A stretch of DNA of 64,000 nucleotides from a virus. Numbering within the stretch: the stretch's first letter is position 1; each line of letters starts with the position of its first letter. A program made the position numbers and the translations under genes. The DNA lies in IMG/VR virus record IMGVR_UViG_3300005099_000066, positions 1 through 64,000 of that record; one strand, given 5' to 3'. Of this stretch, positions 1-64,000 are shown piece after piece. Below the pieces are notes generated by a model. That model ran no database searches. It had not been told where the DNA came from and saw nothing but the letters and a program-made list of their open reading frames with translations.

Positions 1-500
1 TCTCTTGCTTTTTGCCATACATTCGAAAATCTAATTTCAGGGTCATAGGGCAATGGCAATGTAGGTGGAAGTTTAATCCATTTTTCTTCAAGAACATCGT
101 AAATCGCATCATGTGAAATAGGTTTCAAATCAAATCTAAAATAGTAATTTATTGGATGAAGAGTAGTATCATAATTTTCTCCATTCAAATCTCCAACATA
201 TTCTCTCAATAACTGCAAATCAACTTCATCTATTATATTGGAATTCATTACAACAGTAACATCAATATCAGAATCAGGTCTCCACTGGTATGTGCAAATC
301 CCTCCTACCAGATAAACCTTGTCAACAACTGAAGTCATACTCATAGCCAGAATATCATTTATGTAATCTTTTAATCTTTTCAAAATTTCATTTTTTACTT
401 CTTCTTTCAGCACAGGTGGGTCTTTAGACACATCCCAGATTTTTGTCTCAAGTGTATGTCGTGGCACATCAAGAACACTCTGAAATTTTATAATCTTCAT
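1..500 (-). CDS. Pol-beta-superfamily nucleotidyltransferase (3' end runs off window)
   Basis: Not in ORF track. My translation from ATG at 500: MKIIKFQSVLDVPRHTLETKIWD...KVYLVGGICTYQWRPDSDIDVTVV...HPINYYF...IYDVLEEKWIKLP, with the hG[GS]x9-13DhDh motif. Frame stays open to the window edge. Confidence 0.75.
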   Translation of the reverse strand, partial: MKIIKFQSVLDVPRHTLETKIWDVSKDPPVLKEEVKNEILKRLKDYINDILAMSMTSVVDKVYLVGGICTYQWRPDSDIDVTVVMNSNIIDEVDLQLLREYVGDLNGENYDTTLHPINYYFRFDLKPISHDAIYDVLEEKWIKLPPTLPLPYDPEIRFSNVWQKAR

Positions 501-994
501 TTAATTTCCTCCACATACTTTTCTTTTATCATATTCATCCCTTTGAAAATTATGTCCCTTATCTCTGTGCAATTTATTAAAACTTTCGTTATAGACTCAA
601 CTGACCTTTCGTAAAGTGTGCTAATAAATGGAGATATGTAATCAGAACCCTGATGCTTGTAAACATTCATAACAATTCTAATAGCCAAATCAACATCACA
701 AACAACACAGTGAATCAACTCATGTAATACTGAAACAGCCACCTGCTGTAGCATTGCGTTTAAATTCTTATCAGACAGATATGGATTCAAATACAATGTA
801 GCTTCTTTATTTATTGAATCTAAATCTATACTCGCATATGTTTTATCATCTTTTCCTTTCTGAAATTTAAAAATAATTCTCCAATTCTCCAAATTCAAAA
901 CAGAAATAAACTCCTCAATCAGAAATTCTGAAAATTCCTTTAACAATTTTCTCTTTACGCTCTGTTTCATAATTCCACTTTTAATTTCATCCAA
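497..994 (-). CDS. HExxH putative metallopeptidase-like protein
   Basis: VLHELIHCV motif. Confidence 0.5.
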   Translation of the reverse strand: MDEIKSGIMKQSVKRKLLKEFSEFLIEEFISVLNLENWRIIFKFQKGKDDKTYASIDLDSINKEATLYLNPYLSDKNLNAMLQQVAVSVLHELIHCVVCDVDLAIRIVMNVYKHQGSDYISPFISTLYERSVESITKVLINCTEIRDIIFKGMNMIKEKYVEEIK

Positions 995-1833
995 TTTTTG
1001 TTTTTATTATTATATACAAATACATCAACAATAGCTGGTCCCGTGCTCTGTTCATGATAACCTCTTTTTTCTTCATATGAAACTCCAGAATCTTTGTTCG
1101 GAACTCTTCCCAATTTGAAACTACCTGACCTTATAAACACAACATCCTTTTTGTGTATTCTGTCTGATTTGGAGTAGTAATATCTAACTCTTTTTGAACC
1201 AGCAAGAGAATGAACATGACCAGCAACATATATGTCAGCAATAAATGATTCAGCCATTTCCTCAATTCTATTCAATTTCGCTCCTGTTCTCCTTCCATAT
1301 CCCCATCCATGAGAAGCATATATAACAACTGAAGAGACATGTTTGTCGTAAGCTTTTGTTCTAAATTTTAATTTTGCCATAACTTCGAATCCAACATTCG
1401 GTAAATTAAGAGAATCTGAAATCCAATCCATAACAGGCTGTCCAGATTTTTGTTCCATTGTTTCTTCATGATTACCCTTTAACAAGAAAAGTCCTTTATC
1501 TGCTATTGGTTTCAATGTTTTCACTATCTGATTTGTTGTCCATTGTCCAATAAATTTTATATCCTTTAACTGCTGAAACAAATCTTTCTTTTCTTTTAGA
1601 GCCTCATAATCAAGCAATTCCAAATCGAATCTTCTATCAGCTATCCCAATATAATCTCCGTAATCCCCCATACCTATCCAATAGGCATTTGGAGTATTCT
1701 TTATTTCATCTATTGTCTCTTTCAATTTCTTTTTATCACACAAAATAGTTGCTATATGTAAATCACCAATAAAATACAATCGAACTCTTGCAGGAGTTCT
1801 CGGTATGTATATTACTCTGGATATAGCCTTCAT
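967..1833 (-). CDS. Calcineurin-like metallophosphoesterase
   Basis: GDLH, GDYGD, GNHE, SHG, GHVH motifs. Confidence 0.9.
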   Translation of the reverse strand: MKAISRVIYIPRTPARVRLYFIGDLHIATILCDKKKLKETIDEIKNTPNAYWIGMGDYGDYIGIADRRFDLELLDYEALKEKKDLFQQLKDIKFIGQWTTNQIVKTLKPIADKGLFLLKGNHEETMEQKSGQPVMDWISDSLNLPNVGFEVMAKLKFRTKAYDKHVSSVVIYASHGWGYGRRTGAKLNRIEEMAESFIADIYVAGHVHSLAGSKRVRYYYSKSDRIHKKDVVFIRSGSFKLGRVPNKDSGVSYEEKRGYHEQSTGPAIVDVFVYNNKNKNWMKLKVEL

Positions 1834-1847
1834 ATATCTTCTTCACT

Positions 1848-2804
1848 TTAATCACAATCACACGGTTTAATAACTTTCTTTGGCATTGGCTTTTTGGATT
1901 CAGTCTTCACAATTGTAGATTTTCTGACAGAATATCCTCTCACATTTTCCGTTTTTGTCAAATCAACTGAATCATATTGATACCATTTCATCAACTGTTC
2001 TTTATAAGGCAATTCAAGAATATCAAATCCTTCATATATAAGAGTATAACCTGTCTCGAATGCTTCATCAAAACTCATCCTCAAAGTATGTGTGTCAATT
2101 TCTTCTCCGTTTTCATTTTCAATAGCAATTGGCACAATAGTTTTATATCCAATCACTCCTTCATAATCAGGATTTTCATCCATTAAATCTCTACATTCAG
2201 GGTCAACTTCATTTTTCAAAACATAATCAATCACATCATAAAGGTCATAAGCTTTTACCTTTATTATCTTATAATAATTACCCCCTCTTCTGTGCTTACT
2301 TTCCTCTTCAAAGAAAAACTTCACCAAATACCATTTGGGCTCTCTTTGTGAAAGTTTTCTTGACATTCCTTTCATTTTAACATCTCCTTTCTTTTCCACA
2401 CTTCCTGTCTTTGTCAAATCAGTAAGAGGTCTCCACCATTCTGGAGGTTCAAAATCTTTCTCCATCTCTGTTACCTCAAATCCACCATACATAAAACTAT
2501 AACCTTTCTCAAGTGCTTCATCCATATCCATATCAAACTTTTCTAAATCTACTTTTTCACCATTTTCATCATATATAATAACAGGGTCTTCTGATTCATA
2601 TTCAACAAAGTCCACATCTGAATTCACTTCAACGAAACTGTCTCTATATTCAGGGTCAAAAGTCCCAAGAATATAATCAATCACCTCATCCATATCATAA
2701 GCTTTTATATACTCCCTCGCACTATAAACTTCTTCAGATTCTGTGCCATATTCACTAACACTTGTATAAAAATATCTTACTTGATACCACCTGGCGTCAT
2801 TCAT
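1848..2804 (-). CDS. Acidic hypothetical protein made of two tandem homologous domains
   Basis: KAYDMDEVIDY/KAYDLYDVIDY, DENGEKVD/NENGEEID, DLTKT/DLTKT repeated. Confidence 0.7.
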   Translation of the reverse strand: MNDARWYQVRYFYTSVSEYGTESEEVYSAREYIKAYDMDEVIDYILGTFDPEYRDSFVEVNSDVDFVEYESEDPVIIYDENGEKVDLEKFDMDMDEALEKGYSFMYGGFEVTEMEKDFEPPEWWRPLTDLTKTGSVEKKGDVKMKGMSRKLSQREPKWYLVKFFFEEESKHRRGGNYYKIIKVKAYDLYDVIDYVLKNEVDPECRDLMDENPDYEGVIGYKTIVPIAIENENGEEIDTHTLRMSFDEAFETGYTLIYEGFDILELPYKEQLMKWYQYDSVDLTKTENVRGYSVRKSTIVKTESKKPMPKKVIKPCDCD

Positions 2805-2808
2805 AATA

Positions 2809-3456
2809 TTACCTCCTTTTAAAGAGTATCAATGAATATTTTGCATTTGAGAACAAACCCAACATTATGCCTGTTCTGTTATATTCTAATCCACCAAACA
2901 CTCCAATTGCGGGATCGGAGTTTCCAGCAACTCCGTAATACAGATGAAATCTGCTCCAGAAAGATTCAGGCTTTTTATAAAATTCCACCTCTGATTTGTA
3001 GTGTTTATTAAATAAAGGGTCATAAACATCAACTAAAACTCCTTTCTCTGATTTCAAAATATCAATCCGAATCTTCCTCTCCAGCAATTTATACCAAAAT
3101 GTTTGCGTAGCAAAATAGTATCTAATTGAAACAACTGAATCAGAATATTCAGCAAACTCCTCTGTTACAGTGTCTGCCTCAGATGAATTCACAATACTAT
3201 CTAACTCAAACTTTATAGAAATGTATTCATTATATAACCACTTGTATTTTTTCAAAACCTTATACAAACTATCATTCTTTTGCTTTAATATATTTTCAAT
3301 AGAATCAATTTTAACCTCATATGGTCTTATTATTCCCAGTGTATCAACAACTGGATTTGTGTCTGGAGATGGTCTATTTGGAAACAAAACTCTCCCCAGC
3401 ACAAAACCAAAACCTATCAAAACCAACACAAATATAAGTTTATATTTCAAATTCAT
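2809..3456 (-). CDS. Membrane-anchored coiled-coil protein, spanin-like
   Basis: N-terminal TM segment, coiled coil, C-terminal amphipathic beta strands. Confidence 0.45.
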   Translation of the reverse strand: MNLKYKLIFVLVLIGFGFVLGRVLFPNRPSPDTNPVVDTLGIIRPYEVKIDSIENILKQKNDSLYKVLKKYKWLYNEYISIKFELDSIVNSSEADTVTEEFAEYSDSVVSIRYYFATQTFWYKLLERKIRIDILKSEKGVLVDVYDPLFNKHYKSEVEFYKKPESFWSRFHLYYGVAGNSDPAIGVFGGLEYNRTGIMLGLFSNAKYSLILFKRR

Positions 3457-3457
3457 A

Positions 3458-3961
3458 TCAAACTCCTATTCTCACTCTACTTTTCAATCTTGCCCATTGT
3501 TCAGGATATGTATAATATCCCTTTTCCAGTGTTCTATGAATATCCCCTCTTCTATTGAACCAAAATGTCTTGACTTTTCCAGATGGGTAGGAAATAGCCA
3601 AAATTATATCCCATTCTTCATTGTAAGGATATCTCAAAAGCAAATGCTGTAAATCTCCATCCCATGATATACCAACTTCTATAATAGAGTTTGGATTCAC
3701 TTCTACTACCTTATAGAAATATGATGGTGGAACATAAATATCTGTTTTCATATATTCCTTGTCAATTTTTTCCTTCTCAACATGAGCAGAAGGATAAATT
3801 TGTATTCTCTGACCAGACAAATACTCCACCAGCTCTTTTGGTATAAATATATCTCTATGAAACACAATATCAGCTGGCTTGGTTTTGAAACCAAGCTTTT
3901 CAGACATAATTCTCTCTATGACTGAAAACATTTTAAGTGATTGATTCAATATACAAATCAT
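3458..3961 (-). CDS. Hypothetical protein
   Basis: ORF tiling with neighbours on the coding strand. Confidence 0.6.
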   Translation of the reverse strand: MICILNQSLKMFSVIERIMSEKLGFKTKPADIVFHRDIFIPKELVEYLSGQRIQIYPSAHVEKEKIDKEYMKTDIYVPPSYFYKVVEVNPNSIIEVGISWDGDLQHLLLRYPYNEEWDIILAISYPSGKVKTFWFNRRGDIHRTLEKGYYTYPEQWARLKSRVRIGV

Positions 3962-4292
3962 GTGTGAGTGCCCAGACCATTTTATGTTCTATGACGAATT
4001 TCGTCCCTACTCGATAATACGGAACAACTTTCAGTATTCCCTCTTCCCATTCTTTTTCGAATTTGTATTTCACATACTCCAAATCAGGAATTACATCCAT
4101 TGGCTTATTCGAGTGAATAATATCATCAACTGGAACAAATATATACTGGTCTTTATTTCTCAATCTTAATCCAACAATAGTTTTGCTGTCATTTTTCTCA
4201 ACAGCTACACACTCCCATATTTCTCTCGGAGATTCTTCCATTATAAACACCTCCCTATAAGATAAATAATAACAGGAGTCAAAGCTCCCCAA
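3933..4292 (-). CDS. Hypothetical protein (true start probably the MEESPRE Met)
   Basis: GGGAGGTG RBS precedes the internal ATG. Confidence 0.55.
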   Translation of the reverse strand: MGSFDSCYYLSYREVFIMEESPREIWECVAVEKNDSKTIVGLRLRNKDQYIFVPVDDIIHSNKPMDVIPDLEYVKYKFEKEWEEGILKVVPYYRVGTKFVIEHKMVWALTHDLYIESIT

Positions 4293-4678
4293 AAGTCTGC
4301 TCCTGTGTCACTTATTTGATAACCTCTTGCATCAGAGGCTTTCAGCATTCCATCTATTATTATTTCCCAAATTATCCATCCTATAAGAAATGACAAAAGA
4401 GCAGACAAGAAGATATTTACATTCAGAATTATCCAGAATGCTAATGTTCCTATCATAGAAACGGAAAAATGTCTAAATGTATGTGAATCTTCAAAATCAG
4501 ACACAAGAGGAATAATTGTTAATCTATTTCCAAGTATTTTAGGTAGCCAGAATGTAAATACATACCCCGTATATTTGAAAAGAACAAATGACTTTTTTGA
4601 AACCCAAATTCCTACCTTATGAATAAACTCCCAAATAAAATCAATCATTTCATTCCTCCTATTTATGCTCCATTCCAC
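4241..4678 (-). CDS. Multi-pass membrane protein (weak YfiM/DUF2279-like H..E..D..AD pattern)
   Basis: Hydrophobic segments; RHFSVS...WEIIIDG...SDTGADFWG. Confidence 0.45.
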   Translation of the reverse strand: MEWSINRRNEMIDFIWEFIHKVGIWVSKKSFVLFKYTGYVFTFWLPKILGNRLTIIPLVSDFEDSHTFRHFSVSMIGTLAFWIILNVNIFLSALLSFLIGWIIWEIIIDGMLKASDARGYQISDTGADFWGALTPVIIYLIGRCL

Positions 4679-5094
4679 AAATCATCTATTGGATTGTCCC
4701 ATACTTTAATTAAGGGCATATTAAATTTTGACCATCCATCTGTTGTCTCTGGAACAGTGTAATACTTTACTTCTTCAGTCCCTTCAAACATAGCAGAGTC
4801 TATTGTAATGGAATCTCTTTTTAACCAAGGAGGGACGGAATCGTATGTAGTTTCATAATACTTTTGTGGATACGGAATGCTTACTGTTATACTCTTTACC
4901 CAATCAACATTAATTCCTTCTTCTTGTTCTATATCTGAAGGAATAAATTCTTTTCCACATTTATCACAAACTATTCTTGCACATTCCTCATATCTTATAT
5001 TTACTTTCCCACAGTGTGGACATTTATATTCATACCTTTTGCCATATTTATACTTCATCTTCATTAACCTCCTCAAAAATATCTCCATAACCAA
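4663..5094 (-). CDS. Zinc-ribbon protein
   Basis: CPHCG...CDKCG. Confidence 0.6.
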   Translation of the reverse strand: MVMEIFLRRLMKMKYKYGKRYEYKCPHCGKVNIRYEECARIVCDKCGKEFIPSDIEQEEGINVDWVKSITVSIPYPQKYYETTYDSVPPWLKRDSITIDSAMFEGTEEVKYYTVPETTDGWSKFNMPLIKVWDNPIDDLWNGA

Positions 5095-5320
5095 GTTCTT
5101 CTAAATCTACACCTTCTGGCAATTCAAATAAATTCCACAAAGTAAGTGCTGCTTCTAATCTTTCCAAATCAAATTCTGATTCAAGAAACATCCGAAAATC
5201 TTCAGGATTTTCTCTTATTTCATCCAGCAGTTCACACCATTTCTCCCATAACTCTTCTCCCAAAAGCTTCATTGTAAATTCAATATTATCAACTAAATAT
5301 TGTCCAGTAGCTGTTTTCAT
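5048..5320 (-). CDS. Acidic hypothetical protein
   Basis: ORF with AGGAG RBS. Confidence 0.6.
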   Translation of the reverse strand: MKTATGQYLVDNIEFTMKLLGEELWEKWCELLDEIRENPEDFRMFLESEFDLERLEAALTLWNLFELPEGVDLEELGYGDIFEEVNEDEV

Positions 5321-5425
5321 TTTCTCCTACCAGAAACAATTTCATCACAGATAAAGGCAATCAAAAATAGAACTGAAAGAGTAGCAACAAATCTAAAAAT
5401 ACCCATCATAACAATCAATATCTCC

Positions 5426-5581
5426 TCAAAATACAAATGAAATAAGGTCTTCAACAACTGTAAATTCGGATACATCATTACACATCTCCATTATATCAGA
5501 TTCCAAATTCAACTGTAAATTCAATTCAGATAACAAATTTTCTTCAATTCTTACATACGAAATCAAATCCAAAATTTCCAT
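5426..5581 (-). CDS. 51-aa small protein (below ORF-track cutoff)
   Basis: MEILDLISYVRIEENLLSELNLQLNLESDIMEMCNDVSEFTVVEDLISFVF; tiles with neighbours. Confidence 0.45.
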   Translation of the reverse strand: MEILDLISYVRIEENLLSELNLQLNLESDIMEMCNDVSEFTVVEDLISFVF

Positions 5582-5582
5582 T

Positions 5583-5729
5583 TTAATCCACCTTTGACTT
5601 CAGGTTAAATACTAAAGCAATATATGACACTAAATCAATTATTTCACCTATAAATACTCCTATAAATCCGTAGCCCCTCGTAACAATAGTTTGATTAAAG
5701 CCAAATCCTCTTGTTATTATATTGTTCAT
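5583..5729 (-). CDS. 48-aa small protein, probably virion-associated
   Basis: MNNIITRGFGFNQTIVTRGYGFIGVFIGEIIDLVSYIALVFNLKSKVD; ATGA overlap with the upstream stop. Confidence 0.55.
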   Translation of the reverse strand: MNNIITRGFGFNQTIVTRGYGFIGVFIGEIIDLVSYIALVFNLKSKVD

Positions 5730-6457
5730 ACTCTCTTCCTCTCGAATACATTTCTCATAGTAGGTTCTCCATTTTCATCATACAAGTCAAATCTCATTAT
5801 TTCTGTCACATTGTCTTCATCATAGAAAATCATCTGATTATTTTCTATCTTCCATCTGCCTCCTTCAACAGATTTAAGAAATTCCAGAATCTGTCTCAAA
5901 TCATCTACCAATTCTACTTTTTCTCCATCAAGTGTAGCCTTTATATCCGAACCAACAAACTCCATCTGGTCTGTTTTGGATTTAACAGAGCTTACAGCTT
6001 CACCACTACTACCTACTTCTGCATGTTCAGCAATAGGCTCATCCCAAACTTTGTCTGCTATTTGTTCCATTTCAGTCTCCGTTATAGGAGCTTTTGTTTC
6101 TACTATCGTTGTGGCAACAGCTCCTAATAGTTTTATTGTATCATCTCCACCTGTAGGCTTAATAGGTGTATTATCATCTGGTCCTCCTCCAACAACATTA
6201 CCATCTGATATAATACCAACTCCTACTCCTGCCCAGAACTGGATTTGCCAGGGGGAGTAGAGGCGTATTGTAATGCCTGACACTACTCCCCCTCCCAAAT
6301 CTGCTTTTCCAAAAGCATCTGCAATTTTATCATATGCTATTCCAGTCCAAGAAGATTCAGCTGTTCTAATTTCATTTATCAATTCCTGACATGTTACATG
6401 TGTTTGTGGAGAAGTAATTTTAATAATTTTATTTGCCCAATCAAATTCTATTGCCAT
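5726..6457 (-). CDS. Putative virion structural protein
   Basis: MA start, Gly/Thr-rich beta N-domain, IADKVWDEP motif common in phage fibre-associated proteins. Confidence 0.55.
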   Translation of the reverse strand: MAIEFDWANKIIKITSPQTHVTCQELINEIRTAESSWTGIAYDKIADAFGKADLGGGVVSGITIRLYSPWQIQFWAGVGVGIISDGNVVGGGPDDNTPIKPTGGDDTIKLLGAVATTIVETKAPITETEMEQIADKVWDEPIAEHAEVGSSGEAVSSVKSKTDQMEFVGSDIKATLDGEKVELVDDLRQILEFLKSVEGGRWKIENNQMIFYDEDNVTEIMRFDLYDENGEPTMRNVFERKRV

Positions 6458-6472
6458 AAAATATGTTCAATT

Positions 6473-8821
6473 TTATGCAACAATATTATCAGCAGTTCTA
6501 ATAGCAGACACAGTCAGTCCAACTGATGTAACAGTAGATTCCACTTCGAAAGGAATTATTCCATATTTCCTCACTCTAACAAGAACAGGTATATCTGAAG
6601 AGTAAACTAATGTATTATCAACATAGTCAGTTGTAGCTTCAGTATCTATAATAGGAACATAAACATATTGACCTTCAGAATAATCAGAAGTTAGAGCTGA
6701 AGATAATACAAAATACCCATCAGCAAATGAAGAATAGGAGTATCTATCATCTGTTCCATCAGAAAGGACTACTCTTACAACTCCAGAAGCTGGCTCATCA
6801 GAAGCTATTGTGCCACTAATATACAGACAGGTATTTCCAGTTATGTTATACCAATTCCATGCTTGAGCAGCAAGAGGAGAAGTTGTAATAGAAGGACTGC
6901 TAAATCCTGTAACAACACATCTGACCCAATAAGCATTGTCTCCATTTACATCTGTTTTTGCCCAATCACCAGGAACAGTAAATGTCACATTATTTGTGCC
7001 TGAATTCTGGAATCCATTTGTTCCATCATTAACACCAGAAAGAGCAGTCCATGAAGAACCATTATAATACTGCCACTCTAAAGTTATGCCTGAATAAACT
7101 CCTGCTGTAGAAACATTTATTTTAATTGTGTCAAATTTATATTTGCTATGTCCTATATAAATAGCATCTCCAACTGTAGTTGTCTGCATAGGAGGAAGAG
7201 CCACATCATCCACTGTAGAATTGTTTATATCTGAAGTCTCATCAGTATATGTATCAGTATCTGCATTGTATGAATATGAATAACCAACAGAACCAAAATC
7301 AAGAGTATATCTCTGTTTATCAATAGAACCACCAGCAGCAGTCAATCTGAAAACAGCAACTCTATCACCAGCAACAACTGAAGTGACTTTTACAGATACC
7401 ACATTTGGAGGAACTTGAGTTGTTCCTGTAGAATCAATGAGCTGGAAATTCTTTGCATCAGCTGAATCATAATTTTCAATCCATACACCCTGAGCACCAA
7501 AGTATGTTCCACCAGCATATGTTCCAAGAGGACTCTGTTTTACAGGAGTATACGAACTTTGAGCAGAAATATATCTTTCACCTTCTACTTGTGTTAAAGA
7601 ACTTCCATCATTTTGATAGAATATAAATGTAGAGCCTCTTTTTGTAATATACTTAAAATACTCATAAACTTCAGACAGTGGTCTTCCAGCACAATTAATA
7701 TGAATATCATATGGCCGAGGACCATTACCATTATTCAAATCTTCATTAAATGTAGTTGTAGAAACATCCAGAGTAGAAGAAAGGGTAGCTGTAGCACCTG
7801 AATCCCCACCAGTTATTGTTTCACCAGATTGGAATAATCCAGTAGCATTACCAACTACAAGAGTTCCATCTTCACTATCATTTAAAACTACTGCTGTATG
7901 TCCTGAAGTGCCACCTGTAATAGTTTCCCATTTTTGGAAGGGACCACCAGAAGCACCAGTATATGACAAAGTTCCATTTACTTGAACAATCTGAATATCA
8001 TTATAACCTGAAACTGTGGTTTCATCTGTCTGGTTATTCAAATCATTCTGAGTAGCAAGAGGTACAGCATTACGACCACCTGAACTTAAATCAATTCCAA
8101 AATGGTCATAGGTTTTTGTATACTGTCTTGCAAAAACTGTTACATATCCAGATGCTATTAATGTTCCAGCTTCTTTAACAAGCAATAGAATATCTATATG
8201 TCCAGTAGACCACCATTCACTAATGTGATTTGTTCCCTGAATTATATAAATGAGTGTATCAGATTCAATTGAACCCAGTGTATATACATTAACCCACAAA
8301 TTTTCACCTGTTTTTGTGCCACCTGCTACTAATGTTCCTGCTCCAGTTCCACCAGATATAGTAATACTTTCTCCACCTGTATAATCATCAGAAGTAGAAG
8401 ACATCCTTACCCACCATTTTCTATTAGTATTATCATAGTCCAAAAGAATTCCAGTTGTCCCTGAACTTCCTCCTGTTACAGTTTTGCCTATATCAGTAGC
8501 CACACAATCTGTATAACCAGAAGATTCGAATTCAAGAATTCTTATTCCATCATCATATGTATCAGCATCCCAGCCTGAAGTCTTAATAGCACCTCCTTTC
8601 AGATATTCAAAAGAACTGTATGGTATAAACCATCCATTAACTAATGTATATTCTGTAGGAGTCTGAGCTGTCATAGGATTGGGGTCATCCATATTTACTA
8701 ATTCATCAAAAGTATCCATGAGCCATGAATAAAGCTCATTTGCTGTATATACAGTTGTTCCTGATGTATGCTCTATTTTCTTCAAATTATAGTAAATAGT
8801 CCAATCATCAGATATAGCCAT
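6473..8821 (-). CDS. Large virion structural protein (fibre/baseplate-like) with repeated TITGG[TSD]SG modules and an inserted beta-sandwich domain
   Basis: T/S/G-rich, GE(T/S)IT-GG repeats, EWQYYNGSSWTAL...YWVR module. Confidence 0.65.
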   Translation of the reverse strand: MAISDDWTIYYNLKKIEHTSGTTVYTANELYSWLMDTFDELVNMDDPNPMTAQTPTEYTLVNGWFIPYSSFEYLKGGAIKTSGWDADTYDDGIRILEFESSGYTDCVATDIGKTVTGGSSGTTGILLDYDNTNRKWWVRMSSTSDDYTGGESITISGGTGAGTLVAGGTKTGENLWVNVYTLGSIESDTLIYIIQGTNHISEWWSTGHIDILLLVKEAGTLIASGYVTVFARQYTKTYDHFGIDLSSGGRNAVPLATQNDLNNQTDETTVSGYNDIQIVQVNGTLSYTGASGGPFQKWETITGGTSGHTAVVLNDSEDGTLVVGNATGLFQSGETITGGDSGATATLSSTLDVSTTTFNEDLNNGNGPRPYDIHINCAGRPLSEVYEYFKYITKRGSTFIFYQNDGSSLTQVEGERYISAQSSYTPVKQSPLGTYAGGTYFGAQGVWIENYDSADAKNFQLIDSTGTTQVPPNVVSVKVTSVVAGDRVAVFRLTAAGGSIDKQRYTLDFGSVGYSYSYNADTDTYTDETSDINNSTVDDVALPPMQTTTVGDAIYIGHSKYKFDTIKINVSTAGVYSGITLEWQYYNGSSWTALSGVNDGTNGFQNSGTNNVTFTVPGDWAKTDVNGDNAYWVRCVVTGFSSPSITTSPLAAQAWNWYNITGNTCLYISGTIASDEPASGVVRVVLSDGTDDRYSYSSFADGYFVLSSALTSDYSEGQYVYVPIIDTEATTDYVDNTLVYSSDIPVLVRVRKYGIIPFEVESTVTSVGLTVSAIRTADNIVA

Positions 8822-8842
8822 GTCTATTTACCTCCACTTTTG

Positions 8843-10414
8843 TTAAATATTTGTATCTTGTGTCAAAACTACAGTTGTTGTGAATCCAATGGATGTCAAC
8901 ACACCGTATGTTCTGACTGGAATATATCTTGTGTTTCCAGGTGATGATTTCCTCACCCTTATCAAAAGATTTTTATCACCAACATAATTGTATGTTGTTT
9001 CTGCTTTTCCATTTTCATCAGTTGTTGTATTAAGTATAACTTCACTATCATCCATATTATAAACAAATACAGAAGCTCCACTAATTGGATTTGTATCAGA
9101 ATCTTTTACATATACAGTAACATAAACTGAATTAATAATATTTGTTGTGCCTCCTCCTGTATTTGTATATGTAGATGGATTTGAACCATTTACAGCATAA
9201 ATATTGATTGTCCCAGATGTAGCATTTTCAATATCGTATGTGTTTCCATTGAATTGTAAATTATCAAATGTGTAATCACCAGTATTATCCAGATAAACAG
9301 CAACTGGATTTGAAATAAAATTACTATCTGCTACATTATGATTTGTTGGAATCCATAAAGCATCTGTATCAGCATTAATAAATGAACAGTATTTCATAGG
9401 ACATTGATATGCATAAACCATTCCACCAGATGTAAAACTTGTATTTAAGACTTCAACATTTGTAGTTTTATTGGGCAGATAAACAGAACCCATATTAAGA
9501 AATGTAGAACCATATATTCCAAGCTGGTCTATATCAGAACTGTATGTATAAGCATCAAAAACAAAATTAGCATTTCCAACACCAGATAAAAGAACTCCAT
9601 TTATGCCTACTGTTCCAGCCTTTTCTCCAAGAATAACAGTAGTAGAAGTAGAAGAATTTCCTCTTATTTCTATTTCATAAGCTCCAGATTCAAATCCTTT
9701 ATCAAGAAAGATTATTGTAACATTTTTGTCTTCAAAATATGTATCATATGTCCCTCCCTCATCACCTATTAGTAATTTGCCCTGTATATAAAAAATTCCA
9801 GGTTTATCTTCAACAATTATTCCCCAGGCATTTGATGTGCTTGCATCCTCATTTGCTATTTGTGAAAATGTAGCAGGGTCAGAAGATGTTCCACCCACAA
9901 CTTTTAATCCTGTTCCGTAATGGCAAACATCCCAAAATACATTTGGAACACTTCCAATTGCTTTTGATAGAACTTTAAATCCAACTCCAATTTCAGTTAT
10001 AGCAGACCAATTTGGTTCCGAACTTCCTGCCAGCTGTTCATAATTAGCAGGAGGATTCGAAGTAGACATAGCAAAACATGACCAAGCTCCATATCTCAAA
10101 CCATAGTCATCAGAACCTCCTACATAATAGGCTCTCCTATTAGTTCCATCTCCAACAACAATTCTGAATCCACCATTTGCTTTAGTATCAACATTACCCC
10201 AAACCATCATCCACGAATAAATATGAGTATTGCTTAAATTAGTTGAAGAAATAGTTTTGTAAAAGTGTCCAGATGTAGCTGACACCTGGTCACCAATACA
10301 ATACGAGCCTTCTCTTTGAAATCCAGAATATGTATCTCCTTTATTCAGAGTCCATCCTGTGGTAGATTCTGCGTCATATATTTTTGTTAATTGTGGTATA
10401 ATTGTTAAAGCCAT
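8843..10414 (-). CDS. Virion structural protein with beta-helix-like region and C-terminal Ig/carboxypeptidase-regulatory-like domain
   Basis: N/S/T-rich repeats; VTVYVKDSDTNPISGASV...TTDENG. Confidence 0.6.
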   Translation of the reverse strand: MALTIIPQLTKIYDAESTTGWTLNKGDTYSGFQREGSYCIGDQVSATSGHFYKTISSTNLSNTHIYSWMMVWGNVDTKANGGFRIVVGDGTNRRAYYVGGSDDYGLRYGAWSCFAMSTSNPPANYEQLAGSSEPNWSAITEIGVGFKVLSKAIGSVPNVFWDVCHYGTGLKVVGGTSSDPATFSQIANEDASTSNAWGIIVEDKPGIFYIQGKLLIGDEGGTYDTYFEDKNVTIIFLDKGFESGAYEIEIRGNSSTSTTVILGEKAGTVGINGVLLSGVGNANFVFDAYTYSSDIDQLGIYGSTFLNMGSVYLPNKTTNVEVLNTSFTSGGMVYAYQCPMKYCSFINADTDALWIPTNHNVADSNFISNPVAVYLDNTGDYTFDNLQFNGNTYDIENATSGTINIYAVNGSNPSTYTNTGGGTTNIINSVYVTVYVKDSDTNPISGASVFVYNMDDSEVILNTTTDENGKAETTYNYVGDKNLLIRVRKSSPGNTRYIPVRTYGVLTSIGFTTTVVLTQDTNI

Positions 10415-10418
10415 ATTC

Positions 10419-10865
10419 TTATGCTAAACTTTTTCTGTATCTGTCATCTAAAATTATTCCTGCTACACTGTGCTGCCATAGTGCAACATCAACAGGTGTT
10501 TTTACAAATAAAGTCAAATCTTTGTCTGTTATATACCTTGTGTTGTCTCCAAATGAAGTCCCAAATATATAAAGAGCATTGTCTGGATGGACAAATTCTG
10601 ACAATTCTACAGCTTTAATATTGTTGGATTCAAAAAGTGATTGTGTCTCAACAAAAACAAGTGTAAAATTGTTTTTCAAATCAGAATCCAAAAATTCTTC
10701 CATAGAATCATATCCAGCAAGTTCTATATCCTGATTTCCATATTTCAGATGAGGAATCATAATTACATGTGAAAGATTGTAAGCACGAGCAAGAGCCACC
10801 CAAACTTGCATTTCAGCATAAGGAGCAAACCATCCTTCTTCCCATCTAAATAAAAGTCCATTCAT
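10419..10865 (-). CDS. SPOUT (SpoU/TrmH-like) methyltransferase-fold protein, divergent
   Basis: LVFVE...VELSEFVHPDNALYIFG...VKTP...SVAGIILDDR resembles the TrmH knot motifs. Confidence 0.55.
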   Translation of the reverse strand: MNGLLFRWEEGWFAPYAEMQVWVALARAYNLSHVIMIPHLKYGNQDIELAGYDSMEEFLDSDLKNNFTLVFVETQSLFESNNIKAVELSEFVHPDNALYIFGTSFGDNTRYITDKDLTLFVKTPVDVALWQHSVAGIILDDRYRKSLA

Positions 10866-11080
10866 TTTTCCCTCAACTTTATGTTTGGATTTAATTTCTT
10901 AAACTTTTTCAAAGGATACCATTCTACCCATTTTCTGCCCGTTCTTCCAACTATATGTGCCTCAACAAATTTAACAGGTATATCCTCATCATTTACGGCA
11001 TCCTTTACTTTGTGTGTTATTATCTTTAGCTTTTCAGCTGTTCTTTCTTTTCCATTTATATCAATAAATTTTTTCATCAT
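10862..11080 (-). CDS. Small hypothetical protein
   Basis: Tiles within the operon. Confidence 0.55.
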   Translation of the reverse strand: MMKKFIDINGKERTAEKLKIITHKVKDAVNDEDIPVKFVEAHIVGRTGRKWVEWYPLKKFKKLNPNIKLREK

Positions 11081-11096
11081 CTATTCCCTGCCCTCC

Positions 11097-11405
11097 CTAT
11101 GTTTGTAAAACATCAGGATAATAGACTTTCAAAATTACAGCTGTTCCGTATCCTGACCAACCAGTATTTAAAACTATATATGGTTGCAAAATCCACTGAC
11201 CTTCTACATCTATATCTCCCTGCTTTGTCACATAGTATACATGTGAATCATCTTCAATAGTAGCAGTCCACTGTCCTACTTCTCCATTAGGCTTTCTGTA
11301 TTTAATCTTTACACTGGAAATGTCAGATTGAGTCACAGTAATACCCTCAAATTTTAATTCAAACCTTATTTTCGTTCCAACATCACCAACAAATACTTTA
11401 CCCAT
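11097..11405 (-). CDS. BppU-N-like Ig-fold baseplate/virion protein
   Basis: GDVGT...KYRKPNG...YYVTKQGDIDVEGQW pattern. Confidence 0.6.
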   Translation of the reverse strand: MGKVFVGDVGTKIRFELKFEGITVTQSDISSVKIKYRKPNGEVGQWTATIEDDSHVYYVTKQGDIDVEGQWILQPYIVLNTGWSGYGTAVILKVYYPDVLQT

Positions 11406-11407
11406 AA

Positions 11408-11797
11408 TTATCTTCCAGCCTTTTCTACTTTAGCAATATAAATATCAAATGAAAATTCTGGAGTTGTTCCTGCAACAGTCCATTCTATTTTTATAGATTC
11501 ATAATCTGTTTCAAGTCTCTCAATTTCAGAACCACCTGTATTATCGAATGTGTATGATTTCTTTGTATTAGCAAAAGAAGCATCAGATGAAACTCTTGCA
11601 TACAAAGAAAAGTCTATACTTTCATCACTGTCGCCACCTTCATTTGTTGTGTTAATTTGTATTACAATATTATCACAATTGCTTATTATTAAGGCATCAG
11701 TTTCTCCATCTTCTGTCATAGATGTTTCTGACCACTTCCAAACTTCTCTGAATTTAGAGCCAGACAGTTTTTTCTTTTCCATCATACTCCATGCCAT
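11408..11797 (-). CDS. Putative virion protein
   Basis: All-beta composition, structural-gene context. Confidence 0.45.
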   Translation of the reverse strand: MAWSMMEKKKLSGSKFREVWKWSETSMTEDGETDALIISNCDNIVIQINTTNEGGDSDESIDFSLYARVSSDASFANTKKSYTFDNTGGSEIERLETDYESIKIEWTVAGTTPEFSFDIYIAKVEKAGR

Positions 11798-11799
11798 AA

Positions 11800-12231
11800 T
11801 TAAACCTCCCTTTCTGCTAATTCATATGAGTAATCTGTTATTGTTTCTTTCATATTCTTCAAAGCCTCAAGCTTTGAATTAAACTGTCCATATATTCTTT
11901 GACTTGGATAGTGCTTTACTATCCAGTTGTGTCCATCAAATTCCACAACAAAGCACTCTTCAATTCCACCAAACTCATCTTCTCTACAGTAGCCTATTCT
12001 TTCTTCACCATATCTGGTTTCTCCAGGCAGAAGACTTTTATGTTTTCTTCTCCAGCTTCTTTCTATTTCATTAACTCTTTTCAAAAATGTCTGTCTGTAT
12101 TTTTCTTCAACTGGAGCAAATATTCTTCCAATACTAATTATTTGTTCAGCTAAATCTATTAGTTTCTTTGATAACTTTAGCAGGCTCTTATCCACTGGCT
12201 TTCTTTTTGTCCTTCTTTGATTTTCTTTCAA
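11800..12231 (-). CDS. Hypothetical protein
   Basis: ORF tiling. Confidence 0.5.
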   Translation of the reverse strand: MKENQRRTKRKPVDKSLLKLSKKLIDLAEQIISIGRIFAPVEEKYRQTFLKRVNEIERSWRRKHKSLLPGETRYGEERIGYCREDEFGGIEECFVVEFDGHNWIVKHYPSQRIYGQFNSKLEALKNMKETITDYSYELAEREV

Positions 12232-12571
12232 ACTTTTTACTAATATAATCTTTTACAGCTGGAAATTTCTCAGATAATGAATCAAGTGTAAACATAATAG
12301 TATACATAGCCAGACCATTTGAATTTGCTACTAAATCAACCAATTTTTTGACTTCATCTTCATCCAGGTTTTCATCATCTTTTTGTATCTTTCTTGTTGC
12401 TGTAACACATATGGATAGTTCTGCCATATTTGTGGGTCTGTAGTCATTCAGAACAGCCAAGAAAACATCCCTTAATGTAACAGGTATTTCTTCTGGCTGT
12501 CCATCTTTCATGACTTGCAAAAACACTGGCACACCTTTTAGATTTTTTATTTGCTTATCGTAGAAACTCAT
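12188..12571 (-). CDS. Hypothetical protein (possible fibre-assembly chaperone)
   Basis: Helical protein downstream of fibre genes; GGAGG RBS. Confidence 0.45.
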   Translation of the reverse strand: MSFYDKQIKNLKGVPVFLQVMKDGQPEEIPVTLRDVFLAVLNDYRPTNMAELSICVTATRKIQKDDENLDEDEVKKLVDLVANSNGLAMYTIMFTLDSLSEKFPAVKDYISKKFERKSKKDKKKASG

Positions 12572-12599
12572 AATTTCTACCTCCCAATTTTGTTTACAA

Positions 12600-12932
12600 T
12601 TATCCCAATACTTCTCTTGAATTTATAACAACTTTTCCTATATGGGCACTCCATTCAAAAAATTCTGAAGAAGGTCTCCAATCAAATTCAACATATGGTC
12701 CGAGTATTTCCAACTCTTCTTTAACAAGATACTTCAATTCTTCATCAGAAATATCTTCATTAGCATCTACTTCCAGAGAAAATTTTACAGGGATTTCAAT
12801 CTCAAAATTGTCTCTAACCTGAAATTTTCTTGTTCCTTTAAACTCATGATGTCCAATATAGGCATAAACATTTCCTTCAGCTCTGAAAATTGCTTCAACT
12901 ATAACATTTACATATCCATCCACAAGCAGCAT
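12600..12932 (-). CDS. Hypothetical protein
   Basis: GGGAGG RBS. Confidence 0.55.
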   Translation of the reverse strand: MLLVDGYVNVIVEAIFRAEGNVYAYIGHHEFKGTRKFQVRDNFEIEIPVKFSLEVDANEDISDEELKYLVKEELEILGPYVEFDWRPSSEFFEWSAHIGKVVINSREVLG

Positions 12933-12947
12933 AATCTTAACCTCCCT

Positions 12948-14333
12948 TTATGCTTCTGTCCATGATTTTATCGTATATCTTTGAACACCTACACCAGGAA
13001 CATAAACTGCTACTTTTACATAAATAGCAGAACCACTATCATAAACATACCAAATAGCCTCACCTGAAGCAGGTGTAGGTTCCGAAGTCTGAATAGATTC
13101 CAAAAAATACTTTCCTGTTAAATAATGCGTTGTTTTTCCACCAACAGCAGAACTGCTTACTACTTTTGTTCCACCTCTGTATATATCACCTGTTACAACA
13201 TTTATACCTGAAGTTCCTATTCTTATTAAATCTCCCCATGTTACATTATTTCCAGCAGTCGGAGTGTCATCAGTTCCATAACTAATCCTAAATAAATACC
13301 AGTTTTCACCCGAATATGGGTCAATAGCAATTTTTACAGCTGTTTCATCACTTACCAAATATGTTCCAGGATTTCCATAAGAAGCATTCCATTTTAAAAC
13401 AAATCTTCCAGTTCCATCTTGAGCTGTTAAAATAGCACTTGAAGTAACACCCCTTAATTCAACACCTTTTAATAAATTACTATCCCTACCAGAAACTGAT
13501 AAAGAATCCGTTAAGACAATTTTTTCAGAACTGCGTATATCACCATCCACATCCAGTGTATATGAAATAAGAGTATCACTCCCTACATTTATTCCAACTC
13601 TATTATTATCTACATCTACTATAAGTGCAGTATCATTTATAGCAAAAGAACCCTGATGTGATACACTTTCAGCTACAGTAAAATCATTAGAACCATGTAT
13701 ATACATTCCAGCTTCACTCACATGTATCCCATCCCAGTAATATGTAGATGTCCCCAGAGAATAAGTTTCAGCCATGTCAGGTCTTATATCTGCTTTTGCT
13801 ATTAACTCCACATCTGTATAAACCTTGGAATTTGCTCTGTCTATTGTTATGAAATTTGAATTAGAATCATAATCCCTTATATAGAATTTGTCATCTGTAG
13901 AATAGTAAAACAATTTGATTCCCGCATCTGTGCTCTTTTTAGTATAACAAAAGGCTATTCCATTATAACCAGCACCTTTTATTTTGATTGCTCCATCAGT
14001 ATAATCCCCAGTTGCTGTTATACTTATTACAGGTAAAGTGCCTGACATACTTATAAAACCTGATAAATAAATATTAGCAAATTTATGTGTAGAATCACCT
14101 ATTGTAAGAGATGTGTTTTGAGGAATTATACTTCTGTAAATATCAATCTCAGATGAAGAAAGAACAGCAATATTACTTCCAGAGATATTCAGCTCTATAT
14201 TTCCACCTATAACATTATTTACAATAAATTTGTTAGCAGTATATTCAGTGTATAATTTGGCTATAAGAGAATTATCTTCATCAAAGAAGTGTAGTTCTTT
14301 TCCATCTGTAAGTAGAAGAGGTTTTTGAGCCAT
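12948..14333 (-). CDS. Tail-fibre-like protein
   Basis: NNRVGIN...YTLDVDGDIR and YSLGTSTYYW fibre shaft motifs. Confidence 0.7.
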   Translation of the reverse strand: MAQKPLLLTDGKELHFFDEDNSLIAKLYTEYTANKFIVNNVIGGNIELNISGSNIAVLSSSEIDIYRSIIPQNTSLTIGDSTHKFANIYLSGFISMSGTLPVISITATGDYTDGAIKIKGAGYNGIAFCYTKKSTDAGIKLFYYSTDDKFYIRDYDSNSNFITIDRANSKVYTDVELIAKADIRPDMAETYSLGTSTYYWDGIHVSEAGMYIHGSNDFTVAESVSHQGSFAINDTALIVDVDNNRVGINVGSDTLISYTLDVDGDIRSSEKIVLTDSLSVSGRDSNLLKGVELRGVTSSAILTAQDGTGRFVLKWNASYGNPGTYLVSDETAVKIAIDPYSGENWYLFRISYGTDDTPTAGNNVTWGDLIRIGTSGINVVTGDIYRGGTKVVSSSAVGGKTTHYLTGKYFLESIQTSEPTPASGEAIWYVYDSGSAIYVKVAVYVPGVGVQRYTIKSWTEA

Positions 14334-14350
14334 ACTTTACTCAATCTCCT

Positions 14351-15826
14351 TTAGTTCTGGCTAAACTTAACAACTGTTATTCTTGCTCCACTTGGTAAGT
14401 CATAATTGAATGATATATATGGAGAACCCTGTTCTTGATAATCTTCAGTTGAACCAGGAGTTTGAAATACACCATTAACAAATACTAATATTCTACCAGA
14501 CTCATAAGAGCCAATGTCTATATTTGTGCCAGCTGTTGTGTCACTTGACAAATCAACATATGATGTAGAAACTGTATTTGATAAAAATTGTCCAGATTTA
14601 ATATACAGCTGATTACTTCCATTTTCTCCTATTGTTGTATCATCTATTTTAACAGCAACACCATTAGCACTAACATTAATAACCTTTGCTAAATTTGTTC
14701 CACCAGTAGTATCTGCTACAACAGAAAGAGCAGTTCCTCCACCTCCTGTTAATCCATTCCCAGCTACAGAAGTTGCCAAATGAGATTCTGTTATTCCACC
14801 AGATTTGACTTGAATTGTTCCAGAGGAATTTTCAATTGAAGAATCATCCACATTAACTTCTGCATAAATAGCAGGTGTATTATCATTATATGTAAACAGG
14901 ACTGAATGCCCTGAATTTGTTAGAATATTTCCAACTGCGTCCTGTGCTTTTTCGTCTGTGTAATATAAATGTGTGCTACCTTCTGCTAAATCATCAGTCG
15001 TAAATCCACTTAAAGATTTTAAGTATAAGTAATGGTTTGTAGTATCAACATCAATATTTGTTCCATCAACTTTATCAGATAAATAACCTGCAGTAGGGTC
15101 AGATGAATCCGCTTTCACATACTGGTCTGTTCCAGCTATTTGCTGAAATTCTAAACCAGTTTCCCCTGCATTTACAATAATAGCATATCCTCCATAGCCT
15201 GTGTATGAAGAAGGAGTATCATTTAAATTCAAAAATGATTTGGCATTCCAATATGTATCAAAATTTCCAGCATGTATAATCTCCCTTGCTGTTCCACCAG
15301 AATCCGTAAGAACCCATTTATCATTAGTCTCATCCCAGTATAACTGCATATCAGTTGAGTCTCCTCTCTCAACAATAATACCAGAATCCTCGGAGGGAGT
15401 GCCTGTAAATCCACTATTCAGATGAATCCATCTGTCCTCAACATGCAATTCTGTTACTGTTTCCTTATTTATTGAGCCTCCAATTGTAAAATCACCTGAT
15501 ACATATAAATTGCCTGTAATTGAAGCTCCACCTGAACTTACTGTTAATGCTCCATTGAAAGTAGCAGCACCTGCCTGTATATTTACCCAGGAAGAGTCTG
15601 TATCATCTCTTATATATAAAACTCCAGATGAATTTTTAAGCAAAATAGCAGAATTTATTTCAACTGAAGAAACGAGTATTTTAGTAGAAGAAGCATCAAA
15701 TGTTGTTGTTGTTTCTAATACTACAGTTCCAGAAGAGCCTCCGTAGAGGCTTCCAACAAGAGTATTAGAATCATTATAAATATCCAGATGTTTTCCATCT
15801 GTTAAGAGCAGATTTTTCTGAGCCAT
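14351..15826 (-). CDS. Tail-fibre-like protein
   Basis: VEDRWIHLN...SGIIVERG...LYWDETNDKW, TTDDLAEGSTHLYYTD, VAGNGLTGGGG, C-terminal VFVNGVFQ module. Confidence 0.7.
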   Translation of the reverse strand: MAQKNLLLTDGKHLDIYNDSNTLVGSLYGGSSGTVVLETTTTFDASSTKILVSSVEINSAILLKNSSGVLYIRDDTDSSWVNIQAGAATFNGALTVSSGGASITGNLYVSGDFTIGGSINKETVTELHVEDRWIHLNSGFTGTPSEDSGIIVERGDSTDMQLYWDETNDKWVLTDSGGTAREIIHAGNFDTYWNAKSFLNLNDTPSSYTGYGGYAIIVNAGETGLEFQQIAGTDQYVKADSSDPTAGYLSDKVDGTNIDVDTTNHYLYLKSLSGFTTDDLAEGSTHLYYTDEKAQDAVGNILTNSGHSVLFTYNDNTPAIYAEVNVDDSSIENSSGTIQVKSGGITESHLATSVAGNGLTGGGGTALSVVADTTGGTNLAKVINVSANGVAVKIDDTTIGENGSNQLYIKSGQFLSNTVSTSYVDLSSDTTAGTNIDIGSYESGRILVFVNGVFQTPGSTEDYQEQGSPYISFNYDLPSGARITVVKFSQN

Positions 15827-15842
15827 AAATCAGTGCCTCCTT

Positions 15843-16460
15843 TTATGTGAATATTACAAAATCAATTATTGCTCCAGAAGGTAAATCATATGTGAATGAA
15901 ATAGATGTTGAAGAATCTTCAGTATATTCTTCATTTTTTGTTTGTAAAACTCCATTTACATAAACCATCAAATTATTCTCTCCAACTGAATATGACCTTC
16001 CATTTGGTATTGTAATAGATGTTCCAGCTGTAATATCTGATGGTGCTGTATAAGTTTCTCTGTATATTGTAAGTGATACAGAAGTTCCACCATTTCCTCC
16101 TTCTCCAAGACAAAAGACATCATTTAAAGCTGTATTTATTTTTTCCCATGATTTATCCAGGAGTGGTTTAACAACAGCTTCAATAATAGATTTGAGTAAG
16201 ACTTCACGCAGTGATTTAAGTATAGAAACAAATGGTTCCTGCTTAAGATTGATTTGTTGAATAATTGATAGAATCTGTTGTTCTGTATTTGAATCCAGTT
16301 CATGTTCAGATATATACTTCTGTAAATAGGATTTGAGATTTTCTGGATAGTATTCATCAAATAAATCAGGGTATTGAGAAATAATGTAATCATAAATATT
16401 GTCGACAATGCTGGAAATGTCAAGTCGTATTGGGCAATTGTATGTGTTTTCATTTAACAC
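15843..16460 (-). CDS. Virion protein with C-terminal VYVNGVLQ Ig-like module
   Basis: C-terminal domain homologous to that of 14351-15826. Confidence 0.6.
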   Translation of the reverse strand: MLNENTYNCPIRLDISSIVDNIYDYIISQYPDLFDEYYPENLKSYLQKYISEHELDSNTEQQILSIIQQINLKQEPFVSILKSLREVLLKSIIEAVVKPLLDKSWEKINTALNDVFCLGEGGNGGTSVSLTIYRETYTAPSDITAGTSITIPNGRSYSVGENNLMVYVNGVLQTKNEEYTEDSSTSISFTYDLPSGAIIDFVIFT

Positions 16461-16472
16461 ATCCTACCTTCC

Positions 16473-17825
16473 CTATTTGGTTTTATCAAACACAGTCAGA
16501 AATCTTGGAGAGGACATATAGCCAAACGAATGTAGAGTAATAGCATCTGAGTAGATTCTGTAGCCTATATCAGTTCTAAAATAACCATCGGGTATATGTA
16601 TATGATTTAACAGATTTTTATATGCCTGTAAAATAGCAGGCTCAAGTTTTGGATGTTTTCCTACAGACACAATAGCTCTTCCATGTGAAGGAACAATTCT
16701 GTAAACTCCATCTTCATCTTTGTAAATTCCAGCTGGAATATGTTTGTTAATAAAATCTGGCTTGTCAAGATAAACAGGACTGTTAGCAGATTCTTCTAAA
16801 ACACAAGCAAATGGATAACCTTTAGCATTGTAAGCAACTCCAACTAACCAATCTGAATCAATATCTACTTTTTTCATTAAGCCTTTTGGAATATCATGAA
16901 ATATCTTTCCGAGGGGAGTTCTTATAGCTGGCAACATTATTAAAATATGTGGATAACCAAATCTTGCTGTATATTCAAGAAAATAAGGTTTGCCATCTTC
17001 ATATGATACAATCGCATTTATGTCTATATAATTTACACCATAGTATTTTGAATACCATCTTTCTCTTCCCTTATCACCAAACATTAATTGAAATAATTTG
17101 TCTGAATCATCATATCCATTATTGTTGAATATTACTGTTCCCATCTCACCTGTCATTGGTCCTATTTCTCCTGGGAACAATCTTTTGTGCTCAAAATTCA
17201 TATTCCATGGGAATACATATCCATTTGGAGAAACAAATAAGCCAATAGCTACTTCAACACCTTCTATATATTCTGTAATTACAAGTTCTGTTGAATCATC
17301 TACACCTTTCTCAATTAAACCTTTCAAGTGGTCTATGGCATCATCTTTTCCAAATGCAACATATGTTTTAATAGAAGAATCTCCTACTTTGTTGACTTTA
17401 ATTACAGGTCTGGAGAATTCTCCTGATTTTATATCACTAATTGCCTCTTTTATAGAAGAGTAAATTTTTGATTTGGGAAAATAATCATACAGATTTTTGT
17501 CTTTAGCAAACATTCTTTCATTTTCCAGCCTTTCACCTATTGAACTTGTTCCCCAGACTGTTTTTCCTTCTTTTCTCAGTTTATCAACTGTTTGTCCCCA
17601 TCCCATATCAGGAAATACAATAACATCAACTTTGTCTATATATGGTTCCCAGTTGTCTATTCTTTTTACACCAAAGTCTTCCAAAATCCCTTTTCCATAC
17701 AATAAGTCTGCCTGTTCAGGATGTGCTCTTTGCCAAACTGTGTAGTAGTAAACCTCTTCACCTTCATTTGCAAGTCTAATAGCAATTGCTTCAGATAAAC
17801 CTGTGTCAACTATAAGATATTTCAT
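16473..17825 (-). CDS. PurD/GARS-like ATP-grasp ligase
   Basis: LENERMFAK, EYIEGVE, FEHKRLFPGEIGPMTGEMG, LEYTARFGYP, FRTDIG match PurD landmarks. Start moved to ATG 17825 after AGGAGG. Confidence 0.85.
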   Translation of the reverse strand: MKYLIVDTGLSEAIAIRLANEGEEVYYYTVWQRAHPEQADLLYGKGILEDFGVKRIDNWEPYIDKVDVIVFPDMGWGQTVDKLRKEGKTVWGTSSIGERLENERMFAKDKNLYDYFPKSKIYSSIKEAISDIKSGEFSRPVIKVNKVGDSSIKTYVAFGKDDAIDHLKGLIEKGVDDSTELVITEYIEGVEVAIGLFVSPNGYVFPWNMNFEHKRLFPGEIGPMTGEMGTVIFNNNGYDDSDKLFQLMFGDKGRERWYSKYYGVNYIDINAIVSYEDGKPYFLEYTARFGYPHILIMLPAIRTPLGKIFHDIPKGLMKKVDIDSDWLVGVAYNAKGYPFACVLEESANSPVYLDKPDFINKHIPAGIYKDEDGVYRIVPSHGRAIVSVGKHPKLEPAILQAYKNLLNHIHIPDGYFRTDIGYRIYSDAITLHSFGYMSSPRFLTVFDKTK

Positions 17826-17827
17826 TA

Positions 17828-18172
17828 TTAGTCCTCCTGGAATTCTACATTTATATAGTTGAGCCAATCTGTAGGGAATGTTTTCATAAGATAATCCTGT
17901 ATTGTTTGTCTTATAAATTCACTTATTTTTCTCCTTCTTATGTAAATGTCTATATAGGAATCTTCATTCATTTTGTCAACACGAGGTTCTACAACTATAC
18001 ATGATTCACTTCCAACTTGTTCCTCTGCAAATGTTACAAAATCCTTCAGAAGTGCAATAAATACATCTTTGTCAACATTTATGCTATTTACAAAGTTTTC
18101 GAAGTCATCTTTATTACTCACAATTACAGTTGTTTTATCTGTCAAAAATGAAACAAATGTTCCGTAATCCAT
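17828..18172 (-). CDS. Hypothetical protein between the two ATP-grasp genes
   Basis: AGGAGGTGG RBS; tiles. Confidence 0.6.
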   Translation of the reverse strand: MDYGTFVSFLTDKTTVIVSNKDDFENFVNSINVDKDVFIALLKDFVTFAEEQVGSESCIVVEPRVDKMNEDSYIDIYIRRRKISEFIRQTIQDYLMKTFPTDWLNYINVEFQED

Positions 18173-18182
18173 GTTCCACCTC

Positions 18183-19424
18183 CTAATACAAAATTCCTTC
18201 AGTTTGAGAAATCCATTGTTTTATTGTGCTAATTAAATCCTTATCATAAAACTTACCCTCAAAGTCTATCCAGTTGTTTGCTATGTCCAGAATTTTCTTC
18301 CAGGCATTGTCAACTGTTTTGTCATTTACCATGATTAAGCCAACTAAATCATCTCCTGGAATGAAATAATAATTATTCTTTACTTTAGCAACTCTTCTAA
18401 ATTCCCATTCTCTTAAACACTCCATATCTGGATTATCAAACATCTTTCCAGTTATTTTTAACCATTCGTCAGTATTTTTAGTAGCCAAATACAAACCAAC
18501 AAGCCAATTACCATTTACATTCCAGGGCACAGATTTTGCCTTTCCTGTTGCAATATGATATAGAAAGTCTGTATAATTTTTCAGGTATTTAGTCCAGAAT
18601 AAAGACAATGACTGAGCAAATCTGGAAGTAATATCAGTAACATATAGATTTTTATTTTTATCCATAAATCCTTCCAGAGAAAAGGGACCAGTGTAATTTG
18701 ATGCTTCCTTTTGACTAAATATCTTTTCTAATATTCCATTCCACAAAGATTTTTCAACTATCTTTAAAATATAGCCTGTTCCAGTAGCAAGTCCTACAGT
18801 GTATGGTTTTAGAATTTTGCCTTTGGATACCCAGACATCACATCCCACTTCAATCATATTTCTCATGTTTCTTTGTATTATTATAGGAGAAGTCTCGGAG
18901 AAGGGACCAATTGCACTTCTTAATTCTTCCAGCTTTGTTTTAGTATTACTATCATCTTTGGCATACCATGTGTCAATATTACCTCTAAAAATAGAATCAA
19001 CTTTTACCCAACAATCGTAATTGTATTGTTTAATTAAAACATAGGCTTCATCTACACCTTTAGCAATTTTGTATTCAGGAACTTTAACACCTATCTTATC
19101 AAGAAATTTGTAGCCTCTTGATTTGGAAATTTCATACTGTTCTAATTCTGCTCCAGACACGACATAATTTTTCTCAGATTTTAAGTAATTCACAAAATGC
19201 CCCATTCCAACATCAACAAATACAAGCAAATCGTAATTGTCTAACTCTCCAAAATCATATATTCTTCTGAATGAATCAAAACCCATACCTATTGCATATT
19301 CTTCCAGTCTTGGAAAGCCTTTTGAAATAGGAGTAAATAAATACACATCATGCCCATCAAAAGCCATTCTTGTGGCTTGTCCAAGTCCTGCAAATCCCTC
19401 TGTATCAACTACTAATATTTTCAT
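18183..19424 (-). CDS. Second, divergent PurD-like ATP-grasp protein
   Basis: MKILVVDT..G...A.RMAFDGHDVYLF parallels the paralog's MKYLIVDTG..A.RLANEGEEVYYY; IEVGCD, FSLEG, TDITSRF. Confidence 0.7.
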   Translation of the reverse strand: MKILVVDTEGFAGLGQATRMAFDGHDVYLFTPISKGFPRLEEYAIGMGFDSFRRIYDFGELDNYDLLVFVDVGMGHFVNYLKSEKNYVVSGAELEQYEISKSRGYKFLDKIGVKVPEYKIAKGVDEAYVLIKQYNYDCWVKVDSIFRGNIDTWYAKDDSNTKTKLEELRSAIGPFSETSPIIIQRNMRNMIEVGCDVWVSKGKILKPYTVGLATGTGYILKIVEKSLWNGILEKIFSQKEASNYTGPFSLEGFMDKNKNLYVTDITSRFAQSLSLFWTKYLKNYTDFLYHIATGKAKSVPWNVNGNWLVGLYLATKNTDEWLKITGKMFDNPDMECLREWEFRRVAKVKNNYYFIPGDDLVGLIMVNDKTVDNAWKKILDIANNWIDFEGKFYDKDLISTIKQWISQTEGILY

Positions 19425-20344
19425 TCTATTAAATCTATTGCGTTATTATAGTAGAACTCTATAAGATTATCAATTTCATCTATAACAGCATCAAAGAATT
19501 TTCTTTCTTCTTCAAATAATTTGATATTATATCTGGAAGCAACTATATCCACATTTCCCTTTCTCCAAAATCCGTCAGGACAATAAACTAAAACATTTTT
19601 ATCTCTGAATAAACCAAGTTCAAGAAGTGTTATAGGGGATTTTGTTCCAGGCACAAAGTAATAAATATTTATATCAGTTAATTCCTGACTCATCAATTCC
19701 CATTCAACTTGTTCTCTAAAATATGGATTATTTATGCTTTGTTCCCACGAAGAATCCCAGTCATCTCTGCGAGGATTTACTATGAAGACAATATATGATA
19801 ATTCGTTGTCTTTTGCATAATTTTTCAAGTAGGAATATATATGGTTTGTTAACCTTTTTTGCCAATTTTCAGCTGTTCCCATCTCAATAGAACCACCCAG
19901 AAATATTGAAACTGGAAATTCTCCTATATCAAGAAAGTAATTATACAAAGGTTTCCATTCAGTAGGAGCTTTTATTTCATACAACAGAATCTTTGTTGTT
20001 TCATTAACCAATTTTATTTCATTATCATTCAATTCAGAATCTTCTTCGAAATTTTTTAACAGAGTATCAAGAAAAAGCTGTTTTTCTGTTTTGGATAGAG
20101 ATTTGAGATATTTTGTTTTGAATTTATTAAATGTGTTTTTATTCATAAGAATTTTTTCAATAGCAATATCTTTGAAAATCAGAGTGTCCTTTAAATAATC
20201 TGGAAGAAACAGTTTTTCTGCTGCTTCATTTGATTTTTCCAAAAAAGCCATAAGAAGATTGTAAATTTCTTTTTCAGAAGAAGGTGTTTCAGGGAAAGTA
20301 ATTTTGAAAATCGAAGGCTGTTCTGTTGGCTTAAATTCCCACAT
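19421..20344 (-). CDS. Nucleoside 2-deoxyribosyltransferase-like protein (C-terminal domain) with an N-terminal extension
   Basis: IFLGGSIEMG.AENWQ...NPRRDDWD...QVEWEL...SPITLLELG...CPDGFWRKGNVDIV. Confidence 0.85.
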   Translation of the reverse strand: MWEFKPTEQPSIFKITFPETPSSEKEIYNLLMAFLEKSNEAAEKLFLPDYLKDTLIFKDIAIEKILMNKNTFNKFKTKYLKSLSKTEKQLFLDTLLKNFEEDSELNDNEIKLVNETTKILLYEIKAPTEWKPLYNYFLDIGEFPVSIFLGGSIEMGTAENWQKRLTNHIYSYLKNYAKDNELSYIVFIVNPRRDDWDSSWEQSINNPYFREQVEWELMSQELTDINIYYFVPGTKSPITLLELGLFRDKNVLVYCPDGFWRKGNVDIVASRYNIKLFEEERKFFDAVIDEIDNLIEFYYNNAIDLIE

Positions 20345-20354
20345 AATAGTCTCC

Positions 20355-20726
20355 TTACAGTTTTACAAAGTTGTAAAAATCTTCAATTTTATTCAAAACA
20401 AATTTCCTTATCTTTCTTTGTCTCATAAGTTTTACTCTTTCTTCAGGAAAATTCCAGGAATACTCTAATTCAGCCAATTCGTAATATCTCTCAGCTTCTT
20501 CAGCAATCACATATTTTAATTCTTCCAAAAAGCTTTCTGTATCACCTTTCACATCTGCCTTTACTATAAATGCTTCTTCAGTTAAATCATAATCATATTC
20601 AGCAATTTCGAAATCATACTCATCGGAATATTCCATAAATTCCTCGAATAACAACTCAAGTGAACCCAAAAGCCATTTCCAGAATGGTCTATCAAGATTC
20701 GAAACAGGAATTTTTACCTCAATCAT
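20355..20726 (-). CDS. Acidic hypothetical protein
   Basis: ATGA overlap. Confidence 0.6.
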   Translation of the reverse strand: MIEVKIPVSNLDRPFWKWLLGSLELLFEEFMEYSDEYDFEIAEYDYDLTEEAFIVKADVKGDTESFLEELKYVIAEEAERYYELAELEYSWNFPEERVKLMRQRKIRKFVLNKIEDFYNFVKL

Positions 20727-21055
20727 GATACCTTTGGTGGATTTACTATTTTGCTTTGGTCTGGAATTTCGAGTCCAGTTGTTCTTCTTATATACTCTGC
20801 CACAGATTGTTTATTTGGTCTAAACCAGCCAATTACTCCTTTCAAGTAAAGCAATTCATTTTCCTCTATTGGTAAGTTTATTAGTAATAACAGTATCAAA
20901 CCTTTATCACTGCCAGGAGGCATGTGAGCTTGAACTAACATAGGCTTTTCTACTATTACTGTCCCATCAACTTGCGTGCCTTTGTAGTAACCCATTACCC
21001 ATCCAGCATGTGTTATAAATACTACTAATTCATTTATATCAGGCATTGTTTGCAT
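20723..21055 (-). CDS. Hypothetical protein (Sm-like beta composition)
   Basis: AGGAGG RBS, directly downstream of terminase. Confidence 0.55.
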   Translation of the reverse strand: MQTMPDINELVVFITHAGWVMGYYKGTQVDGTVIVEKPMLVQAHMPPGSDKGLILLLLINLPIEENELLYLKGVIGWFRPNKQSVAEYIRRTTGLEIPDQSKIVNPPKVS

Positions 21056-21065
21056 AATAACCTCC

Positions 21066-22925
21066 TTATTTGTCTAATTCTCTTATTCGAGAAGGAATAT
21101 TCACTCCTTCTCTTCCTCCTCCAATAATTTTTGTCCCTCCAAGGGGATTTGATGGGGGAACTAACTGTCTGAGGGGAGATTCCACTCTCGCAGTTGAAAC
21201 TGTTGAAGCCTTTCCAACTGCGAGTTTTCTTGCTTCTGCTTCAGATAAAGTTATTGAATCAGTTTTAGAGTCTATATGAAACAGTTTATTAAACCAAAAG
21301 ACCAAACCAACTATTGAATCAGCAATATCCTGATATCCCGTTATTACTCTGGGCTTTGAAGAGCCTGATGGAGGCTGGAGGTTTTTAAATTGTGAAATTG
21401 CCAAATATGATTCTTCCTGGTTTGGAAATATTATTGCTGGAGGATTAGAATAAAACAGATTTTTTGCACTGATATAATCTTGCTGATTTACAGGTTTATC
21501 ATCCCATTCTTTAGCAAGATGTTTAAAAGCAGCAGTGTTCCATTTGTCTGACTTTATTTTTGTAATATTCAAATACTTTGCAAGTCTACCTATTACATCA
21601 TAATAATTCCATAAATCTACTGATACATTCTTTTGTTTATCTGTTTGCCAGACTAAAATTGCATCAACTATTAAGAGTGGAGTTCCTCTTTGTATTAAGC
21701 CATGTCCTATTGCAACTGCTGCCATACAGTCAACTTCTCCTGGGTCTATACCCATAAAGTATTCGTATGGCTCTGGTTTTCTTGTAAATCTTAAGGTATC
21801 AGGTTTGTAAACAAATTTGTTTCCATTAGCAGTTTTTATAATTTCACTTTCGGCAATTACAAGAGGCAATCTGTTTTTATCAACAAAAACATCCTCATCC
21901 AAAACTTGTAAAACAGGCATCCATCTTTCTACAGAATATCCTACTGGAAGGGCAAGATATTTAGCTACAGCTGAATTAAAATCTCTGTCAAATTGAGTTT
22001 TGAAATCCATGGGGACATCAACTTCTAAATCAAATTCTTTCACATAAATTCTAAAAGTTTCTTTGCTAAAGAATTTCTTTGGTTTGACTTGCCATGTAAA
22101 ATAGTGAGAAGTATAGGCATTATCATATTTTCCATTTTTGACTTCTTCATGTAAAATATATGTAAAATCATTCTTTTTATCGAGTCTGGGGAATGATGTT
22201 ACAAGTCCCAGGTATGGAAGCTCTCTTGTTGAAGTTGTAGCTGTATTAAAAATCTTTTCAGCATTATGGATTCCAGATTGTGAAACATGTCCAGAAGCTT
22301 CATCCATAACAAAAGCAATAAGAGTCAAACCTTCCCATGATTCATTTTTGGAGGGAACTGATATGAATTCTACATTTATTGAACTGAATTTTATTGTATT
22401 TCCAGCTATATGAATTTTTGGCAATGACCTATCACATATATGTGAATTAACTATTTTTCCATGTTCCTCAATAGGATATTTGTTGAAAAATTTTGAATTC
22501 TTTATTCTGGCCTTTACTCTGTCAAACATTTTCTGGGACTGATTCTGGTTAGTTGCGACAGTTATAATTGATATAGCATCTGCTTTTGATACTCCAAAGA
22601 AATCATGAGGGTTTGGTTCAAGAAAGTGTAGAAGATAAATAACATAAGTAATTATGTTAGCAGAAACAAGTCCCTTTCCACTTCCCTTTCCCCAAAGAAG
22701 AACAGATAAATTTGGTCTTGTTTCAGGTGTAAAAAATAAGACAGGATCCCCTTTCACTCCACCTTCTCCAATAATAGCAAGAGATTCTCTGGTTTGGACT
22801 TCAGATAATTTTACCTCATTTAAATCATTATACAAAAATTCAAGAAATGGAAGAACATTGTGTGTTGGCTTTTTGACTTCAGATTTATTCTCACTTATTA
22901 GTATTTTTCTCCAATCAGAACTCAT
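21066..22925 (-). CDS. terL: Terminase large subunit
   Basis: Walker A WGKGSGKG, VATNQNQS, Walker B FVMDEAS, TSFP coupling motif, RNase H nuclease MGIDPG...SDKWN...DIADS. Confidence 0.85.
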   Translation of the reverse strand: MSSDWRKILISENKSEVKKPTHNVLPFLEFLYNDLNEVKLSEVQTRESLAIIGEGGVKGDPVLFFTPETRPNLSVLLWGKGSGKGLVSANIITYVIYLLHFLEPNPHDFFGVSKADAISIITVATNQNQSQKMFDRVKARIKNSKFFNKYPIEEHGKIVNSHICDRSLPKIHIAGNTIKFSSINVEFISVPSKNESWEGLTLIAFVMDEASGHVSQSGIHNAEKIFNTATTSTRELPYLGLVTSFPRLDKKNDFTYILHEEVKNGKYDNAYTSHYFTWQVKPKKFFSKETFRIYVKEFDLEVDVPMDFKTQFDRDFNSAVAKYLALPVGYSVERWMPVLQVLDEDVFVDKNRLPLVIAESEIIKTANGNKFVYKPDTLRFTRKPEPYEYFMGIDPGEVDCMAAVAIGHGLIQRGTPLLIVDAILVWQTDKQKNVSVDLWNYYDVIGRLAKYLNITKIKSDKWNTAAFKHLAKEWDDKPVNQQDYISAKNLFYSNPPAIIFPNQEESYLAISQFKNLQPPSGSSKPRVITGYQDIADSIVGLVFWFNKLFHIDSKTDSITLSEAEARKLAVGKASTVSTARVESPLRQLVPPSNPLGGTKIIGGGREGVNIPSRIRELDK

Positions 22926-23076
22926 TCAAAATCTCCTTTTTCAGCTTATCCTTTTCTCTCTTTCTGTTGTATTGCTTCTTTTTGTTTGGTATGATTTTTG
23001 TTGGTGGAGGAACTTTCTTTCTTATTGATTTGATAATTTCCAAACCAGAAATTTTACTTTTCCTTTTCATTTTCAT
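22915..23076 (-). CDS. Small highly basic protein
   Basis: MKMKRKSK...SIRKKVPPPTKIIPNKKKQYNRKREK; bridges primase and terminase. Confidence 0.55.
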   Translation of the reverse strand: MKMKRKSKISGLEIIKSIRKKVPPPTKIIPNKKKQYNRKREKDKLKKEILNEF

Positions 23077-23978
23077 TAAAAGGTGAATAAAATACAAAAC
23101 CTTTGGTGGGGTGAAATTTAATCAATTCCAAACCAGAATAGTATGGAAATATATATTCAAGTATTTTGCCATGTAAATCAGCAGGGTCTTTATCTTCAGG
23201 TAGCAAAGCAACAAAGACATCATTTATAAATGACTGAAGTTTCCTGCATAATTCAAAAGCCTCTTTTTGAGCATCCCCATCTAAAGCAACAACAACAGTT
23301 TCAGGAGAGTAACAGTTCTAACAACTGTTTGTGTGTAATTGTTTTTGATAATAGAGCAACTGACGGACAATTGTATTCTTTGTATACTGATAAAGCATCC
23401 ATAATTCCTTCAGTAATAAAAAGAGGTTTTCCCAATCCAAGTGAAGTAATGGAAAATTTGAAGAGAGGTTTTTTCACTCCAGATGGATTCAGAAAGTCAT
23501 GTTTACCTACTTTTCTTAAAACATAATAATCCATATCACCTGCCCATGTATAGGATTTAAACATAAGCCATATATCAGAATTTGTTTTGTTAACAACTAT
23601 GCTGTAAAATTCCCTTGGGATTTTTGTTTTTAAATCTTCAATAGATATTCCAAGTCTCATAGCTAAATACATTTCAGAAATCAATTGTGCTTGTCCTGCT
23701 ACTTTCTGATAACCATTTGGAAAACTTAACTTGACTTCTTCAACTTCTTCTACTTTTTCGAAATCAACTATTTTTGAAGAAACAGACATAATTGTCTGAA
23801 CATAGTGTTTGGGCAAAATGGACAAACTTCCTGATTTACCACATCTGAAACAATGAAAGACTCCTTTTCGAGGATTCACATACAGATGATATTTTGAGTC
23901 AGGAGGCTTTCCTATTTCAACACAGAAGGGACAATTGAATCTTATTTCTCCTGACGAAGTCAATTTAAAATTAACCAA
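23054..23978 (-). CDS. DnaG-type primase (zinc finger + TOPRIM), interrupted by a +1 frameshift at about 23303-23317
   Basis: CPFC..H...CFRC and ITEGIMDALSV in frame 0; the +1 frame (23305-23054) supplies VVVALDGDA and LPEDKDPADL. Confidence 0.85.
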
Positions 23979-24069
23979 AGTTCAAACCTCCTCTGTTTTA
24001 TTAGATAGTAATTACAGCCTATTTTTTGTTTTGGCATCAGTTGAAGATAGAATTGAAAATTCGCTCCGC

Positions 24070-24167
24070 GAATATATAATATAATATCTCTGATATTATA
24101 TTATATATTCCGTAAAGTAATAATATATAATATTATTACTTTGCGAAATTATTATATTATATAATTT
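24070..24167. repeat. Three abutting AT-rich inverted repeats (19-bp perfect, 16-bp with one mismatch, 7-10-bp imperfect); candidate origin/cruciform
   Basis: 24070-24088 vs 24092-24110; 24111-24126 vs 24130-24145; 24146-24167. Confidence 0.9.
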
Positions 24168-24231
24168 ACATATTATAAAAACTTTATATAGGACAGCTCA
24201 GCAAATCTTTTTCTATTTTTCAGTTTGCTTT

Positions 24232-24289
24232 CAATTTTTGATAAAATCGAATCTAATATAATAGAGATGGAAATAAAAAAGGAGGTAAA
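24232..24289 (+). promoter_or_regulatory. Repeated promoter+RBS cassette, copy 1
   Basis: caatttttgataaaatcgaatctaatataatagagatggaaataaaaaaggaggtaaa. Confidence 0.85.
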
Positions 24290-24297
24290 ATGAGACA

Positions 24298-24699
24298 ATG
24301 AAAAATATTTTTATTGTCCATAGGTGTTTGATGTGTGGTGAATGTTGCAAAAAATCCAGAGTTCATATGACGGAAGAAGAATTCAAAAAAGTTCCAAAGA
24401 GATTTCATTTTCTTTTTCACAAAGTATATGTGAAAAGTAAGGATGTTATTTTGTATAAAGTAAAAGTTCGGGATATGGAAACGGGAGAGTTAATTGCTTG
24501 GAATTCATTTTTAGAGGTTATGGATGATAAATATGTTTGTGGGGCTTTGATGAATGATGGAAAATGTTTTCTTCATCCTTACAAGCCTCAGATTTGTAAA
24601 GATATTTGGTGCAAGAAATCTGAAATAAGCATTTTTAAGTTTGTTTTAGAAAAGTTGAGGAGGGTTAAAAGATGGATAAAAAGAAAAAAGATTGGGTAA
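24298..24699 (+). CDS. YkgJ-type CxxCxxCC cysteine-cluster protein
   Basis: CLMCGECC...CGALMNDGKCFLHPYKPQIC. Confidence 0.8.
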   Translation: MKNIFIVHRCLMCGECCKKSRVHMTEEEFKKVPKRFHFLFHKVYVKSKDVILYKVKVRDMETGELIAWNSFLEVMDDKYVCGALMNDGKCFLHPYKPQICKDIWCKKSEISIFKFVLEKLRRVKRWIKRKKIG

Positions 24700-24893
24700 G
24701 TGTGTGGGTAGATGCAATTGGGGAAATGGGAGAAATCTCTTCTTCAGGTAATTACTCGTGTTATGTTGTTTCTCTTAATCTCGGACATTTCAGAAGTATG
24801 GTGGAAAAATCTGATATATCTGCAAGAAATAAGAAAAAGATTTTGGATTTGTTGGATGAAATAGAAATTATTTTAGAAGGGGAATTGAAATAA
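24672..24893 (+). CDS. Small hypothetical protein
   Basis: GAGGAGG RBS. Confidence 0.55.
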   Translation: MDKKKKDWVSVWVDAIGEMGEISSSGNYSCYVVSLNLGHFRSMVEKSDISARNKKKILDLLDEIEIILEGELK

Positions 24894-24913
24894 GTGATGA
24901 AAGGAGGTGTAAA

Positions 24914-25114
24914 ATGAAAAAGAAAGAATTTGTCCAGCACGGGTGTAAAATCCGTGTTGAACGCACATCGCAAGGGGCTTTAAAGTATTTCTATTTCTGT
25001 GCAAAATGCGGGCGTTCGATTAAAGAAGCAAAATTTTTGAGTGAAAAGGGGTATTATGAGAGAATAACTACATATAAATGCCCATGTGGAAATATATACC
25101 GAATATATTCATAA
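24914..25114 (+). CDS. Small zinc-ribbon protein
   Basis: CAKCG...CPCG; AGGAGGTG RBS. Confidence 0.6.
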   Translation: MKKKEFVQHGCKIRVERTSQGALKYFYFCAKCGRSIKEAKFLSEKGYYERITTYKCPCGNIYRIYS

Positions 25115-25155
25115 TTTCATTTCTTTTGCAAATAATAAAAAGGAGGTGTAAATAT

Positions 25156-25599
25156 ATGAATCCTTTGAAAAAATGGTATGTTGAGTTTGCTGTAAAAAGG
25201 ATGAAGATATTGAAGAAGTATAATCTCAAGACAGCATACGATGTAGCAAATTTTTTCATTAAGAGCAATCTAATGGAGAAAGAACCTGATTTTTGCCCTC
25301 TATTTAAGTCAGGTAAAAAATGCCATGATATTCCTGATGATGAATTGAATTGTTTCTTTTGTGCTTGTCCATACTATGATTTTGATAAATGGGATGAGGA
25401 TAAGAAGGAATTTGGAGGATGTTTAGTTCATTCTAAAATTGGATTCAGAAACGAGTATGGTTATTGGGACTGTTCGGAATGTGTTGCTGTTCATAGGAAA
25501 GTTTTTGTTAAAACAATTCTTGAAACTAATTCAGAATTTCTAAAACAATTGATAAAGGAAGCTGAAGAGTTTAAAAGAAAGAAATCTGAGAAAAATTGA
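25156..25599 (+). CDS. Cysteine-rich small-domain (zf-like) protein
   Basis: FCPLF...KCH...NCFFCACPYY...WDCSECVAVH; start moved to ATG 25156 after AGGAGG. Confidence 0.7.
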   Translation: MNPLKKWYVEFAVKRMKILKKYNLKTAYDVANFFIKSNLMEKEPDFCPLFKSGKKCHDIPDDELNCFFCACPYYDFDKWDEDKKEFGGCLVHSKIGFRNEYGYWDCSECVAVHRKVFVKTILETNSEFLKQLIKEAEEFKRKKSEKN

Positions 25600-25624
25600 T
25601 TTACTGGAAATGGAGTGTTGATTT

Positions 25625-26266
25625 ATGCCAAGTGAAGGTAATATTAGAATTTTGTTTGTTGGAGATTTACACATTGTTGACCATCAGGATATGTTTAATT
25701 GGATTGATGTGTTTGAAGAATTGTATAGTAGGGCAAAATTTGATTTTATGATTTTGCTTGGGGATATGGAATTTCCAGAAGTTCCTTCATTTTCGTTTCC
25801 CTGGGGATACATATACGGTAATCATGATAATTTGGGTATTCTTTACAGTAGCAATGGTGTAAATTTACATAGAAATGTATATGAAGTTAATGGAGTAAAA
25901 ATAGCAGGGCTTGGTGGGAATTTTCAGATGAAGGCATGGAACGAGATAAATAATATTGAAGAATGGATAAAGAAGTATGGTGGAACGGGCAGAAGGGAAC
26001 ATGCTCTTTTTAGAGATGATGTCGAGTTTCTTTTATGTTTTAAATATGATATTCTTGTTTCTCATGATGCCCCGTCGAACTTTTTGAATTATGAAAATCA
26101 AAATCCAGCTATGGACAGACTTTTGAAAGAAAATCCTCCGAAACTATTTGTTGTTCATGGTCATTTCCATATTCCGCTTTATTATCAGAAATTTGGTGTT
26201 GATATTTATTCAGTGGGAATAAGGCAATATTTTATAAAGGAGGTAAAGAAATGGACTGGAGCATAG
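25625..26266 (+). CDS. Metallophosphoesterase
   Basis: GDLH, LGD, GNHD, SHDAP, HGHFH. Confidence 0.9.
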   Translation: MPSEGNIRILFVGDLHIVDHQDMFNWIDVFEELYSRAKFDFMILLGDMEFPEVPSFSFPWGYIYGNHDNLGILYSSNGVNLHRNVYEVNGVKIAGLGGNFQMKAWNEINNIEEWIKKYGGTGRREHALFRDDVEFLLCFKYDILVSHDAPSNFLNYENQNPAMDRLLKENPPKLFVVHGHFHIPLYYQKFGVDIYSVGIRQYFIKEVKKWTGA

Positions 26267-26983
26267 ATGCGTTTTTCTTTGCTCAATTTGATTTTAGTGA
26301 GTGCATTTACTTGTTTGATGTTAGCAAGTTAGATGATAGAGTGTTAGAAGAACTGGAGAAATATTTGAGTAAAAAGAATAATGAAGAAGTTTATCTTGAT
26401 GATTCAAGTTGGCTGGCTTTGATACCAAAGAGTTGGGAAACACCTGTTTTTATGGAAGAAGGCACAGCATTTGGTTGTTGTAGTGTTAGAAGATATGAGT
26501 ATAATGACAAATTTGATATTGTAATTGGTTTTCATTCTTAAAGGAGGTGTATTTAAAATGATTATGGTCAAAGCAGAAATTAAAGATGATAGGGCAAGTT
26601 GGATAGAAGAATTTGAAGTGGAATCAATAGAAACAGCTGAACAGGAAATTAAGAAAATAATTGCAAATTTTAATGCTACTTTGCGTTCTTATGAACGTCC
26701 CCGTGAATTTGTTCGTTTGATAGTGGAATATGATAGTAGCCTTCTTAAAGAGTATTGTAAAAAGGTTTTGCGAATGTTTGCTCGTGAAGTTAATAATGCA
26801 TATGGAAATATGAAAGTAAAAGAAAATTATAGCAGATGGAGAAAAGTCATTAACAATTTTCTTTCTTTAAAAAGACCAAACAGGTGTTCTTATCAAAAAT
26901 TACTTGATGTGATATGGGAATTTCCGTCGGAGTTCAGGGATGAGAGAGCCATAGAATATATTGAAGGAAAAGCAAAGAGCTGA
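26251..26983 (+). CDS. Two hypothetical proteins (26251-26541; about 26558-26983)
   Basis: Each preceded by AGGAGGT. Confidence 0.55.
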
Positions 26984-27060
26984 AAAGATTGAAATTGTCA
27001 AGAATTGAGATAATGCAAAAAATTAAATATGAATATGGTAAGAATAGAAATTATTCGATA

Positions 27061-27133
27061 ATGTGTGGAAATTTTCCAATTTTTGATAAAATCGAATCTA
27101 ATATAATAGAGATGGAAATAAAAAGGAGGTAAA
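27061..27133 (+). promoter_or_regulatory. Repeated promoter+RBS cassette, copy 2 (73 bp identical to 60887-60959)
   Basis: Includes TGGAAA-T-TTTCCA palindrome, TATAAT and AGGAGG. Confidence 0.9.
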
Positions 27134-27134
27134 G

Positions 27135-27548
27135 ATGAAAGTAAAATTCGAAAAATATAAAACAAATGTAAGCTTGAACTACAACAAAAACACAATAGAA
27201 ATAGAAGAATACTATGCTCTAAAAGTAAATGATGGATTAGCTTATTATTCGAGTGAAAGGGCGTTTTCATTGCTGCCTGGAATTTTGTCGCTTTTTGAAA
27301 GCTATATAGATGAAGCTGGTGTGCCTGGATTTTCGAGTGTGTCGAGGAAGGATGATAGTATTGTTATAAAGTGTTCTCTTCTGGTTAATGAAAGGGTTAT
27401 GGCTGATTTTTCATACAATAGCAATGATATTGATGATTTTGTGAAATTCAAAATAGCTATAAAGGATGTTATAAAGAAATGTGAGGAGGATATCAGAACT
27501 GCTTTGACAATTGAAAAACTTATGAGAAAAAGGGAGAAGAAAGAATGA
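27135..27548 (+). CDS. Hypothetical early protein
   Basis: Directly behind cassette copy 2. Confidence 0.65.
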   Translation: MKVKFEKYKTNVSLNYNKNTIEIEEYYALKVNDGLAYYSSERAFSLLPGILSLFESYIDEAGVPGFSSVSRKDDSIVIKCSLLVNERVMADFSYNSNDIDDFVKFKIAIKDVIKKCEEDIRTALTIEKLMRKREKKE

Positions 27549-27717
27549 AAAAGACTTTCATTCCTTTTCTTCTTGCTTCAGCATGGTCTGAAATATATGA
27601 AAGATTACATAAAAATAAAAGATTTTCTTTTCGTTCTGAAAATTATTTGAATTATGTTCGTTCGATAAAGCCAAAGAGGGGAAGAAAACATAAGAAGTCA
27701 AAAAGGAGGAAATAAAA

Positions 27718-28215
27718 GTGGTAGAAGAAATTGGGAAAGTTATGTCTATAATTTCCTCTTTGAGAGAGAACCACAAAAATAAGCCTATTGGTGATTTTTT
27801 GATTTGGTGGAGGGACTCCGATGAAAGGAAAACTTTGAGAGAGTTTTTTCAGAAGATTGCCAATGCTGTTCTTTCGTATTACCATATAAGACATTTGCCT
27901 GTTTATATGAGCAAAAAATACAAAATCAAAACACTTGGTCTTACACACATTTCTGACTATTATGCCAAACCAAAATCCATAGTTTTGTTTCCATTCATTT
28001 CTGATGTGTATATAGATTATTCTGACAAAAGTTGTTTGGTTGGAAATATGTTGACTATTAGAGGTTTTTCTTCTTTGATGAAGACTTTGATTCATGAGTT
28101 GGCTCATGTTGTTGAAGTAAAGAAAAGTGGAAATTCGTCTCACAATGTTTTCTTTCATAAAAGGGAAAAAGAAATTGAAGAATTTGTTAAGAAGGAGTTA
28201 AAAGTTCATTTTTAG
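27718..28215 (+). CDS. SprT/WLM-like HExxH metalloprotease
   Basis: TLIHELAHVV...SHNVFF. Confidence 0.7.
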   Translation: MVEEIGKVMSIISSLRENHKNKPIGDFLIWWRDSDERKTLREFFQKIANAVLSYYHIRHLPVYMSKKYKIKTLGLTHISDYYAKPKSIVLFPFISDVYIDYSDKSCLVGNMLTIRGFSSLMKTLIHELAHVVEVKKSGNSSHNVFFHKREKEIEEFVKKELKVHF

Positions 28216-28226
28216 GAGGTAGAACA

Positions 28227-31200
28227 ATGATTGAACAATATAGGTATGTTGTTGAATCTGGTTCGACTCAGTATAGTTATGGTGAATACAGACTTGCTAT
28301 TATGAAGTTGTTGAATTGTTGGATGAGAAGGAAAGAAGCTAAATTGTGGAAGCTGGATTATAATGGAAAGAAAGTAGAAAGGCTTGGTGCTGTCTGGAAA
28401 GAACAGGGCAGATGGCATTATTATTATGAGGAAGAACCATTGGAGGAGGATTGAAATGAAAGTAAAAATAGTAAGAAAATGTAATAATTGTGAGGGAAAA
28501 GGAACGGTTTATCATAAAACTGAGGGAGGAATCTCTTATGGTTTGATTTGTCCAATATGTAGTGGAAAAGGCTATGTTGTAGAAGAATATGATGATGTTT
28601 ACAAAATCACAGTCGCAGATACAGAAAACATCTTTGATGTAATAAAAAAGGCAATAGAGGAGAAGGAAGAGAATGATTAAATGGATAGTTTCATTTTTCG
28701 TTGGGCTTTTTATTTATTGTGGAATTTATCATATTGTTGCTTGGTTATTTGACAAAAATCAGAAAATTGCCAAGGCTGTTATTTCAGTTGCGGTGGCAAT
28801 ATTGTTTATAGCTTTGATTGTGAATTTATAAGGAGGTGTAAAGGTGAAAATTGTAACAATAAAACAGGAGGAAAATGAAAAGTTTTCTCTAAAGAAAACA
28901 GTTGAAATTGAAGTTGAAATTGCTGTTATAAGAGAGAAAAATGATAAACTGAAAATTGTATATTCTTTATTTGATAAATATGTAGAGTTAATTTTCTCAC
29001 CTGAAGAGGTGGAGAAGATTTTAGTTCCAAAATTTGTATTTAAAGGAGGTAGCAAAAAATGATTGGATTGTATTTTATACTGCTTCTTATAATTTTGTCT
29101 GTTGTAATTTGTTTGTATTCATACTTGGTTGAGAAAGACTCATGGTCTTTTAGATTGTTTATAGCTGTGGCAATTGCTCTTCTCAGTATGCTTTTGTCTT
29201 TTTTATATCATGACAAAGTATATTGCATTTTGCTGAAAGAACAACTCCAAAAGAGGTATATTAAATCAGCTACTACTGAATTCAGAGATGGATATGTTGC
29301 TTACAAATTGAATATAATAGGTTTGGATATTAAATTGTATGTTTTGCCAGAGGACACTTTGAAAATTAAACAATTGAATGAAATATTTTCTCCAGAGGAG
29401 GTGAATAAATGACAATAAAGAAAGCTGTAATACAACTTTTGAAATCCTATCCTCAGAAATATGATAGGACTTTAGGCAGATATTATATTGAGGTTAGTTT
29501 GAAAAAACTAACAAGTGATGTTGAATCTCTTTGTAAGAGGTGGGCCACGGATGGAACGGTGTCAAGAACATTGAGAGAATTGAGGCAAAAGAATGTGATT
29601 TATTACAGAGTTGCTGGAAAGGGAGTCTATCATGTTTATCTTATTGATGAATGGGATGTTTGGCTAAAATTGATGTGTAAGTAGTTCTAAAAAGGAGGTG
29701 TAATTATGGGTAGAAGAAAAATTCCTTACAGAAAGGAAGTAAAGGAAAAGGCAAGGAAATTTCTAAAAAATCGTAGAATAAAACCTCTTCGTTGGGGAGA
29801 AAATGGTTATGATGATATTGAAGTGTTTGTTGAATTACCAAATGGAGAAAAAAGATGGATTTATGTTGACCTTGGAAGGAATAGATTAAATATTGATACA
29901 TATCCACAGTATGCTTGGTTGAAAGATTATATTAAGAAAGATGATAGATATGAAGAAAGTTGAAAAATTTATGAATAGAAAATGTAAATCTGATTGGAGG
30001 TATACAAAATGAATTGGCAATTTCTTTATAATCTATTTAAAAGAAGTGAATACAATCCTATAAGCATAGAAAAAATTACAGGGGAAGATAAAACTATATG
30101 TGTTGCTATGTTGAAAAGGGACATTCTTACTGCTGAGAAACATCACAAATTGTTTGTTCTTTTCTCTAAATCTTATTATGATGCTTTAGTTGAATTGTCT
30201 GATAAGGAAATAGAACGAGCTTACAGAACTTATCTTGATTACTTGTTGAAACTCAATGAATTGAAGAAGATAGCAAACAAACCTTATAAGGAATACTATA
30301 AGATAGTAATGGGAAAGGAGTATGTTGAAGAATAGGAGGCATTATTATGGCACGTAAATATAAACCTGTTGTTGATTTTGAATTTTTGAAAGAGGATGAT
30401 AAGTTTGTTTATTTTCGTTTGATTTTTCCGAAGAGTCCAAAAACTTATCTGCAAGTTGGAGATTATTTGAAATCTCTAATAAAGATGTATTTTTCTGTAG
30501 CTGAAAAGATATTGGGTGTTGAAGAGATATTTGAATGGTTATCTGAAAATAAAAAATCAGTTAATGCTATTGCTTTTTATTGGAATGAAAAGACCAGAGA
30601 TGAGTTTCTCAATCAAATTCCCAAAAAATGGCAAAGGCATTATCAATTTTTCATATTTGGATTCTTTCCAGAAATTGACAATGAGTTAGAAGATTTTGTT
30701 TTGAAAGTCAACAAAAGTGAATTGATAAAGGAGAGAAAAGAAAATGAAAGTTGCTGATGTTGTTGTAAAAATATTAGCATCTGTTGCGATAGTTTTTGTC
30801 TATCTTTGGCTTTGTTCAAAGATAGGAAAATTTTTGTCCATGAGTGATAATTATCCTTATCCCCCTTCTGATGACAAGGAGGAAGATGATGAATTATGAT
30901 AAGATTATTGAATATACAATTTATACTTTGCCTTTGAAGAGAGTAAACAAGTTTATGGGAATTCATTTTACAACAAAAGAAGCAGCAGAAAAATGGTTAA
31001 AAGAATCAGTATTACAGGATGACCCAGGTTTTGTTACAACACTTTACAAATTGTATTTGATGGCAAAGCAGGAAAGAGCTAAAGAAGAAAAGAAAATTAA
31101 ATCAATATCTGAATTTGAAGAAATTTATTTGCCTCAAGTTAAAAAAGAGAAAGAAATGAGAATGAAAGAAAAGAATGGTGAGATAGGTAGAATATGGGTA

Positions 31201-31516
31201 AAAGAAGTGATGAGAATTGTTAAAAACATAATATGTCAAGAGGAGGAATAAAATGGAAGAACTCATTAAAGAGTATGGTATAAAAGAAAAAAGAAAAGCT
31301 TTAAACTTATACTGGAAATTAGAGTGGTTAAGGCAGTTGTTGAGTAAGTATTTAGCTTATCAGTGTTATTGTAATGAAGGACAGTCGTATTGGTTGCGTA
31401 TTGTATGGAATTTTATTTGTGGATATTCGTTAATTGATAGTTTTTATTATGACCCACAGACACCCAGTTGGCTCAAGAAAGCTTTAATGAAATTAAAAAC
31501 AATTGTTTATGTATAG
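28227..31516 (+). CDS. Run of about 12 small hypothetical genes, including a CxxCxGxG x2 (DnaJ-type) zinc finger ending at 28680, a membrane protein (29059-29412) and a winged-HTH-like protein (29409-29684)
   Basis: Tiling ORFs, most with GGAGG RBS; CNNCEGKG/CPICSGKG; TDGTVSRTLRELRQKNVI. Confidence 0.55.
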
Positions 31517-31683
31517 GAGACAAGTATGCATTGTATGATTACTAATCATTTACCTTTGAGATTATGGAGTATGTTAGACAGCATAAAAACTTTGAAGAAA
31601 GCTCCAAAGTATGATGGCCACACTTCAAAAGATGTTGTCAATTGCTTGGAAGAGTGGATAAGAAAGCATTTGAAGGGGCAATC

Positions 31684-32094
31684 ATGAGAGAAAGAAAATT
31701 TAAGGGTAAAGCTGTTAATGATTATCCTCATTTGAAAATAAAAAGAGGAGATTGGGTGTTTGGTTATTTGGCGGATGAAGATGTAATAAGTGTTAAGACT
31801 TACATGGATGATTACGGTGATTTAAATTGCGTTCTCGTGCAGGTAGACCCTGAAACTGTGTGTCAGTATACCGAGTTAAATGATAAGAAAAAGCAAGAAA
31901 TTTATGAAGGGGACTTGGTAAAGCATTCAGATTATCCAAAAAATATTTATGTTGTTGTATGGGAGTATGCGGGTTTTATGTTAAAGTTAATTGGTTCAGA
32001 TGATTATTTGCTTTGTGCTGATTGGGAATCAGAACTTGAAGTTGTGGGTAATATTCATGATAATGTTGAAATGTTAGGGATGCAAAATGTTTAG
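31684..32094 (+). CDS. YopX-family protein
   Basis: RKFKGK...WVFG...VDPETVCQYTELNDKKKQEIYEGD...EVVGNIHDN. Confidence 0.85.
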   Translation: MRERKFKGKAVNDYPHLKIKRGDWVFGYLADEDVISVKTYMDDYGDLNCVLVQVDPETVCQYTELNDKKKQEIYEGDLVKHSDYPKNIYVVVWEYAGFMLKLIGSDDYLLCADWESELEVVGNIHDNVEMLGMQNV

Positions 32095-32171
32095 AATTTT
32101 GTTACAATTTACAGACTTTTACCCAGTTCAAGAGAGAGCAGTGGAATTAAGAACAATTCTTTGTATAGAAG

Positions 32172-32957
32172 GTGAGTATGGATTGTATAATTACTAATCT
32201 CATTATGTATTATAAGAATGGTATTGGAAATACTATGGTAGCAGGACATATAATAGGAGAAATGATTTGCACTGCCATAAAAGATATAATTCCTGATATT
32301 GACTACTCCCTTGGTTGGGCAGAAGCTGGTATAGATACTATTTGTTTCTGGAGTAACAGTCATCAAGTATTTACTTCTAATTATGAGAATAAGGTAAGAT
32401 TTGAAGAACTCATTATAGAAGTTTTCCCAGAACTCGAATACAATATAGATACTCCATTTGGCATTTACTTGGATAAGGATGAAGCTGAACAAATCAAAAA
32501 CAAACTTTGTGAACTTAAAAATATGGGTAAGGATGAAAGTGGAACTGATTTTGTGGATTTAAATGGAGAAACAGAAACAACAATAATGGGAAGAATAAGT
32601 TTTAGAGCACTGGCTCCTGTATTGAAAGGAAAAGACAAGGGTAAGCTAAAATGGTTTTACAATATTCTAACGGATGGAAGTGCGGTTTATATATACGCAC
32701 CAAATATGGGAATTCAGCCTTTAAAGGATGTAAAAGCTCTTTGTCGTTCTGTTAATTATTGGGATAAAAATGATGTTGAAATTTATGAAGGGGACATTCT
32801 CAAAACTAATATTGATTATATGCCAACTTATGTAGTCAAAAGTGTGGAACAGTTTTGGGTGGATAGAGGACTTTGCGAAGATTTTGAATTTGCGGAGTTA
32901 GAAGTAATTGGTAATATTTTTGAATCTGAATTGAACAAACAAGAGGAGGAATCATGA
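32172..32957 (+). CDS. Unknown N-domain fused to a C-terminal YopX-like domain
   Basis: ISFRAL...DKNDVEIYEGDIL...LEVIGNIFE. Confidence 0.65.
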   Translation: MSMDCIITNLIMYYKNGIGNTMVAGHIIGEMICTAIKDIIPDIDYSLGWAEAGIDTICFWSNSHQVFTSNYENKVRFEELIIEVFPELEYNIDTPFGIYLDKDEAEQIKNKLCELKNMGKDESGTDFVDLNGETETTIMGRISFRALAPVLKGKDKGKLKWFYNILTDGSAVYIYAPNMGIQPLKDVKALCRSVNYWDKNDVEIYEGDILKTNIDYMPTYVVKSVEQFWVDRGLCEDFEFAELEVIGNIFESELNKQEEES

Positions 32958-33520
32958 TGTCAATGAGAAAAATTATTTTTGCTTATGTAATGGAAATTTT
33001 GTTGTTTGTCTCTGCGTTTGGAATTTATAAACATATCAATGAGTATAAAATTTTAAAATCCAGAGTCCAGGTTCTTCAGATGTATTATGAAAAGTCACAG
33101 AGCAGACAGAGGACTATTCGTGAAATATCTAATAGCATAGAGAAATTCAATTCCAATTTGACCAATCCAGAGTTGCTTTCATATTCAGTTGCTGTTTATT
33201 ATATTTCGAAACAGTTGAATCTTGATTATAGAATTATTGTTTCTCTTGGGGGTGTTGAATCAAGATGGAATCCAACTGCGAAGTCATCTTATGGAGCAAT
33301 AGGTGTTATGCAAGTTGCTCATCATGTTTGGAGGAAGTATTTTGGTTTTAGAAAGATTGAATTATACAATCCAATCAGAAACATTTATTTTGGCAGTATG
33401 ATTTTCAAATATTATCTTGATGAGTCAAATGGAAATATAAGAGATGCTTTGAGAAAGTATTCTGGAGGAACTCAGAGGGAAGTTTATTATGAAATTGTTT
33501 TATCTTCTTGTGAGAATTGA
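32954..33520 (+). CDS. Lytic transglycosylase (SLT) with N-terminal membrane anchor
   Basis: VESRWNPTAKSSYGAIGVMQV, NIYFG, ALRKYSG. Confidence 0.9.
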   Translation: MMSMRKIIFAYVMEILLFVSAFGIYKHINEYKILKSRVQVLQMYYEKSQSRQRTIREISNSIEKFNSNLTNPELLSYSVAVYYISKQLNLDYRIIVSLGGVESRWNPTAKSSYGAIGVMQVAHHVWRKYFGFRKIELYNPIRNIYFGSMIFKYYLDESNGNIRDALRKYSGGTQREVYYEIVLSSCEN

Positions 33521-33530
33521 TGGAATTGTG

Positions 33531-33564
33531 ATTTTTGATAAAATCGAATCTAATATAATAGAGA
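33531..33564 (+). promoter_or_regulatory. Repeated promoter cassette, copy 3 (34-bp core)
   Basis: atttttgataaaatcgaatctaatataatagaga. Confidence 0.85.
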
Positions 33565-33595
33565 AGAAAAGCAAAGTTAATAAGGAGGTGTTATT

Positions 33596-34438
33596 GTGAT
33601 AATAAAAACAAAAGGTAAAGTTGGATTTAATCATAATGGTGAAACATTGTTAGAGGCTTTGAAAATAACTGACGAGGAAGTTGAAAAGTTTGATGAATAT
33701 CTGGAGAAATTTTTGAATGAGCAATCTACAGAAGAAATTCCTCCGAATGTGTTGTTGCTTATACTGTATATTGTTGGGCATATTTTTATATTTCCTGACC
33801 TTCTTGTTTCCGAAAACACTGTTTCTTTTATGAGATGGATATTGTCTGTTTTTTACGAATCTAATGAAGTAGAAGTAAATGTCCCTGATGTTATTGAGTT
33901 GGAAGAAGCTGATTTGGATTTTGTTATTGTTAAGCCAGATATTCTTAATTATATATCTGAGATGGAAAAGATTTTTTGGGGAAATTTGAGAACCAGTGAG
34001 AGAATTGCTGTTGCTTATGAAAATTTTGGATATGAAGGAGTTTGTTTTCTATCTTTTGTTGTAGCTGGTATCAGAATGTATGGTGCTTCTTGTGCTGTAT
34101 TTTCGAATAGTGTAATTGAAGACTTTTTGGAGAACTTTTCAGATAAAGACAAACCTGCTTGAGGAGGCGTTGTTATGATGCCAAAATACAAAGAATGGAT
34201 TTTGGGGATTATATTGAAATTTTTTCCGAAGTATTTTAAAAAATTATCAGAGAGAACATACAAAACTGAGATTGGACTTACGGGTCATGTTAGTGACATT
34301 GATAAAATGGTGGCAAAAGAGAAAGGTCTTAAGCCTCTTAATGTGTTTGAAAGATGGTTATTGAAAGAATTTATTGCTTATGAGAAAAAGAGATTACAGC
34401 GAAATTTCAAAACAATTTTGGAAGAGTATGGAATATGA
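33596..34438 (+). CDS. Two hypothetical proteins (33596-34162; 34175-34438)
   Basis: RBS-preceded ORFs. Confidence 0.55.
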
Positions 34439-35250
34439 TAAAAACAAAATCGTATACTATGTTGCCAATTGCTGATGTGAAAATGAAACATTTGAAAGAT
34501 TTTAAGTATTACAACACAATTACTTGGTTGAGGGATGGATTTAAAGATTTATACCCAGAAGAATTTGCCATAGTGAAAACAACTTGGGGTAGATTTAACC
34601 TTGGTATGAAAATTGTAAATAGTTCTGATGTTCCAGTTGATAAAGAGAAAACATTAAAAGGATGTTCTACTTGTCCTGTATTTATTCAAAAGAAAAATTG
34701 GTCTTGTCCTCCTTTGTTTAATTCAACATTTCAAAAACAATTAATAAAAGGAGGTAATCCTGAAAAAATAACAGTGGTTTGGATGAGAACTTATTTGCCT
34801 CCAAGACTTGTGTTCTATTTGAATAATAGTAGATTTATTAAATATCTAAATTCAGGTGTTTCTAATGTTGAAGAGAATTATTTTGATAAGTGGTTACATT
34901 TCGTAAGAAAGAAAACAGAATATTATACTCTTGGTGCTGGTTCTTGTAGAGTCTGCAAACCTGCTTGTGCTGCGAAATATGGATTGCCCTGTAAAAATCC
35001 GAAGTATAGACAGCCTTCTTTAGAATCTGTTGGGGTTCTTGTTAATGAATTGATGGAGAATATAATTGGATACCCTATGTATTGGGAAAGGAGAATTTGT
35101 AAAGTTGAATTGAAGTATGAAATACCTTTATGGTATTGGTTTGTTGGAGTCATTTTTTCAAATGAATTGGATAAACAATTTTTGTTTGATGTTTTTGTTG
35201 AATCATCTAAATGTAAAGAAAAGGGATGGATATGTTTGAAAAGATTTTGA
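34435..35250 (+). CDS. DUF2284-like predicted metal-binding protein
   Basis: C..CP...NWSCPP...GAGSCRVCKPAC...PCKNP...PSLESVGVLV. Confidence 0.75.
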   Translation: MIKTKSYTMLPIADVKMKHLKDFKYYNTITWLRDGFKDLYPEEFAIVKTTWGRFNLGMKIVNSSDVPVDKEKTLKGCSTCPVFIQKKNWSCPPLFNSTFQKQLIKGGNPEKITVVWMRTYLPPRLVFYLNNSRFIKYLNSGVSNVEENYFDKWLHFVRKKTEYYTLGAGSCRVCKPACAAKYGLPCKNPKYRQPSLESVGVLVNELMENIIGYPMYWERRICKVELKYEIPLWYWFVGVIFSNELDKQFLFDVFVESSKCKEKGWICLKRF

Positions 35251-35282
35251 TGGAAATAGAATCTAATAAAAAGGAGGTTATA

Positions 35283-35549
35283 ATGATTTTAAAATTTTCG
35301 AGAGAAGAAATTCTTGAAATAGTTAGCAATTTGGATAAAATAGAATTTTGTTTGAAGCAATTGAAAAATACTGGAATTGATGATATAAAATTGTATTTGT
35401 CCCCACCAGGTAGTGATGATGTATTTTTGTATTCTCCAGATGATGTAAATTCAATGCTTGGATTTCTTGGTTCAATTGAATATCATGCTAAAAAAGCAAA
35501 ATTAGTAATTTTGGATAAAATAAAAACGACAAAAAGTAAGGAGGTGTAA
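35283..35549 (+). CDS. Hypothetical protein
   Basis: ATG 35283 after AAGGAGG. Confidence 0.55.
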   Translation: MILKFSREEILEIVSNLDKIEFCLKQLKNTGIDDIKLYLSPPGSDDVFLYSPDDVNSMLGFLGSIEYHAKKAKLVILDKIKTTKSKEV

Positions 35550-35552
35550 ACC

Positions 35553-36083
35553 ATGGCTATATCATGCTTTGGAATTTTGTATGATGAAAAAGACCCAAAC
35601 TGCCAAATTTGCTCTCTCAGAACTCTCTGTAGAAATGTTATGGAGGGTTCAATAGAATGGACAACTGCTTTAAAATTCATTGAGGCAGCAAATGTAACAG
35701 AAGAACAAAAAGCTGAGAAAAACGAACTAATCAGGCACATAAGAGCTGAAATCAAGAAAAGAAGCTCTGCTGAACAACAGAAAAAGTCAGTCGAAAAACC
35801 GAAAACAAAACTTGTTAAGAAACCGAAAACTAAATCTGAGTCTGAATCTTTGCCTTTAACTGAGAATGAGGAAAAAATTATTTCAGAAATATCTGAATTT
35901 GCTGGCGTTCCTATTAGAATAAAGAAATACATTCCCAGACCAAATCAAGTTATGATTCTTGTGTCTTGGCCGAAGTTCAAAGTGTATATAAACAGAGATG
36001 GAACTATTACTCTGCTGAAGCCAAATATGAAGACAATAGCAAGAAATATTTCTCCAAAAGATATACAAAATCATCTTTCGTAG
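35553..36083 (+). CDS. Hypothetical protein with N-terminal four-Cys motif
   Basis: SCFGILYDEKDPNCQICSLRTLC. Confidence 0.6.
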   Translation: MAISCFGILYDEKDPNCQICSLRTLCRNVMEGSIEWTTALKFIEAANVTEEQKAEKNELIRHIRAEIKKRSSAEQQKKSVEKPKTKLVKKPKTKSESESLPLTENEEKIISEISEFAGVPIRIKKYIPRPNQVMILVSWPKFKVYINRDGTITLLKPNMKTIARNISPKDIQNHLS

Positions 36084-36089
36084 AAGAAA

Positions 36090-36749
36090 ATGAGACTGAT
36101 AATATCTCCACATTGGGATGATTTCTTTCTTTCAGTTCCTTTGGATTTGATTGTAGATTCTACTGTTGTTATTGTTGCTGGTTACAAAATAAAGTTTGCT
36201 AAAGATGTCCTCTCTGAATTATTTGTTAAATATAATGTAAATTTCGAATATTTAAATTTGGTTCAGCCAAGAAGGAGATGGATGAAAAATGAAGGTTCTA
36301 CATGGTGGTTTGTTGATGATTTGGCTTTTGAAATTGCAAAGAAGATAAAGAAATTGAATTTGGAAAAGTTCAATGAAATCTACATTCCTGCTGGTTATAT
36401 ACATCCTTATCATTTGTTGGTTGCTAATGTTTGTGTTCATATTATGGATATAAAGAACAGAATTATCTATGCTGATAGACCATATTATGATTTGTTAAAA
36501 AACAACATACAATATAATACACAGAAAGGTTTGAAATGGATGTATGAGAAATGGATTTCTAATTGGAGTCAGAATATTATGCCGTATTTTCCTTGGGGTG
36601 GAGGACCAGTTGTTGTTAATTTAGATAATTGGAGAAGAGAAGGAAAGTTGGTTCCTTTTGATATTGCTTATGATATAGTAAGATTTGTTGAAGGAAAATC
36701 CTTTGTTTTAAGAAAGCCTGATGATGAGTGGGGCTATGTTTGGAAATAG
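36090..36749 (+). CDS. PIG-L/LmbE-family de-N-acetylase-like protein
   Basis: IISPHWDD (xPHxDD) and HPYH (HxDH variant), then IIYADRPY. Confidence 0.75.
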   Translation: MRLIISPHWDDFFLSVPLDLIVDSTVVIVAGYKIKFAKDVLSELFVKYNVNFEYLNLVQPRRRWMKNEGSTWWFVDDLAFEIAKKIKKLNLEKFNEIYIPAGYIHPYHLLVANVCVHIMDIKNRIIYADRPYYDLLKNNIQYNTQKGLKWMYEKWISNWSQNIMPYFPWGGGPVVVNLDNWRREGKLVPFDIAYDIVRFVEGKSFVLRKPDDEWGYVWK

Positions 36750-37119
36750 AAATTCTTTTTCTATTTGTATTCAAACTCCGTATACGCTGGAATTTGAGCT
36801 ATCATATGTTTCTTTGTCTTTGAAAAATCTGATAAAAGACACTATGTTAACTATTGAAAAGATTGAGACTATGATTCAGTATGGAAAGCCAAATTCTCAA
36901 TTATTTAATGCTCTTTTACAGCAAAGAAAATTCTTGAAAGAATTGGCTGATTCTGCTGATATGAGAAAGACAGAGATTCTTGGGATTCTGAATAAGGCTA
37001 TGACAAAAGTTGCTTATGAATTTTCTGGTTATGATGATGAGAAGAAAAAACTGATATATGAAACATTTAATAAATTAGAAGAACAAGTAATGCAGATATT
37101 GGAAAAGGAGTTGAAATGA
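36721..37119 (+). CDS. Helical hypothetical protein
   Basis: Overlaps both neighbours. Confidence 0.55.
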   Translation: MMSGAMFGNRNSFSICIQTPYTLEFELSYVSLSLKNLIKDTMLTIEKIETMIQYGKPNSQLFNALLQQRKFLKELADSADMRKTEILGILNKAMTKVAYEFSGYDDEKKKLIYETFNKLEEQVMQILEKELK

Positions 37120-38465
37120 AATATATTGATTATGTTAATTTATGGAGATATTATTTGCTTGAGTATGAAGCTTTTGAAGATTACTTGAGTTCGAAAAAGC
37201 TCCCTCATATGATTATTGTTTATAAGTATGTTGACCAAGCTGGAGGATTGCCTATTGCTGCTTATACAAGAAAGAAAATATGGGAATATGCAGGAGGAAC
37301 TGCTGAACTGGTGGTCATATATGATAGAAAATCTGTTGTTGATATTCCTTCTGGATGGATAAGAAGAAGTAGAGGTTTGTTACCTCCTGCTGATGTAAAA
37401 TTATCAAAGCTCAATTACAAGAGGGGGCTTAATAAACTTATGTCTGAACATGGTGAAGGAATTGTTTATTGGATGGCAGGATTACAGGCATTTAGATTGG
37501 AACCTGAAGTTCTTGAATTCTTTAAAAATCAGAAATCTAAATTTCCTAAATGGTTGTTTTTAGTTGAACATGGGGATATAGGATTGGTTAGAATGAAAGA
37601 AGAAGAATGGGAAGCTTTTATTGAATCTTTTGATTTTGTATCATTTGCTTCTCCTTGTAAATACTACCACTGTAGGAATAGATATAAATTTAAACCGAAG
37701 AATAAAAAATATTTTTCTTTGTTCCTTGTCCCTCTGAAATTTGAGTCTGAATTCGTTCCTTTTTCAGAAAGAAAGATTTTGAATACTTGGCTTTCTGGTA
37801 TATTTGCTTGGAGACATCCTTTTGATTGGTATAATTTTGTTGATGAAAAATACACTTCTTACTTGAAAATTATGAGTCATCAAAGAAGGTCATTTTCAAG
37901 AAATTTTAAACCTCTTGGAGTTAAATATTACGATGAAGCAAAAAGAAGATTTCCTGAATGGTTTGGCAATAGAAAAAATGCTGGGGCTACTTATACTACT
38001 CCTGACAAATTTTCATATGCTGAGTGGAGAAGTATATTGTGGAAAGCTTCTTCTGATGGAACTCCTGGGACTTGGTTAGATGATACAACTCCATTGGAAG
38101 CTATTTGTTCTGGAACTCTTGTTGTTTCAAATTATAGGTTTGCTTCTAATCCTCTTTGGAAGTTTGATGGTGAAAATAATGTTTTGTTTGAAATGGATTC
38201 TGTAACAGCTTTTGAAGCATTTTTGGATGATTTGTTAACAAATCCAAAGCCTTATGAAGATTGGGCAAGATATGTCTGGGGAAGATATTCTTATCAAATT
38301 GTTAGAGGAACACTTACTGCTTATCTTATTTTCACCCTGTATGAAGCTTGGAAATCTAATAAGTTAGATGAATACAAGTTATTTCTTGAGGATGATGAAG
38401 TTTTTCCTCTTTTTGAAAAAGATATAGAAGCTTCTTTAAAAATTATGAGGGGAGGTGAGATATAA
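37116..38465 (+). CDS. GT-B glycosyltransferase-like protein
   Basis: AGGL near the N-terminus, LVEHG, C-terminal TTPLEAICSGTLVVS. Confidence 0.65.
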   Translation: MKYIDYVNLWRYYLLEYEAFEDYLSSKKLPHMIIVYKYVDQAGGLPIAAYTRKKIWEYAGGTAELVVIYDRKSVVDIPSGWIRRSRGLLPPADVKLSKLNYKRGLNKLMSEHGEGIVYWMAGLQAFRLEPEVLEFFKNQKSKFPKWLFLVEHGDIGLVRMKEEEWEAFIESFDFVSFASPCKYYHCRNRYKFKPKNKKYFSLFLVPLKFESEFVPFSERKILNTWLSGIFAWRHPFDWYNFVDEKYTSYLKIMSHQRRSFSRNFKPLGVKYYDEAKRRFPEWFGNRKNAGATYTTPDKFSYAEWRSILWKASSDGTPGTWLDDTTPLEAICSGTLVVSNYRFASNPLWKFDGENNVLFEMDSVTAFEAFLDDLLTNPKPYEDWARYVWGRYSYQIVRGTLTAYLIFTLYEAWKSNKLDEYKLFLEDDEVFPLFEKDIEASLKIMRGGEI

Positions 38466-39732
38466 CATGATAAAGGAGAAACTTCGCTTTGTAAGATGTA
38501 AAGTTTGTGGTTTTCCATATGAACTTCACTGGGAGGAGTGTGAAGGAGAAAGAAATGTCTTTGCCATAAAAACGAACTCTTTTGTTAAATCAGGAAATGA
38601 AAAAAAGTATAGTTTGAATTCGAGATGCCCCATTTGTGGAGCAAAATTTTCTAAGAATTTGGAAGAATGTAGTGATATGGATTATTTTACTTATTATTCG
38701 ATTTGGAATTCTGGTGAAAAATGGATAAAGATTATTGATGATGTTCGTAATTTCAATACTGTATTCGCAAAACATGACAAAAATATTTTTGTGAAGTTTC
38801 ATAAGGGCAAAAACAATGTTGATTTGTCTAATGAGGATTTGGTAATAAATATGGCCAAAGTTGATTTTGTTGAAATGAAAATAAAAGAGGTTTGTTTTCA
38901 TTTCAGCAATGGTTCTTTGTTAACTTTAATTTTAAAATTACCTCAGAAGGAGGAGAATGATGAACAGGGCACAAAAGAGATTGTGTGAAGAAATATGGAG
39001 GGTGTTGCCTTTCCCTCCGACAGATGTAAAAACATTTGATGAGTATAAGAAGTTTCTATTTAAAACATATGCCATACAACTTGATGACTTTCCTGTATGG
39101 ATAATTTCATATATAGAGAAACATTTTGAAGGCCAGGCTGACGAATCTGAAGAACTTATGTATGGTCCTTAAAAAGGGGGTGAAAAATGAATATACAAAA
39201 AGTAAAACAGGAGTTGGAAAAAGCTGAAAAAATTGTTGAGAATGTTGCTGAAGAAATAAGAAAAAACATGGAATCTTCTGATACTCCGAATTTGTCTGAA
39301 GAAGATATGGAAAAAGAATTCCTTTTTATGCAGGCTATGCGTTTGTTGAATAAGATTGGAGCTATGAAAGATTTTTCCTGGAGACGCATCGAAATTTTAG
39401 AGGACACTCCTATTATATTTAAGATACGAACTTCTTGTGCTTGTGGTCTTCCAGAGGATTCTTTGACTGTTGAATATTACAGAAAGCATGGTGAAGTATA
39501 TTTGTATTTATATAATTATTGGTATGACCATCTTGGTTTAGACCCAGCTACTCCTGCTATAATTTGGAATTTGAAGCGTTTTTGGAATAGATTAAAGATG
39601 TTGTGGAAAATTTTTGTTACGGGAAAATTAGAACTATATGGAGAATTTATATTCGAAGATTTTAATCATCTGAGAGATTTTATTGAAGCATTGAAGACAA
39701 TTAATGCAGAATGGAAGCAGAAATCTGAATAA
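38455..39732 (+). CDS. Three hypothetical proteins (zinc-ribbon 38455-38988; 38957-39172; 39187-39732)
   Basis: CKVCG...CPICG; tiling. Confidence 0.55.
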
Positions 39733-39788
39733 TGGCTGGTTTAATCTCTAAAATAAAGAGGAACAAAAATTGATAAAGGAGGTTTGAT

Positions 39789-40394
39789 ATGAAGAAGACA
39801 ATATATGATGAAACACTGCAAGCAATAGGAGAAAAAGTAATAGAGAAGTTTCATCCACAACTTATGACTTCAGAAATTATGTTTTTATTTGCCGATGATT
39901 TGGGAGGATATGGTGGAAGATTTGTATTAGGTAGAGTCAGAAGAGCGAATCCAGTTGAAAAGATGTTATATAAGAAAATTTCTGGGGTTCAAAAACCTCT
40001 TGAATTTGTTGTTTTGTTGGATTTTCCATCCTCTGTATATGCTTCTGAAGATTTTGTTGAAATAAAGAGCAAGGTTTTGTTGAGAACAATAGACCATGAA
40101 CTTTGCCATATAAGAGTTCAAAAGTCAGAAGAAGGTGAGGAAAAGAAAAAGTTGGTAGGCCATGATTTTGAAGATTTTAAAGATGTTATTGAAAGATGGG
40201 GAATATTAGAATTTGTTCAGAACAATTTGGGAGATGAACTCGTTGAAAGATTGGGAGATTTAATTACTACTTTAAATTCTAAATTGAATGTAATAATAAA
40301 TGATTTATATGGTTCTTCTGAGGAATTTCTTGAAAGATGTTCCAAAAAATTTAGAACAGCTTCTGATATCCAGATTCAATTTCTAATAAAATGA
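39789..40394 (+). CDS. Putative phage metallopeptidase
   Basis: IDHELCHI...GHDFEDFKDVIERWG. Confidence 0.8.
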   Translation: MKKTIYDETLQAIGEKVIEKFHPQLMTSEIMFLFADDLGGYGGRFVLGRVRRANPVEKMLYKKISGVQKPLEFVVLLDFPSSVYASEDFVEIKSKVLLRTIDHELCHIRVQKSEEGEEKKKLVGHDFEDFKDVIERWGILEFVQNNLGDELVERLGDLITTLNSKLNVIINDLYGSSEEFLERCSKKFRTASDIQIQFLIK

Positions 40395-40407
40395 AAGGAG
40401 GAGATTT

Positions 40408-42888
40408 ATGTATTCAGAAGGATTTGTAGAATTTAGAGATGCTGTTGCAAGAGAAAAGTATTTTCTTGAAGGAGAAGAAAGCTGGGATGATGTAATAAAA
40501 AGAGTATCAAATGAGATTGGAAATTTTCTCGAAAACAAGTTAAAGCATGAAAACAAGGGAAATTTATATAGGGAGATGTATGGCGACAAATCCCCTTCAG
40601 AAATCTTCTATAACATGATGTCCCAGAATATATTTATTCCAGGAGGCAGAATTCTATATGGAGCGGGCAATCCCAATAAAGTGACATTAACAAATTGTTA
40701 TGTCTTACCTTCTCCAGATGATTCTATTGAAGGTATAATGAAGCTTGCTACTGAAATGGCTTTGACTTATAGGGCAGGCGGTGGAGTTGGATTTGATATT
40801 TCATCCTTAAGACCAGAAGGCTCTCCTGTGAGAAACGCAGCACGAACATCCACAGGAGCCTGGAGTTTTATGGAGTTGTATTCTTTAATAACAGGTATAA
40901 TAGGACAAGCAGGTAGAAGAGGTGCTTTGTTAATAGCTATGGATATATCACATCCAGATGTTCTGAAATTTGTATCTGCTAAATCAATAATTTCTCCCAA
41001 TAATAAAAAGTTTCTACAGCAGGCTTCCTATTTTGGTTGGACTCCAGAACAATTGGAGGCAGCAGAAAAGATACTTACTATGTCACAAATAAGGTTTGCT
41101 AATCTATCTGTGAAACTTACTGATGAATTTATGAAAGCAGTGAAAGCAGGAGAGGAGTGGGCTTTCAGATGGAAAGGGAAAGTTATGAAAACAATGCCAG
41201 CCAGAGATGTGTTTAAGTATATTGCTGAATTTGCCTGGAAAACTGCTGAACCAGGGATTTTATTTGTAGATACTGCTAAAAGATATTCAACAACTGAATA
41301 TTTTTCTCCTATTGTTAATACAAATCCTTGTGGAGAACAGTGGCTTGGAGCTTATGGGAATTGTAATCTGGGGGCAATAAATGTTGGAAGTCCAGTCTTC
41401 TTTAGAGATGGATTTTTTGATTATGTTAATTTTGGTTACTACATAAAAGTAGCAATTTTGTTTATGAATGCTGTAATCTGGTATAATCTTGATAGACATC
41501 CTCTCCCTGAGCAAAAGAAAACTGCTGAAAGGGAAAGAAGAATTGGGCTTGGAATAATGGGATTGGCTGATGCTTATATAAGAAAAGGAGTTGAGTATGG
41601 AGAAGGGAGTTTTACTTCCAAGCTTGCTGAAGTTCTTGCTTATTATGCTTATTCAGCGAGTATACAACTTTCAAAAATATTTGGTTCATTTCCTGATTAC
41701 GACCCAGATAAACATTTTGAACAAGAGTATTATAAAAGACTTATTGAAGAATATCCAGAATTTGAGAATTTATTTAAAGAAGCAAAAGAAGTGGGATTGG
41801 CGAACTCTGCTCTTCTAACAATAGCTCCTACGGGAACTACTTCAATAATGGCAGGTGCTTCATCAGGTATAGAGCCTGTATTTGGATGGAAAGTCCAAAG
41901 ATGGTTTGAAACAGCAGGCAAAATGTTTGAATTTTACCATCCAGTATATTATGAGTATATAAACAATAACTCTGATGAAAAGCTACCTGAGTATTTTCAA
42001 ACTTATGCTGATGTTGATTATAGAACAAGATTGGATACTCAAGCAATTTTACAGAAATTTATTGACAATTCTATTTCTTCGACTGTGAATTTGCCTGAAT
42101 CTGTTAGTGTTGAAGATATAGAAAATCTGTATATGGAGGCATGGGAAAAGGGATTGAAAGGCATAACAGTTTACAGAGAGAATAGCAGATTTGCCGTAAT
42201 CAAAAAGAAAGATGAAAAGTCAGAGGAAAAACAAGAAAAGAAAGAGAAAAGAGAAGAACTCAAGATATTTATACCTGCTCCAAAAAAGGCAGGGCTTGAA
42301 GGAAAAAGATATAGATTCAAATATAAAGACACAGGAATATACATAATGGTATTTGGAGAAAACAATGTTCCCAGGGAAGTATTTCTGGGTAGTAAAAATT
42401 TGAAGTGTTGGGATTTTGCTATTGCTTTGAATACAACTCTGTCAGAAATTCTCAGAAGTCTGCCTGAGGATTTGGCAATAACATTTGCTAAAAGAATGGT
42501 GAAAAAGTATAAATCATTATCTACGGGAGATTCTGCTTTTATATTTGGAGAGAAGCTTGGCTCAGTTGTGGGATTGTGGGGTTTGGCTTTGGATTGGTAT
42601 ATGAATGGAATTGACCCAAATGAACTTGAGGAAGAAATAAAGAGAAGCCTTCTAACAGTGAACATCCCAAATAAGCCAAAGCCTTCTCTAAAAACTTACA
42701 ACAGCAGTTTTGTTGTTTTATATGAGGGATTGGATTTGAAAAATGGAGCAGAACTTCCAAATGACGCAGTTATTTCGAGATGTCCTTCTTGTGGTGCTAA
42801 ACATATAACAAAGGGAAGACCATATTCGTTTGATTGTGAACATCCCTGTATGGTTTGTGGTTATTCAGAAAAATGTCCAGGAGATTGA
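40408..42888 (+). CDS. nrdJ: Class II (adenosylcobalamin-dependent) ribonucleotide reductase
   Basis: PGGRIL, TNCYV, GGGVG, RRGA, TNPCGEQ, CNLG, IAPTGT, KGITVYR, C-terminal Cys cluster; no small subunit seen. Confidence 0.92.
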   Translation: MYSEGFVEFRDAVAREKYFLEGEESWDDVIKRVSNEIGNFLENKLKHENKGNLYREMYGDKSPSEIFYNMMSQNIFIPGGRILYGAGNPNKVTLTNCYVLPSPDDSIEGIMKLATEMALTYRAGGGVGFDISSLRPEGSPVRNAARTSTGAWSFMELYSLITGIIGQAGRRGALLIAMDISHPDVLKFVSAKSIISPNNKKFLQQASYFGWTPEQLEAAEKILTMSQIRFANLSVKLTDEFMKAVKAGEEWAFRWKGKVMKTMPARDVFKYIAEFAWKTAEPGILFVDTAKRYSTTEYFSPIVNTNPCGEQWLGAYGNCNLGAINVGSPVFFRDGFFDYVNFGYYIKVAILFMNAVIWYNLDRHPLPEQKKTAERERRIGLGIMGLADAYIRKGVEYGEGSFTSKLAEVLAYYAYSASIQLSKIFGSFPDYDPDKHFEQEYYKRLIEEYPEFENLFKEAKEVGLANSALLTIAPTGTTSIMAGASSGIEPVFGWKVQRWFETAGKMFEFYHPVYYEYINNNSDEKLPEYFQTYADVDYRTRLDTQAILQKFIDNSISSTVNLPESVSVEDIENLYMEAWEKGLKGITVYRENSRFAVIKKKDEKSEEKQEKKEKREELKIFIPAPKKAGLEGKRYRFKYKDTGIYIMVFGENNVPREVFLGSKNLKCWDFAIALNTTLSEILRSLPEDLAITFAKRMVKKYKSLSTGDSAFIFGEKLGSVVGLWGLALDWYMNGIDPNELEEEIKRSLLTVNIPNKPKPSLKTYNSSFVVLYEGLDLKNGAELPNDAVISRCPSCGAKHITKGRPYSFDCEHPCMVCGYSEKCPGD

Positions 42889-42908
42889 TGTCATCAAGGA
42901 ATTAGACT

Positions 42909-43112
42909 ATGCCTACTTATATTTACAAATGTAAAAAGTGTAGTTATATATTTGAAAAGGAATTTAAAGTAGGTGAAGTCAGAAAGAATTTACATTCTTC
43001 TGAGTTGCAAAAGTGTCCAAAATGTGGAGGAGAAGTTTATAGAATTTATACTTCTCCCTCACTCAGATTTGTAGGTTCTGGATTTTATGTAAATGATTAC
43101 AAGGGAAAATGA
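42909..43112 (+). CDS. FmdB-family zinc-ribbon protein
   Basis: MPTYIYKCKKC...CPKCGG...FVGSGFYVNDY. Confidence 0.9.
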   Translation: MPTYIYKCKKCSYIFEKEFKVGEVRKNLHSSELQKCPKCGGEVYRIYTSPSLRFVGSGFYVNDYKGK

Positions 43113-43152
43113 GTTGGAAATTGAATCTAATGAAATAGGGGAGGTGAAAAGA

Positions 43153-43539
43153 ATGAATAAAAAATTGAAAGAATTTTTTGAAAGTCTGCCAAAAATAGAA
43201 GTGCTGAAAATGACTTCCCTTTCAGAATTCGAAGAGCCATTTTCATTGATGTTTGAGTTGTATATGGCAAAGAATAAAGGTTATGGAGCTTCCTGGAGAA
43301 AGAGAGGAATTCCAAGTTCTTTTGAGAATATAAGCAGAAAATATGACAGACTTCTTGTTCAAGTAGAAAAATCTAATTTTCATCCAGAAAATCTTTCAAA
43401 TGAAGAAAAACTTGATTTCTTTGATACGGCAATTGACCTTGCTGTGTATTCATATCTTTTTCTTTGGTTTGTATATGATTTGTTTGGAGAAGAAATAGTA
43501 AAGGAGTGGAGAAAGAAAGTAGGATTGGAAAATGGATAA
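43153..43539 (+). CDS. Nmad1/DUF1599-like all-alpha nucleotide-modification-associated protein
   Basis: KNKGYGASWRKRG...NISRKYDRL...DTAIDLAVYS. Confidence 0.75.
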   Translation: MNKKLKEFFESLPKIEVLKMTSLSEFEEPFSLMFELYMAKNKGYGASWRKRGIPSSFENISRKYDRLLVQVEKSNFHPENLSNEEKLDFFDTAIDLAVYSYLFLWFVYDLFGEEIVKEWRKKVGLENG

Positions 43540-45910
43540 AACTCTGAGAGAAGAATGTAAAAATTGTATATTCTTCAATAATGCGTATGTTCCTCCAGAA
43601 TATCCTTTTGGTGATGAAAAAATTGATGTTTTGTTTATAGGAGAAGCTCCTGGGGTAGAAGAGGAAAGACTTGGAAAGCCATTTGTGGGAAGGTCAGGCC
43701 AATTATTTAGAGATGCTCTTGCTGAATTTATAAAGGAATTTCCTCATCTGAAATTTGGAATAACAAATGTTGTGAAATGCCATCCTCCCAATAATATGAC
43801 TCCCAAATCAGCTGAAATAAAATTGTGTAAGCCTTTGCTTCTTGATGAGATAGAGAAGTATGACCCAGATTTTATAATACCTTTAGGAAACACAGCTCTT
43901 CAAGCAATAGTTGGAAGGGCAGGTATTCAGAAAAATTTAAATCAAGTTATAACTAAAGTTGTTGCTGGAAGGGAGAGAACAATAATACCAACTTTTCATC
44001 CTGCTGCTATTTTAAGAAATCCTCATCTATTACAAGATTTTGTGAGAACATTTGGTATATTAGAAAAGATAATGAAAGGACAGGTTCTTGAGTTGGAGGA
44101 TTTCATAGTTGTAGATGATTTTAGGAAGATTGAAAATATGTTGAATGATTTATCAAATTCTAAAGCATTTGCTTTTGACCTTGAGACTTCTTCTTTGAAT
44201 CCTTTTTCTGAGAATGCCAAAATTCTTTGCTTGTCTTTGTCAAATGGGAAAAATACTTATGTTATCCCTGCTAAAGATTATGAGATGTCTAATCTGATTG
44301 ACTTGTTAAAAATTGTTTTTTCCCTTCCAGCTAAAAAGATTGCTCACAATGCGAAATTTGATGTGAAATGGTTAAAAGTTTTTGGTGTGGAAGTTAAGAA
44401 TCTGGCTTTTGATACTATGATAGCCCACTATTTGATTAATGAAAATTTGCCTCACTCTCTGGCTTTTATTCTATCTGAAATGGGATTTGTTGACCACAAA
44501 GGAGATTTTTCAAGAGCTGTTGGAGGGGAAACTGCTACTTGGAAGGTGTTATCTGATGAAGAAAAGCTTAATGAATACTGGGATGTTCTTCTTGAGTATA
44601 ATGCGAAAGATGCTTGGTCAACTTATTTAATCTATGAGAAATTAAAAGATAAACTCGAATCAAGTCAGGTTTGGTTAATGGAAAATTTTTATATTCCTTT
44701 GATATACACATTTTCAGAAATAGAAATTTATGGGATGAAAGTTGATTTGAATAGAATCCAGTATTTATCCCAGAAGTATAAGAATGAAATGAAGAAAATT
44801 ATATCTGAAATGGAAAATTTATCGTCCGTCAAATTTTGGAAGACTCTACATCCTGATGAAAAATTTAATCCATCTTCGACAAAGCAAGTTGCTGAAATTA
44901 TTTTTGATATAGAGAAATTAGAAGTTATTGCTATGACTCCGAAAGGAGCACCATCGACAAAGAGTGAATTTCTTGAATTTCTTGCCTCGAAATCGAAATT
45001 TGTTAAATTGTTGTTAGAATATAGGAAAATTATGAAAAACGAAACTGCTTTTATAAAAGGCATTCAAAAACATATAAAAATAGATGGATGTGTTCATCCC
45101 TCTTATAATCTTATTGGAACAGTGACGGGCAGAATATCTTGTAGAGAGCCAAACATACAACAGATACCAAAAGATTCAGAAATAAGAACAATATTTGTTC
45201 CAAAACTTGATTGGTTTATAGAAGCTGACTTTTCACAAATAGAGTTAAGAGTTGCTGCTTCTTTGTCTGGGGACCCATATATGATTGATGCTTATAAAAA
45301 AGGTGAAGACTTACATACAAAAACTGCTTCTTCCATATTTGGGAAGAGACCAGAAGAGGTTTCAGAAGAAGAACGATTTGTGGCAAAAACTATTAATTTT
45401 GGTATTTTGTATGGAATGGGAGCAAAGAGTTTACAGGCAAGAGTTTCCAGAGAAGGAATAAATATACCTTTGAAAAAGGCAGAAGAATATATCAGAAAGT
45501 TCTTTATAGCCTATCCTGTTTTGAAAGCTTGGGTAGATGAGCAAAAATCAAAAGTTCTTGGTTCCAGAATGGTAGTGTCTCCTTTTGGAAGAATTAGAAG
45601 ATTAATGGGAACTTCTGATGATGATTTGAGACAGGGTGTAAATGCTCCTGTTCAGGGAACTGCTTCTGATTTAACTTTGTTTTCTGTGATGTTTCTTCAC
45701 AATGAATTTAAAAGGAGAGGTTTGAAATCCCATATAGTAGGTTCAGTTCATGATTCAATATTATTTGATGTGGCTGATGAAGAATTACACTGTGTTGTGA
45801 CTCTAATAAAACAGATAATGGAAGGACTTGATTTTGATTTTATAAAAGTTCCTTTGAAAGTAGATGTTGCAATAGGAAAGGCATGGGGAGAAATTTTAAT
45901 GGAGGTATAA
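43532..45910 (+). CDS. polA: Family A DNA polymerase with N-terminal family-4 uracil-DNA glycosylase domain and 3'-5' exonuclease
   Basis: CxxC, GEAPG, PFVGRSG, VKCHPP, FHPAAILR; FDLET, HNAKFD, YNAKD; ADFSQIELR, AKTINFGILYG, VHDS. Confidence 0.95.
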   Translation: MDKTLREECKNCIFFNNAYVPPEYPFGDEKIDVLFIGEAPGVEEERLGKPFVGRSGQLFRDALAEFIKEFPHLKFGITNVVKCHPPNNMTPKSAEIKLCKPLLLDEIEKYDPDFIIPLGNTALQAIVGRAGIQKNLNQVITKVVAGRERTIIPTFHPAAILRNPHLLQDFVRTFGILEKIMKGQVLELEDFIVVDDFRKIENMLNDLSNSKAFAFDLETSSLNPFSENAKILCLSLSNGKNTYVIPAKDYEMSNLIDLLKIVFSLPAKKIAHNAKFDVKWLKVFGVEVKNLAFDTMIAHYLINENLPHSLAFILSEMGFVDHKGDFSRAVGGETATWKVLSDEEKLNEYWDVLLEYNAKDAWSTYLIYEKLKDKLESSQVWLMENFYIPLIYTFSEIEIYGMKVDLNRIQYLSQKYKNEMKKIISEMENLSSVKFWKTLHPDEKFNPSSTKQVAEIIFDIEKLEVIAMTPKGAPSTKSEFLEFLASKSKFVKLLLEYRKIMKNETAFIKGIQKHIKIDGCVHPSYNLIGTVTGRISCREPNIQQIPKDSEIRTIFVPKLDWFIEADFSQIELRVAASLSGDPYMIDAYKKGEDLHTKTASSIFGKRPEEVSEEERFVAKTINFGILYGMGAKSLQARVSREGINIPLKKAEEYIRKFFIAYPVLKAWVDEQKSKVLGSRMVVSPFGRIRRLMGTSDDDLRQGVNAPVQGTASDLTLFSVMFLHNEFKRRGLKSHIVGSVHDSILFDVADEELHCVVTLIKQIMEGLDFDFIKVPLKVDVAIGKAWGEILMEV

Positions 45911-45911
45911 A

Positions 45912-46247
45912 ATGATAGATATGTTTGATTATAATTCTAATCTCGAAAAGACTGTTTTTCAAATTATTTCCGAAAGTTGGGATTTGGATGATGAGGAATT
46001 AACTGAAAGAGTAAGATTCTTTTTGTTGGAATATATAACAAAATGGTTTTTTGATAATTATAATGATTTAGTTAAAGTTAAGGGAAATGATATATATTTC
46101 TCCAAAAAGTTTGTGCTAAATTATTTATATTTAGCAATACCAGATAAATTAGAATCAGAATGGTATGAGCTTTATGTAGGGACAAAAAGGAAGAATGGTG
46201 AAGAAATGAGATTTATTTATTTTAAACCAACAAAAGAGGAGGTGTAA
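45912..46247 (+). CDS. Hypothetical protein
   Basis: GGAGG RBS. Confidence 0.55.
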   Translation: MIDMFDYNSNLEKTVFQIISESWDLDDEELTERVRFFLLEYITKWFFDNYNDLVKVKGNDIYFSKKFVLNYLYLAIPDKLESEWYELYVGTKRKNGEEMRFIYFKPTKEEV

Positions 46248-46249
46248 AG

Positions 46250-47302
46250 ATGTTAAACATAGATAAACTGAAGAAGGACCTCGAAAAACTGTCTACTCCA
46301 GAAGGACCAAGCATAAGATGGATGTATCCTCCTGAAGGAGTCACCAGAGTGAGAATACTTCCTGCTCTTTTTGGCAGTGATGTATTCTATGAAATAGTAG
46401 CAAGACACAGAGTTCCTGATTCTGAATCCCCCAGAGGAATTAAATCATACATCTGTAAAAAGCTGACATTTGGACAGGAGTGTCCTATCTGTTCTGCTTA
46501 TGAAATTCTACAGAAAAGCAAGTCCGCATACAACATAGATGATAAATTGATAAAGAGTCTAAAGCCATACTTTAGAATCTATGTAAATGCTATCATAAAG
46601 GGATGGAAAAGGGCACTACAAGACCCAACATTCATTTACCCAGACACATTTCCCCCTGAACAGCCTGTTCTTCTTGTTATCCCTCAAACAGTTCATACCC
46701 AAATTTTAAATTTGATTCTTGGAGAGTATGGAGATATAACTGACCCACAGAATGGAAGGGATATTGACATTGTTAGAACAACAGTAGGAAATAGAACAGA
46801 ATATTCAGTTCAGCCAGTTCCCAATCCATCTCCTATTGAAAATGCTTCTGAGATATTCCAGAAAGCTTATGATTTAAAATCTGTCGTTGCTGAGATGGAT
46901 GAAGATTACGAATCCTTACAGGAAAGATTTCTCCAGGGTATACTTGGGGCTTCTACTACAAATATTTTGGCAGGAGTCATAAGTAATATTCTTTCTGGGT
47001 ATGCTCCACAGCCTTTGACTTCTCCGACTCCTTCTGCTCCGCCAACTCCAACTCCTACTGTTCAACCAACTCCTCCTTCACCTACCCCTACTGCAAAACC
47101 GACTGTTCCTCCGACTCCTACACAAGCTCCAACAGTTCCTCCGACTCCAACAACTCCTTCAAGTATACCTATTCCAGAACCTCAAACTCCTCCTTCTCCA
47201 ACTCCTACTCAAGAAACTTCAAAATCAACTCCGACATCCCCAGAGAATCTCAGACAAAAGTTGGAAGAGTTAAAGAAGAAATTCTCAAAAGGAAGTTCAT
47301 AA
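46250..47302 (+). CDS. gp32-like single-stranded DNA-binding protein with Pro/Thr-rich tail
   Basis: RVRILP...H...C...ECPIC...YVNA...YGDITDPQNGRDI. Confidence 0.8.
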   Translation: MLNIDKLKKDLEKLSTPEGPSIRWMYPPEGVTRVRILPALFGSDVFYEIVARHRVPDSESPRGIKSYICKKLTFGQECPICSAYEILQKSKSAYNIDDKLIKSLKPYFRIYVNAIIKGWKRALQDPTFIYPDTFPPEQPVLLVIPQTVHTQILNLILGEYGDITDPQNGRDIDIVRTTVGNRTEYSVQPVPNPSPIENASEIFQKAYDLKSVVAEMDEDYESLQERFLQGILGASTTNILAGVISNILSGYAPQPLTSPTPSAPPTPTPTVQPTPPSPTPTAKPTVPPTPTQAPTVPPTPTTPSSIPIPEPQTPPSPTPTQETSKSTPTSPENLRQKLEELKKKFSKGSS

Positions 47303-47303
47303 A

Positions 47304-47678
47304 ATGGTTTTGAACATAGAGAAAGTTGGAACTACAATAAAAGCTGATATGAATGGAATTGTTTTACACTTTGACCCAGAGACTTTGCTTCAGCCACCAA
47401 CGCAATTGATAGCTCTTAAGTATCAGTGGGGTTTGGTTAAGTCTGAAATAGAGAGAATAAAAAGATACCTCGATTTTGAAGTGAAGAAAACCAAAGCAGA
47501 AACAATAAAATCTTTGATGAGTTCAGGTATGTCAAAGACTGCTGCCTCTGAAGAAGTTGTCCTTGATTCAGCGTATCAGAACAAAGTTCAGCAACTTCAA
47601 ATATATGAATATTGGTCAGATTTGGTTTATCAAGTTTTATCAGCACTTGATGGAGCAATCAATGCAAGGGGAGAATAG
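47304..47678 (+). CDS. UvsY-like recombination mediator (tentative)
   Basis: Helical protein of about 120 aa between SSB and RecA. Confidence 0.45.
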   Translation: MVLNIEKVGTTIKADMNGIVLHFDPETLLQPPTQLIALKYQWGLVKSEIERIKRYLDFEVKKTKAETIKSLMSSGMSKTAASEEVVLDSAYQNKVQQLQIYEYWSDLVYQVLSALDGAINARGE

Positions 47679-47691
47679 GAGAGCCTATAAA

Positions 47692-48672
47692 ATGGACATA
47701 AAAATGGACGAAGTAGCCAAAAAGTTGAGTAAGGAAGCTGGGGTGGAGATTGTTCCTCCACCCCAAGTTCCTCACGAGAGGATACCTACGGGAATAGCAC
47801 CTCTTGATTGGTTAATAGAAGGAATTCCTTTATCTGCTGTCACAACTTTCTTTGGTCCTGAATCTTCTGGTAAAACTACGATTGCTGCTTATGTTGCTGC
47901 TAAATTTCAGCAAATGGGAGGTATAGTCTCTTGGATTGATACTGAATACTCTTTTTCTACTGAATATTTTCAGAGAATTGGTGTGAATACGAAAAATCTT
48001 TTATATACAGTTGGTGTTACAGTTGAACAAGCATTTAAGGTAATGGAAACAGTCATTGGATTTTCTCTTGAAAATGACCAGCCATGTCTTGTTGTGTGGG
48101 ATTCAATTGCTGCTACTCCATCAGAGGAAGAAGAAAGCAGAGCTTTTGATGAAAATACAGTTGCTGCTGCTGCGAGAGCACTTTCAAAAGGATTTAGAAA
48201 GTTGTCTGTAAAACTTGCGAGGCAACCAAAAGTTGCTTTTTTGATGATAACACAAGTAAGGGAGGATATTGGTGGTTCCATTTATGGAACTGGATATGAT
48301 ATGTATGGAGGCAGAGCATTAAAGCATTATCATATGCTTGCTCTGGAGTTTAGAAGAGTTGGGTATATCAGAGAAGAGATACCAGGAGTGAAAGCCCAAA
48401 TATTGGTTGCTAAATCAAAGCTTCCGAATGCTCCTATGCTGAAAGGTGTTTCCCTTTATATCAATTATGGTTATGGAGTTGATGAAGGGAAGTCTTTAGT
48501 TGATATAGCAAAGGATTTGGGATACATAAGAGTTCAGGGTGGATGGTGGAAATTTTCTAAAGGTGATTCCAAAGCTTATAGAAGAAATGAAATAGCATTG
48601 GAGTTGTTAAAAAATGAACACAAAAAAGCTTTGGAGTTGCTATGGAGAGAGAAAAACAAACCATCCATATAG
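47692..48672 (+). CDS. recA: RecA/UvsX recombinase
   Basis: IPTG..PLD, GPESSGKTT, WIDTE, VVWDSIAA, GGRALK; start moved to ATG 47692. Confidence 0.92.
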   Translation: MDIKMDEVAKKLSKEAGVEIVPPPQVPHERIPTGIAPLDWLIEGIPLSAVTTFFGPESSGKTTIAAYVAAKFQQMGGIVSWIDTEYSFSTEYFQRIGVNTKNLLYTVGVTVEQAFKVMETVIGFSLENDQPCLVVWDSIAATPSEEEESRAFDENTVAAAARALSKGFRKLSVKLARQPKVAFLMITQVREDIGGSIYGTGYDMYGGRALKHYHMLALEFRRVGYIREEIPGVKAQILVAKSKLPNAPMLKGVSLYINYGYGVDEGKSLVDIAKDLGYIRVQGGWWKFSKGDSKAYRRNEIALELLKNEHKKALELLWREKNKPSI

Positions 48673-49151
48673 ATGGGGAGTGGGCTGTTGCCGTTGTAAA
48701 GCCCCATAGTCATCCTTTAATTGAGTATCGATATTCAAATTATTTGCTGAAAAAAGGATTTCCAGAGATTTCTTTTTCATATATAAAACATAACAACAGA
48801 ATATATCCGAGTTATTATCTGTTTGTTAGAATACAGAATCCGTTGAATTTTGATTTTGAACTATGGAGAAATCTTGAGCCAAATCTTTTCTTTTGGTTGC
48901 CTTACGGAGCAGAAAGACCATATATGATAGCAGAAAAAGATGTTTCTACATACTTTTCGAATCTTGAAAATTATTTGAACAAAATTTTCAAAAACAAATA
49001 CGAATCTGGAGATAGAGTATGGATTCCTCAGCTTGAAAAGGAAGGTTTTGTAGTTGAAGTTAGACATAAAGTTCTTCTGGTCGCAACTGAACTGATGAGG
49101 AGAACTATTTATATTACTGTTCCAAAATCAGATGTTGTAATGATGAGGTAA
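48642..49151 (+). CDS. NusG-like (NGN+KOW) transcription elongation/antitermination factor, divergent
   Basis: WAVAVVKP...IYPSYYLFVR...PYMIAEKDV...YESGDRVWI...EGFVVEV. Confidence 0.6.
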   Translation: MEREKQTIHIDGEWAVAVVKPHSHPLIEYRYSNYLLKKGFPEISFSYIKHNNRIYPSYYLFVRIQNPLNFDFELWRNLEPNLFFWLPYGAERPYMIAEKDVSTYFSNLENYLNKIFKNKYESGDRVWIPQLEKEGFVVEVRHKVLLVATELMRRTIYITVPKSDVVMMR

Positions 49152-49152
49152 T

Positions 49153-49632
49153 ATGATTAGAAAGCCTTACAGAATTGATATACTTACTGGAATGTTCCAA
49201 GAAGTTGAGCATATACCTGATAATATTTTGTTGTTTTCCATTTATGGTGTTCTTCTTGATAGATATAAAAAATCCAGAGTGATTGAATTTGATAAGCAAT
49301 TTATAGAGCACAGAATGATATTAAGACTTTTATGGAAAAGGCTTTCATCTGAGATAATTGATTTGTTTTATGGAAGAAGATTAAAAATTGCAATGATTTT
49401 TCTTCAATCCCCTGAGTATCCAAAACCAGTTATAGCTTCTATTTTGGGAATGAAATTAAAACGATTATATTATGAAAAATTTGTTGTTTATAACAGATTG
49501 AAGCAAAGGTTTATTTATGAGTTTGATGTTTTGAAGTTTTTGGAATTGTGTAATAAATTGTGGGGTTCTAAATTGCTTATATATTCATATAAGTCTTTGG
49601 AAAAATTATCTGGAATTAAATCTGATAAATAG
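49153..49632 (+). CDS. Hypothetical protein with possible sigma-region-4-like HTH
   Basis: KPVIASILGMKLKRLYYEK...YNRLK. Confidence 0.35.
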   Translation: MIRKPYRIDILTGMFQEVEHIPDNILLFSIYGVLLDRYKKSRVIEFDKQFIEHRMILRLLWKRLSSEIIDLFYGRRLKIAMIFLQSPEYPKPVIASILGMKLKRLYYEKFVVYNRLKQRFIYEFDVLKFLELCNKLWGSKLLIYSYKSLEKLSGIKSDK

Positions 49633-49643
49633 GAGGAATAAAG

Positions 49644-50579
49644 ATGAACATTTTGATAATTGGTGATACACATTTTCATAACTGGAAATACAAAAAACTT
49701 GTTGATTATCAGTATGAATTTATGAATAAAATTATTCCTGATGTATTGAAAAACAATTCTGTTGATAGTATTGTTCTTCTTGGGGATTTATTTGAATCAA
49801 GAAGACTTGTTGATAAAAGACTCGTTGTTGCTGTATTCGAATGGTTAGAAACTCTTGGCCAGAATTATCCCTTCTTTTTTGTTTTGGGAAATCATGACTT
49901 TTATGATTTAACATATTCTCCATTTGAAAAGGCTTTTAAAAAGGTAAAAGTTATTTCAAAACCTGAAATAATTTCAGTAAAAGGTGTTAAGTTGGGATTT
50001 TTGCCTTGGAATTACTGGAAAGATGAAGATATGAAATCCGTATCTGAAGCAGAGGTTATCTTTTGCCATTTGGAAATAAAAGGTCACAAATACTCTCCAG
50101 TATATTCGTATGCTTCTCCAGAAGGTTTGACTTTTATTCCAAAAGACAAAATCATATTTAATGGTCATTATCACATTCCCTCTGATGAAGGAAGCTTGAT
50201 ATTCGTTGGTTCTATTTTACAGAAGAATTTATCTGATTTGGGTTCTAAAAAATCTGTTATTTTGTTTAATTCTGATTCAAAATCTTATGAAAGAATATCT
50301 CTTCCCCATCCTGAATTCAAATTGGCTTTGTCGAGAGTTGAATTTGAGGAAATGAGAACAAAATCAGATAAAAGCAACATAATTCCTGTTTTTCAGCCAG
50401 CAAAACTTTCTAATTCAAGTTCTACTGATATGTCCACTGAACAGTTGAATGTATTTGAACTTGTTGTTGGGGCAGTAAAAAAATTGTCGAAGCAGTTTAA
50501 TATAAAAGCTGACTTTGGATTGAAACTTGTAAAAGAATATTATGAAAAGGAGATGTCTCATGAAGCTGATAAAAGTTAA
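49644..50579 (+). CDS. Mre11/SbcD (gp47-like) nuclease
   Basis: GDTH, LGDLFE, GNHD, CHLE, GHYH; adjacent to Rad50. Confidence 0.9.
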   Translation: MNILIIGDTHFHNWKYKKLVDYQYEFMNKIIPDVLKNNSVDSIVLLGDLFESRRLVDKRLVVAVFEWLETLGQNYPFFFVLGNHDFYDLTYSPFEKAFKKVKVISKPEIISVKGVKLGFLPWNYWKDEDMKSVSEAEVIFCHLEIKGHKYSPVYSYASPEGLTFIPKDKIIFNGHYHIPSDEGSLIFVGSILQKNLSDLGSKKSVILFNSDSKSYERISLPHPEFKLALSRVEFEEMRTKSDKSNIIPVFQPAKLSNSSSTDMSTEQLNVFELVVGAVKKLSKQFNIKADFGLKLVKEYYEKEMSHEADKS

Positions 50580-52125
50580 AGTGAATAGATTTATGTCATT
50601 GCAAAATATTGAATTTGATTTTCCTGCTGGAGTGATTCTTGTTGAAGGCTACAATGAGGAAACAGGAGGAAGCAATGGAGCAGGTAAGTCTTCTTTGTTT
50701 GAAGCAGTATTTTATGCTCTGTATGGAAAAACTCTGAGAGGTTCTACAGATAACAAAGCCAATGTCGAACTTGAATTTATGGATAATGAAGGTAATGTCT
50801 GGTTTATTCACAGAACAAAGATGAAACTCTCTTTGTTCAAGAATGGAAAGGCAATAACTGATTTAAAAACAAATTTACAGAAAAGGATTGAACAAATTAT
50901 TGGAGTTTCTTGGAGAACTTTTCAAACAATAATATATTTTACACCTTACACAATAACAAAATGGTTTGTTGAGTTTTCTGATACAGACAGAAAAAATATG
51001 TTTTCTGAGATTTTGAATCTCCAATGGTTAGATGCTTTGCTTAATAATGTAAAGAATAAAAGGAAAGAGCTTGAATCTCAATTTCTACAAAAACAAAATG
51101 AGTTCAATACTTCAAGGGCAATAATTTCTGAATTGGAAGAGGCTCTTAAACCTGCTGAAGGAATAAAATTAGCCATAAACAAAAAAATAGAAGCTTTGAA
51201 GGAAATGGGATTTGATTTTAACCAATCTTCTCTCCAGGCATTTAAGGAATCTATTGAAGAAGTAATAAATAAAATGTCGCAAGAACTTTCCCAATTAGAG
51301 TTTAAAAGAAGGGAATTAAGTGGGAAAATAAATGAAAATATGTCCCAGATAAGTAGAATAAAAGTGCTTACTGTTTGTCCTACCTGTAAACAGAAAGTTT
51401 CTGATGAGCACAAATCAAAAATTGAAATGGATTTGAAAATGTCTAATGATAACATGAATAAGGAGTTGATGAATTTATCTGCCAAAATAACAGAACTTCA
51501 ATCAGAAGTGACAAGATGGACAGGTATTTTGAATATATTCAAAGAAATCGAAATTCTGCAAGCTCAATTAAATAATTTTTCAGGCCAATACAAGAGGCTC
51601 GAAAAGTATAAGAATTTGTTACCAAAACAATTCAAAGAATTAGAGAAACTTGAAAAAGAAGTTGAAGAAATGAAAATTTGGGAAAAAATATTTTCTCCAA
51701 CTGGAGTAAAATCAATTGTTCTTGAAAATATAATAAATTTCGTTTCTCAGTATATGAAGGTTTATTCATATATAATGGGATTGGAAGTTGAGACTGTTAT
51801 TGATAACAAAGGAAAAATAAATTACTCTGTTGACTATAAGTCATTATCTTCTGGAGAAAGAAGAAGAGTTGAAGTTGCTCTTCTTTTTGCTCTCAGACAG
51901 GTTATTCCTGTTCCATTTGATTTGCTGGTTATTGATGAAATATTTGACCATCTTGATTATGTTGGGCTTGAATCTGTTAGTCCAATAATAGAAGAATTTT
52001 CTATGGCGAATAATTTGCCCGTATTTGTTGTCTCGCACAGACCAGATTTGCCTATTCCTTATACTGAAAAGTGGAGAATAGTGAAAACGAAGGGGGGGAT
52101 ATCAAATGTCCTTGAAAGACAGTAA
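50560..52125 (+). CDS. Rad50/SbcC (gp46-like) ATPase
   Basis: SNGAGKSS, CPTC hook, LSSGE, IDEIFD, VVSH. Confidence 0.92.
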   Translation: MKLIKVKVNRFMSLQNIEFDFPAGVILVEGYNEETGGSNGAGKSSLFEAVFYALYGKTLRGSTDNKANVELEFMDNEGNVWFIHRTKMKLSLFKNGKAITDLKTNLQKRIEQIIGVSWRTFQTIIYFTPYTITKWFVEFSDTDRKNMFSEILNLQWLDALLNNVKNKRKELESQFLQKQNEFNTSRAIISELEEALKPAEGIKLAINKKIEALKEMGFDFNQSSLQAFKESIEEVINKMSQELSQLEFKRRELSGKINENMSQISRIKVLTVCPTCKQKVSDEHKSKIEMDLKMSNDNMNKELMNLSAKITELQSEVTRWTGILNIFKEIEILQAQLNNFSGQYKRLEKYKNLLPKQFKELEKLEKEVEEMKIWEKIFSPTGVKSIVLENIINFVSQYMKVYSYIMGLEVETVIDNKGKINYSVDYKSLSSGERRRVEVALLFALRQVIPVPFDLLVIDEIFDHLDYVGLESVSPIIEEFSMANNLPVFVVSHRPDLPIPYTEKWRIVKTKGGISNVLERQ

Positions 52126-52654
52126 CAATAAATTTGTGAAAATTATAGGAATTGACCCTTCTATTGTGTCATTAGGCTTTTCGGTAATACAGGGACATTC
52201 TAAATGTAATGATTTTGTTTATACTGCTGGTGGAGTGTTTGAAGTGCCTTCTGATTTGGATTTGGCTTCCAGATATAGAAGAATACGATATTTTATTGAG
52301 ACTTTGTGCGAAATATATAATCCTGATATGTTTGTGATAGAGGATGTTGATTTTAGACCATTCATAAAGAGACAGGTTCAATCCTATTTGTTTGGCTCAT
52401 TTGCTGTGATTTTATCTGCTATTCCATCTTATATAGGTTATTATGCTATTAGAAAACAAAAGGTGAATACCATTCTTGGCCTGATTGAGAAAGGGAAGAA
52501 AAAATCTTCAAAGCAGATAAAGCAATCTGTGATAAAAAGGTATGAAAAATACTTGAGAGGCATAAAAGACAAAAACAAAGAACATGTGGCAGATTCGATA
52601 GCAGTTGTTGAAGCTTTCTTGAGGGAAAGCGATGTTGGAAGTTTGCAAGTATAA
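52106..52654 (+). CDS. ruvC: RuvC-like Holliday junction resolvase
   Basis: IIGIDPS..SLG, VIED, HVADSIAV. Confidence 0.85.
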   Translation: MSLKDSNNKFVKIIGIDPSIVSLGFSVIQGHSKCNDFVYTAGGVFEVPSDLDLASRYRRIRYFIETLCEIYNPDMFVIEDVDFRPFIKRQVQSYLFGSFAVILSAIPSYIGYYAIRKQKVNTILGLIEKGKKKSSKQIKQSVIKRYEKYLRGIKDKNKEHVADSIAVVEAFLRESDVGSLQV

Positions 52655-54344
52655 AAGTGGGTTCTTAATCAAAAACATAACCTCTGAACAGCTCCGAAAG
52701 TATTATTCTACATTTGGTAGAAAAGCAAAAATTATTTCTGTTGATGGAGTTTATTCACTTTATTTGTCGAGATTAAATATTTATCACTTGAGATTTTTTA
52801 CTGAACTTGATAGCTTTTTGTCTTTATCTCCAGAGGTTCAATCTGAAATAGAAATAAGTCAAGAAGAGGTTTTGAGGGATGCTATTGCTCAATATACTCC
52901 TGAAGAAATCTTTCCTGATGTTGATTTCAAAAGATATGTGGATTTAGATTTATATGATTTTCAGAAAAGAGCAATAAGAAGAGCTTTCAATCAGTTTTCG
53001 TATGGACTATTTTTTGAAATGAGATGTGGAAAAACCATTACATCACTTGTTTTGTCTGCTCTCTGGTTTGAAAAGGGTATTATTGATTCAATTGTAGTTG
53101 TATCTCCTTTATCTGCTGTTGAGGGATGGCAGAGAGAAATAGAAAGAATGAAAGTCCCAAAAATGAAATATTTCTTTGCTCCCGATTATAAGAGTATGTT
53201 AAAATTAAAAAAGGCTATTTCCAATTGTTGTTCTGTTGGGATTCTGCCTATTATTCATTTTCATTATGAATTTTGGAGAACGAAAAGATGGGAAGAATTT
53301 TTGAATGAAGTTTTGGGTTCTGTTGGGAAATTTGTTTTAATTCTTGATGAGAGTCACAAAGTTAAAAATCCTCAATCAAAAGTTCATAAAATACTTTATG
53401 CCTTATCAAGATATGCCAAAAGAACATTACTTCTAACTGGAACTCCAATAGGAAATACAATAGAGGATTTGTGGGCACAATCGAAGTTTTTGAATCTACA
53501 GCACAAACTCGGAGAAACTTTAACAAAATTCAGAGCCAAATTTATGTATTCGATTCCAGGAATGTATGGATGGTTTGAAAGGAAAGGAGCAAGACAGCAG
53601 GTTCTTTATCTTATTTCCAATTCGGTTATGTCTGTTTCACAAAAGGATGTATTTAAAACTCAGAAAGTATTTATGGAGACTCTGCATTATGATTTGAATT
53701 CTGAACAAAGAAGAGTGTATGATGGAATAGTTGATAGAATACAATTTGATTTGAAGGATGGAAAAATAACAATCAACAATGCTTTGACAAGGTCATTAAA
53801 ACTTTTACAAGTTTGCTCTGGATTTGTTATAAATGACAATGGAGTAATAGAAGATTTTACTTCAGAAAAAGACAAATTGTTATTAGACATATTGGATACA
53901 TATTCTGATGCTCCAATTGTAATTTGGACAATTTTTGATTATGAAGCAGACAAACTTTTGAAACTAATAAACAAAAAATTGAAGAGAAAAGCAATTGTTG
54001 TTGATGGAAGAACTCCAAAGGATAAAAGAACAAATTTGATTAGTTTGTTCAAAGAGGGTTCTTATAATGTGTTGATTTCGAAACCGCAAGTTTTATCTTT
54101 GGGAACGGATTTGTCGAGTTCAAGAATTGCTATATTTTATTCCAGAAGTTATTCACACATAGATAGAGAACAGGCTTTATCCAGATTGTTAAATCCAGAA
54201 GTTAAATCAGCAATTGCTATTATTGATTTAGTTGGTAGAAACACAGTTGAAGAAAGGGTTTTGGAAATTCTGAATAAAAAGAAAGAAATATCTGAAGAAG
54301 TAAAAAGTTATACAAGCTTTATCAAATTGATAAAAAGGAGCTGA
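52632..54344 (+). CDS. SNF2-family helicase
   Basis: EMRCGKT, ILDESH, LTGTP, GTDL, QALSR. Confidence 0.9.
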   Translation: MLEVCKYKSGFLIKNITSEQLRKYYSTFGRKAKIISVDGVYSLYLSRLNIYHLRFFTELDSFLSLSPEVQSEIEISQEEVLRDAIAQYTPEEIFPDVDFKRYVDLDLYDFQKRAIRRAFNQFSYGLFFEMRCGKTITSLVLSALWFEKGIIDSIVVVSPLSAVEGWQREIERMKVPKMKYFFAPDYKSMLKLKKAISNCCSVGILPIIHFHYEFWRTKRWEEFLNEVLGSVGKFVLILDESHKVKNPQSKVHKILYALSRYAKRTLLLTGTPIGNTIEDLWAQSKFLNLQHKLGETLTKFRAKFMYSIPGMYGWFERKGARQQVLYLISNSVMSVSQKDVFKTQKVFMETLHYDLNSEQRRVYDGIVDRIQFDLKDGKITINNALTRSLKLLQVCSGFVINDNGVIEDFTSEKDKLLLDILDTYSDAPIVIWTIFDYEADKLLKLINKKLKRKAIVVDGRTPKDKRTNLISLFKEGSYNVLISKPQVLSLGTDLSSSRIAIFYSRSYSHIDREQALSRLLNPEVKSAIAIIDLVGRNTVEERVLEILNKKKEISEEVKSYTSFIKLIKRS

Positions 54345-54346
54345 AA

Positions 54347-54988
54347 ATGACTCTAATAGATAAAGGAAGATTAAAAATGAAAGTTTCTGAAGTTGTGTCT
54401 GTTTGGAGGAAAGTTATTACTATGAAGAAAATAAAAACTTCGGTGAGAGGAAAAAGAGCGGAGCAAATAATAGAAAAATTGCTTAACAAACATCCAGCAG
54501 ATGAAATCGTGTCTGTATTTGCTTCTTTACCTTCAAATTCCAGATTTGAATTATGGTGGTTGTTAAATGATAAGGCTTATGAAAGATACTTAAAGTCTTC
54601 TGAAGCAAAACAAAGGAAAGGCTCTTCAGAAGGAATAGAGCCATCTTTTAGAAATGATTTAGAATATGTATTCAATTACTTTATAAGAATGAACATACCC
54701 AAAATAAGACAGAGAAAGATGACATATCAAGAACTTTTGATGAGTTTGCCTTCTTTCGAACCACAGGTTCAAAGTTGGTTATTAGTTGACCCTGTTTATA
54801 GAGAACTTTCGAAATTGAGAATAATTCAGCCAAAAGAAACAAAACATCTGAAGGCTTTATATAGAAAAAAGTCAATAAGACAAAAACTTGAAACAGAATT
54901 TCAAAATTTTGTAGAACATCATCCTGATTTGAGAGAAATAATAAGTGAAGAATTGGAAGTGCTTGAGGAATTTAAACAGGAGGTGTGA
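54347..54988 (+). CDS. Hypothetical protein (possible helicase loader)
   Basis: Directly upstream of DnaB. Confidence 0.5.
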   Translation: MTLIDKGRLKMKVSEVVSVWRKVITMKKIKTSVRGKRAEQIIEKLLNKHPADEIVSVFASLPSNSRFELWWLLNDKAYERYLKSSEAKQRKGSSEGIEPSFRNDLEYVFNYFIRMNIPKIRQRKMTYQELLMSLPSFEPQVQSWLLVDPVYRELSKLRIIQPKETKHLKALYRKKSIRQKLETEFQNFVEHHPDLREIISEELEVLEEFKQEV

Positions 54989-54992
54989 ATAG

Positions 54993-56228
54993 TTGAAAGC
55001 AAACATTGAAAAATATATTTTGAATACTATGTTAATTTCTCCTTCACATTGTATTGATTTAATAGATTTGGGAGTGGACAAATATGTTGAACATCCTATA
55101 ATAAAACCAATTGTTTCTTTCATATCCTCCTATTATAGACAACACAAAAAGATTCCTCCTGCTGATTTGATAGTAGAAAATTTCCCACAACAAAAATACT
55201 TTCTTTCTGAGATTGTTAACCTTGAGCCTGCTCCTGATTGGGCTGTTTCTGAAGTAGAAAAATTTGTAAAAACGGTAAAGGTTCAGAAATTAACTGAATT
55301 TATTCTAACTAATTCAAGCAATCCGAAAATAACTCCTGAAGAGTTGTGGGAAAAGGGAAGAGAAATTTTGAGATTAAGAACTCCTTCAAGACTTGGAGTT
55401 GATTATTTTTCTGAAATTCCAAGACCATATTATGAAAAATTTCATCCAGAAAGTTTGGAGAACATTATTCCTACTGGACTTGTAAAGCTTGATGAATTGA
55501 TGTATGGAGGAATGAGGAAAGGATGGTTTGGATTTGTTATGGGTGGAACTGGAATGGGAAAATCTGCTCTGTTAATAAATTTTACGGCAAATGCTTTGTT
55601 GTTCAATAAAAAGGTTTTATACATTTCTTTGGAAATGTCTGTTGATGAAGTTATGCTGAGAATTGATGCTAAACTGACAGGCAAAACAATGGAAGAATTA
55701 TCTAATCCAAGTATGGATAATTATTTGAGGCAATTTCTTTCTATGGTAAAACAGAAATATACAGAAGCAAATTTGAGATTGATTTACTTTCCTTCGAAGA
55801 GTATAACTGTGAACAAAATTCCTTCAATCATAGAATCTTTTCAGATGATAAATTTCAAACCAGATTTGCTTGTTATTGACTTTGCTGATTACTTTGCTCC
55901 CCTTTCTAAAAGAAATTCGGCATGGGAAGAGGTAGTTGATACATTTCAGGTTCTGCCAGGATTTGCTAAAGAATATGATATGGCAATCTGGACTGCTACT
56001 GAAATAGGAAAAGCAAAAATGTATAACGAACAGGCAACAATAGATACTATGTATGGTGGTTCAGGAAAATCTTTTGGTGCTGATATTATTTTGGGAATAT
56101 CTGCTACTAAAGAGGAAGCAAGGCTTGGTGGTTTAAGATTAACTGTGTCGAAATTTAGACATGGAAGAAGTTTAATTGACATTCCTGTGTTTTTTGATAG
56201 AGCAAGAATGTTAATAAAAACCTTATAA
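54993..56228 (+). CDS. DnaB/gp41-like replicative helicase
   Basis: IPTG..KLD...GG, GGTGMGKS, YISLEM, VIDFAD, IWTATE, KFRHG. Confidence 0.9.
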   Translation: MKANIEKYILNTMLISPSHCIDLIDLGVDKYVEHPIIKPIVSFISSYYRQHKKIPPADLIVENFPQQKYFLSEIVNLEPAPDWAVSEVEKFVKTVKVQKLTEFILTNSSNPKITPEELWEKGREILRLRTPSRLGVDYFSEIPRPYYEKFHPESLENIIPTGLVKLDELMYGGMRKGWFGFVMGGTGMGKSALLINFTANALLFNKKVLYISLEMSVDEVMLRIDAKLTGKTMEELSNPSMDNYLRQFLSMVKQKYTEANLRLIYFPSKSITVNKIPSIIESFQMINFKPDLLVIDFADYFAPLSKRNSAWEEVVDTFQVLPGFAKEYDMAIWTATEIGKAKMYNEQATIDTMYGGSGKSFGADIILGISATKEEARLGGLRLTVSKFRHGRSLIDIPVFFDRARMLIKTL

Positions 56229-56240
56229 GGAGGTGTATAT

Positions 56241-57639
56241 ATGGGAGCTCATGGAAATTATGGAAGAAATAACGGTCAAATAAAGGTAGCTTATTTAAAT
56301 TGGGTTAGAAAGTATGTTGTTTCTTTGTCTGATGAAAAGATTGTCGAAGACTTGAAGATTTTGGAGAATCTTCCGAAAGGCTATTATGATTGGGAAATTA
56401 TTGCATGTCCACATTTCTCTCCAGAAGAATTTGAGTATATATCGAAATTTTATGTTGATTATTTGGGTCACGAGTTGAGATTCGCAATAAGAAAGAGAAC
56501 ATTTTACGATGGGGAGTATGTTTGGGAAAATTCAGAGGAGGGAAGTGTAATATGATTATTTTTGCTGTGTCTGTGTTTATTGCTTGTGTTGCTTTGTTTG
56601 TATTTTATTTGTTGAATATAAATAAATTTTTAAAAAGGAGGAGTGATGAAATGAATGAAAAAGCAAAAAATAAAAGCCTGGTAGATAAATTGTTAGAATT
56701 GGGATTTGAAATAATAATCCGCAAATCACATGAGAAAAAATTCGAAAGAGTTGCTGTTGAAATAATGCTATCAAAGAAAATAAAGTATCAGTCTCAGGAT
56801 GTCGGATATATAGAAATAAAGTCATTTGGAATGGCAAATGATTTTGAGACAGCTTTAAGAATTGCTGTTAAGAGGCTTGAGCCTCTTATAAAAGTAGAGG
56901 AGGTATAGAAAATGTTTGTAAAAATGTATGAAAAAAATGAAAAGCCACGTAATATATTTACAGCATATCAGCTTGAGGAAGTAAAGGTGATAAAAGTAGG
57001 AGAAGAAAATTCTGAAACAAAAATCAAGTTATGGATAAAAGCTTCGTTTCCAGAAAAGGATGTTATTGAAATAGTATTAAATGAGGATGAAATGGTAAAA
57101 ATTGCTAATTTATTGAATGAAAATGATAGGAGGTGATAAAGATGAGGGAATTAACAGCATATCATATAACTATAAGAAAGGACAAAGTATCATGGCCAAA
57201 TGATAGTTTCAGGTCTGCTGAACATCAATTTTATAAATGTAATGATGGTAAAATAATAGTAGTTGCGAGTGACCCTTTCCTTATTCTTGAAAGATTAAAA
57301 ATGGGAGATGTTGTCGAAAAAATAGAAGTTTTGGGAACTGGATATGTTTTCCAAAAGAGACCATCACTTTCAGAATTTGTTGATTTTGTGAGTTGTTACA
57401 AGGAAACTTTAGAAGAACTAAACAAAGCTATATCAGACAAATTTGGAGAAATGAAAACTGAAATCGAGTTTGATAAAAAAGTTATGTTTATTACTATTTA
57501 CTCAACTCTCACTCCAGCTGAAACGTGGAACAGATTAGATAGAATATGCAAACAATTTGACTTTGCTGAATTGCCCATAGTCATAAGAATTGAACATGTT
57601 GATAGTGATAAAGAACCAAAAAAGGTGGTAACATTATGA
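56241..57639 (+). CDS. Run of small hypothetical genes
   Basis: Tiling, RBS-preceded ORFs. Confidence 0.5.
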
Positions 57640-58160
57640 AAAGTGAAACTGCTTTCTATTTGATGCAAATATTTATGGACAAATATAATGAAGTATTGCC
57701 AGGGGGAATCGAGGTTAAAAGAACTGACGAATTCCATCAATTTTTTGATTCGATGGAGTGGATTTATGAATTTCTTGAGAGAAAGAATATACCGAAAGAT
57801 AAGTTCGAATTGGTATGGGAAGCACAAAGAAGATTAAGAGAATTCTACAAAAGGGCAAGACCAGAGTGGTTTGAAGAATCTAATCTCCAGAGGGCAATAA
57901 CAAAAACAATTGCTATGCTTGTTGAGTCAGCTGAAACTTTGAATGAACTTCCCTGGAAACCTTGGAAATCGAAGGAGTTTAACAGGAAGAAAATTCTTGA
58001 GGAGTTTGTTGATGTCTTTCATTTCTGGATGGATGCTCTACAGGAAATGGGCTTTACGCTTGATGAAGTTGTTGACTGTTATATTAAGAAATGCAGAAAG
58101 AACATAGTTAGACAATACAAACATGAAGGATATAAATCAAAAACTTTGGAGGAAAAATAA
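57636..58160 (+). CDS. Dimeric all-alpha dUTPase/dNTP pyrophosphatase
   Basis: VESAETLNELPWKPWK...EEFVDVFHF...Y..K...NIVRQ. Confidence 0.88.
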   Translation: MKSETAFYLMQIFMDKYNEVLPGGIEVKRTDEFHQFFDSMEWIYEFLERKNIPKDKFELVWEAQRRLREFYKRARPEWFEESNLQRAITKTIAMLVESAETLNELPWKPWKSKEFNRKKILEEFVDVFHFWMDALQEMGFTLDEVVDCYIKKCRKNIVRQYKHEGYKSKTLEEK

Positions 58161-58459
58161 TGTATCCGACAATCAATCTTGTTGTCTTTGATAAGCTTGT
58201 TCTGAATCCTGTTTATCTCATTTATGAAACAAAGTTGGCTGTTTTGCTTGAAATAAATGGAAAGAAAGAGTGGATTCCCAAATCACTTTTGTATTTGGTA
58301 AAGGATAATGATAATAATCGAGTGTATGGCTGGATTCCTGATTGGAAATTTAAACAAGCCTGGGGTTCTATTGAGAAATTTAACACAAAAGACTTTATGA
58401 TGAGTGACATTCCAAAAGAGGTAAAACAAAAATTCAGACAAATGATAGCTGGAGAATGA
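58160..58459 (+). CDS. Hypothetical protein
   Basis: ETKLAVLL...EWIPKS...IPDW. Confidence 0.55.
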   Translation: MYPTINLVVFDKLVLNPVYLIYETKLAVLLEINGKKEWIPKSLLYLVKDNDNNRVYGWIPDWKFKQAWGSIEKFNTKDFMMSDIPKEVKQKFRQMIAGE

Positions 58460-58483
58460 ATCTAATATATAGGGGAAAGTGAA

Positions 58484-59503
58484 ATGACTATTGTTATCAA
58501 ATCAAATAATTTCTTCGAGGCAATAAATGAGGTATTCTTTCTCATAAAGGATAAAGGAAAAGTCAGAAAAACAAGAAACACAGAATCTGTCTATATACCT
58601 GATTTAGTTGTTATTGATGTAAAAGACCCAACTAAATTTACTTCATATCCCCATCCTTCCAGGAAGGTTTTTCCTCCTGCTCAATTTTATGAAGTTGCTT
58701 GGGTATTATCTGGAAGAAATGATGTGTTGGGATTGGAATTGGTTTTGAAAAGGGCAAGACAATTTTCTGATAACTTTCATCAATGGAGAGGAGGGTATGG
58801 TCCCCGAATACATTGGAATAGAAATATATTTAAGATAATAGAATTGTTAAACAAAGACCCAGAAACAAGAAGAGCAATCCTTCCTATATTTTTTCCAGAG
58901 GATGTCGAAGCAACTCATTGGTCTTTGGATATTCCTTGTTCGATTATGATTCACTTCCTTCCCATAGATGATAGGCTTGATGCAAGATTTTTTATCAGAA
59001 GCAATGATGCCTTCTGGGGCTTTACTCATATAAATTTCGTTCTGATAAGAACAATCCAGAGAATAGTTGCTTATTTCTCAAACAAAAAGGTAGGACATTT
59101 ACAATACATTGCTTCAGATTTGCATGTTTACAAAAGGCATATGAACAGACTTGAAAAAATATTGAAAAGTGTTGTCTTTCCTACTTTAGTTAAATCATAC
59201 CCCTGGGATGTCTTTGAGGATAATGAATTTGATAGTCCAGAAAGTTTCTTTAAGATTTTACAAAGAGATTTGGCTGTGCTTGATTATGTTTTGATGGATA
59301 AGTCAATAAAGAAAACAAAAAGCAAATTTTTACTTGATTCAAAACCTGCTGATTACTTATTGAATTCCCCTCTCAGAAGATGGTGGCTTCCCATTTTGGC
59401 TTGGAAGAAAGGTAATTTGGAAATTATGAAAGAATATATTGATAATGTTGAAGAAACTGATGTATATGAGGCTTTGGAACTATGGATGAGAAAAGAACAA
59501 TAA
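58484..59503 (+). CDS. Thymidylate-synthase-superfamily enzyme, most like phage dUMP hydroxymethylases
   Basis: WVLSGRND, FSD...WRGGYGPR, DPETRRA, DIPC, RSNDAFWGFTHIN, LHVY. Confidence 0.8.
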   Translation: MTIVIKSNNFFEAINEVFFLIKDKGKVRKTRNTESVYIPDLVVIDVKDPTKFTSYPHPSRKVFPPAQFYEVAWVLSGRNDVLGLELVLKRARQFSDNFHQWRGGYGPRIHWNRNIFKIIELLNKDPETRRAILPIFFPEDVEATHWSLDIPCSIMIHFLPIDDRLDARFFIRSNDAFWGFTHINFVLIRTIQRIVAYFSNKKVGHLQYIASDLHVYKRHMNRLEKILKSVVFPTLVKSYPWDVFEDNEFDSPESFFKILQRDLAVLDYVLMDKSIKKTKSKFLLDSKPADYLLNSPLRRWWLPILAWKKGNLEIMKEYIDNVEETDVYEALELWMRKEQ

Positions 59504-59754
59504 ATACAATAGGTATAATAGTAGAGACAGAAGACCAGAGAAGGGTCTTGGTTAATTATATAAAGAATGTTGCAAAAATCAAAGCTGATTTGAATTTGCT
59601 AAAAGTAAAACCTTTGCCAGTTGTTATTTTCTTTGAGAACTTGGAAAACTGTCCTGTATCATATGCAAGTTTGGAATTCGTAAAATTTCATTTAAGATTT
59701 TACAAAGATACAATATTTTTCAAACCTGTAGATTTGTTTAAATGGAGGATTTAG
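59482..59754 (+). CDS. Hypothetical protein
   Basis: Tiling. Confidence 0.5.
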   Translation: MDEKRTINTIGIIVETEDQRRVLVNYIKNVAKIKADLNLLKVKPLPVVIFFENLENCPVSYASLEFVKFHLRFYKDTIFFKPVDLFKWRI

Positions 59755-59865
59755 AACATGAAATTAAAAAGTATTTTGTATAATGTGTTGTCTCTTATTT
59801 TGTTAATAATTCTTTTACCAATAGCAATGATATATGTATCTTCAAACAAATGGAGGTAGCAAATT

Positions 59866-60420
59866 ATGAAGACATTTGAGGATTATATGAAATCATTTTT
59901 GGAAGGTGAGGTTCTTTTGAAGGAAGGACTTGTGTCGGAGCATATTTACATAAGAGAATATGCTTGTAGACACTGTGATAAATTTCCTCCTCTTGAGGAT
60001 GTTCCTGAAGATTTATCTGAACAATGGTTTTTTGCCATTAGAAAAGTGTTTGACGCATTTGAAGATTTAAGGGAATTTGTTGGAAGACCAATATTTATCT
60101 CTTCAGGATATAGGTGTAAAGAATATCAAAAGATTTTGACAGCAAGAGGTTATAAAACTGCTGAAGTAAGTCCCCACAATTTTGGCGTTGCTCTTGACAT
60201 TATTGTTGGAGATGAAAGAGATAATCAGGTAGCTGTTTCCTTTTTAGAACTATATCATTCCGATTTGAGAATAGGCTTTCAATTGTATAATCATAAATTC
60301 ATCCACATAGACACAGCATATTTGTTGCCTATCAAAAAGCTTCAAGAATTAAAGATACTTCCTACTCTTGTTAGAGGAGTTTCTTTGCAAAAATATTGGA
60401 CAGAAGGAAAGAGATGGTAG
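59866..60420 (+). CDS. Peptidase M15-family cell-wall hydrolase (endolysin candidate)
   Basis: YACRHC, PIFISSGYRC, SPHNFGVALDI, FIHID. Confidence 0.88.
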   Translation: MKTFEDYMKSFLEGEVLLKEGLVSEHIYIREYACRHCDKFPPLEDVPEDLSEQWFFAIRKVFDAFEDLREFVGRPIFISSGYRCKEYQKILTARGYKTAEVSPHNFGVALDIIVGDERDNQVAVSFLELYHSDLRIGFQLYNHKFIHIDTAYLLPIKKLQELKILPTLVRGVSLQKYWTEGKRW

Positions 60421-60429
60421 GAGGCTGAT

Positions 60430-60789
60430 ATGTTTTTGTATTTAATACAAAGAATAATAATTTGTTTAATTGTGTTAATTATTGCCTATATAGCATTTGT
60501 TATATATTCTGTAAAAACAGACAGACTTTCTCCTGTTATTCATTTGGGATTGTTTTTTGTTATTATCTTTTTGCTTGCAGGAATATTTGTTTCTATTCAA
60601 AGGGCAGTTGAATCGAGAATTCCTTATATTTCATTCGAAAGAAAACCAACTTATGTTTATTACAAATTAAAATGTCCATACTTTGTTTCAATGGATATTT
60701 ATGTTCCGAAAAGACTCTCAGATAAATTTGAGAAAGATTATAATGTTTCTAAAACTGGAGAAGTTAAGTTAAAGTGTATAATTAAATGA
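60430..60789 (+). CDS. Two-TM membrane protein
   Basis: Two hydrophobic helices; follows the M15 gene. Confidence 0.55.
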   Translation: MFLYLIQRIIICLIVLIIAYIAFVIYSVKTDRLSPVIHLGLFFVIIFLLAGIFVSIQRAVESRIPYISFERKPTYVYYKLKCPYFVSMDIYVPKRLSDKFEKDYNVSKTGEVKLKCIIK

Positions 60790-60886
60790 TTATATTCAAC
60801 TGGAATCAGCTGGCTAATTTCAAATTTCTTTTTACTTTCGATAGATTTTGTGTTTTTAATTTCAAGCTTCGTTATCAGCATGTTTG

Positions 60887-60959
60887 ATGTGTGGAAATTT
60901 TCCAATTTTTGATAAAATCGAATCTAATATAATAGAGATGGAAATAAAAAGGAGGTAAA
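60887..60959 (+). promoter_or_regulatory. Repeated promoter+RBS cassette, copy 4
   Basis: 73 bp identical to 27061-27133. Confidence 0.9.
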
Positions 60960-60965
60960 ACAAGA

Positions 60966-63450
60966 ATGAATGGAGAATGTAAACTGATAAAAGTAGTAAT
61001 AGAAAAGATGTTTAGAGGTAATACCGTGGTGGCAACATATACAAATGTAGATTATAGAGAAAACAAAGTTCTTATTCCCAAGAAAACTGAATATAAATTT
61101 GATGAACTTGGATTTAAAGAATCTGAAAATTCGATGCTCTTGTTCGACAAAAAAGATGAAAGTCACTACTTTACGATTTTAAATGATTCAGTAGAAACTC
61201 TGTCCTATAAATATCACCCAGATAATAAGAAAGTTGTTCTGAAAATTTACTTTAAAAATGGGGATTTTCTTCAGCTGGAGAGAACTTTATGAAATTTTAT
61301 GAACTTGAAGAAGGGAAAATTTATCTATCTCAAAGAGGATACAGAGTGGCAAGAATAGGTGAATTTTTGTATGTGTTGTGCACTGGAAATTTTATTGTAG
61401 AACAACATGACAAAGATGGATTTAATGAGTATCCTTTTCCAACTTACTTTCCGAAATCAAGTTTGTTGTATGAAGAATTCATAAAGGGACCACCTGCTGT
61501 TCAAGAACAGATAAAGAATGGTAGAGCAAAGAAAGAGATTGTTTATAAATCTCAGAGAGGAGTCAGAAATTTTGTTAAAAGAAAATTCGAAGCTTTCAGA
61601 AAGAAGATGATAAAAGAAAAGGCTTTACTTTACGGTTCTAAAAGATTAAATAATGAGAGAAAGAGAATTGAAGAAGAATCCAAAAGAAAGGTGAAAAGAA
61701 AAAGAAGATGAAGACAATTACAGGATTGCGGAGGTGTAATAGTGAAACTTGTTAACAAGTCAGTTCCTTTGATTGTTGAAGATTTTTCTACTTTGGAGTT
61801 GGAATTAGTGGATATAGGTTATTCTCCAAAATTGAACAAAATCTTTGTAAAGGTAAATTTCAAAAATAATGCTGGAAAAGTAGGTCAGTTTGAAGTGGAA
61901 TATAGTTCTTTGCATAGTGAAATAAAAAAGATTAATGAAAAGTATTATTTAAGAGTCAGGGAGGTGAAAATAAAATGATATTATTTATTTTCATTTCAAT
62001 TGTTGTTGTTTTTATTCTTGTTGGCTTGATTGTAGCAATAATTGCTGATAAAAGTCTTGTGGAATTTCTGCTTCTTATAGCAATAATAGTTTGTGTTGGA
62101 GGTATTGTAGGAAAGAGAGCAGTTGAAGCAATAAACATATATAAGGAGTTGGTGGCATTAAAACAACAAATTGTGGCTTTAGAACATAATGTTGATAGGA
62201 TACGCACTGCTATTTATCAGGAAAACAATAATTCTGCCTTTGATTCCAAAAATTTCAAACAATCTACTAATTTATCAAATTATTTGAGAAAAGTTGCTGA
62301 ATTAAAAGGAGAATATAACTACAAATTGAGAAAAGCTTATTTTCATCGTCATTACTGGCTTTATTATTGGTTTTGGGATGGATTTCTCATTCCAAGTGCA
62401 ATTGATACAATGCAATATTACTAAATCAAGGAGGAAAATATGAAAGAAGAGCTAAAAGATAAATTGTGGAATACTATTATAAAGCATTTAGTATTTATTC
62501 GACAAACCACAACAATTAACAAAGAAGCATTGGTATCACAGCCACAGAATGCATTTGAAAATTTGAATTCCATACTACATGAAGAAATTGTGAGAGATTT
62601 GGTTGAAGGAGCGAAAAAACATATAATTGTTACTTCAGAAACAGACCCAGAAACATTGAGCATAATGCTTACTGGAAAATTGGTAGTTGTAAAAAATCCA
62701 GAAGAATTTTTGGAAAAAATAAGACAAATTCTTGATGAAATGTAGGAGCAAAATATGTATTTTTCAAAATACTTATGGGAAATTGCAGGAATTAAATTGG
62801 TATAAACTAATGGGAAGGAAATCATGATTGCAAAAATTATACTTGTTGTGTTATTTTCTCTGGTTACTTTCATAAGTTTCTTTACTTATTTAATAGATTT
62901 GATTCCCAAAAATCTTGATGACAGGAATGTAGGAGCAGTGATTTGGATTTCTTTTATAATAACAGTTGTGCTATGTAAAATTCTACTTTTTAAATAGAAG
63001 GAGAAAACTATGGGAATGGAAAATTATGTTGTGTCATTAGAATTAGCAAAGGAATTGAAAGAGGTGGGGTTTCCGCAGAATGATGGAGAATGGTATTGGA
63101 TACAAGTAAGGCTTGGCTATAAATGGGAATGGAAGTTATACTTACTTGCGAATTCCCCTTATGCCATTGACAATGATAAAATCAGAGCTCCCCTTGTTGA
63201 AGAAATTACTAAAGAATTACCTGACCATATTGCGATTGAAAGGGATGGAGAAAGGAAAAAGTATTGGTTAAACATTGAAGTCTATAAAGAAGGTTGCCGT
63301 GCTGGATATAGAACTGACCCTGCTACGCTTGGTGAAATGCCAGAATGGTTGTATGTAAGTGATGTATATCCCAAGCTCTCAGATGCTCTTGCTCAATTAT
63401 GGCTCTGGGCTTACGAACGTGGGTATTTGGAGGAGAGAGATGAAGATTAA
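60966..63450 (+). CDS. Run of about 8 small hypothetical/early genes including membrane proteins
   Basis: Tiling, RBS-preceded ORFs behind cassette copy 4. Confidence 0.55.
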
Positions 63451-63698
63451 AATTGAAACAAAAGAGACACCTATCCAGGAATTTGTAAAAATGTTATATA
63501 AATATGGTGAGATATGGGCAGAAGTCCCCTGGAACATACCACAGCCACGAATTGCCCTGTACTGCTATTCTGCGGTTTGGTGTTGATGAAAAAGGATTTT
63601 ACTTTTATAGTGATAGCAAAGGTAAGGTCTATTTGGATATTTATAAAATTCCTTCTGTGCATTTAGTAACAATTACGGAGGAGACAAATGAAGATTAA
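63440..63698 (+). pseudogene. Small gene apparently split by a +1 frameshift near CCCC 63526-63529
   Basis: Frame 0 has the RBS and ATG; the +1 frame fills the gap to the next gene. Confidence 0.4.
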
Positions 63699-64000
63699 TG
63701 TAAACAACATTGTTAGATTGAGCTATATAAAAAGATTTTCTATGTTAAGAGTAAACTATCCACAGACAGTTGCTGACCACTCATACAGAGTAGCTATGCT
63801 GGTTCTCATAATTGCGGATAGACTAAATCTGTCTGAAAAGAAAACATATGAGCTTGTTATACAGGCTTTGCTTCATGATATAGAGGAGAGTGTTCTTGGT
63901 GATGTCCAGTATTACATAAAGCATATTCCAGAAGTCGAAAAGGCTTTAGATGAATACAAGAGAAAATTTGCTTCTCAGATTCCTATACTAAATGATGAAG
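63688..64000 (+). CDS. HD-domain 5'-deoxynucleotidase/dNTP hydrolase (YfbR/DatZ-like), runs off window
   Basis: Not in ORF track. My translation: MKINVNNIVRLSYIKRFSMLRVNYPQTVADHSYRVAML...ALLHDIEESVLGDVQYYIK. Confidence 0.85.
   Translation, partial: MKINVNNIVRLSYIKRFSMLRVNYPQTVADHSYRVAMLVLIIADRLNLSEKKTYELVIQALLHDIEESVLGDVQYYIKHIPEVEKALDEYKRKFASQIPILNDE

Follow-up and report, generated by a model that had tools for sequence, protein, structure and literature searches.

ATP-grasp amide ligases work through an acyl-phosphate intermediate and yield an amide product. In PurD, the acid is glycine and the natural acceptor is a ribosylamine phosphate, phosphoribosylamine; to our knowledge, the characterized enzymes of the PurD fold act on small molecules. 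Other ATP-grasp clades, such as RimK, TTL and R2K, modify proteins. Among the NDT-like enzymes, MilB and DNPH1 act on hmCMP and 5hmdUMP. R2K occurs in phages (PMC7824862). PurD-like proteins that depart from PurD itself have been described in haloarchaea, where the "extra" copies Hlac_1553 and rrnAC0307 lack GARS_N, the magnesium sites and the Asp of R[LF]GDPE; Brown et al. (2011) judged that these paralogues are not GAR synthetases (PMC3261824).

The DNA analyzed here, referred to as the window, is a 64,000-nt part of the 77-kb IMG/VR record of an uncultured marine-sediment phage. In the reading that we favor with good confidence, one gene run in it encodes two different PurD-derived ATP-grasp ligases (families A and B) of the general amide-ligase type with substrates other than those of PurD, and the NDT-like gene of the run is a separate element; this degree of confidence applies to the general reading and to no particular target. 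The original prediction had described a tight run of four ORFs between terminase and fibre genes. An ORF check confirmed the coordinates and the packing, on the minus strand: a 307-aa NDT-like protein (19421..20344), a 413-aa protein (W413; 18183..19424), a 114-aa ORF between the two ligase genes (17828..18172) and a 464-aa protein (W464; 16473..17867) follow one another, either overlapping by 4 nt or separated by 2 to 17 nt. The terminase side of the description held. The run starts with a 619-aa large-terminase-like protein of the MJ0330_N P-loop type (21066..22925, minus strand), which has no sequence match in Pfam, PHROG or PDB; its Atlas feature and structure neighbours are viral MJ0330_N or "putative terminase large subunit" clusters, its sequence contains Walker A GKGSGKG, Walker B VMDEAS and GIDPGE, and a 48%-identical homologue is found in the nearest relative (L004). 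Behind it, on the same strand, lie a 110-aa protein (20723..21055), homologous (BLASTP E 6e-9) to a 105-aa ORF located between the terminase-like and PurD-like genes of L004, and a very acidic 123-aa protein (20355..20726) that has no Pfam or PHROG match and no L004 counterpart and is the first gene of a four-gene insert. The fibre side is less firm, since the 205-aa and 491-aa proteins encoded downstream (14351..16460, minus strand) gave only weak matches, to DUF4183 (0.0038) and a tail-fibre PHROG (9.6e-4) for the former and to the virion structural protein phrog_16122 (6e-6) for the latter; these genes are also weakly similar to the ORF after the PurD-like gene in L004. Promoter-like sites in the window were no more frequent than in shuffled sequences. 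The ligase genes appear to share a transcript with those for the large-terminase-like and virion proteins. A previously undescribed, terminase-linked ATP-grasp amide-ligase module of the predicted type is supported, and the gene order suggests its late expression.

The most likely start codon of the 464-aa ORF is the ATG at 17825, giving a product of 450 aa; this codon is preceded by an AGGAGG ribosome-binding site, and the homologues also begin at this position. The protein matches Pfam GARS_A (2.7e-12) and GARS_C but shows no match to GARS_N (PF02844), and it reached 108.7 bits against a cut-off of 288 in the PurD equivalog model TIGR00877, with only positions 81-423 matched. The changed motifs that had been predicted are present in the alignments: the PurD loop GxGGREHA reads DTGLSEA (a loop that varies across family A), GPNTGGMG reads GPMTGEMG, and RFGDPE reads RFGYPH. 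With LEYT and RFGYPH, the protein lacks both the Asp of PS00184 (R[LF]GDPE) and the E-x-N magnesium ligands, a criterion for PurD taken from PMC3261824. These are family traits: the absence of GARS_N, E-x-T in place of E-x-N and RFGYP in place of RFGDPE all hold across family A, E-x-T-x-R-x-G-Y-P being invariant in 88 sequences. The protein keeps all 33 invariant residues of the 88-sequence alignment, including K157, E205, D282 and E298, carries the family signature GEMGT, EFTxRFGYP and RTDIG, and scores 479 bits with the family HMM. An AF2 model (pLDDT 89, pTM 0.90) has the four-domain PurD fold; the best 14 Foldseek matches are all PurD (TM 0.65-0.81, 18-22% identity) and cover all four domains, followed by biotin carboxylases and PurK. 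In a tree of the kind the original prediction had called for, the protein falls inside a viral clade that is separate from canonical PurD (SH-like support 100%). By these sequence features, it is a PurD-derived protein that is not PurD and not a GAR synthetase.

Databases tag many family-A members as "phosphoribosylamine--glycine ligase", and this label and the PurD fold would favor a genuine auxiliary GAR synthetase that boosts the host's nucleotide supply. Such a role is very improbable and largely refuted by the score below the equivalog cut-off, by the loss of GARS_N, of the PS00184 Asp and of the Asn magnesium ligand, and by the coexistence of family A with canonical PurD in cells. Moreover, the gene lies in a packaging operon and not with the RNR and polymerase genes, and no AIRS (PurM/PurL) or PurN-type domain was found in the whole 77-kb record, which extends the predicted lack of another purine gene beyond the window. 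The earlier view that this is not de novo purine synthesis is therefore upheld.

At least 71 viral contigs carry family A, in most cases with a terminase, portal, ejection or fibre gene as neighbour; TerL, the portal, a DNA-ejection protein and tail-fibre genes are among these viral neighbours. One clade adjoins PhoH and a metallophosphoesterase instead of virion genes, so the link to the virion module is not universal. Many bacteria and archaea also have family A, as a chromosomal paralogue that stands alone, in addition to true PurD. Each of five cellular genomes contained a separate full-length PurD-type gene in addition to the family-A paralogue; four of these PurD-type genes scored above the TIGR00877 cut-off, and the one from Nitrosopumilales reached 166 bits. 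The neighbours of the cellular clade were housekeeping genes only. Among the cultured phages in GenBank, no close member was found. Families A and B are both large, unstudied phage families that are widespread in uncultured tailed phages.

The 413-aa protein had been described as a degenerate copy, which does not agree with its conservation. It has no Pfam match and no match to PurD models (Pfam, TIGR00877), yet hhalign related it to the PurD-like family A with a probability of 99.2% (E 3.7e-19, 370 columns), and an exhaustive phmmer search recovered 737 cluster representatives at E <= 1e-3, of which 334 remained at E <= 1e-10. Membership in family B was assessed by the residues at least 90% conserved in a 70-sequence alignment and by a family-B HMM score above that of family A. 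The protein scored 396.8 bits with the former HMM and 70.5 with the latter, in line with the general separation of the families (300-480 bits for the own family, 24-121 for the other). It keeps 19 of the 21 near-invariant residues, including K141, R147, G148, E251, D264 and R268 and deviating at G90S and R101K, and it has the signature FRGDxET, SxE and DxTxR; K141, E192, E251, D264 and R268 are conserved in 87-99% of the family. Judged from its sequence, it belongs to a separate, conserved PurD-derived family and is not a decayed copy. At sites of lower conservation it shows E213A and P272S, and because 86% of family B has Glu213, activity is less assured for this protein than for the 464-aa protein.

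This bears on the proposal that the 413-aa protein is a dead partner in an active/pseudo-enzyme heterodimer with the 464-aa protein. It has only 13 of the 33 family-A invariant residues, lacks Glu213 of its own family, and is encoded next to the family-A gene in the window and in one relative (L019). However, it retains the conserved Lys/Glu/Asp/Arg core of family B, and all 50 family-B loci with a called gene have B but lack any A gene within 8 kb. Family B occupies the same terminase/portal position as family A, in the gene order TerL, a small ORF, B and the portal, or in the order portal, an HExxE protein and B. Intein-length split matches among family-B-type sequences also speak against it, and we regard the heterodimer as unlikely to a high degree.

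Inteins interrupt the catalytic loops of family A, at GPx|TGEMGT in L065 and L075 and at EFT|xRFGYP in P0021 and P0033. Family-B-type matches of 759-933 aa align in two separate stretches in an intein-like manner and are candidate inteins. Given these loop-interrupting inteins in family A and the split matches of intein length in family B, both families are predicted to be active and are probably working enzymes. The 464-aa and 413-aa proteins share the fold, the conserved Lys and the acidic ligands of the ATP-grasp superfamily, and by analogy these residues may serve ATP and metal binding. Each ligase would then most likely use ATP to phosphorylate a carboxylate to an acyl-phosphate, which is attacked by an amine to give an amide, ADP and Pi; both the catalytic activity and the amide product are predictions. 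The acid and the amine would differ from glycine and phosphoribosylamine of PurD, because the motifs that bind these substrates are rebuilt in both families.

The usual state in phages is a single copy of family A or B in a packaging, head or tail operon. In relatives of this phage, two PurD-like genes per genome recur: two copies of A in G007, A plus a B-leaning copy in G008, and A, a 237-aa ORF, B and a TerL-like gene in L019. Since this lineage tends to keep two ligases, they may perform two non-redundant ligation steps or use two substrates. Adjacency of A and B was found only in the window (B, 114 aa, A) and in L019 (A, 237 aa, B) among about 118 loci, and could reflect physical cooperation. 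The 114-aa ORF had been proposed as an adaptor or substrate of the pair. Its stop codon is 2 nt before the ATG of the family-A gene; it has no match in the profile libraries Pfam, PHROG and NCBIfam, is unrelated to the small ORF of L004, where it has no counterpart, and no small ORF is generally conserved beside family-A genes, all of which disfavors the proposal.

The 307-aa protein matches PF15891 (Nuc_deoxyri_tr2; 4.2e-26, 91.8 bits against a cut-off of 30) over residues 145-259 only, and phrog_30579 at 2e-37. Its assignment as an NDT-like enzyme is borne out for part of the chain: the fold is confined to residues about 118-307, with AF2 pLDDT exceeding 85 at residues 120-300 and falling under 60 over most of residues 1-117. 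These first 117 residues form low-confidence helices common only to one 95%-identical protein and are by sequence a lineage-specific extension; that protein is the sole full-length match among 1888 homologues, which are mostly solo proteins of ~170 aa and cover the C-terminal half only. The domain departs from the family alignment at none of its 22 invariant columns, which include E154, E216 and E242, and Foldseek returned 4mcj (TM 0.85), followed by MilB, DNPH1/Rcl and NDTs. Pfam score, fold and conserved acidic residues, including the LLELG Glu, place it in the PF15891 branch, for which no demonstrated activity of any member was found in the literature searched.

The contiguous NDT-like, B, 114-aa and A genes, with overlapping or near-abutting frames, had been viewed as one system, in which the NDT-like enzyme removes or exchanges the base of a nucleotide, modified or not, and the ligases then attach an acyl or amino-acid group either to a nucleotide or to a DNA amine prior to packaging. 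The family-invariant residues of the NDT-like domain, its resemblance to MilB and DNPH1 and the amino-sugar type of acceptor used by PurD are consistent with this view, as are the RNR, the PolA-UDG fusion and the gp32-like protein encoded in the window. However, the NDT-like-domain HMM gave 0 matches within 8 kb of the ligase in about 70 other family-A viral loci, and only the window has a PF15891 gene beside a PurD-like gene. In L004, the terminase-like gene, the 105-aa ORF and A follow each other without the insert of the 123-aa, NDT-like, 413-aa and 114-aa genes; in the jumbo relatives G007 and G009 tens of kb separate the PF15891 gene from the ligase, and the G006 and G008 records have none. 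No thymidylate-synthase-like or DNA-kinase partner was found adjoining either family. The suggested link to a GT-B and deacetylase pair (36090-38465) is also not supported: Pfam is blank for both ORFs at E <= 1e-3, and the 449-aa putative GT-B gene is missing from four related records, two of them under 40% complete. The NDT-like/ligase trio is not a conserved system, and three-enzyme modification of nucleotides or DNA seems improbable. In the favored reading, the NDT-like gene belongs to a very common phage family, moves on its own as an accessory and arrived with the four-gene insert; it is not an obligate partner.

For two ligases separate from the NDT-like gene, the target may be a small amino-acid or amine-type metabolite made at the time of packaging, to which we give somewhat less than an even chance. 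A virion or packaging protein, modified at a side chain or a terminus, is a more doubtful target, some other target is less probable again, and DNA or a nucleotide is the least probable. The protein target belongs to a wider alternative that we also consider rather unlikely, in which an amino acid is added or a cross-link is made to a capsid, portal or ejection protein, or the ligases themselves are packaged and injected into the next host. In more than 100 loci, genes of the two families have TerL, portal, DNA-ejection and fibre genes as immediate neighbours; the loci sampled showed no conserved partner from a small-molecule pathway, and protein modification is known from RimK, TTL and R2K. 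However, the structural genes beside the ligase vary by clade, so that no individual target protein tracks it. The small-molecule substrates of characterized PurD-fold enzymes and the C-terminal RxDIG motif of PurD in family A also speak against this alternative, and the chromosomal, stand-alone cellular members amid housekeeping genes argue against a strictly virion-specific target. A broader and still more tentative view is that A and B form the core of a widespread late-phage amide ligation during packaging, whose product becomes part of the particle, with two successive ligations in this lineage. If so, the product would be a mark attached covalently to a head, portal or ejection protein or, alternatively, a dedicated small molecule or counter-ion, amide-linked and loaded together with the DNA, and the cellular family-A clade would be a captured branch put to housekeeping use.

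In comparison with known systems, the two ligases stand closest to PurD (EC 6.3.4.13; TIGR00877; PDB 2yw2, 2ys6, 1gso, 2qk4), with which they have in common the four-domain ATP-grasp fold, the ATP-binding Lys and the FEHKR/DHKR-like and RF-G-x-P segments. Retention of RxDIG in family A hints that part of the PurD substrate-binding site survives. In contrast to PurD, both families show only 18-25% identity to it, lack the GARS_N P-loop (GxGGREHA) and have GEMG for GGMG; E-x-N is replaced by E-x-T (A) or D-x-T (B), and RFGDPE by RFGYP (A) or R(F/P)xxP (B). Their genes lie in phage packaging operons, and family A coexists with true PurD in cells. The haloarchaeal extra PurD-like proteins, likened here by description and not by alignment, show the same pattern of losses as family A; they are cellular, and neither a function nor a phage link was proposed for them. 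In the 307-aa protein, the fold and family-invariant residues of PF15891/BDI_0649 (4mcj), MilB, DNPH1/Rcl and NDTs are found in the C-terminal 190 residues; the protein differs from these by its lineage-specific 117-residue N-terminal extension. None of the other ATP-grasp ligases, including D-Ala-D-Ala ligase, L-amino-acid ligases, glutathionylspermidine synthetase, RimK, TTL and R2K, matched the 464-aa protein better than PurD in sequence or structure; their acyl-phosphate/amide chemistry is presumably like that of families A and B.

W464, the 464-aa family A ORF at 16473-17867 on the minus strand, is PurD-shaped, but it is not PurD. Its AlphaFold2 model, built from an 88-sequence alignment, showed a pLDDT of 89 and a pTM of 0.90, and its best Foldseek matches were PurD structures throughout (TM 0.65-0.81, identity 18-22%). 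Against the NCBIfam PurD equivalog, W464 scored 108.7 bits, compared with a cut-off of 288, and matched only at positions 81-423; the protein lacks a GARS_N domain. Its magnesium motif is E-x-T instead of the E-x-N of PurD, and it carries RFGYP where PurD has RFGDPE. The motif substitutions described in the original prediction are present, and W464 keeps all 33 invariant columns of family A, in which GPxTGEMGT, LEFTxRFGYP, and YRTDIG are family-wide invariants; the changes are therefore not private to W464. The statement that no other purine gene accompanies it was also borne out, as no PurM/PurL or PurN domain was found in the whole 76,948-bp record. Furthermore, each of five cellular genomes with a family A gene carries a separate full-length PurD-type gene. 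Four of these lie above the cut-off, and the fifth, from Nitrosopumilales, scores 166 bits. A GAR synthetase role was dismissed on the same criteria for the "extra" PurD-like proteins of haloarchaea (Brown et al. 2011, PMC3261824). The label "phosphoribosylamine--glycine ligase", which databases routinely attach to genes of the phage families, is wrong, and through it they are misread in viromes as purine auxiliary metabolic genes. Our literature search found no work on phage PurD-like ligases.

The record is a linear IMG/VR virus sequence with a CheckV completeness of 61%, and the window is its bases 1-64000. The window has a GC content of about 32% and switches coding strand near 24 kb. Virion genes occupy the minus-strand arm, where a primase-like 225-aa ORF (phrog_47; 23301-23978) ends early. 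The plus-strand arm encodes a class II-like RNR, a UDG-PolA fusion, a gp32-like protein, and RecA; the fusion is one 792-aa ORF (43532-45910) that joins a UDG-superfamily domain, a 3'-5' exonuclease, and a family-A DNA polymerase. Near-identical DNA is listed for sequencing runs of marine-sediment and hydrothermal-vent metagenomes, and no RNA runs are listed among them. No GenBank phage matched the 3.9-kb region by blastn.

Both ligase genes belong to an unbroken minus-strand run from 22925 to 12948, in which adjacent genes either share 4 nt or leave a gap of 2-17 nt. The run begins with a 619-aa MJ0330_N-type protein with Walker A and B motifs, which is probably large-terminase-like judging from these motifs and its Atlas neighbors; it did not match a TerL cluster from other loci (hhalign, probability 1.3%). 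It is followed by a small conserved protein of 110 aa, an acidic 123-aa protein without a family match, a 307-aa protein with a PF15891 NDT-like domain at residues ~118-307, the 413-aa PurD-like protein of family B (W413), a 114-aa protein without a family match, and W464 with its GARS_A and GARS_C domains. Proteins of 205, 491, and 461 aa end the run, and the first two of these have weak fiber and virion matches. The ATG at 17825, 2 nt past the stop of the 114-aa ORF, is the most likely start of W464, because an AGGAGG site precedes this codon and the homologs begin there. Promoter-like sites are not enriched in the region (67 versus 60.9 ± 8.0 in shuffles). One sigma-70-like match (11/12; TTGATA, 17-nt spacer, TATAAT) lies at 19445-19473 on the minus strand, inside the 3' end of the NDT-like gene and 20 nt upstream of the W413 start codon.

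A word-indexed search with W464 returned 1190 proteins at E <= 1e-5. Its closest relatives are metagenomic (39-98% identity), and one of them is encoded on the 73-kb viral contig L004/L005. Several family A clusters in the Atlas are dominated by viruses, and 71 family A loci were found in an IMG/VR scan. In GenBank phages, the only credible viral matches by tblastn were MW202796 and two Aquificae viruses; in an Aquificae virus, only one of the two ORFs of ~405 aa is PurD-like. The remaining phage matches have the appearance of bacterial PurD from contaminated records. In species genomes, the scan yielded more than 571 matches, and the best 80 that were kept span Acidobacteriota, Nitrososphaeria, DPANN archaea, CPR bacteria, Omnitrophota, and others. 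FastTree was run on 137 proteins with five canonical PurDs as the root. In the resulting tree, whose backbone is unresolved, the PurD-like proteins group together (100% SH-like support). W464 falls in a viral clade (98%) with the loci L005, L064, and L006/L044 and the proteins P0002-P0006. The 65 cellular sequences form a single shallow clade (99%) amid deep, exclusively viral lineages; this shallowness is partly a selection effect, since only the 80 best matches were sampled. The cellular genes (loci L076-L155; genomes G001-G005) are near-identical inside each phylum-level group and stand alone amid housekeeping genes such as those for Val-tRNA synthetase and phosphofructokinase. Neither phage genes nor a conserved neighbor or partner was found in their neighborhoods. 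Cellular family A looks like the cross-domain spread of one viral-type branch.

Family A and B genes occupy a constant position in the packaging/morphogenesis operons of many uncultured phages. The viral family A gene is co-oriented with large neighbors, and one type of context has TerL immediately upstream and the portal gene immediately downstream. Other neighbors include proteins of 1200-1700 aa, matches to the PHROG "DNA ejection protein", tail fibers, gp5/gp25-like baseplate proteins, the SU10 adaptor, holin, and amidase; one clade adjoins PhoH and a metallophosphoesterase instead. There is no obligate partner: the 124 small same-strand neighbors of family A include no recurring enzymatic partner and no decarboxylase or racemase, and the small ORFs adjacent to family A are mutually unrelated, with no conserved one among them.

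The 413-aa ORF at 18183-19424 (minus strand) had been regarded as a degenerate ATP-grasp. W413 does have a decayed look when compared with family A, keeping only 13 of the 33 invariant residues, and a word-indexed search recovered only W413 itself, a result that reflects the sensitivity limit of that search. An exhaustive phmmer search overturned this null result: 737 cluster representatives were found at E <= 1e-3, 334 of them at E <= 1e-10. Most of these proteins have ~400-430 aa and are 25-35% identical along almost their whole length. The near-invariant set of these proteins comprises D7, G46, G48, D65, D71, E98, K141, R147-G148 (FRGDxET), E192, G194, D196, Y244, G246, E251, D264, and R268; their alignment contains neither the GEMGT loop nor the C-terminal RxDIG motif. 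Of the 21 positions with >=90% conservation in family B, W413 keeps 19; at less conserved sites, it deviates at Glu213 (present in 86% of the family) and Pro272. It scores 396.8 on the family B HMM and 70.5 on the family A HMM, and the proteins of family B loci score 297-484 and 24-121, respectively. Thus, by these sequence measures, the supposedly degenerate protein is a member of a second family. A sequence search of W413 against the PDB gave chance matches only.

Viral loci of family B were gathered with a 12-sequence alignment subset, which yielded 53 loci with the gene called in 50. None of these 50 has a family A gene within 8 kb. Their contexts include TerL, a small ORF, B, and portal (+MuF); portal, a small ORF, and B; and TerL followed further on by a 761-aa protein, a 130-aa protein, and B. 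The 130-aa neighbor is an HExxE protein found in 12 of 50 family B loci (L171-L173, L177, L179, L186, L191, L196, L198, L205, L208, and L211) and 2 of 68 family A loci. It is ~125-170 aa long with HELxE...EPGDDP...APY motifs, and it lies directly upstream of B in most of the 12. In the two family A loci, where its coordinates are L038:7039-7425 and L057:7661-8038, it is immediately upstream of the ligase gene or one gene away. The window has no HExxE protein.

Adjacent A and B genes occur only in the window and in L019 among ~118 loci. L019, a distant phage fragment, has the order A, a helical/zinc-ribbon-like 237-aa ORF, B, and a 582-aa protein (L019:1592-6687, the same DNA as L216:1836-9124); the 582-aa protein, directly after B, shows weak similarity to the terminase-like protein of the window. 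Among related genomes, the complete 160-kb G007 carries a pair of A-type genes separated by 8.3 kb, and in G008 an A gene is 11.5 kb away from a B-leaning one. Paired PurD-like genes do recur, both in the window's clade and in L019, which speaks for two non-redundant roles rather than for a duplicate in decay. In family A, LAGLIDADG inteins interrupt the GPx|TGEMGT loop (L065:8004-10277, L075:8001-10274) and the EFT|xRFGYP motif (proteins P0021 and P0033), and these two sites are the two most conserved segments of the family. Family-B-type matches of 759-933 aa align in two separate stretches, which suggests that they also carry inteins. Inteins are usually placed in essential catalytic motifs. 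Their positions here argue for selection on catalysis in these families, that is, for probable working enzymes.

The original prediction joined the NDT-like gene (19421-20344, minus strand) and the two ligases into one modification system. This grouping is not supported by the related loci. In L004, the nearest relative, the order is terminase-like, 105 aa, and A, with identities of 48% for the terminase-like protein and 58% for A. The 105-aa ORF is homologous to the 110-aa ORF of the window (E 6e-9), so the window lineage carries an insert of four genes, which encode the 123-aa, NDT-like, B, and 114-aa proteins. Among all family A loci, only the window was matched by an HMM built from the NDT-like domain. 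PF15891 is absent from G006 and G008, both of which are fragments, and in the jumbo relatives G007 and G009 the PF15891 gene and the ligase are tens of kb apart. At least 1888 homologs of the domain exist, nearly all of them solo proteins of ~170 aa with ~50% identity, and the N-terminal 117 residues were found only in one 95%-identical copy. Considering the absence of the insert in L004, the HMM result, the solo homologs, and the distances in G007 and G009, the NDT-like gene is treated as a probable independent accessory gene, and this neighbor is no guide to the ligase chemistry. Its fold is nearest to 4mcj, an uncharacterised structure, followed by MilB, DNPH1/Rcl, and NDTs; no literature on PF15891 function was found. 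The predicted GT-B likewise gained no support from these comparisons: this 449-aa ORF has no homolog in four related records, and neither it nor the supposed deacetylase has a Pfam match at E <= 1e-3. Upstream of these two ORFs lies a DUF2284 predicted metal-binding protein (34435-35250, plus strand; 8.3e-15).

By analogy with the ATP-grasp superfamily, the ligases would form an acyl-phosphate in an ATP-dependent step, which would then be captured by an amine. A small amino-acid or amine-type product is tentatively favored, with a chance a little short of even, because of the small-molecule habit of the PurD fold, the RxDIG motif retained in A, and the stand-alone cellular clade together with the varied structural neighbors. 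The recurring packaging/virion context is compatible with a virion-protein target, which is rather less likely, and with the possibility that the ligases may be packaged enzymes. Action on DNA or a nucleotide is improbable.

In sum, this study found two sizeable enzyme families comprising hundreds of 50%-identity clusters; what the window adds is that its "degenerate" copy represents the second family, that related lineages keep two ligases, and that the chemistry should not be read from the NDT-like neighbor. Identifying the substrate would probably reveal a new virion-assembly step or a new phage-made metabolite, and would also explain what the stand-alone cellular paralog does in many bacteria, CPR bacteria, and archaea. 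Compared with PurD, W464 has the same fold and the C-terminal RxDIG motif, but differs in the absent GARS_N domain, the E-x-T and RFGYP motifs, and the sub-cut-off score.

Follow-up and report, generated by a model that had tools for sequence, protein, structure and literature searches.

Bacteriophage T4 makes glucosyl-hydroxymethylcytosine with the gp42 dCMP hydroxymethylase and alpha- and beta-glucosyltransferases. In kinetoplastids, base J is formed after replication by a dioxygenase, the JBP thymine hydroxylase, and the GT-A glycosyltransferase JGT, with glucose as the sugar. In the BshA/BshB and MshA/MshB pairs, a GT4 GlcNAc transferase acts before an LmbE deacetylase, with malate or inositol phosphate as acceptors, and GT4 enzymes in general are mostly lipid or small-molecule glycosyltransferases. 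A precedent for sugar transfer to phage DNA is given by phage GT-B enzymes of BshA/MshA-like structure that add Hex, HexNAc or heptose to 5hmC DNA (bioRxiv 10.1101/2023.12.21.572611).

The locus described here belongs to an uncultured phage from marine sediment and vent, represented by a 77-kb record of about 61% completeness, of which 64,000 nucleotides form the window (IMGVR_UViG_3300005099_000066:1-64000). All features named below lie on the plus strand. Translation of the open reading frames gave three genes in the same orientation, encoding an LmbE/PIG-L-like protein of 219 aa (36090-36749), a helical protein of 132 aa (36721-37119) and a protein of 449 aa with a glycosyltransferase-like C-terminal signal (37116-38465). 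The original prediction had described an overlapping deacetylase, helical protein and GT-B glycosyltransferase upstream of the RNR and PolA genes, and the coordinates confirmed this layout, with overlaps of 29 nt between the first two frames and 4 nt (ATGA) between the last two. Its interpretation as an amino-sugar hypermodification of DNA was partly supported overall, and the reading preferred here is that a strain-variable glycosyltransferase adds a sugar to 5hmU in the phage DNA, with a probability of about 0.35.

A Shine-Dalgarno sequence (AAGGAG) lies 5 nt ahead of the start of the 449-aa frame and is embedded in the gene for the helical protein; together with the ATGA overlap, it indicates co-expression in this phage. 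The genes 3' of the trio encode PhageMetallopep (39789), RNR (40408-42888) and a fusion of a UDG domain, a 3'-5' exonuclease and a family A DNA polymerase (43532-45910; PF03167, PF01612, PF00476), which is about 30% identical over 96-99% of its length to polymerases of SPO1-like phages and other Herelleviridae. The neighbourhood is thus a single co-oriented block of DNA-metabolism genes, no integrase was found among the genes of the record, and the phage looks lytic. No sugar-nucleotide families occurred in the approximately 60 open reading frames scanned and, as had been noted, no envelope-sugar families either; lipid-carrier, membrane or export genes and further sugar genes were likewise not found in the record.

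An acceptor hydroxyl group would be supplied at the nucleotide level. Located 20 kb from the trio, a thymidylate-synthase homologue (58484-59503; PF00303, E 1.2e-16) finds its best phage matches in Kuttervirus (Ackermannviridae), one of them annotated as deoxyuridylate hydroxymethyltransferase, and in other thymidylate synthase or hydroxymethylase homologues. According to published residue rules, Cys146 is catalytic, Asn177 reads uracil, an acidic residue takes the place of Leu143, and a retained Asp169 speaks against a 5hoC synthase (PMC13326640). Aligned to ThyA of E. coli, to gp29 of SPO1 and to the Kuttervirus enzyme, the homologue keeps C146, D169 and N177 (ThyA numbering), carries Asp at the L143 position, as does the Kuttervirus enzyme, and shares this Asp and a C-terminal extension with SPO1 gp29; it thus shows all residues expected of a dUMP hydroxymethylase of the SPO1 gp29 type, and the dUMP-hydroxymethylase-like gene that had been predicted was borne out. 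A dUTPase of the all-alpha (dimeric) type is encoded nearby (57636-58160; PF08761, E 5e-15). Judged from these residues, the phage probably makes 5hmdUMP, and hydroxymethyluracil probably replaces thymine. A kinase route, already thought to be missing, was not seen either: the 77-kb record contains no candidate for a P-loop DNA kinase and no genes for thymidine hypermodification by 5-HMUDK and an amino-acid:DNA transferase, and its only three frames with a Walker-A motif are RecA-like, SbcC-like and DnaB-like. Because the record is about 61% complete, the absence of the kinase is provisional. Co-occurrence with TS-like or TET/JBP genes had been suggested as a check, and the former was found, whereas no TET/JBP gene was, nor any GT-A glycosyltransferase.

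The 449-aa protein is an orphan. No homologue was found among 1.84 billion representatives, and as a whole it matches no Pfam, PHROG or NCBIfam family. Since homologues are lacking, no alignment could be built, and the single-sequence AF2 model was unusable (pLDDT 33.8). Residues 325-386 of 449 (38088-38273) align to positions 108-168 of 172 of PF00534 (Glycos_transf_1), which is the expected C-terminal, nucleotide-sugar-binding end of the profile, and in the six-frame translation of the genome this was the sole match (13.6 bits, E 0.0017 per genome). The C-terminal fragment by itself gave E 0.021, and all scores, between 13.6 and 14.8 bits, lie below the gathering threshold of 26.4 bits. By eye, residues ~320-390 resemble the '...lEAxxxGxxVV...' region of GT4 enzymes. 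Searches with ESM features placed a viral glycosyltransferase cluster at rank 12 (score 0.95), and BLASTP gave a weak collinear match to the C-domain of the glycosyltransferase of phage DLP3 (E 0.012); hhalign found no relation to the DLP3-type phage glycosyltransferase family, and neither T4 AGT (PF11440, E<=10) nor T4 BGT (PF09198, E<=1) matched anywhere in the record. A GT1/GT4-like C-terminal domain is moderately supported by this weak but specific signal, and the GT-B label originally given stands to this extent, below threshold and without a family match for the whole protein. Variants of the gene with 92-100% nucleotide identity occurred in the runs of four studies and show 14 synonymous and 11 nonsynonymous codon changes; judged from these variants, it is a genuine gene on which purifying selection acts.

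For the 219-aa protein, a candidate metal-dependent de-N-acetylase, the assignment comes from its motif, fold searches and profile tests. The metal and general-base motif of the LmbE family reads HxD1D2 + H, ligands 2 and 3 being separated by 97-148 residues (PMC4101496). The complete HxDD+H signature is present as H8-W9-D10-D11 and H105-P-Y-H108, with a BshB-like spacer of 97 residues that falls within the family range, and hhalign pairs H8/D10/D11 and H108 with the H/D/D and H that are invariant in phage PIG-L proteins, in a collinear alignment; the hhalign tests gave P 0.021 and 0.0036. The LmbE family came first in three independent searches: the first ESM Atlas cluster scored 0.95, with PF02585 in 21% of its members, the best VIA-align match was Dbv21 (Z 8.2), and the two best BFVD matches were LmbE-like (E 2.6e-5 and 2.7e-4). 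Several LmbE entries were also among the Foldseek matches in the PDB, and BLASTP against the PIG-L protein of DLP3 gave E 0.004. In VIA-align, CARF domains (Z 8.0) as well as RCK and other Rossmann domains scored near LmbE, and the structure model used was weak (pLDDT 48, pTM 0.50). With a custom HMM, the score was reached by 1/2000 shuffles over a match spanning only 13 residues, and the targeted profile tests together gave P ~0.001-0.02. PF02585 (PIG-L; gathering threshold 28.2 bits) did not match the protein or the six-frame genome at E<=10, and in the only homologue, P0003, Y8 and C10 are found and the motif is not conserved. The PIG-L/LmbE label therefore held for motif, best fold matches and profile tests but not for Pfam, and LmbE-like character is moderately supported. 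The fold calls for both the 219-aa and the 449-aa protein are under every curated threshold.

A comparison with one close metagenomic relative (L006, n=1) provides the new observations of this analysis, a presence/absence polymorphism of the 449-aa gene and an altered LmbE-like active site. L006 lacks exactly the 449-aa gene and keeps the LmbE-like and helical genes; the indel spans exactly one gene, the nucleotide identity is 83% upstream vs 97% downstream of its borders (97.2% from 38467 onward), and the Shine-Dalgarno sequence of the glycosyltransferase is missing at the same place. Therefore, the deacetylase, helical protein and glycosyltransferase are not a conserved unit. The helical protein, for which no Pfam or PHROG family was found, is the most conserved of the trio (92% identical in L006, dN/dS 0.09). 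In the LmbE-like protein of L006, a metal-ligand His is changed to Tyr (H8Y) and the catalytic Asp to Cys (D10C), yet purifying selection still acts on the gene (dN/dS 0.26). Since both genes are constrained without the glycosyltransferase (0.26, 0.09), a role independent of it is suggested for both. Either the deacetylase needs the glycosyltransferase and decays without it, or the function of the family is independent of the active site; a deacetylase left without a substrate when the glycosyltransferase is absent would be expected to lose His and Asp.

The downstream border of the indel is a Zn-ribbon protein of 173 aa (38467-38988), which probably starts at ATG 38467 and not at GTG 38455, because its L006 homologue begins at the equivalent ATG. 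Upstream of the trio lie an acidic protein of 107 aa (35226-35549) without a Pfam or PHROG family and a basic protein of 176 aa with four N-terminal Cys (35553-36083; phrog_13400, unknown function, E 4e-9), whose L006 homologue is 69% identical (dN/dS 0.22), with the C-terminal part conserved. A Cys-rich, predicted metal-binding protein (34435-35250; 271 aa, 10 Cys) had been counted to the same module as a DUF2284 protein. Its identity was substantiated by PF10050 (E 8.3e-15, 55.3 bits vs a gathering threshold of 25 bits, profile positions 2-149 of 161), but it sits two genes upstream without a tie to sugar chemistry or to the other genes and is not part of the preferred reading. It retrieved only itself from a set of 5.8 billion proteins, had no match in the PDB by sequence and had one weak match in the phage collection.

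In the preferred reading, the thymidylate-synthase homologue, helped by the dUTPase, would put 5-hydroxymethyluracil in the place of thymine at the nucleotide level, and the 449-aa protein, as a very divergent GT-B (GT1/GT4-like) enzyme, would take a sugar from a host nucleotide-sugar and attach it to 5hmU of the replicated DNA at the hydroxymethyl group, its gene being a strain-variable anti-restriction gene. If the sugar is a HexNAc, the LmbE-like protein might then strip the N-acetyl group to leave a cationic amino sugar; this full pathway is less likely than glycosylation alone and on the whole unlikely. Glycosyltransferase activity, DNA as the acceptor, the sugar used and its later deacetylation are inferred. 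An N-acetylhexosamine O-linked to 5hmU by an orphan GT-B enzyme and de-N-acetylated on DNA by an LmbE enzyme would be a cationic analogue of base J, undescribed in the literature searched, and is rather improbable. If it were true, L006, without the glycosyltransferase and with a decayed deacetylase site, would serve as a natural knockout that demonstrates the pairing of the two enzymes.

Both enzyme calls might be right, with one or both enzymes acting on a target other than DNA, such as a host small molecule, a GlcNAc-conjugate like those of BshA/BshB or MshA/MshB, a precursor of the envelope, or a protein of the phage or the host, with remodelling of the infected cell or a superinfection block as the effect. 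Such acceptors would be usual for GT4 enzymes. All characterised LmbE enzymes use small GlcNAc-containing molecules (PMC4101496), and surface-polysaccharide roles have been proposed for phage PIG-L/GT or LmbE-like genes (DLP3, PMC7326821; IBB35, PMC3322345); the LmbE-like gene also persists in L006 without the glycosyltransferase. The record, however, has no further sugar, lipid-carrier, membrane or export gene, the trio lies within the DNA-metabolism block of a seemingly lytic phage, and the hydroxymethylase provides an acceptor hydroxyl, so that this explanation appears doubtful, though well worth considering beside the preferred one. Of much the same standing is the possibility that no functional unit exists and that the LmbE-like and helical proteins form a conserved pair with a function of its own, possibly non-catalytic or a different hydrolysis, next to an independent accessory gene at a recombination junction. 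The one-gene indel, the shift from 83% to 97% identity across its borders, the Shine-Dalgarno sequence absent at that place in L006 and the constraint on the pair despite H8Y and D10C fit this well, whereas the ATGA overlap and the embedded Shine-Dalgarno sequence indicate co-expression, a glycosyltransferase and an LmbE deacetylase recur as a biochemical pairing (BshA/BshB, MshA/MshB, and also cultured-phage modules), and the active-site loss in the one relative without the glycosyltransferase fits coupling.

One or both fold labels may also be wrong: the 449-aa protein would then be something other than a glycosyltransferase, or the 219-aa protein a different Rossmann-like domain (for example CARF-like or SLOG-like) with a coincidental HxDD, and sugar chemistry would not take place. 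The sub-threshold scores, the low confidence of the structure models, the closeness of CARF, RCK and other Rossmann domains to LmbE in VIA-align, the 13-residue HMM match and the motif not conserved in the only homologue would all agree with this. It is nevertheless the least likely of these alternatives, with two separate motifs in the right order and at family-typical spacing, the LmbE family first in three independent searches, and PF00534 matching only the 449-aa frame genome-wide and at the expected C-terminal position.

Compared with known systems, the proposed two-enzyme logic and the two superfamilies are those of BshA/BshB and MshA/MshB, but the acceptor would be DNA, both proteins here are far under the family thresholds, and the Asp of the HPDH box is Tyr in the 219-aa protein. 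As in base J, 5-hydroxymethyluracil in the DNA would carry an O-linked sugar; unlike for base J, neither TET/JBP nor GT-A is present, and an amino sugar is proposed instead of glucose. Cultured phages (Stenotrophomonas DLP3/DLP5/Summit, Rhodobacter RcZahn, Vibrio KarBoss) carry modules of PIG-L, epimerase/dehydratase, aminotransferase, methyltransferase and glycosyltransferase, with co-oriented PIG-L (~212-225 aa) and glycosyltransferase (~480-510 aa) genes in DNA-metabolism regions, beside ParB-like genes where annotated; in Vibrio V-YDF132, hypothetical proteins separate the deacetylase and the glycosyltransferase. Their PIG-L proteins are collinear with the 219-aa protein, whereas their sugar-nucleotide tailoring enzymes are absent here and hhalign shows no relation between their glycosyltransferase family and the 449-aa protein. 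The glycosylated thymidine hypermodification of the Carin-5, YerA41 and SP-15 type resembles the locus by description, in that one such phage has glycosyltransferase genes and a putative GlcNAc deacetylase beside its DNA polymerase gene and thymidine glycans including N-acetylglucosamine, but that modification has a hydroxypentyl-phosphate linker, and the deacetylase is annotated as polysaccharide deacetylase, not LmbE (PMC12686479). Metavirome GT-A and GT-B enzymes that glycosylate DNA and are linked to 5mYOX or ThyS, likened by description as well, differ in that their products were shown on 5hmC and that no de-N-acetylation step is reported for them in a text from which the word 'deacetylase' is absent, while many of these contigs pair a glycosyltransferase with a thymidylate-synthase homologue, as here (bioRxiv 10.1101/2023.12.21.572611). 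In the T-even phages, the base is 5hmC instead of the proposed 5hmU, T4 has no deacetylase, and the 449-aa protein matches neither AGT (PF11440) nor BGT (PF09198); the proposed order is nevertheless the T-even one, in which a TS-family hydroxymethylase acts before replication and the hydroxymethyl group is glycosylated afterwards, on the DNA, by a GT-B enzyme, and there, too, the glycosyltransferase content varies between related phages.

The source record is linear and 76,948 bp long, with a completeness of ~61% according to CheckV, and its first 64 kb make up the window (GC ~32%). Near 24 kb, the coding strand and the GC skew switch, and from 24 to 64 kb every gene lies on the + strand, with early and DNA-metabolism functions. 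This block encodes RNR (40408-42888), a UDG/exonuclease/PolA fusion (43532-45910), gp32-like and RecA/UvsX-like proteins, SbcCD, RuvC, SNF2 and DnaB-like helicases, an all-alpha dUTPase (57636-58160), and a thymidylate-synthase (TS) homolog (58484-59503). The polymerase shares ~30% identity over almost its full length with polymerases of SPO1-like and other Herelleviridae phages. An RNR-based synteny search returned relatives at 37% identity only, too distant to be of use. Contigs with the stretch of the three genes under study came from marine-sediment and hydrothermal-vent metagenomes of several studies, and across 35553-39200, variants from such metagenomes of different studies are 87-100% identical in nucleotide sequence, from which it follows that several strains co-exist.

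The open reading frames are arranged as originally predicted, with the genes for a putative deacetylase (219 aa, 36090-36749), a helical protein (132 aa, 36721-37119), and a candidate glycosyltransferase (GT; 449 aa, 37116-38465) overlapping by 29 and 4 nt on the + strand. The GT candidate has an AAGGAG ribosome-binding site within the 3' end of the 132-aa gene. Upstream on the same strand lie a 271-aa DUF2284 protein (34435-35250), a 107-aa ORF (35226-35549), and a 176-aa ORF (35553-36083). Counts in a promoter and terminator scan were not above those of shuffled sequences, and operon boundaries are not supported. The next ORF downstream was listed at 38455-38988 with a GTG start; its true start is most likely the ATG at 38467, as the homolog of a relative begins there and a block of high identity starts there too. 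IMG/VR searches with this 173-aa protein and the 132-aa protein gave no match.

The phage likely makes 5hmU, as judged from the TS homolog, which was aligned with E. coli ThyA, the dUMP hydroxymethylase gp29 of SPO1, and one Kuttervirus (Ackermannviridae) enzyme annotated as deoxyuridylate hydroxymethyltransferase. Cys146, Asp169, and Asn177 are kept, and both an Asp at the Leu143 position and a C-terminal extension are found as in the two hydroxymethylases. PMC13326640 links Asn177 to the choice of dUMP as substrate and an acidic residue at 143 to the admission of water; an Asn at 169 would be the mark of 5hoC synthases. The active-site residues and the extension thus bear out the hydroxymethylase signature assigned earlier. 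No TET/JBP enzyme was found in the record. No 5hmU DNA kinase was seen in this ~61% complete record, whose only three Walker-A ORFs are RecA-like, SbcC-like, and DnaB-like. An acetylaminomethyl-dU-type base was considered as a deacetylation substrate and set aside because neither a kinase nor a transferase of that route was seen in the incomplete record. Two proteins encoded among the late genes on the - strand (16473-20344) could have a bearing on the nucleotide or base chemistry of the phage: a 464-aa ATP-grasp protein of GARS-like type (PF01071/PF02843) and a 307-aa protein resembling nucleoside 2-deoxyribosyltransferases (PF15891), separated by a 413-aa ORF without assignment.

The 219-aa protein is probably LmbE/PIG-L-like. 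The superfamily is defined by an HxD1D2 motif and a distal His, of which both His and D2 bind the metal and D1 is the general base, with ligands 2 and 3 spaced by 97-148 residues (PMC4101496). The phage protein carries H8-W-D10-D11 right after the first strand and H105-P-Y-H108, with a spacer of 97 residues (98 in BshB and TT1542, as implied by Table 1 of PMC4101496). A BFVD search gave just two matches below E 0.001: one is an LmbE-like protein from Campylobacter virus IBB35 (2.6e-5), the other a phage protein related to GlcNAc-PI deacetylase (2.7e-4). The nearest ESM Atlas cluster is viral (0.95, 194/256 features), with PF02585 in 21% of its members. In a single BLASTP comparison with a bona fide PIG-L protein (gp96 of Stenotrophomonas phage DLP3), the N-terminal 45 residues aligned at E 0.004, and hhalign against four phage PIG-L proteins gave 117 collinear columns (P 0.021), placing H8/D10/D11 and H108 on the invariant H/D/D and H. 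With a custom HMM made from 22 PIG-L proteins of phages and bacteria, motif 1 scored 5.4 bits, a value reached by 1 of 2000 shuffles, and hhalign found motif 2 independently (P 0.0036). AF2 gave a weak model (pLDDT 48, pTM 0.50), with a Rossmann-like beta-alpha pattern in residues 1-128; its VIA-align list is headed by the LmbE enzyme Dbv21 (Z 8.2) and also contains BC1534, MshB, TT1542, LnmX, and a diacetylchitobiose deacetylase. CARF domains scored close (Z 8.0), and a CARF/ring-nuclease reading was set aside, given the HxDD+H motif and the order of the BFVD matches. The PIG-L/LmbE label is reasonably supported but falls below every standard family threshold: Pfam, PHROGs, and NCBIfam gave no match (the latter two not even at E<=10), nor did the PF02585 profile over the six-frame genome, and a PDB sequence search returned nothing relevant. 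Homolog searches found one relative only.

The 449-aa ORF is a real gene, as it stays open over 449 codons in DNA of 31% GC, its pieces recur across studies (92-100% nucleotide identity in sequencing runs of four studies), and in one variant from a vent, the codon changes comprise 14 synonymous and 11 nonsynonymous ones (dN/dS roughly 0.24). No contig of the four runs joins across the gene, and breaks in contig coverage are uninformative. Its product is likely a GT-B glycosyltransferase, though on thinner evidence than the LmbE call. When a C-terminal fragment was searched against all of Pfam, Glycos_transf_1 (PF00534) was the sole match (14.8 bits, E 0.021, profile positions 108-168 of 172), and the same profile run over the six-frame genome matched this ORF alone (38088-38273, 13.6 bits, E 0.0017). 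ESM features place the protein near a viral GT cluster (0.95, rank 12; PF00534 19%, PF13524 15%), BLASTP aligned its C-terminal domain collinearly with that of the DLP3 phage GT (E 0.012), and inspection by eye suggested the usual GT4 landmarks, namely GG after a first strand and an '...LEAICSGTLVV...' stretch. The GT-B label is plausible from this C-terminal signal but sub-threshold in family searches, as the whole protein matched nothing in Pfam, PHROGs, or NCBIfam (in PHROGs and NCBIfam not even at E<=10). It belongs to neither the T4 AGT nor the BGT family, hhalign detected no relation to the DLP3-type phage GT family, and a PDB sequence search gave nothing relevant. Only the protein itself was retrieved from 5.8 billion clustered proteins and, by exhaustive HMMER, from 1.84 billion representatives; phage genomes and IMG/VR held no homolog. 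The single-sequence AF2 model (pLDDT 34) is unusable.

A close relative, the 2,284-nt metagenome contig Ga0190359_1030839 (L006), shows that the GT gene is dispensable in this phage lineage, which is a new finding. In order, it carries the last part of the 176-aa gene, the genes for the LmbE-like and helical proteins, 10 nt, and the Zn-ribbon gene that lies downstream of the GT in the window. BLASTN aligned it to the window at 83.1% identity over 35866-37115 and at 97.2% over 38467-39477, and amino-acid identity is 75% for the LmbE-like and 92% for the helical protein. It lacks exactly 37116-38466, and the Shine-Dalgarno sequence of the GT is missing as well, which marks the GT as an accessory cassette of a single gene, placed at a mosaic junction. 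The LmbE-like protein of L006 (encoded at 231-893 of the contig) reads S-P-Y-W-C-D, with Tyr where the His of the first metal ligand would be and Cys where the Asp of the general base would be. Its gene is under purifying selection (dN/dS 0.26), looser than its neighbours, which lie at 0.07-0.13 except for the 176-aa gene (0.22).

The 271-aa protein was correctly identified as a clear DUF2284 member (55.3 bits, cut-off 25). Its proposed part in a sugar module was not supported, as nothing found ties it to the other genes and the literature searched for a connection to sugar or DNA chemistry lists DUF2284 as unknown. Homolog searches returned the self-match only, and a PDB sequence search nothing relevant. 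Small Cys-rich, putatively metal-binding proteins are unusually many in the early block: besides DUF2284 (34435-35250), they comprise a CxxCxxCC protein (PF03692, 24298-24699), a zf-like protein (PF04071, 25078-25599), a Cys4 N-terminus (35553-36083), and a Zn ribbon (38467-38988), all on the + strand. Two YopX-domain proteins lie side by side (31642-32094 and 32172-32957); next comes a protein with an SLT lytic transglycosylase domain (32954-33520). A PhageMetallopep protein (PF18894, 39789-40394) also matches phrog_513, whose label 'transposase' looks unreliable here.

The most likely function, with a probability of about 0.35, is that a strain-variable GT puts a sugar on 5hmU DNA. The full pathway, in which GlcNAc would be transferred and then deacetylated, appears unlikely. 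A serious rival is that the LmbE-like/helical pair is uncoupled from the GT. In the one relative available, the active-site loss is what would be expected of a deacetylase left without substrate once the GT is gone, and the same contig suggests that the pair is kept for a role needing neither the GT nor a canonical active site. It is also a serious concern that the fold calls may be wrong, with sub-threshold family scores to be weighed against the HxDD+H motif and the PF00534 signal. A target other than DNA is a further serious explanation; LPS modification was proposed by the DLP3 authors for the PIG-L and GT module of that phage (PMC7326821), and the likely synthesis of 5hmU speaks for DNA.

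Because the case for a sugar on 5hmU DNA is built on weak fold calls and context, its main value lies in a defined and cheap test. It takes the expression of three genes, and the relative supplies natural controls, an H8Y/D10C variant and a GT-minus genotype. If true, the LmbE superfamily would gain a new class of substrate, sugar linked to DNA, and amino-sugar 5hmU would join the natural DNA bases as a new one; a literature search found no paper on such a base or on an LmbE enzyme that acts on DNA. In phage DNA, glycosylated hydroxymethylpyrimidines give protection against restriction enzymes as well as CRISPR nucleases, and DNA-glycosylating enzymes are useful DNA-labelling tools. In this vent and sediment phage lineage, which has hardly any relatives in the databases, the GT gene is an accessory that can be exchanged.

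Among known systems, the cultured phages DLP3/DLP5/Summit, RcZahn, and KarBoss have a common module of PIG-L, epimerase/dehydratase, aminotransferase, methyltransferase, and GT, with ParB-like genes adjacent where annotated. Gene order is the same in DLP3, RcZahn, and KarBoss, with a GT of 480-510 aa, and ParB-like genes lie near the module in DLP3 and RcZahn. In V-YDF132, deacetylase and GT are separated by hypothetical proteins, and a ParB-type 'nucleoid occlusion protein' follows the GT. The stretches examined in DLP3, RcZahn, KarBoss, and V-YDF132 were L007 1671-7096, L008 6001-10792, L009 5986-10885, and L010 5995-11248. DNA-hypermodification clusters are known to be accompanied by ParB homologs (PMC13229309). 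BshA/MshA-like phage GT-B enzymes have been found to modify 5hmC in DNA with hexose, HexNAc, or heptose, and such a GT occurs together with a TS homolog or 5mYOX on tens of thousands of viral contigs (bioRxiv 10.1101/2023.12.21.572611). In Carin-5, the polymerase gene lies next to genes for GTs and for a putative GlcNAc deacetylase, and the thymidines bear glycans including GlcNAc (PMC12686479).
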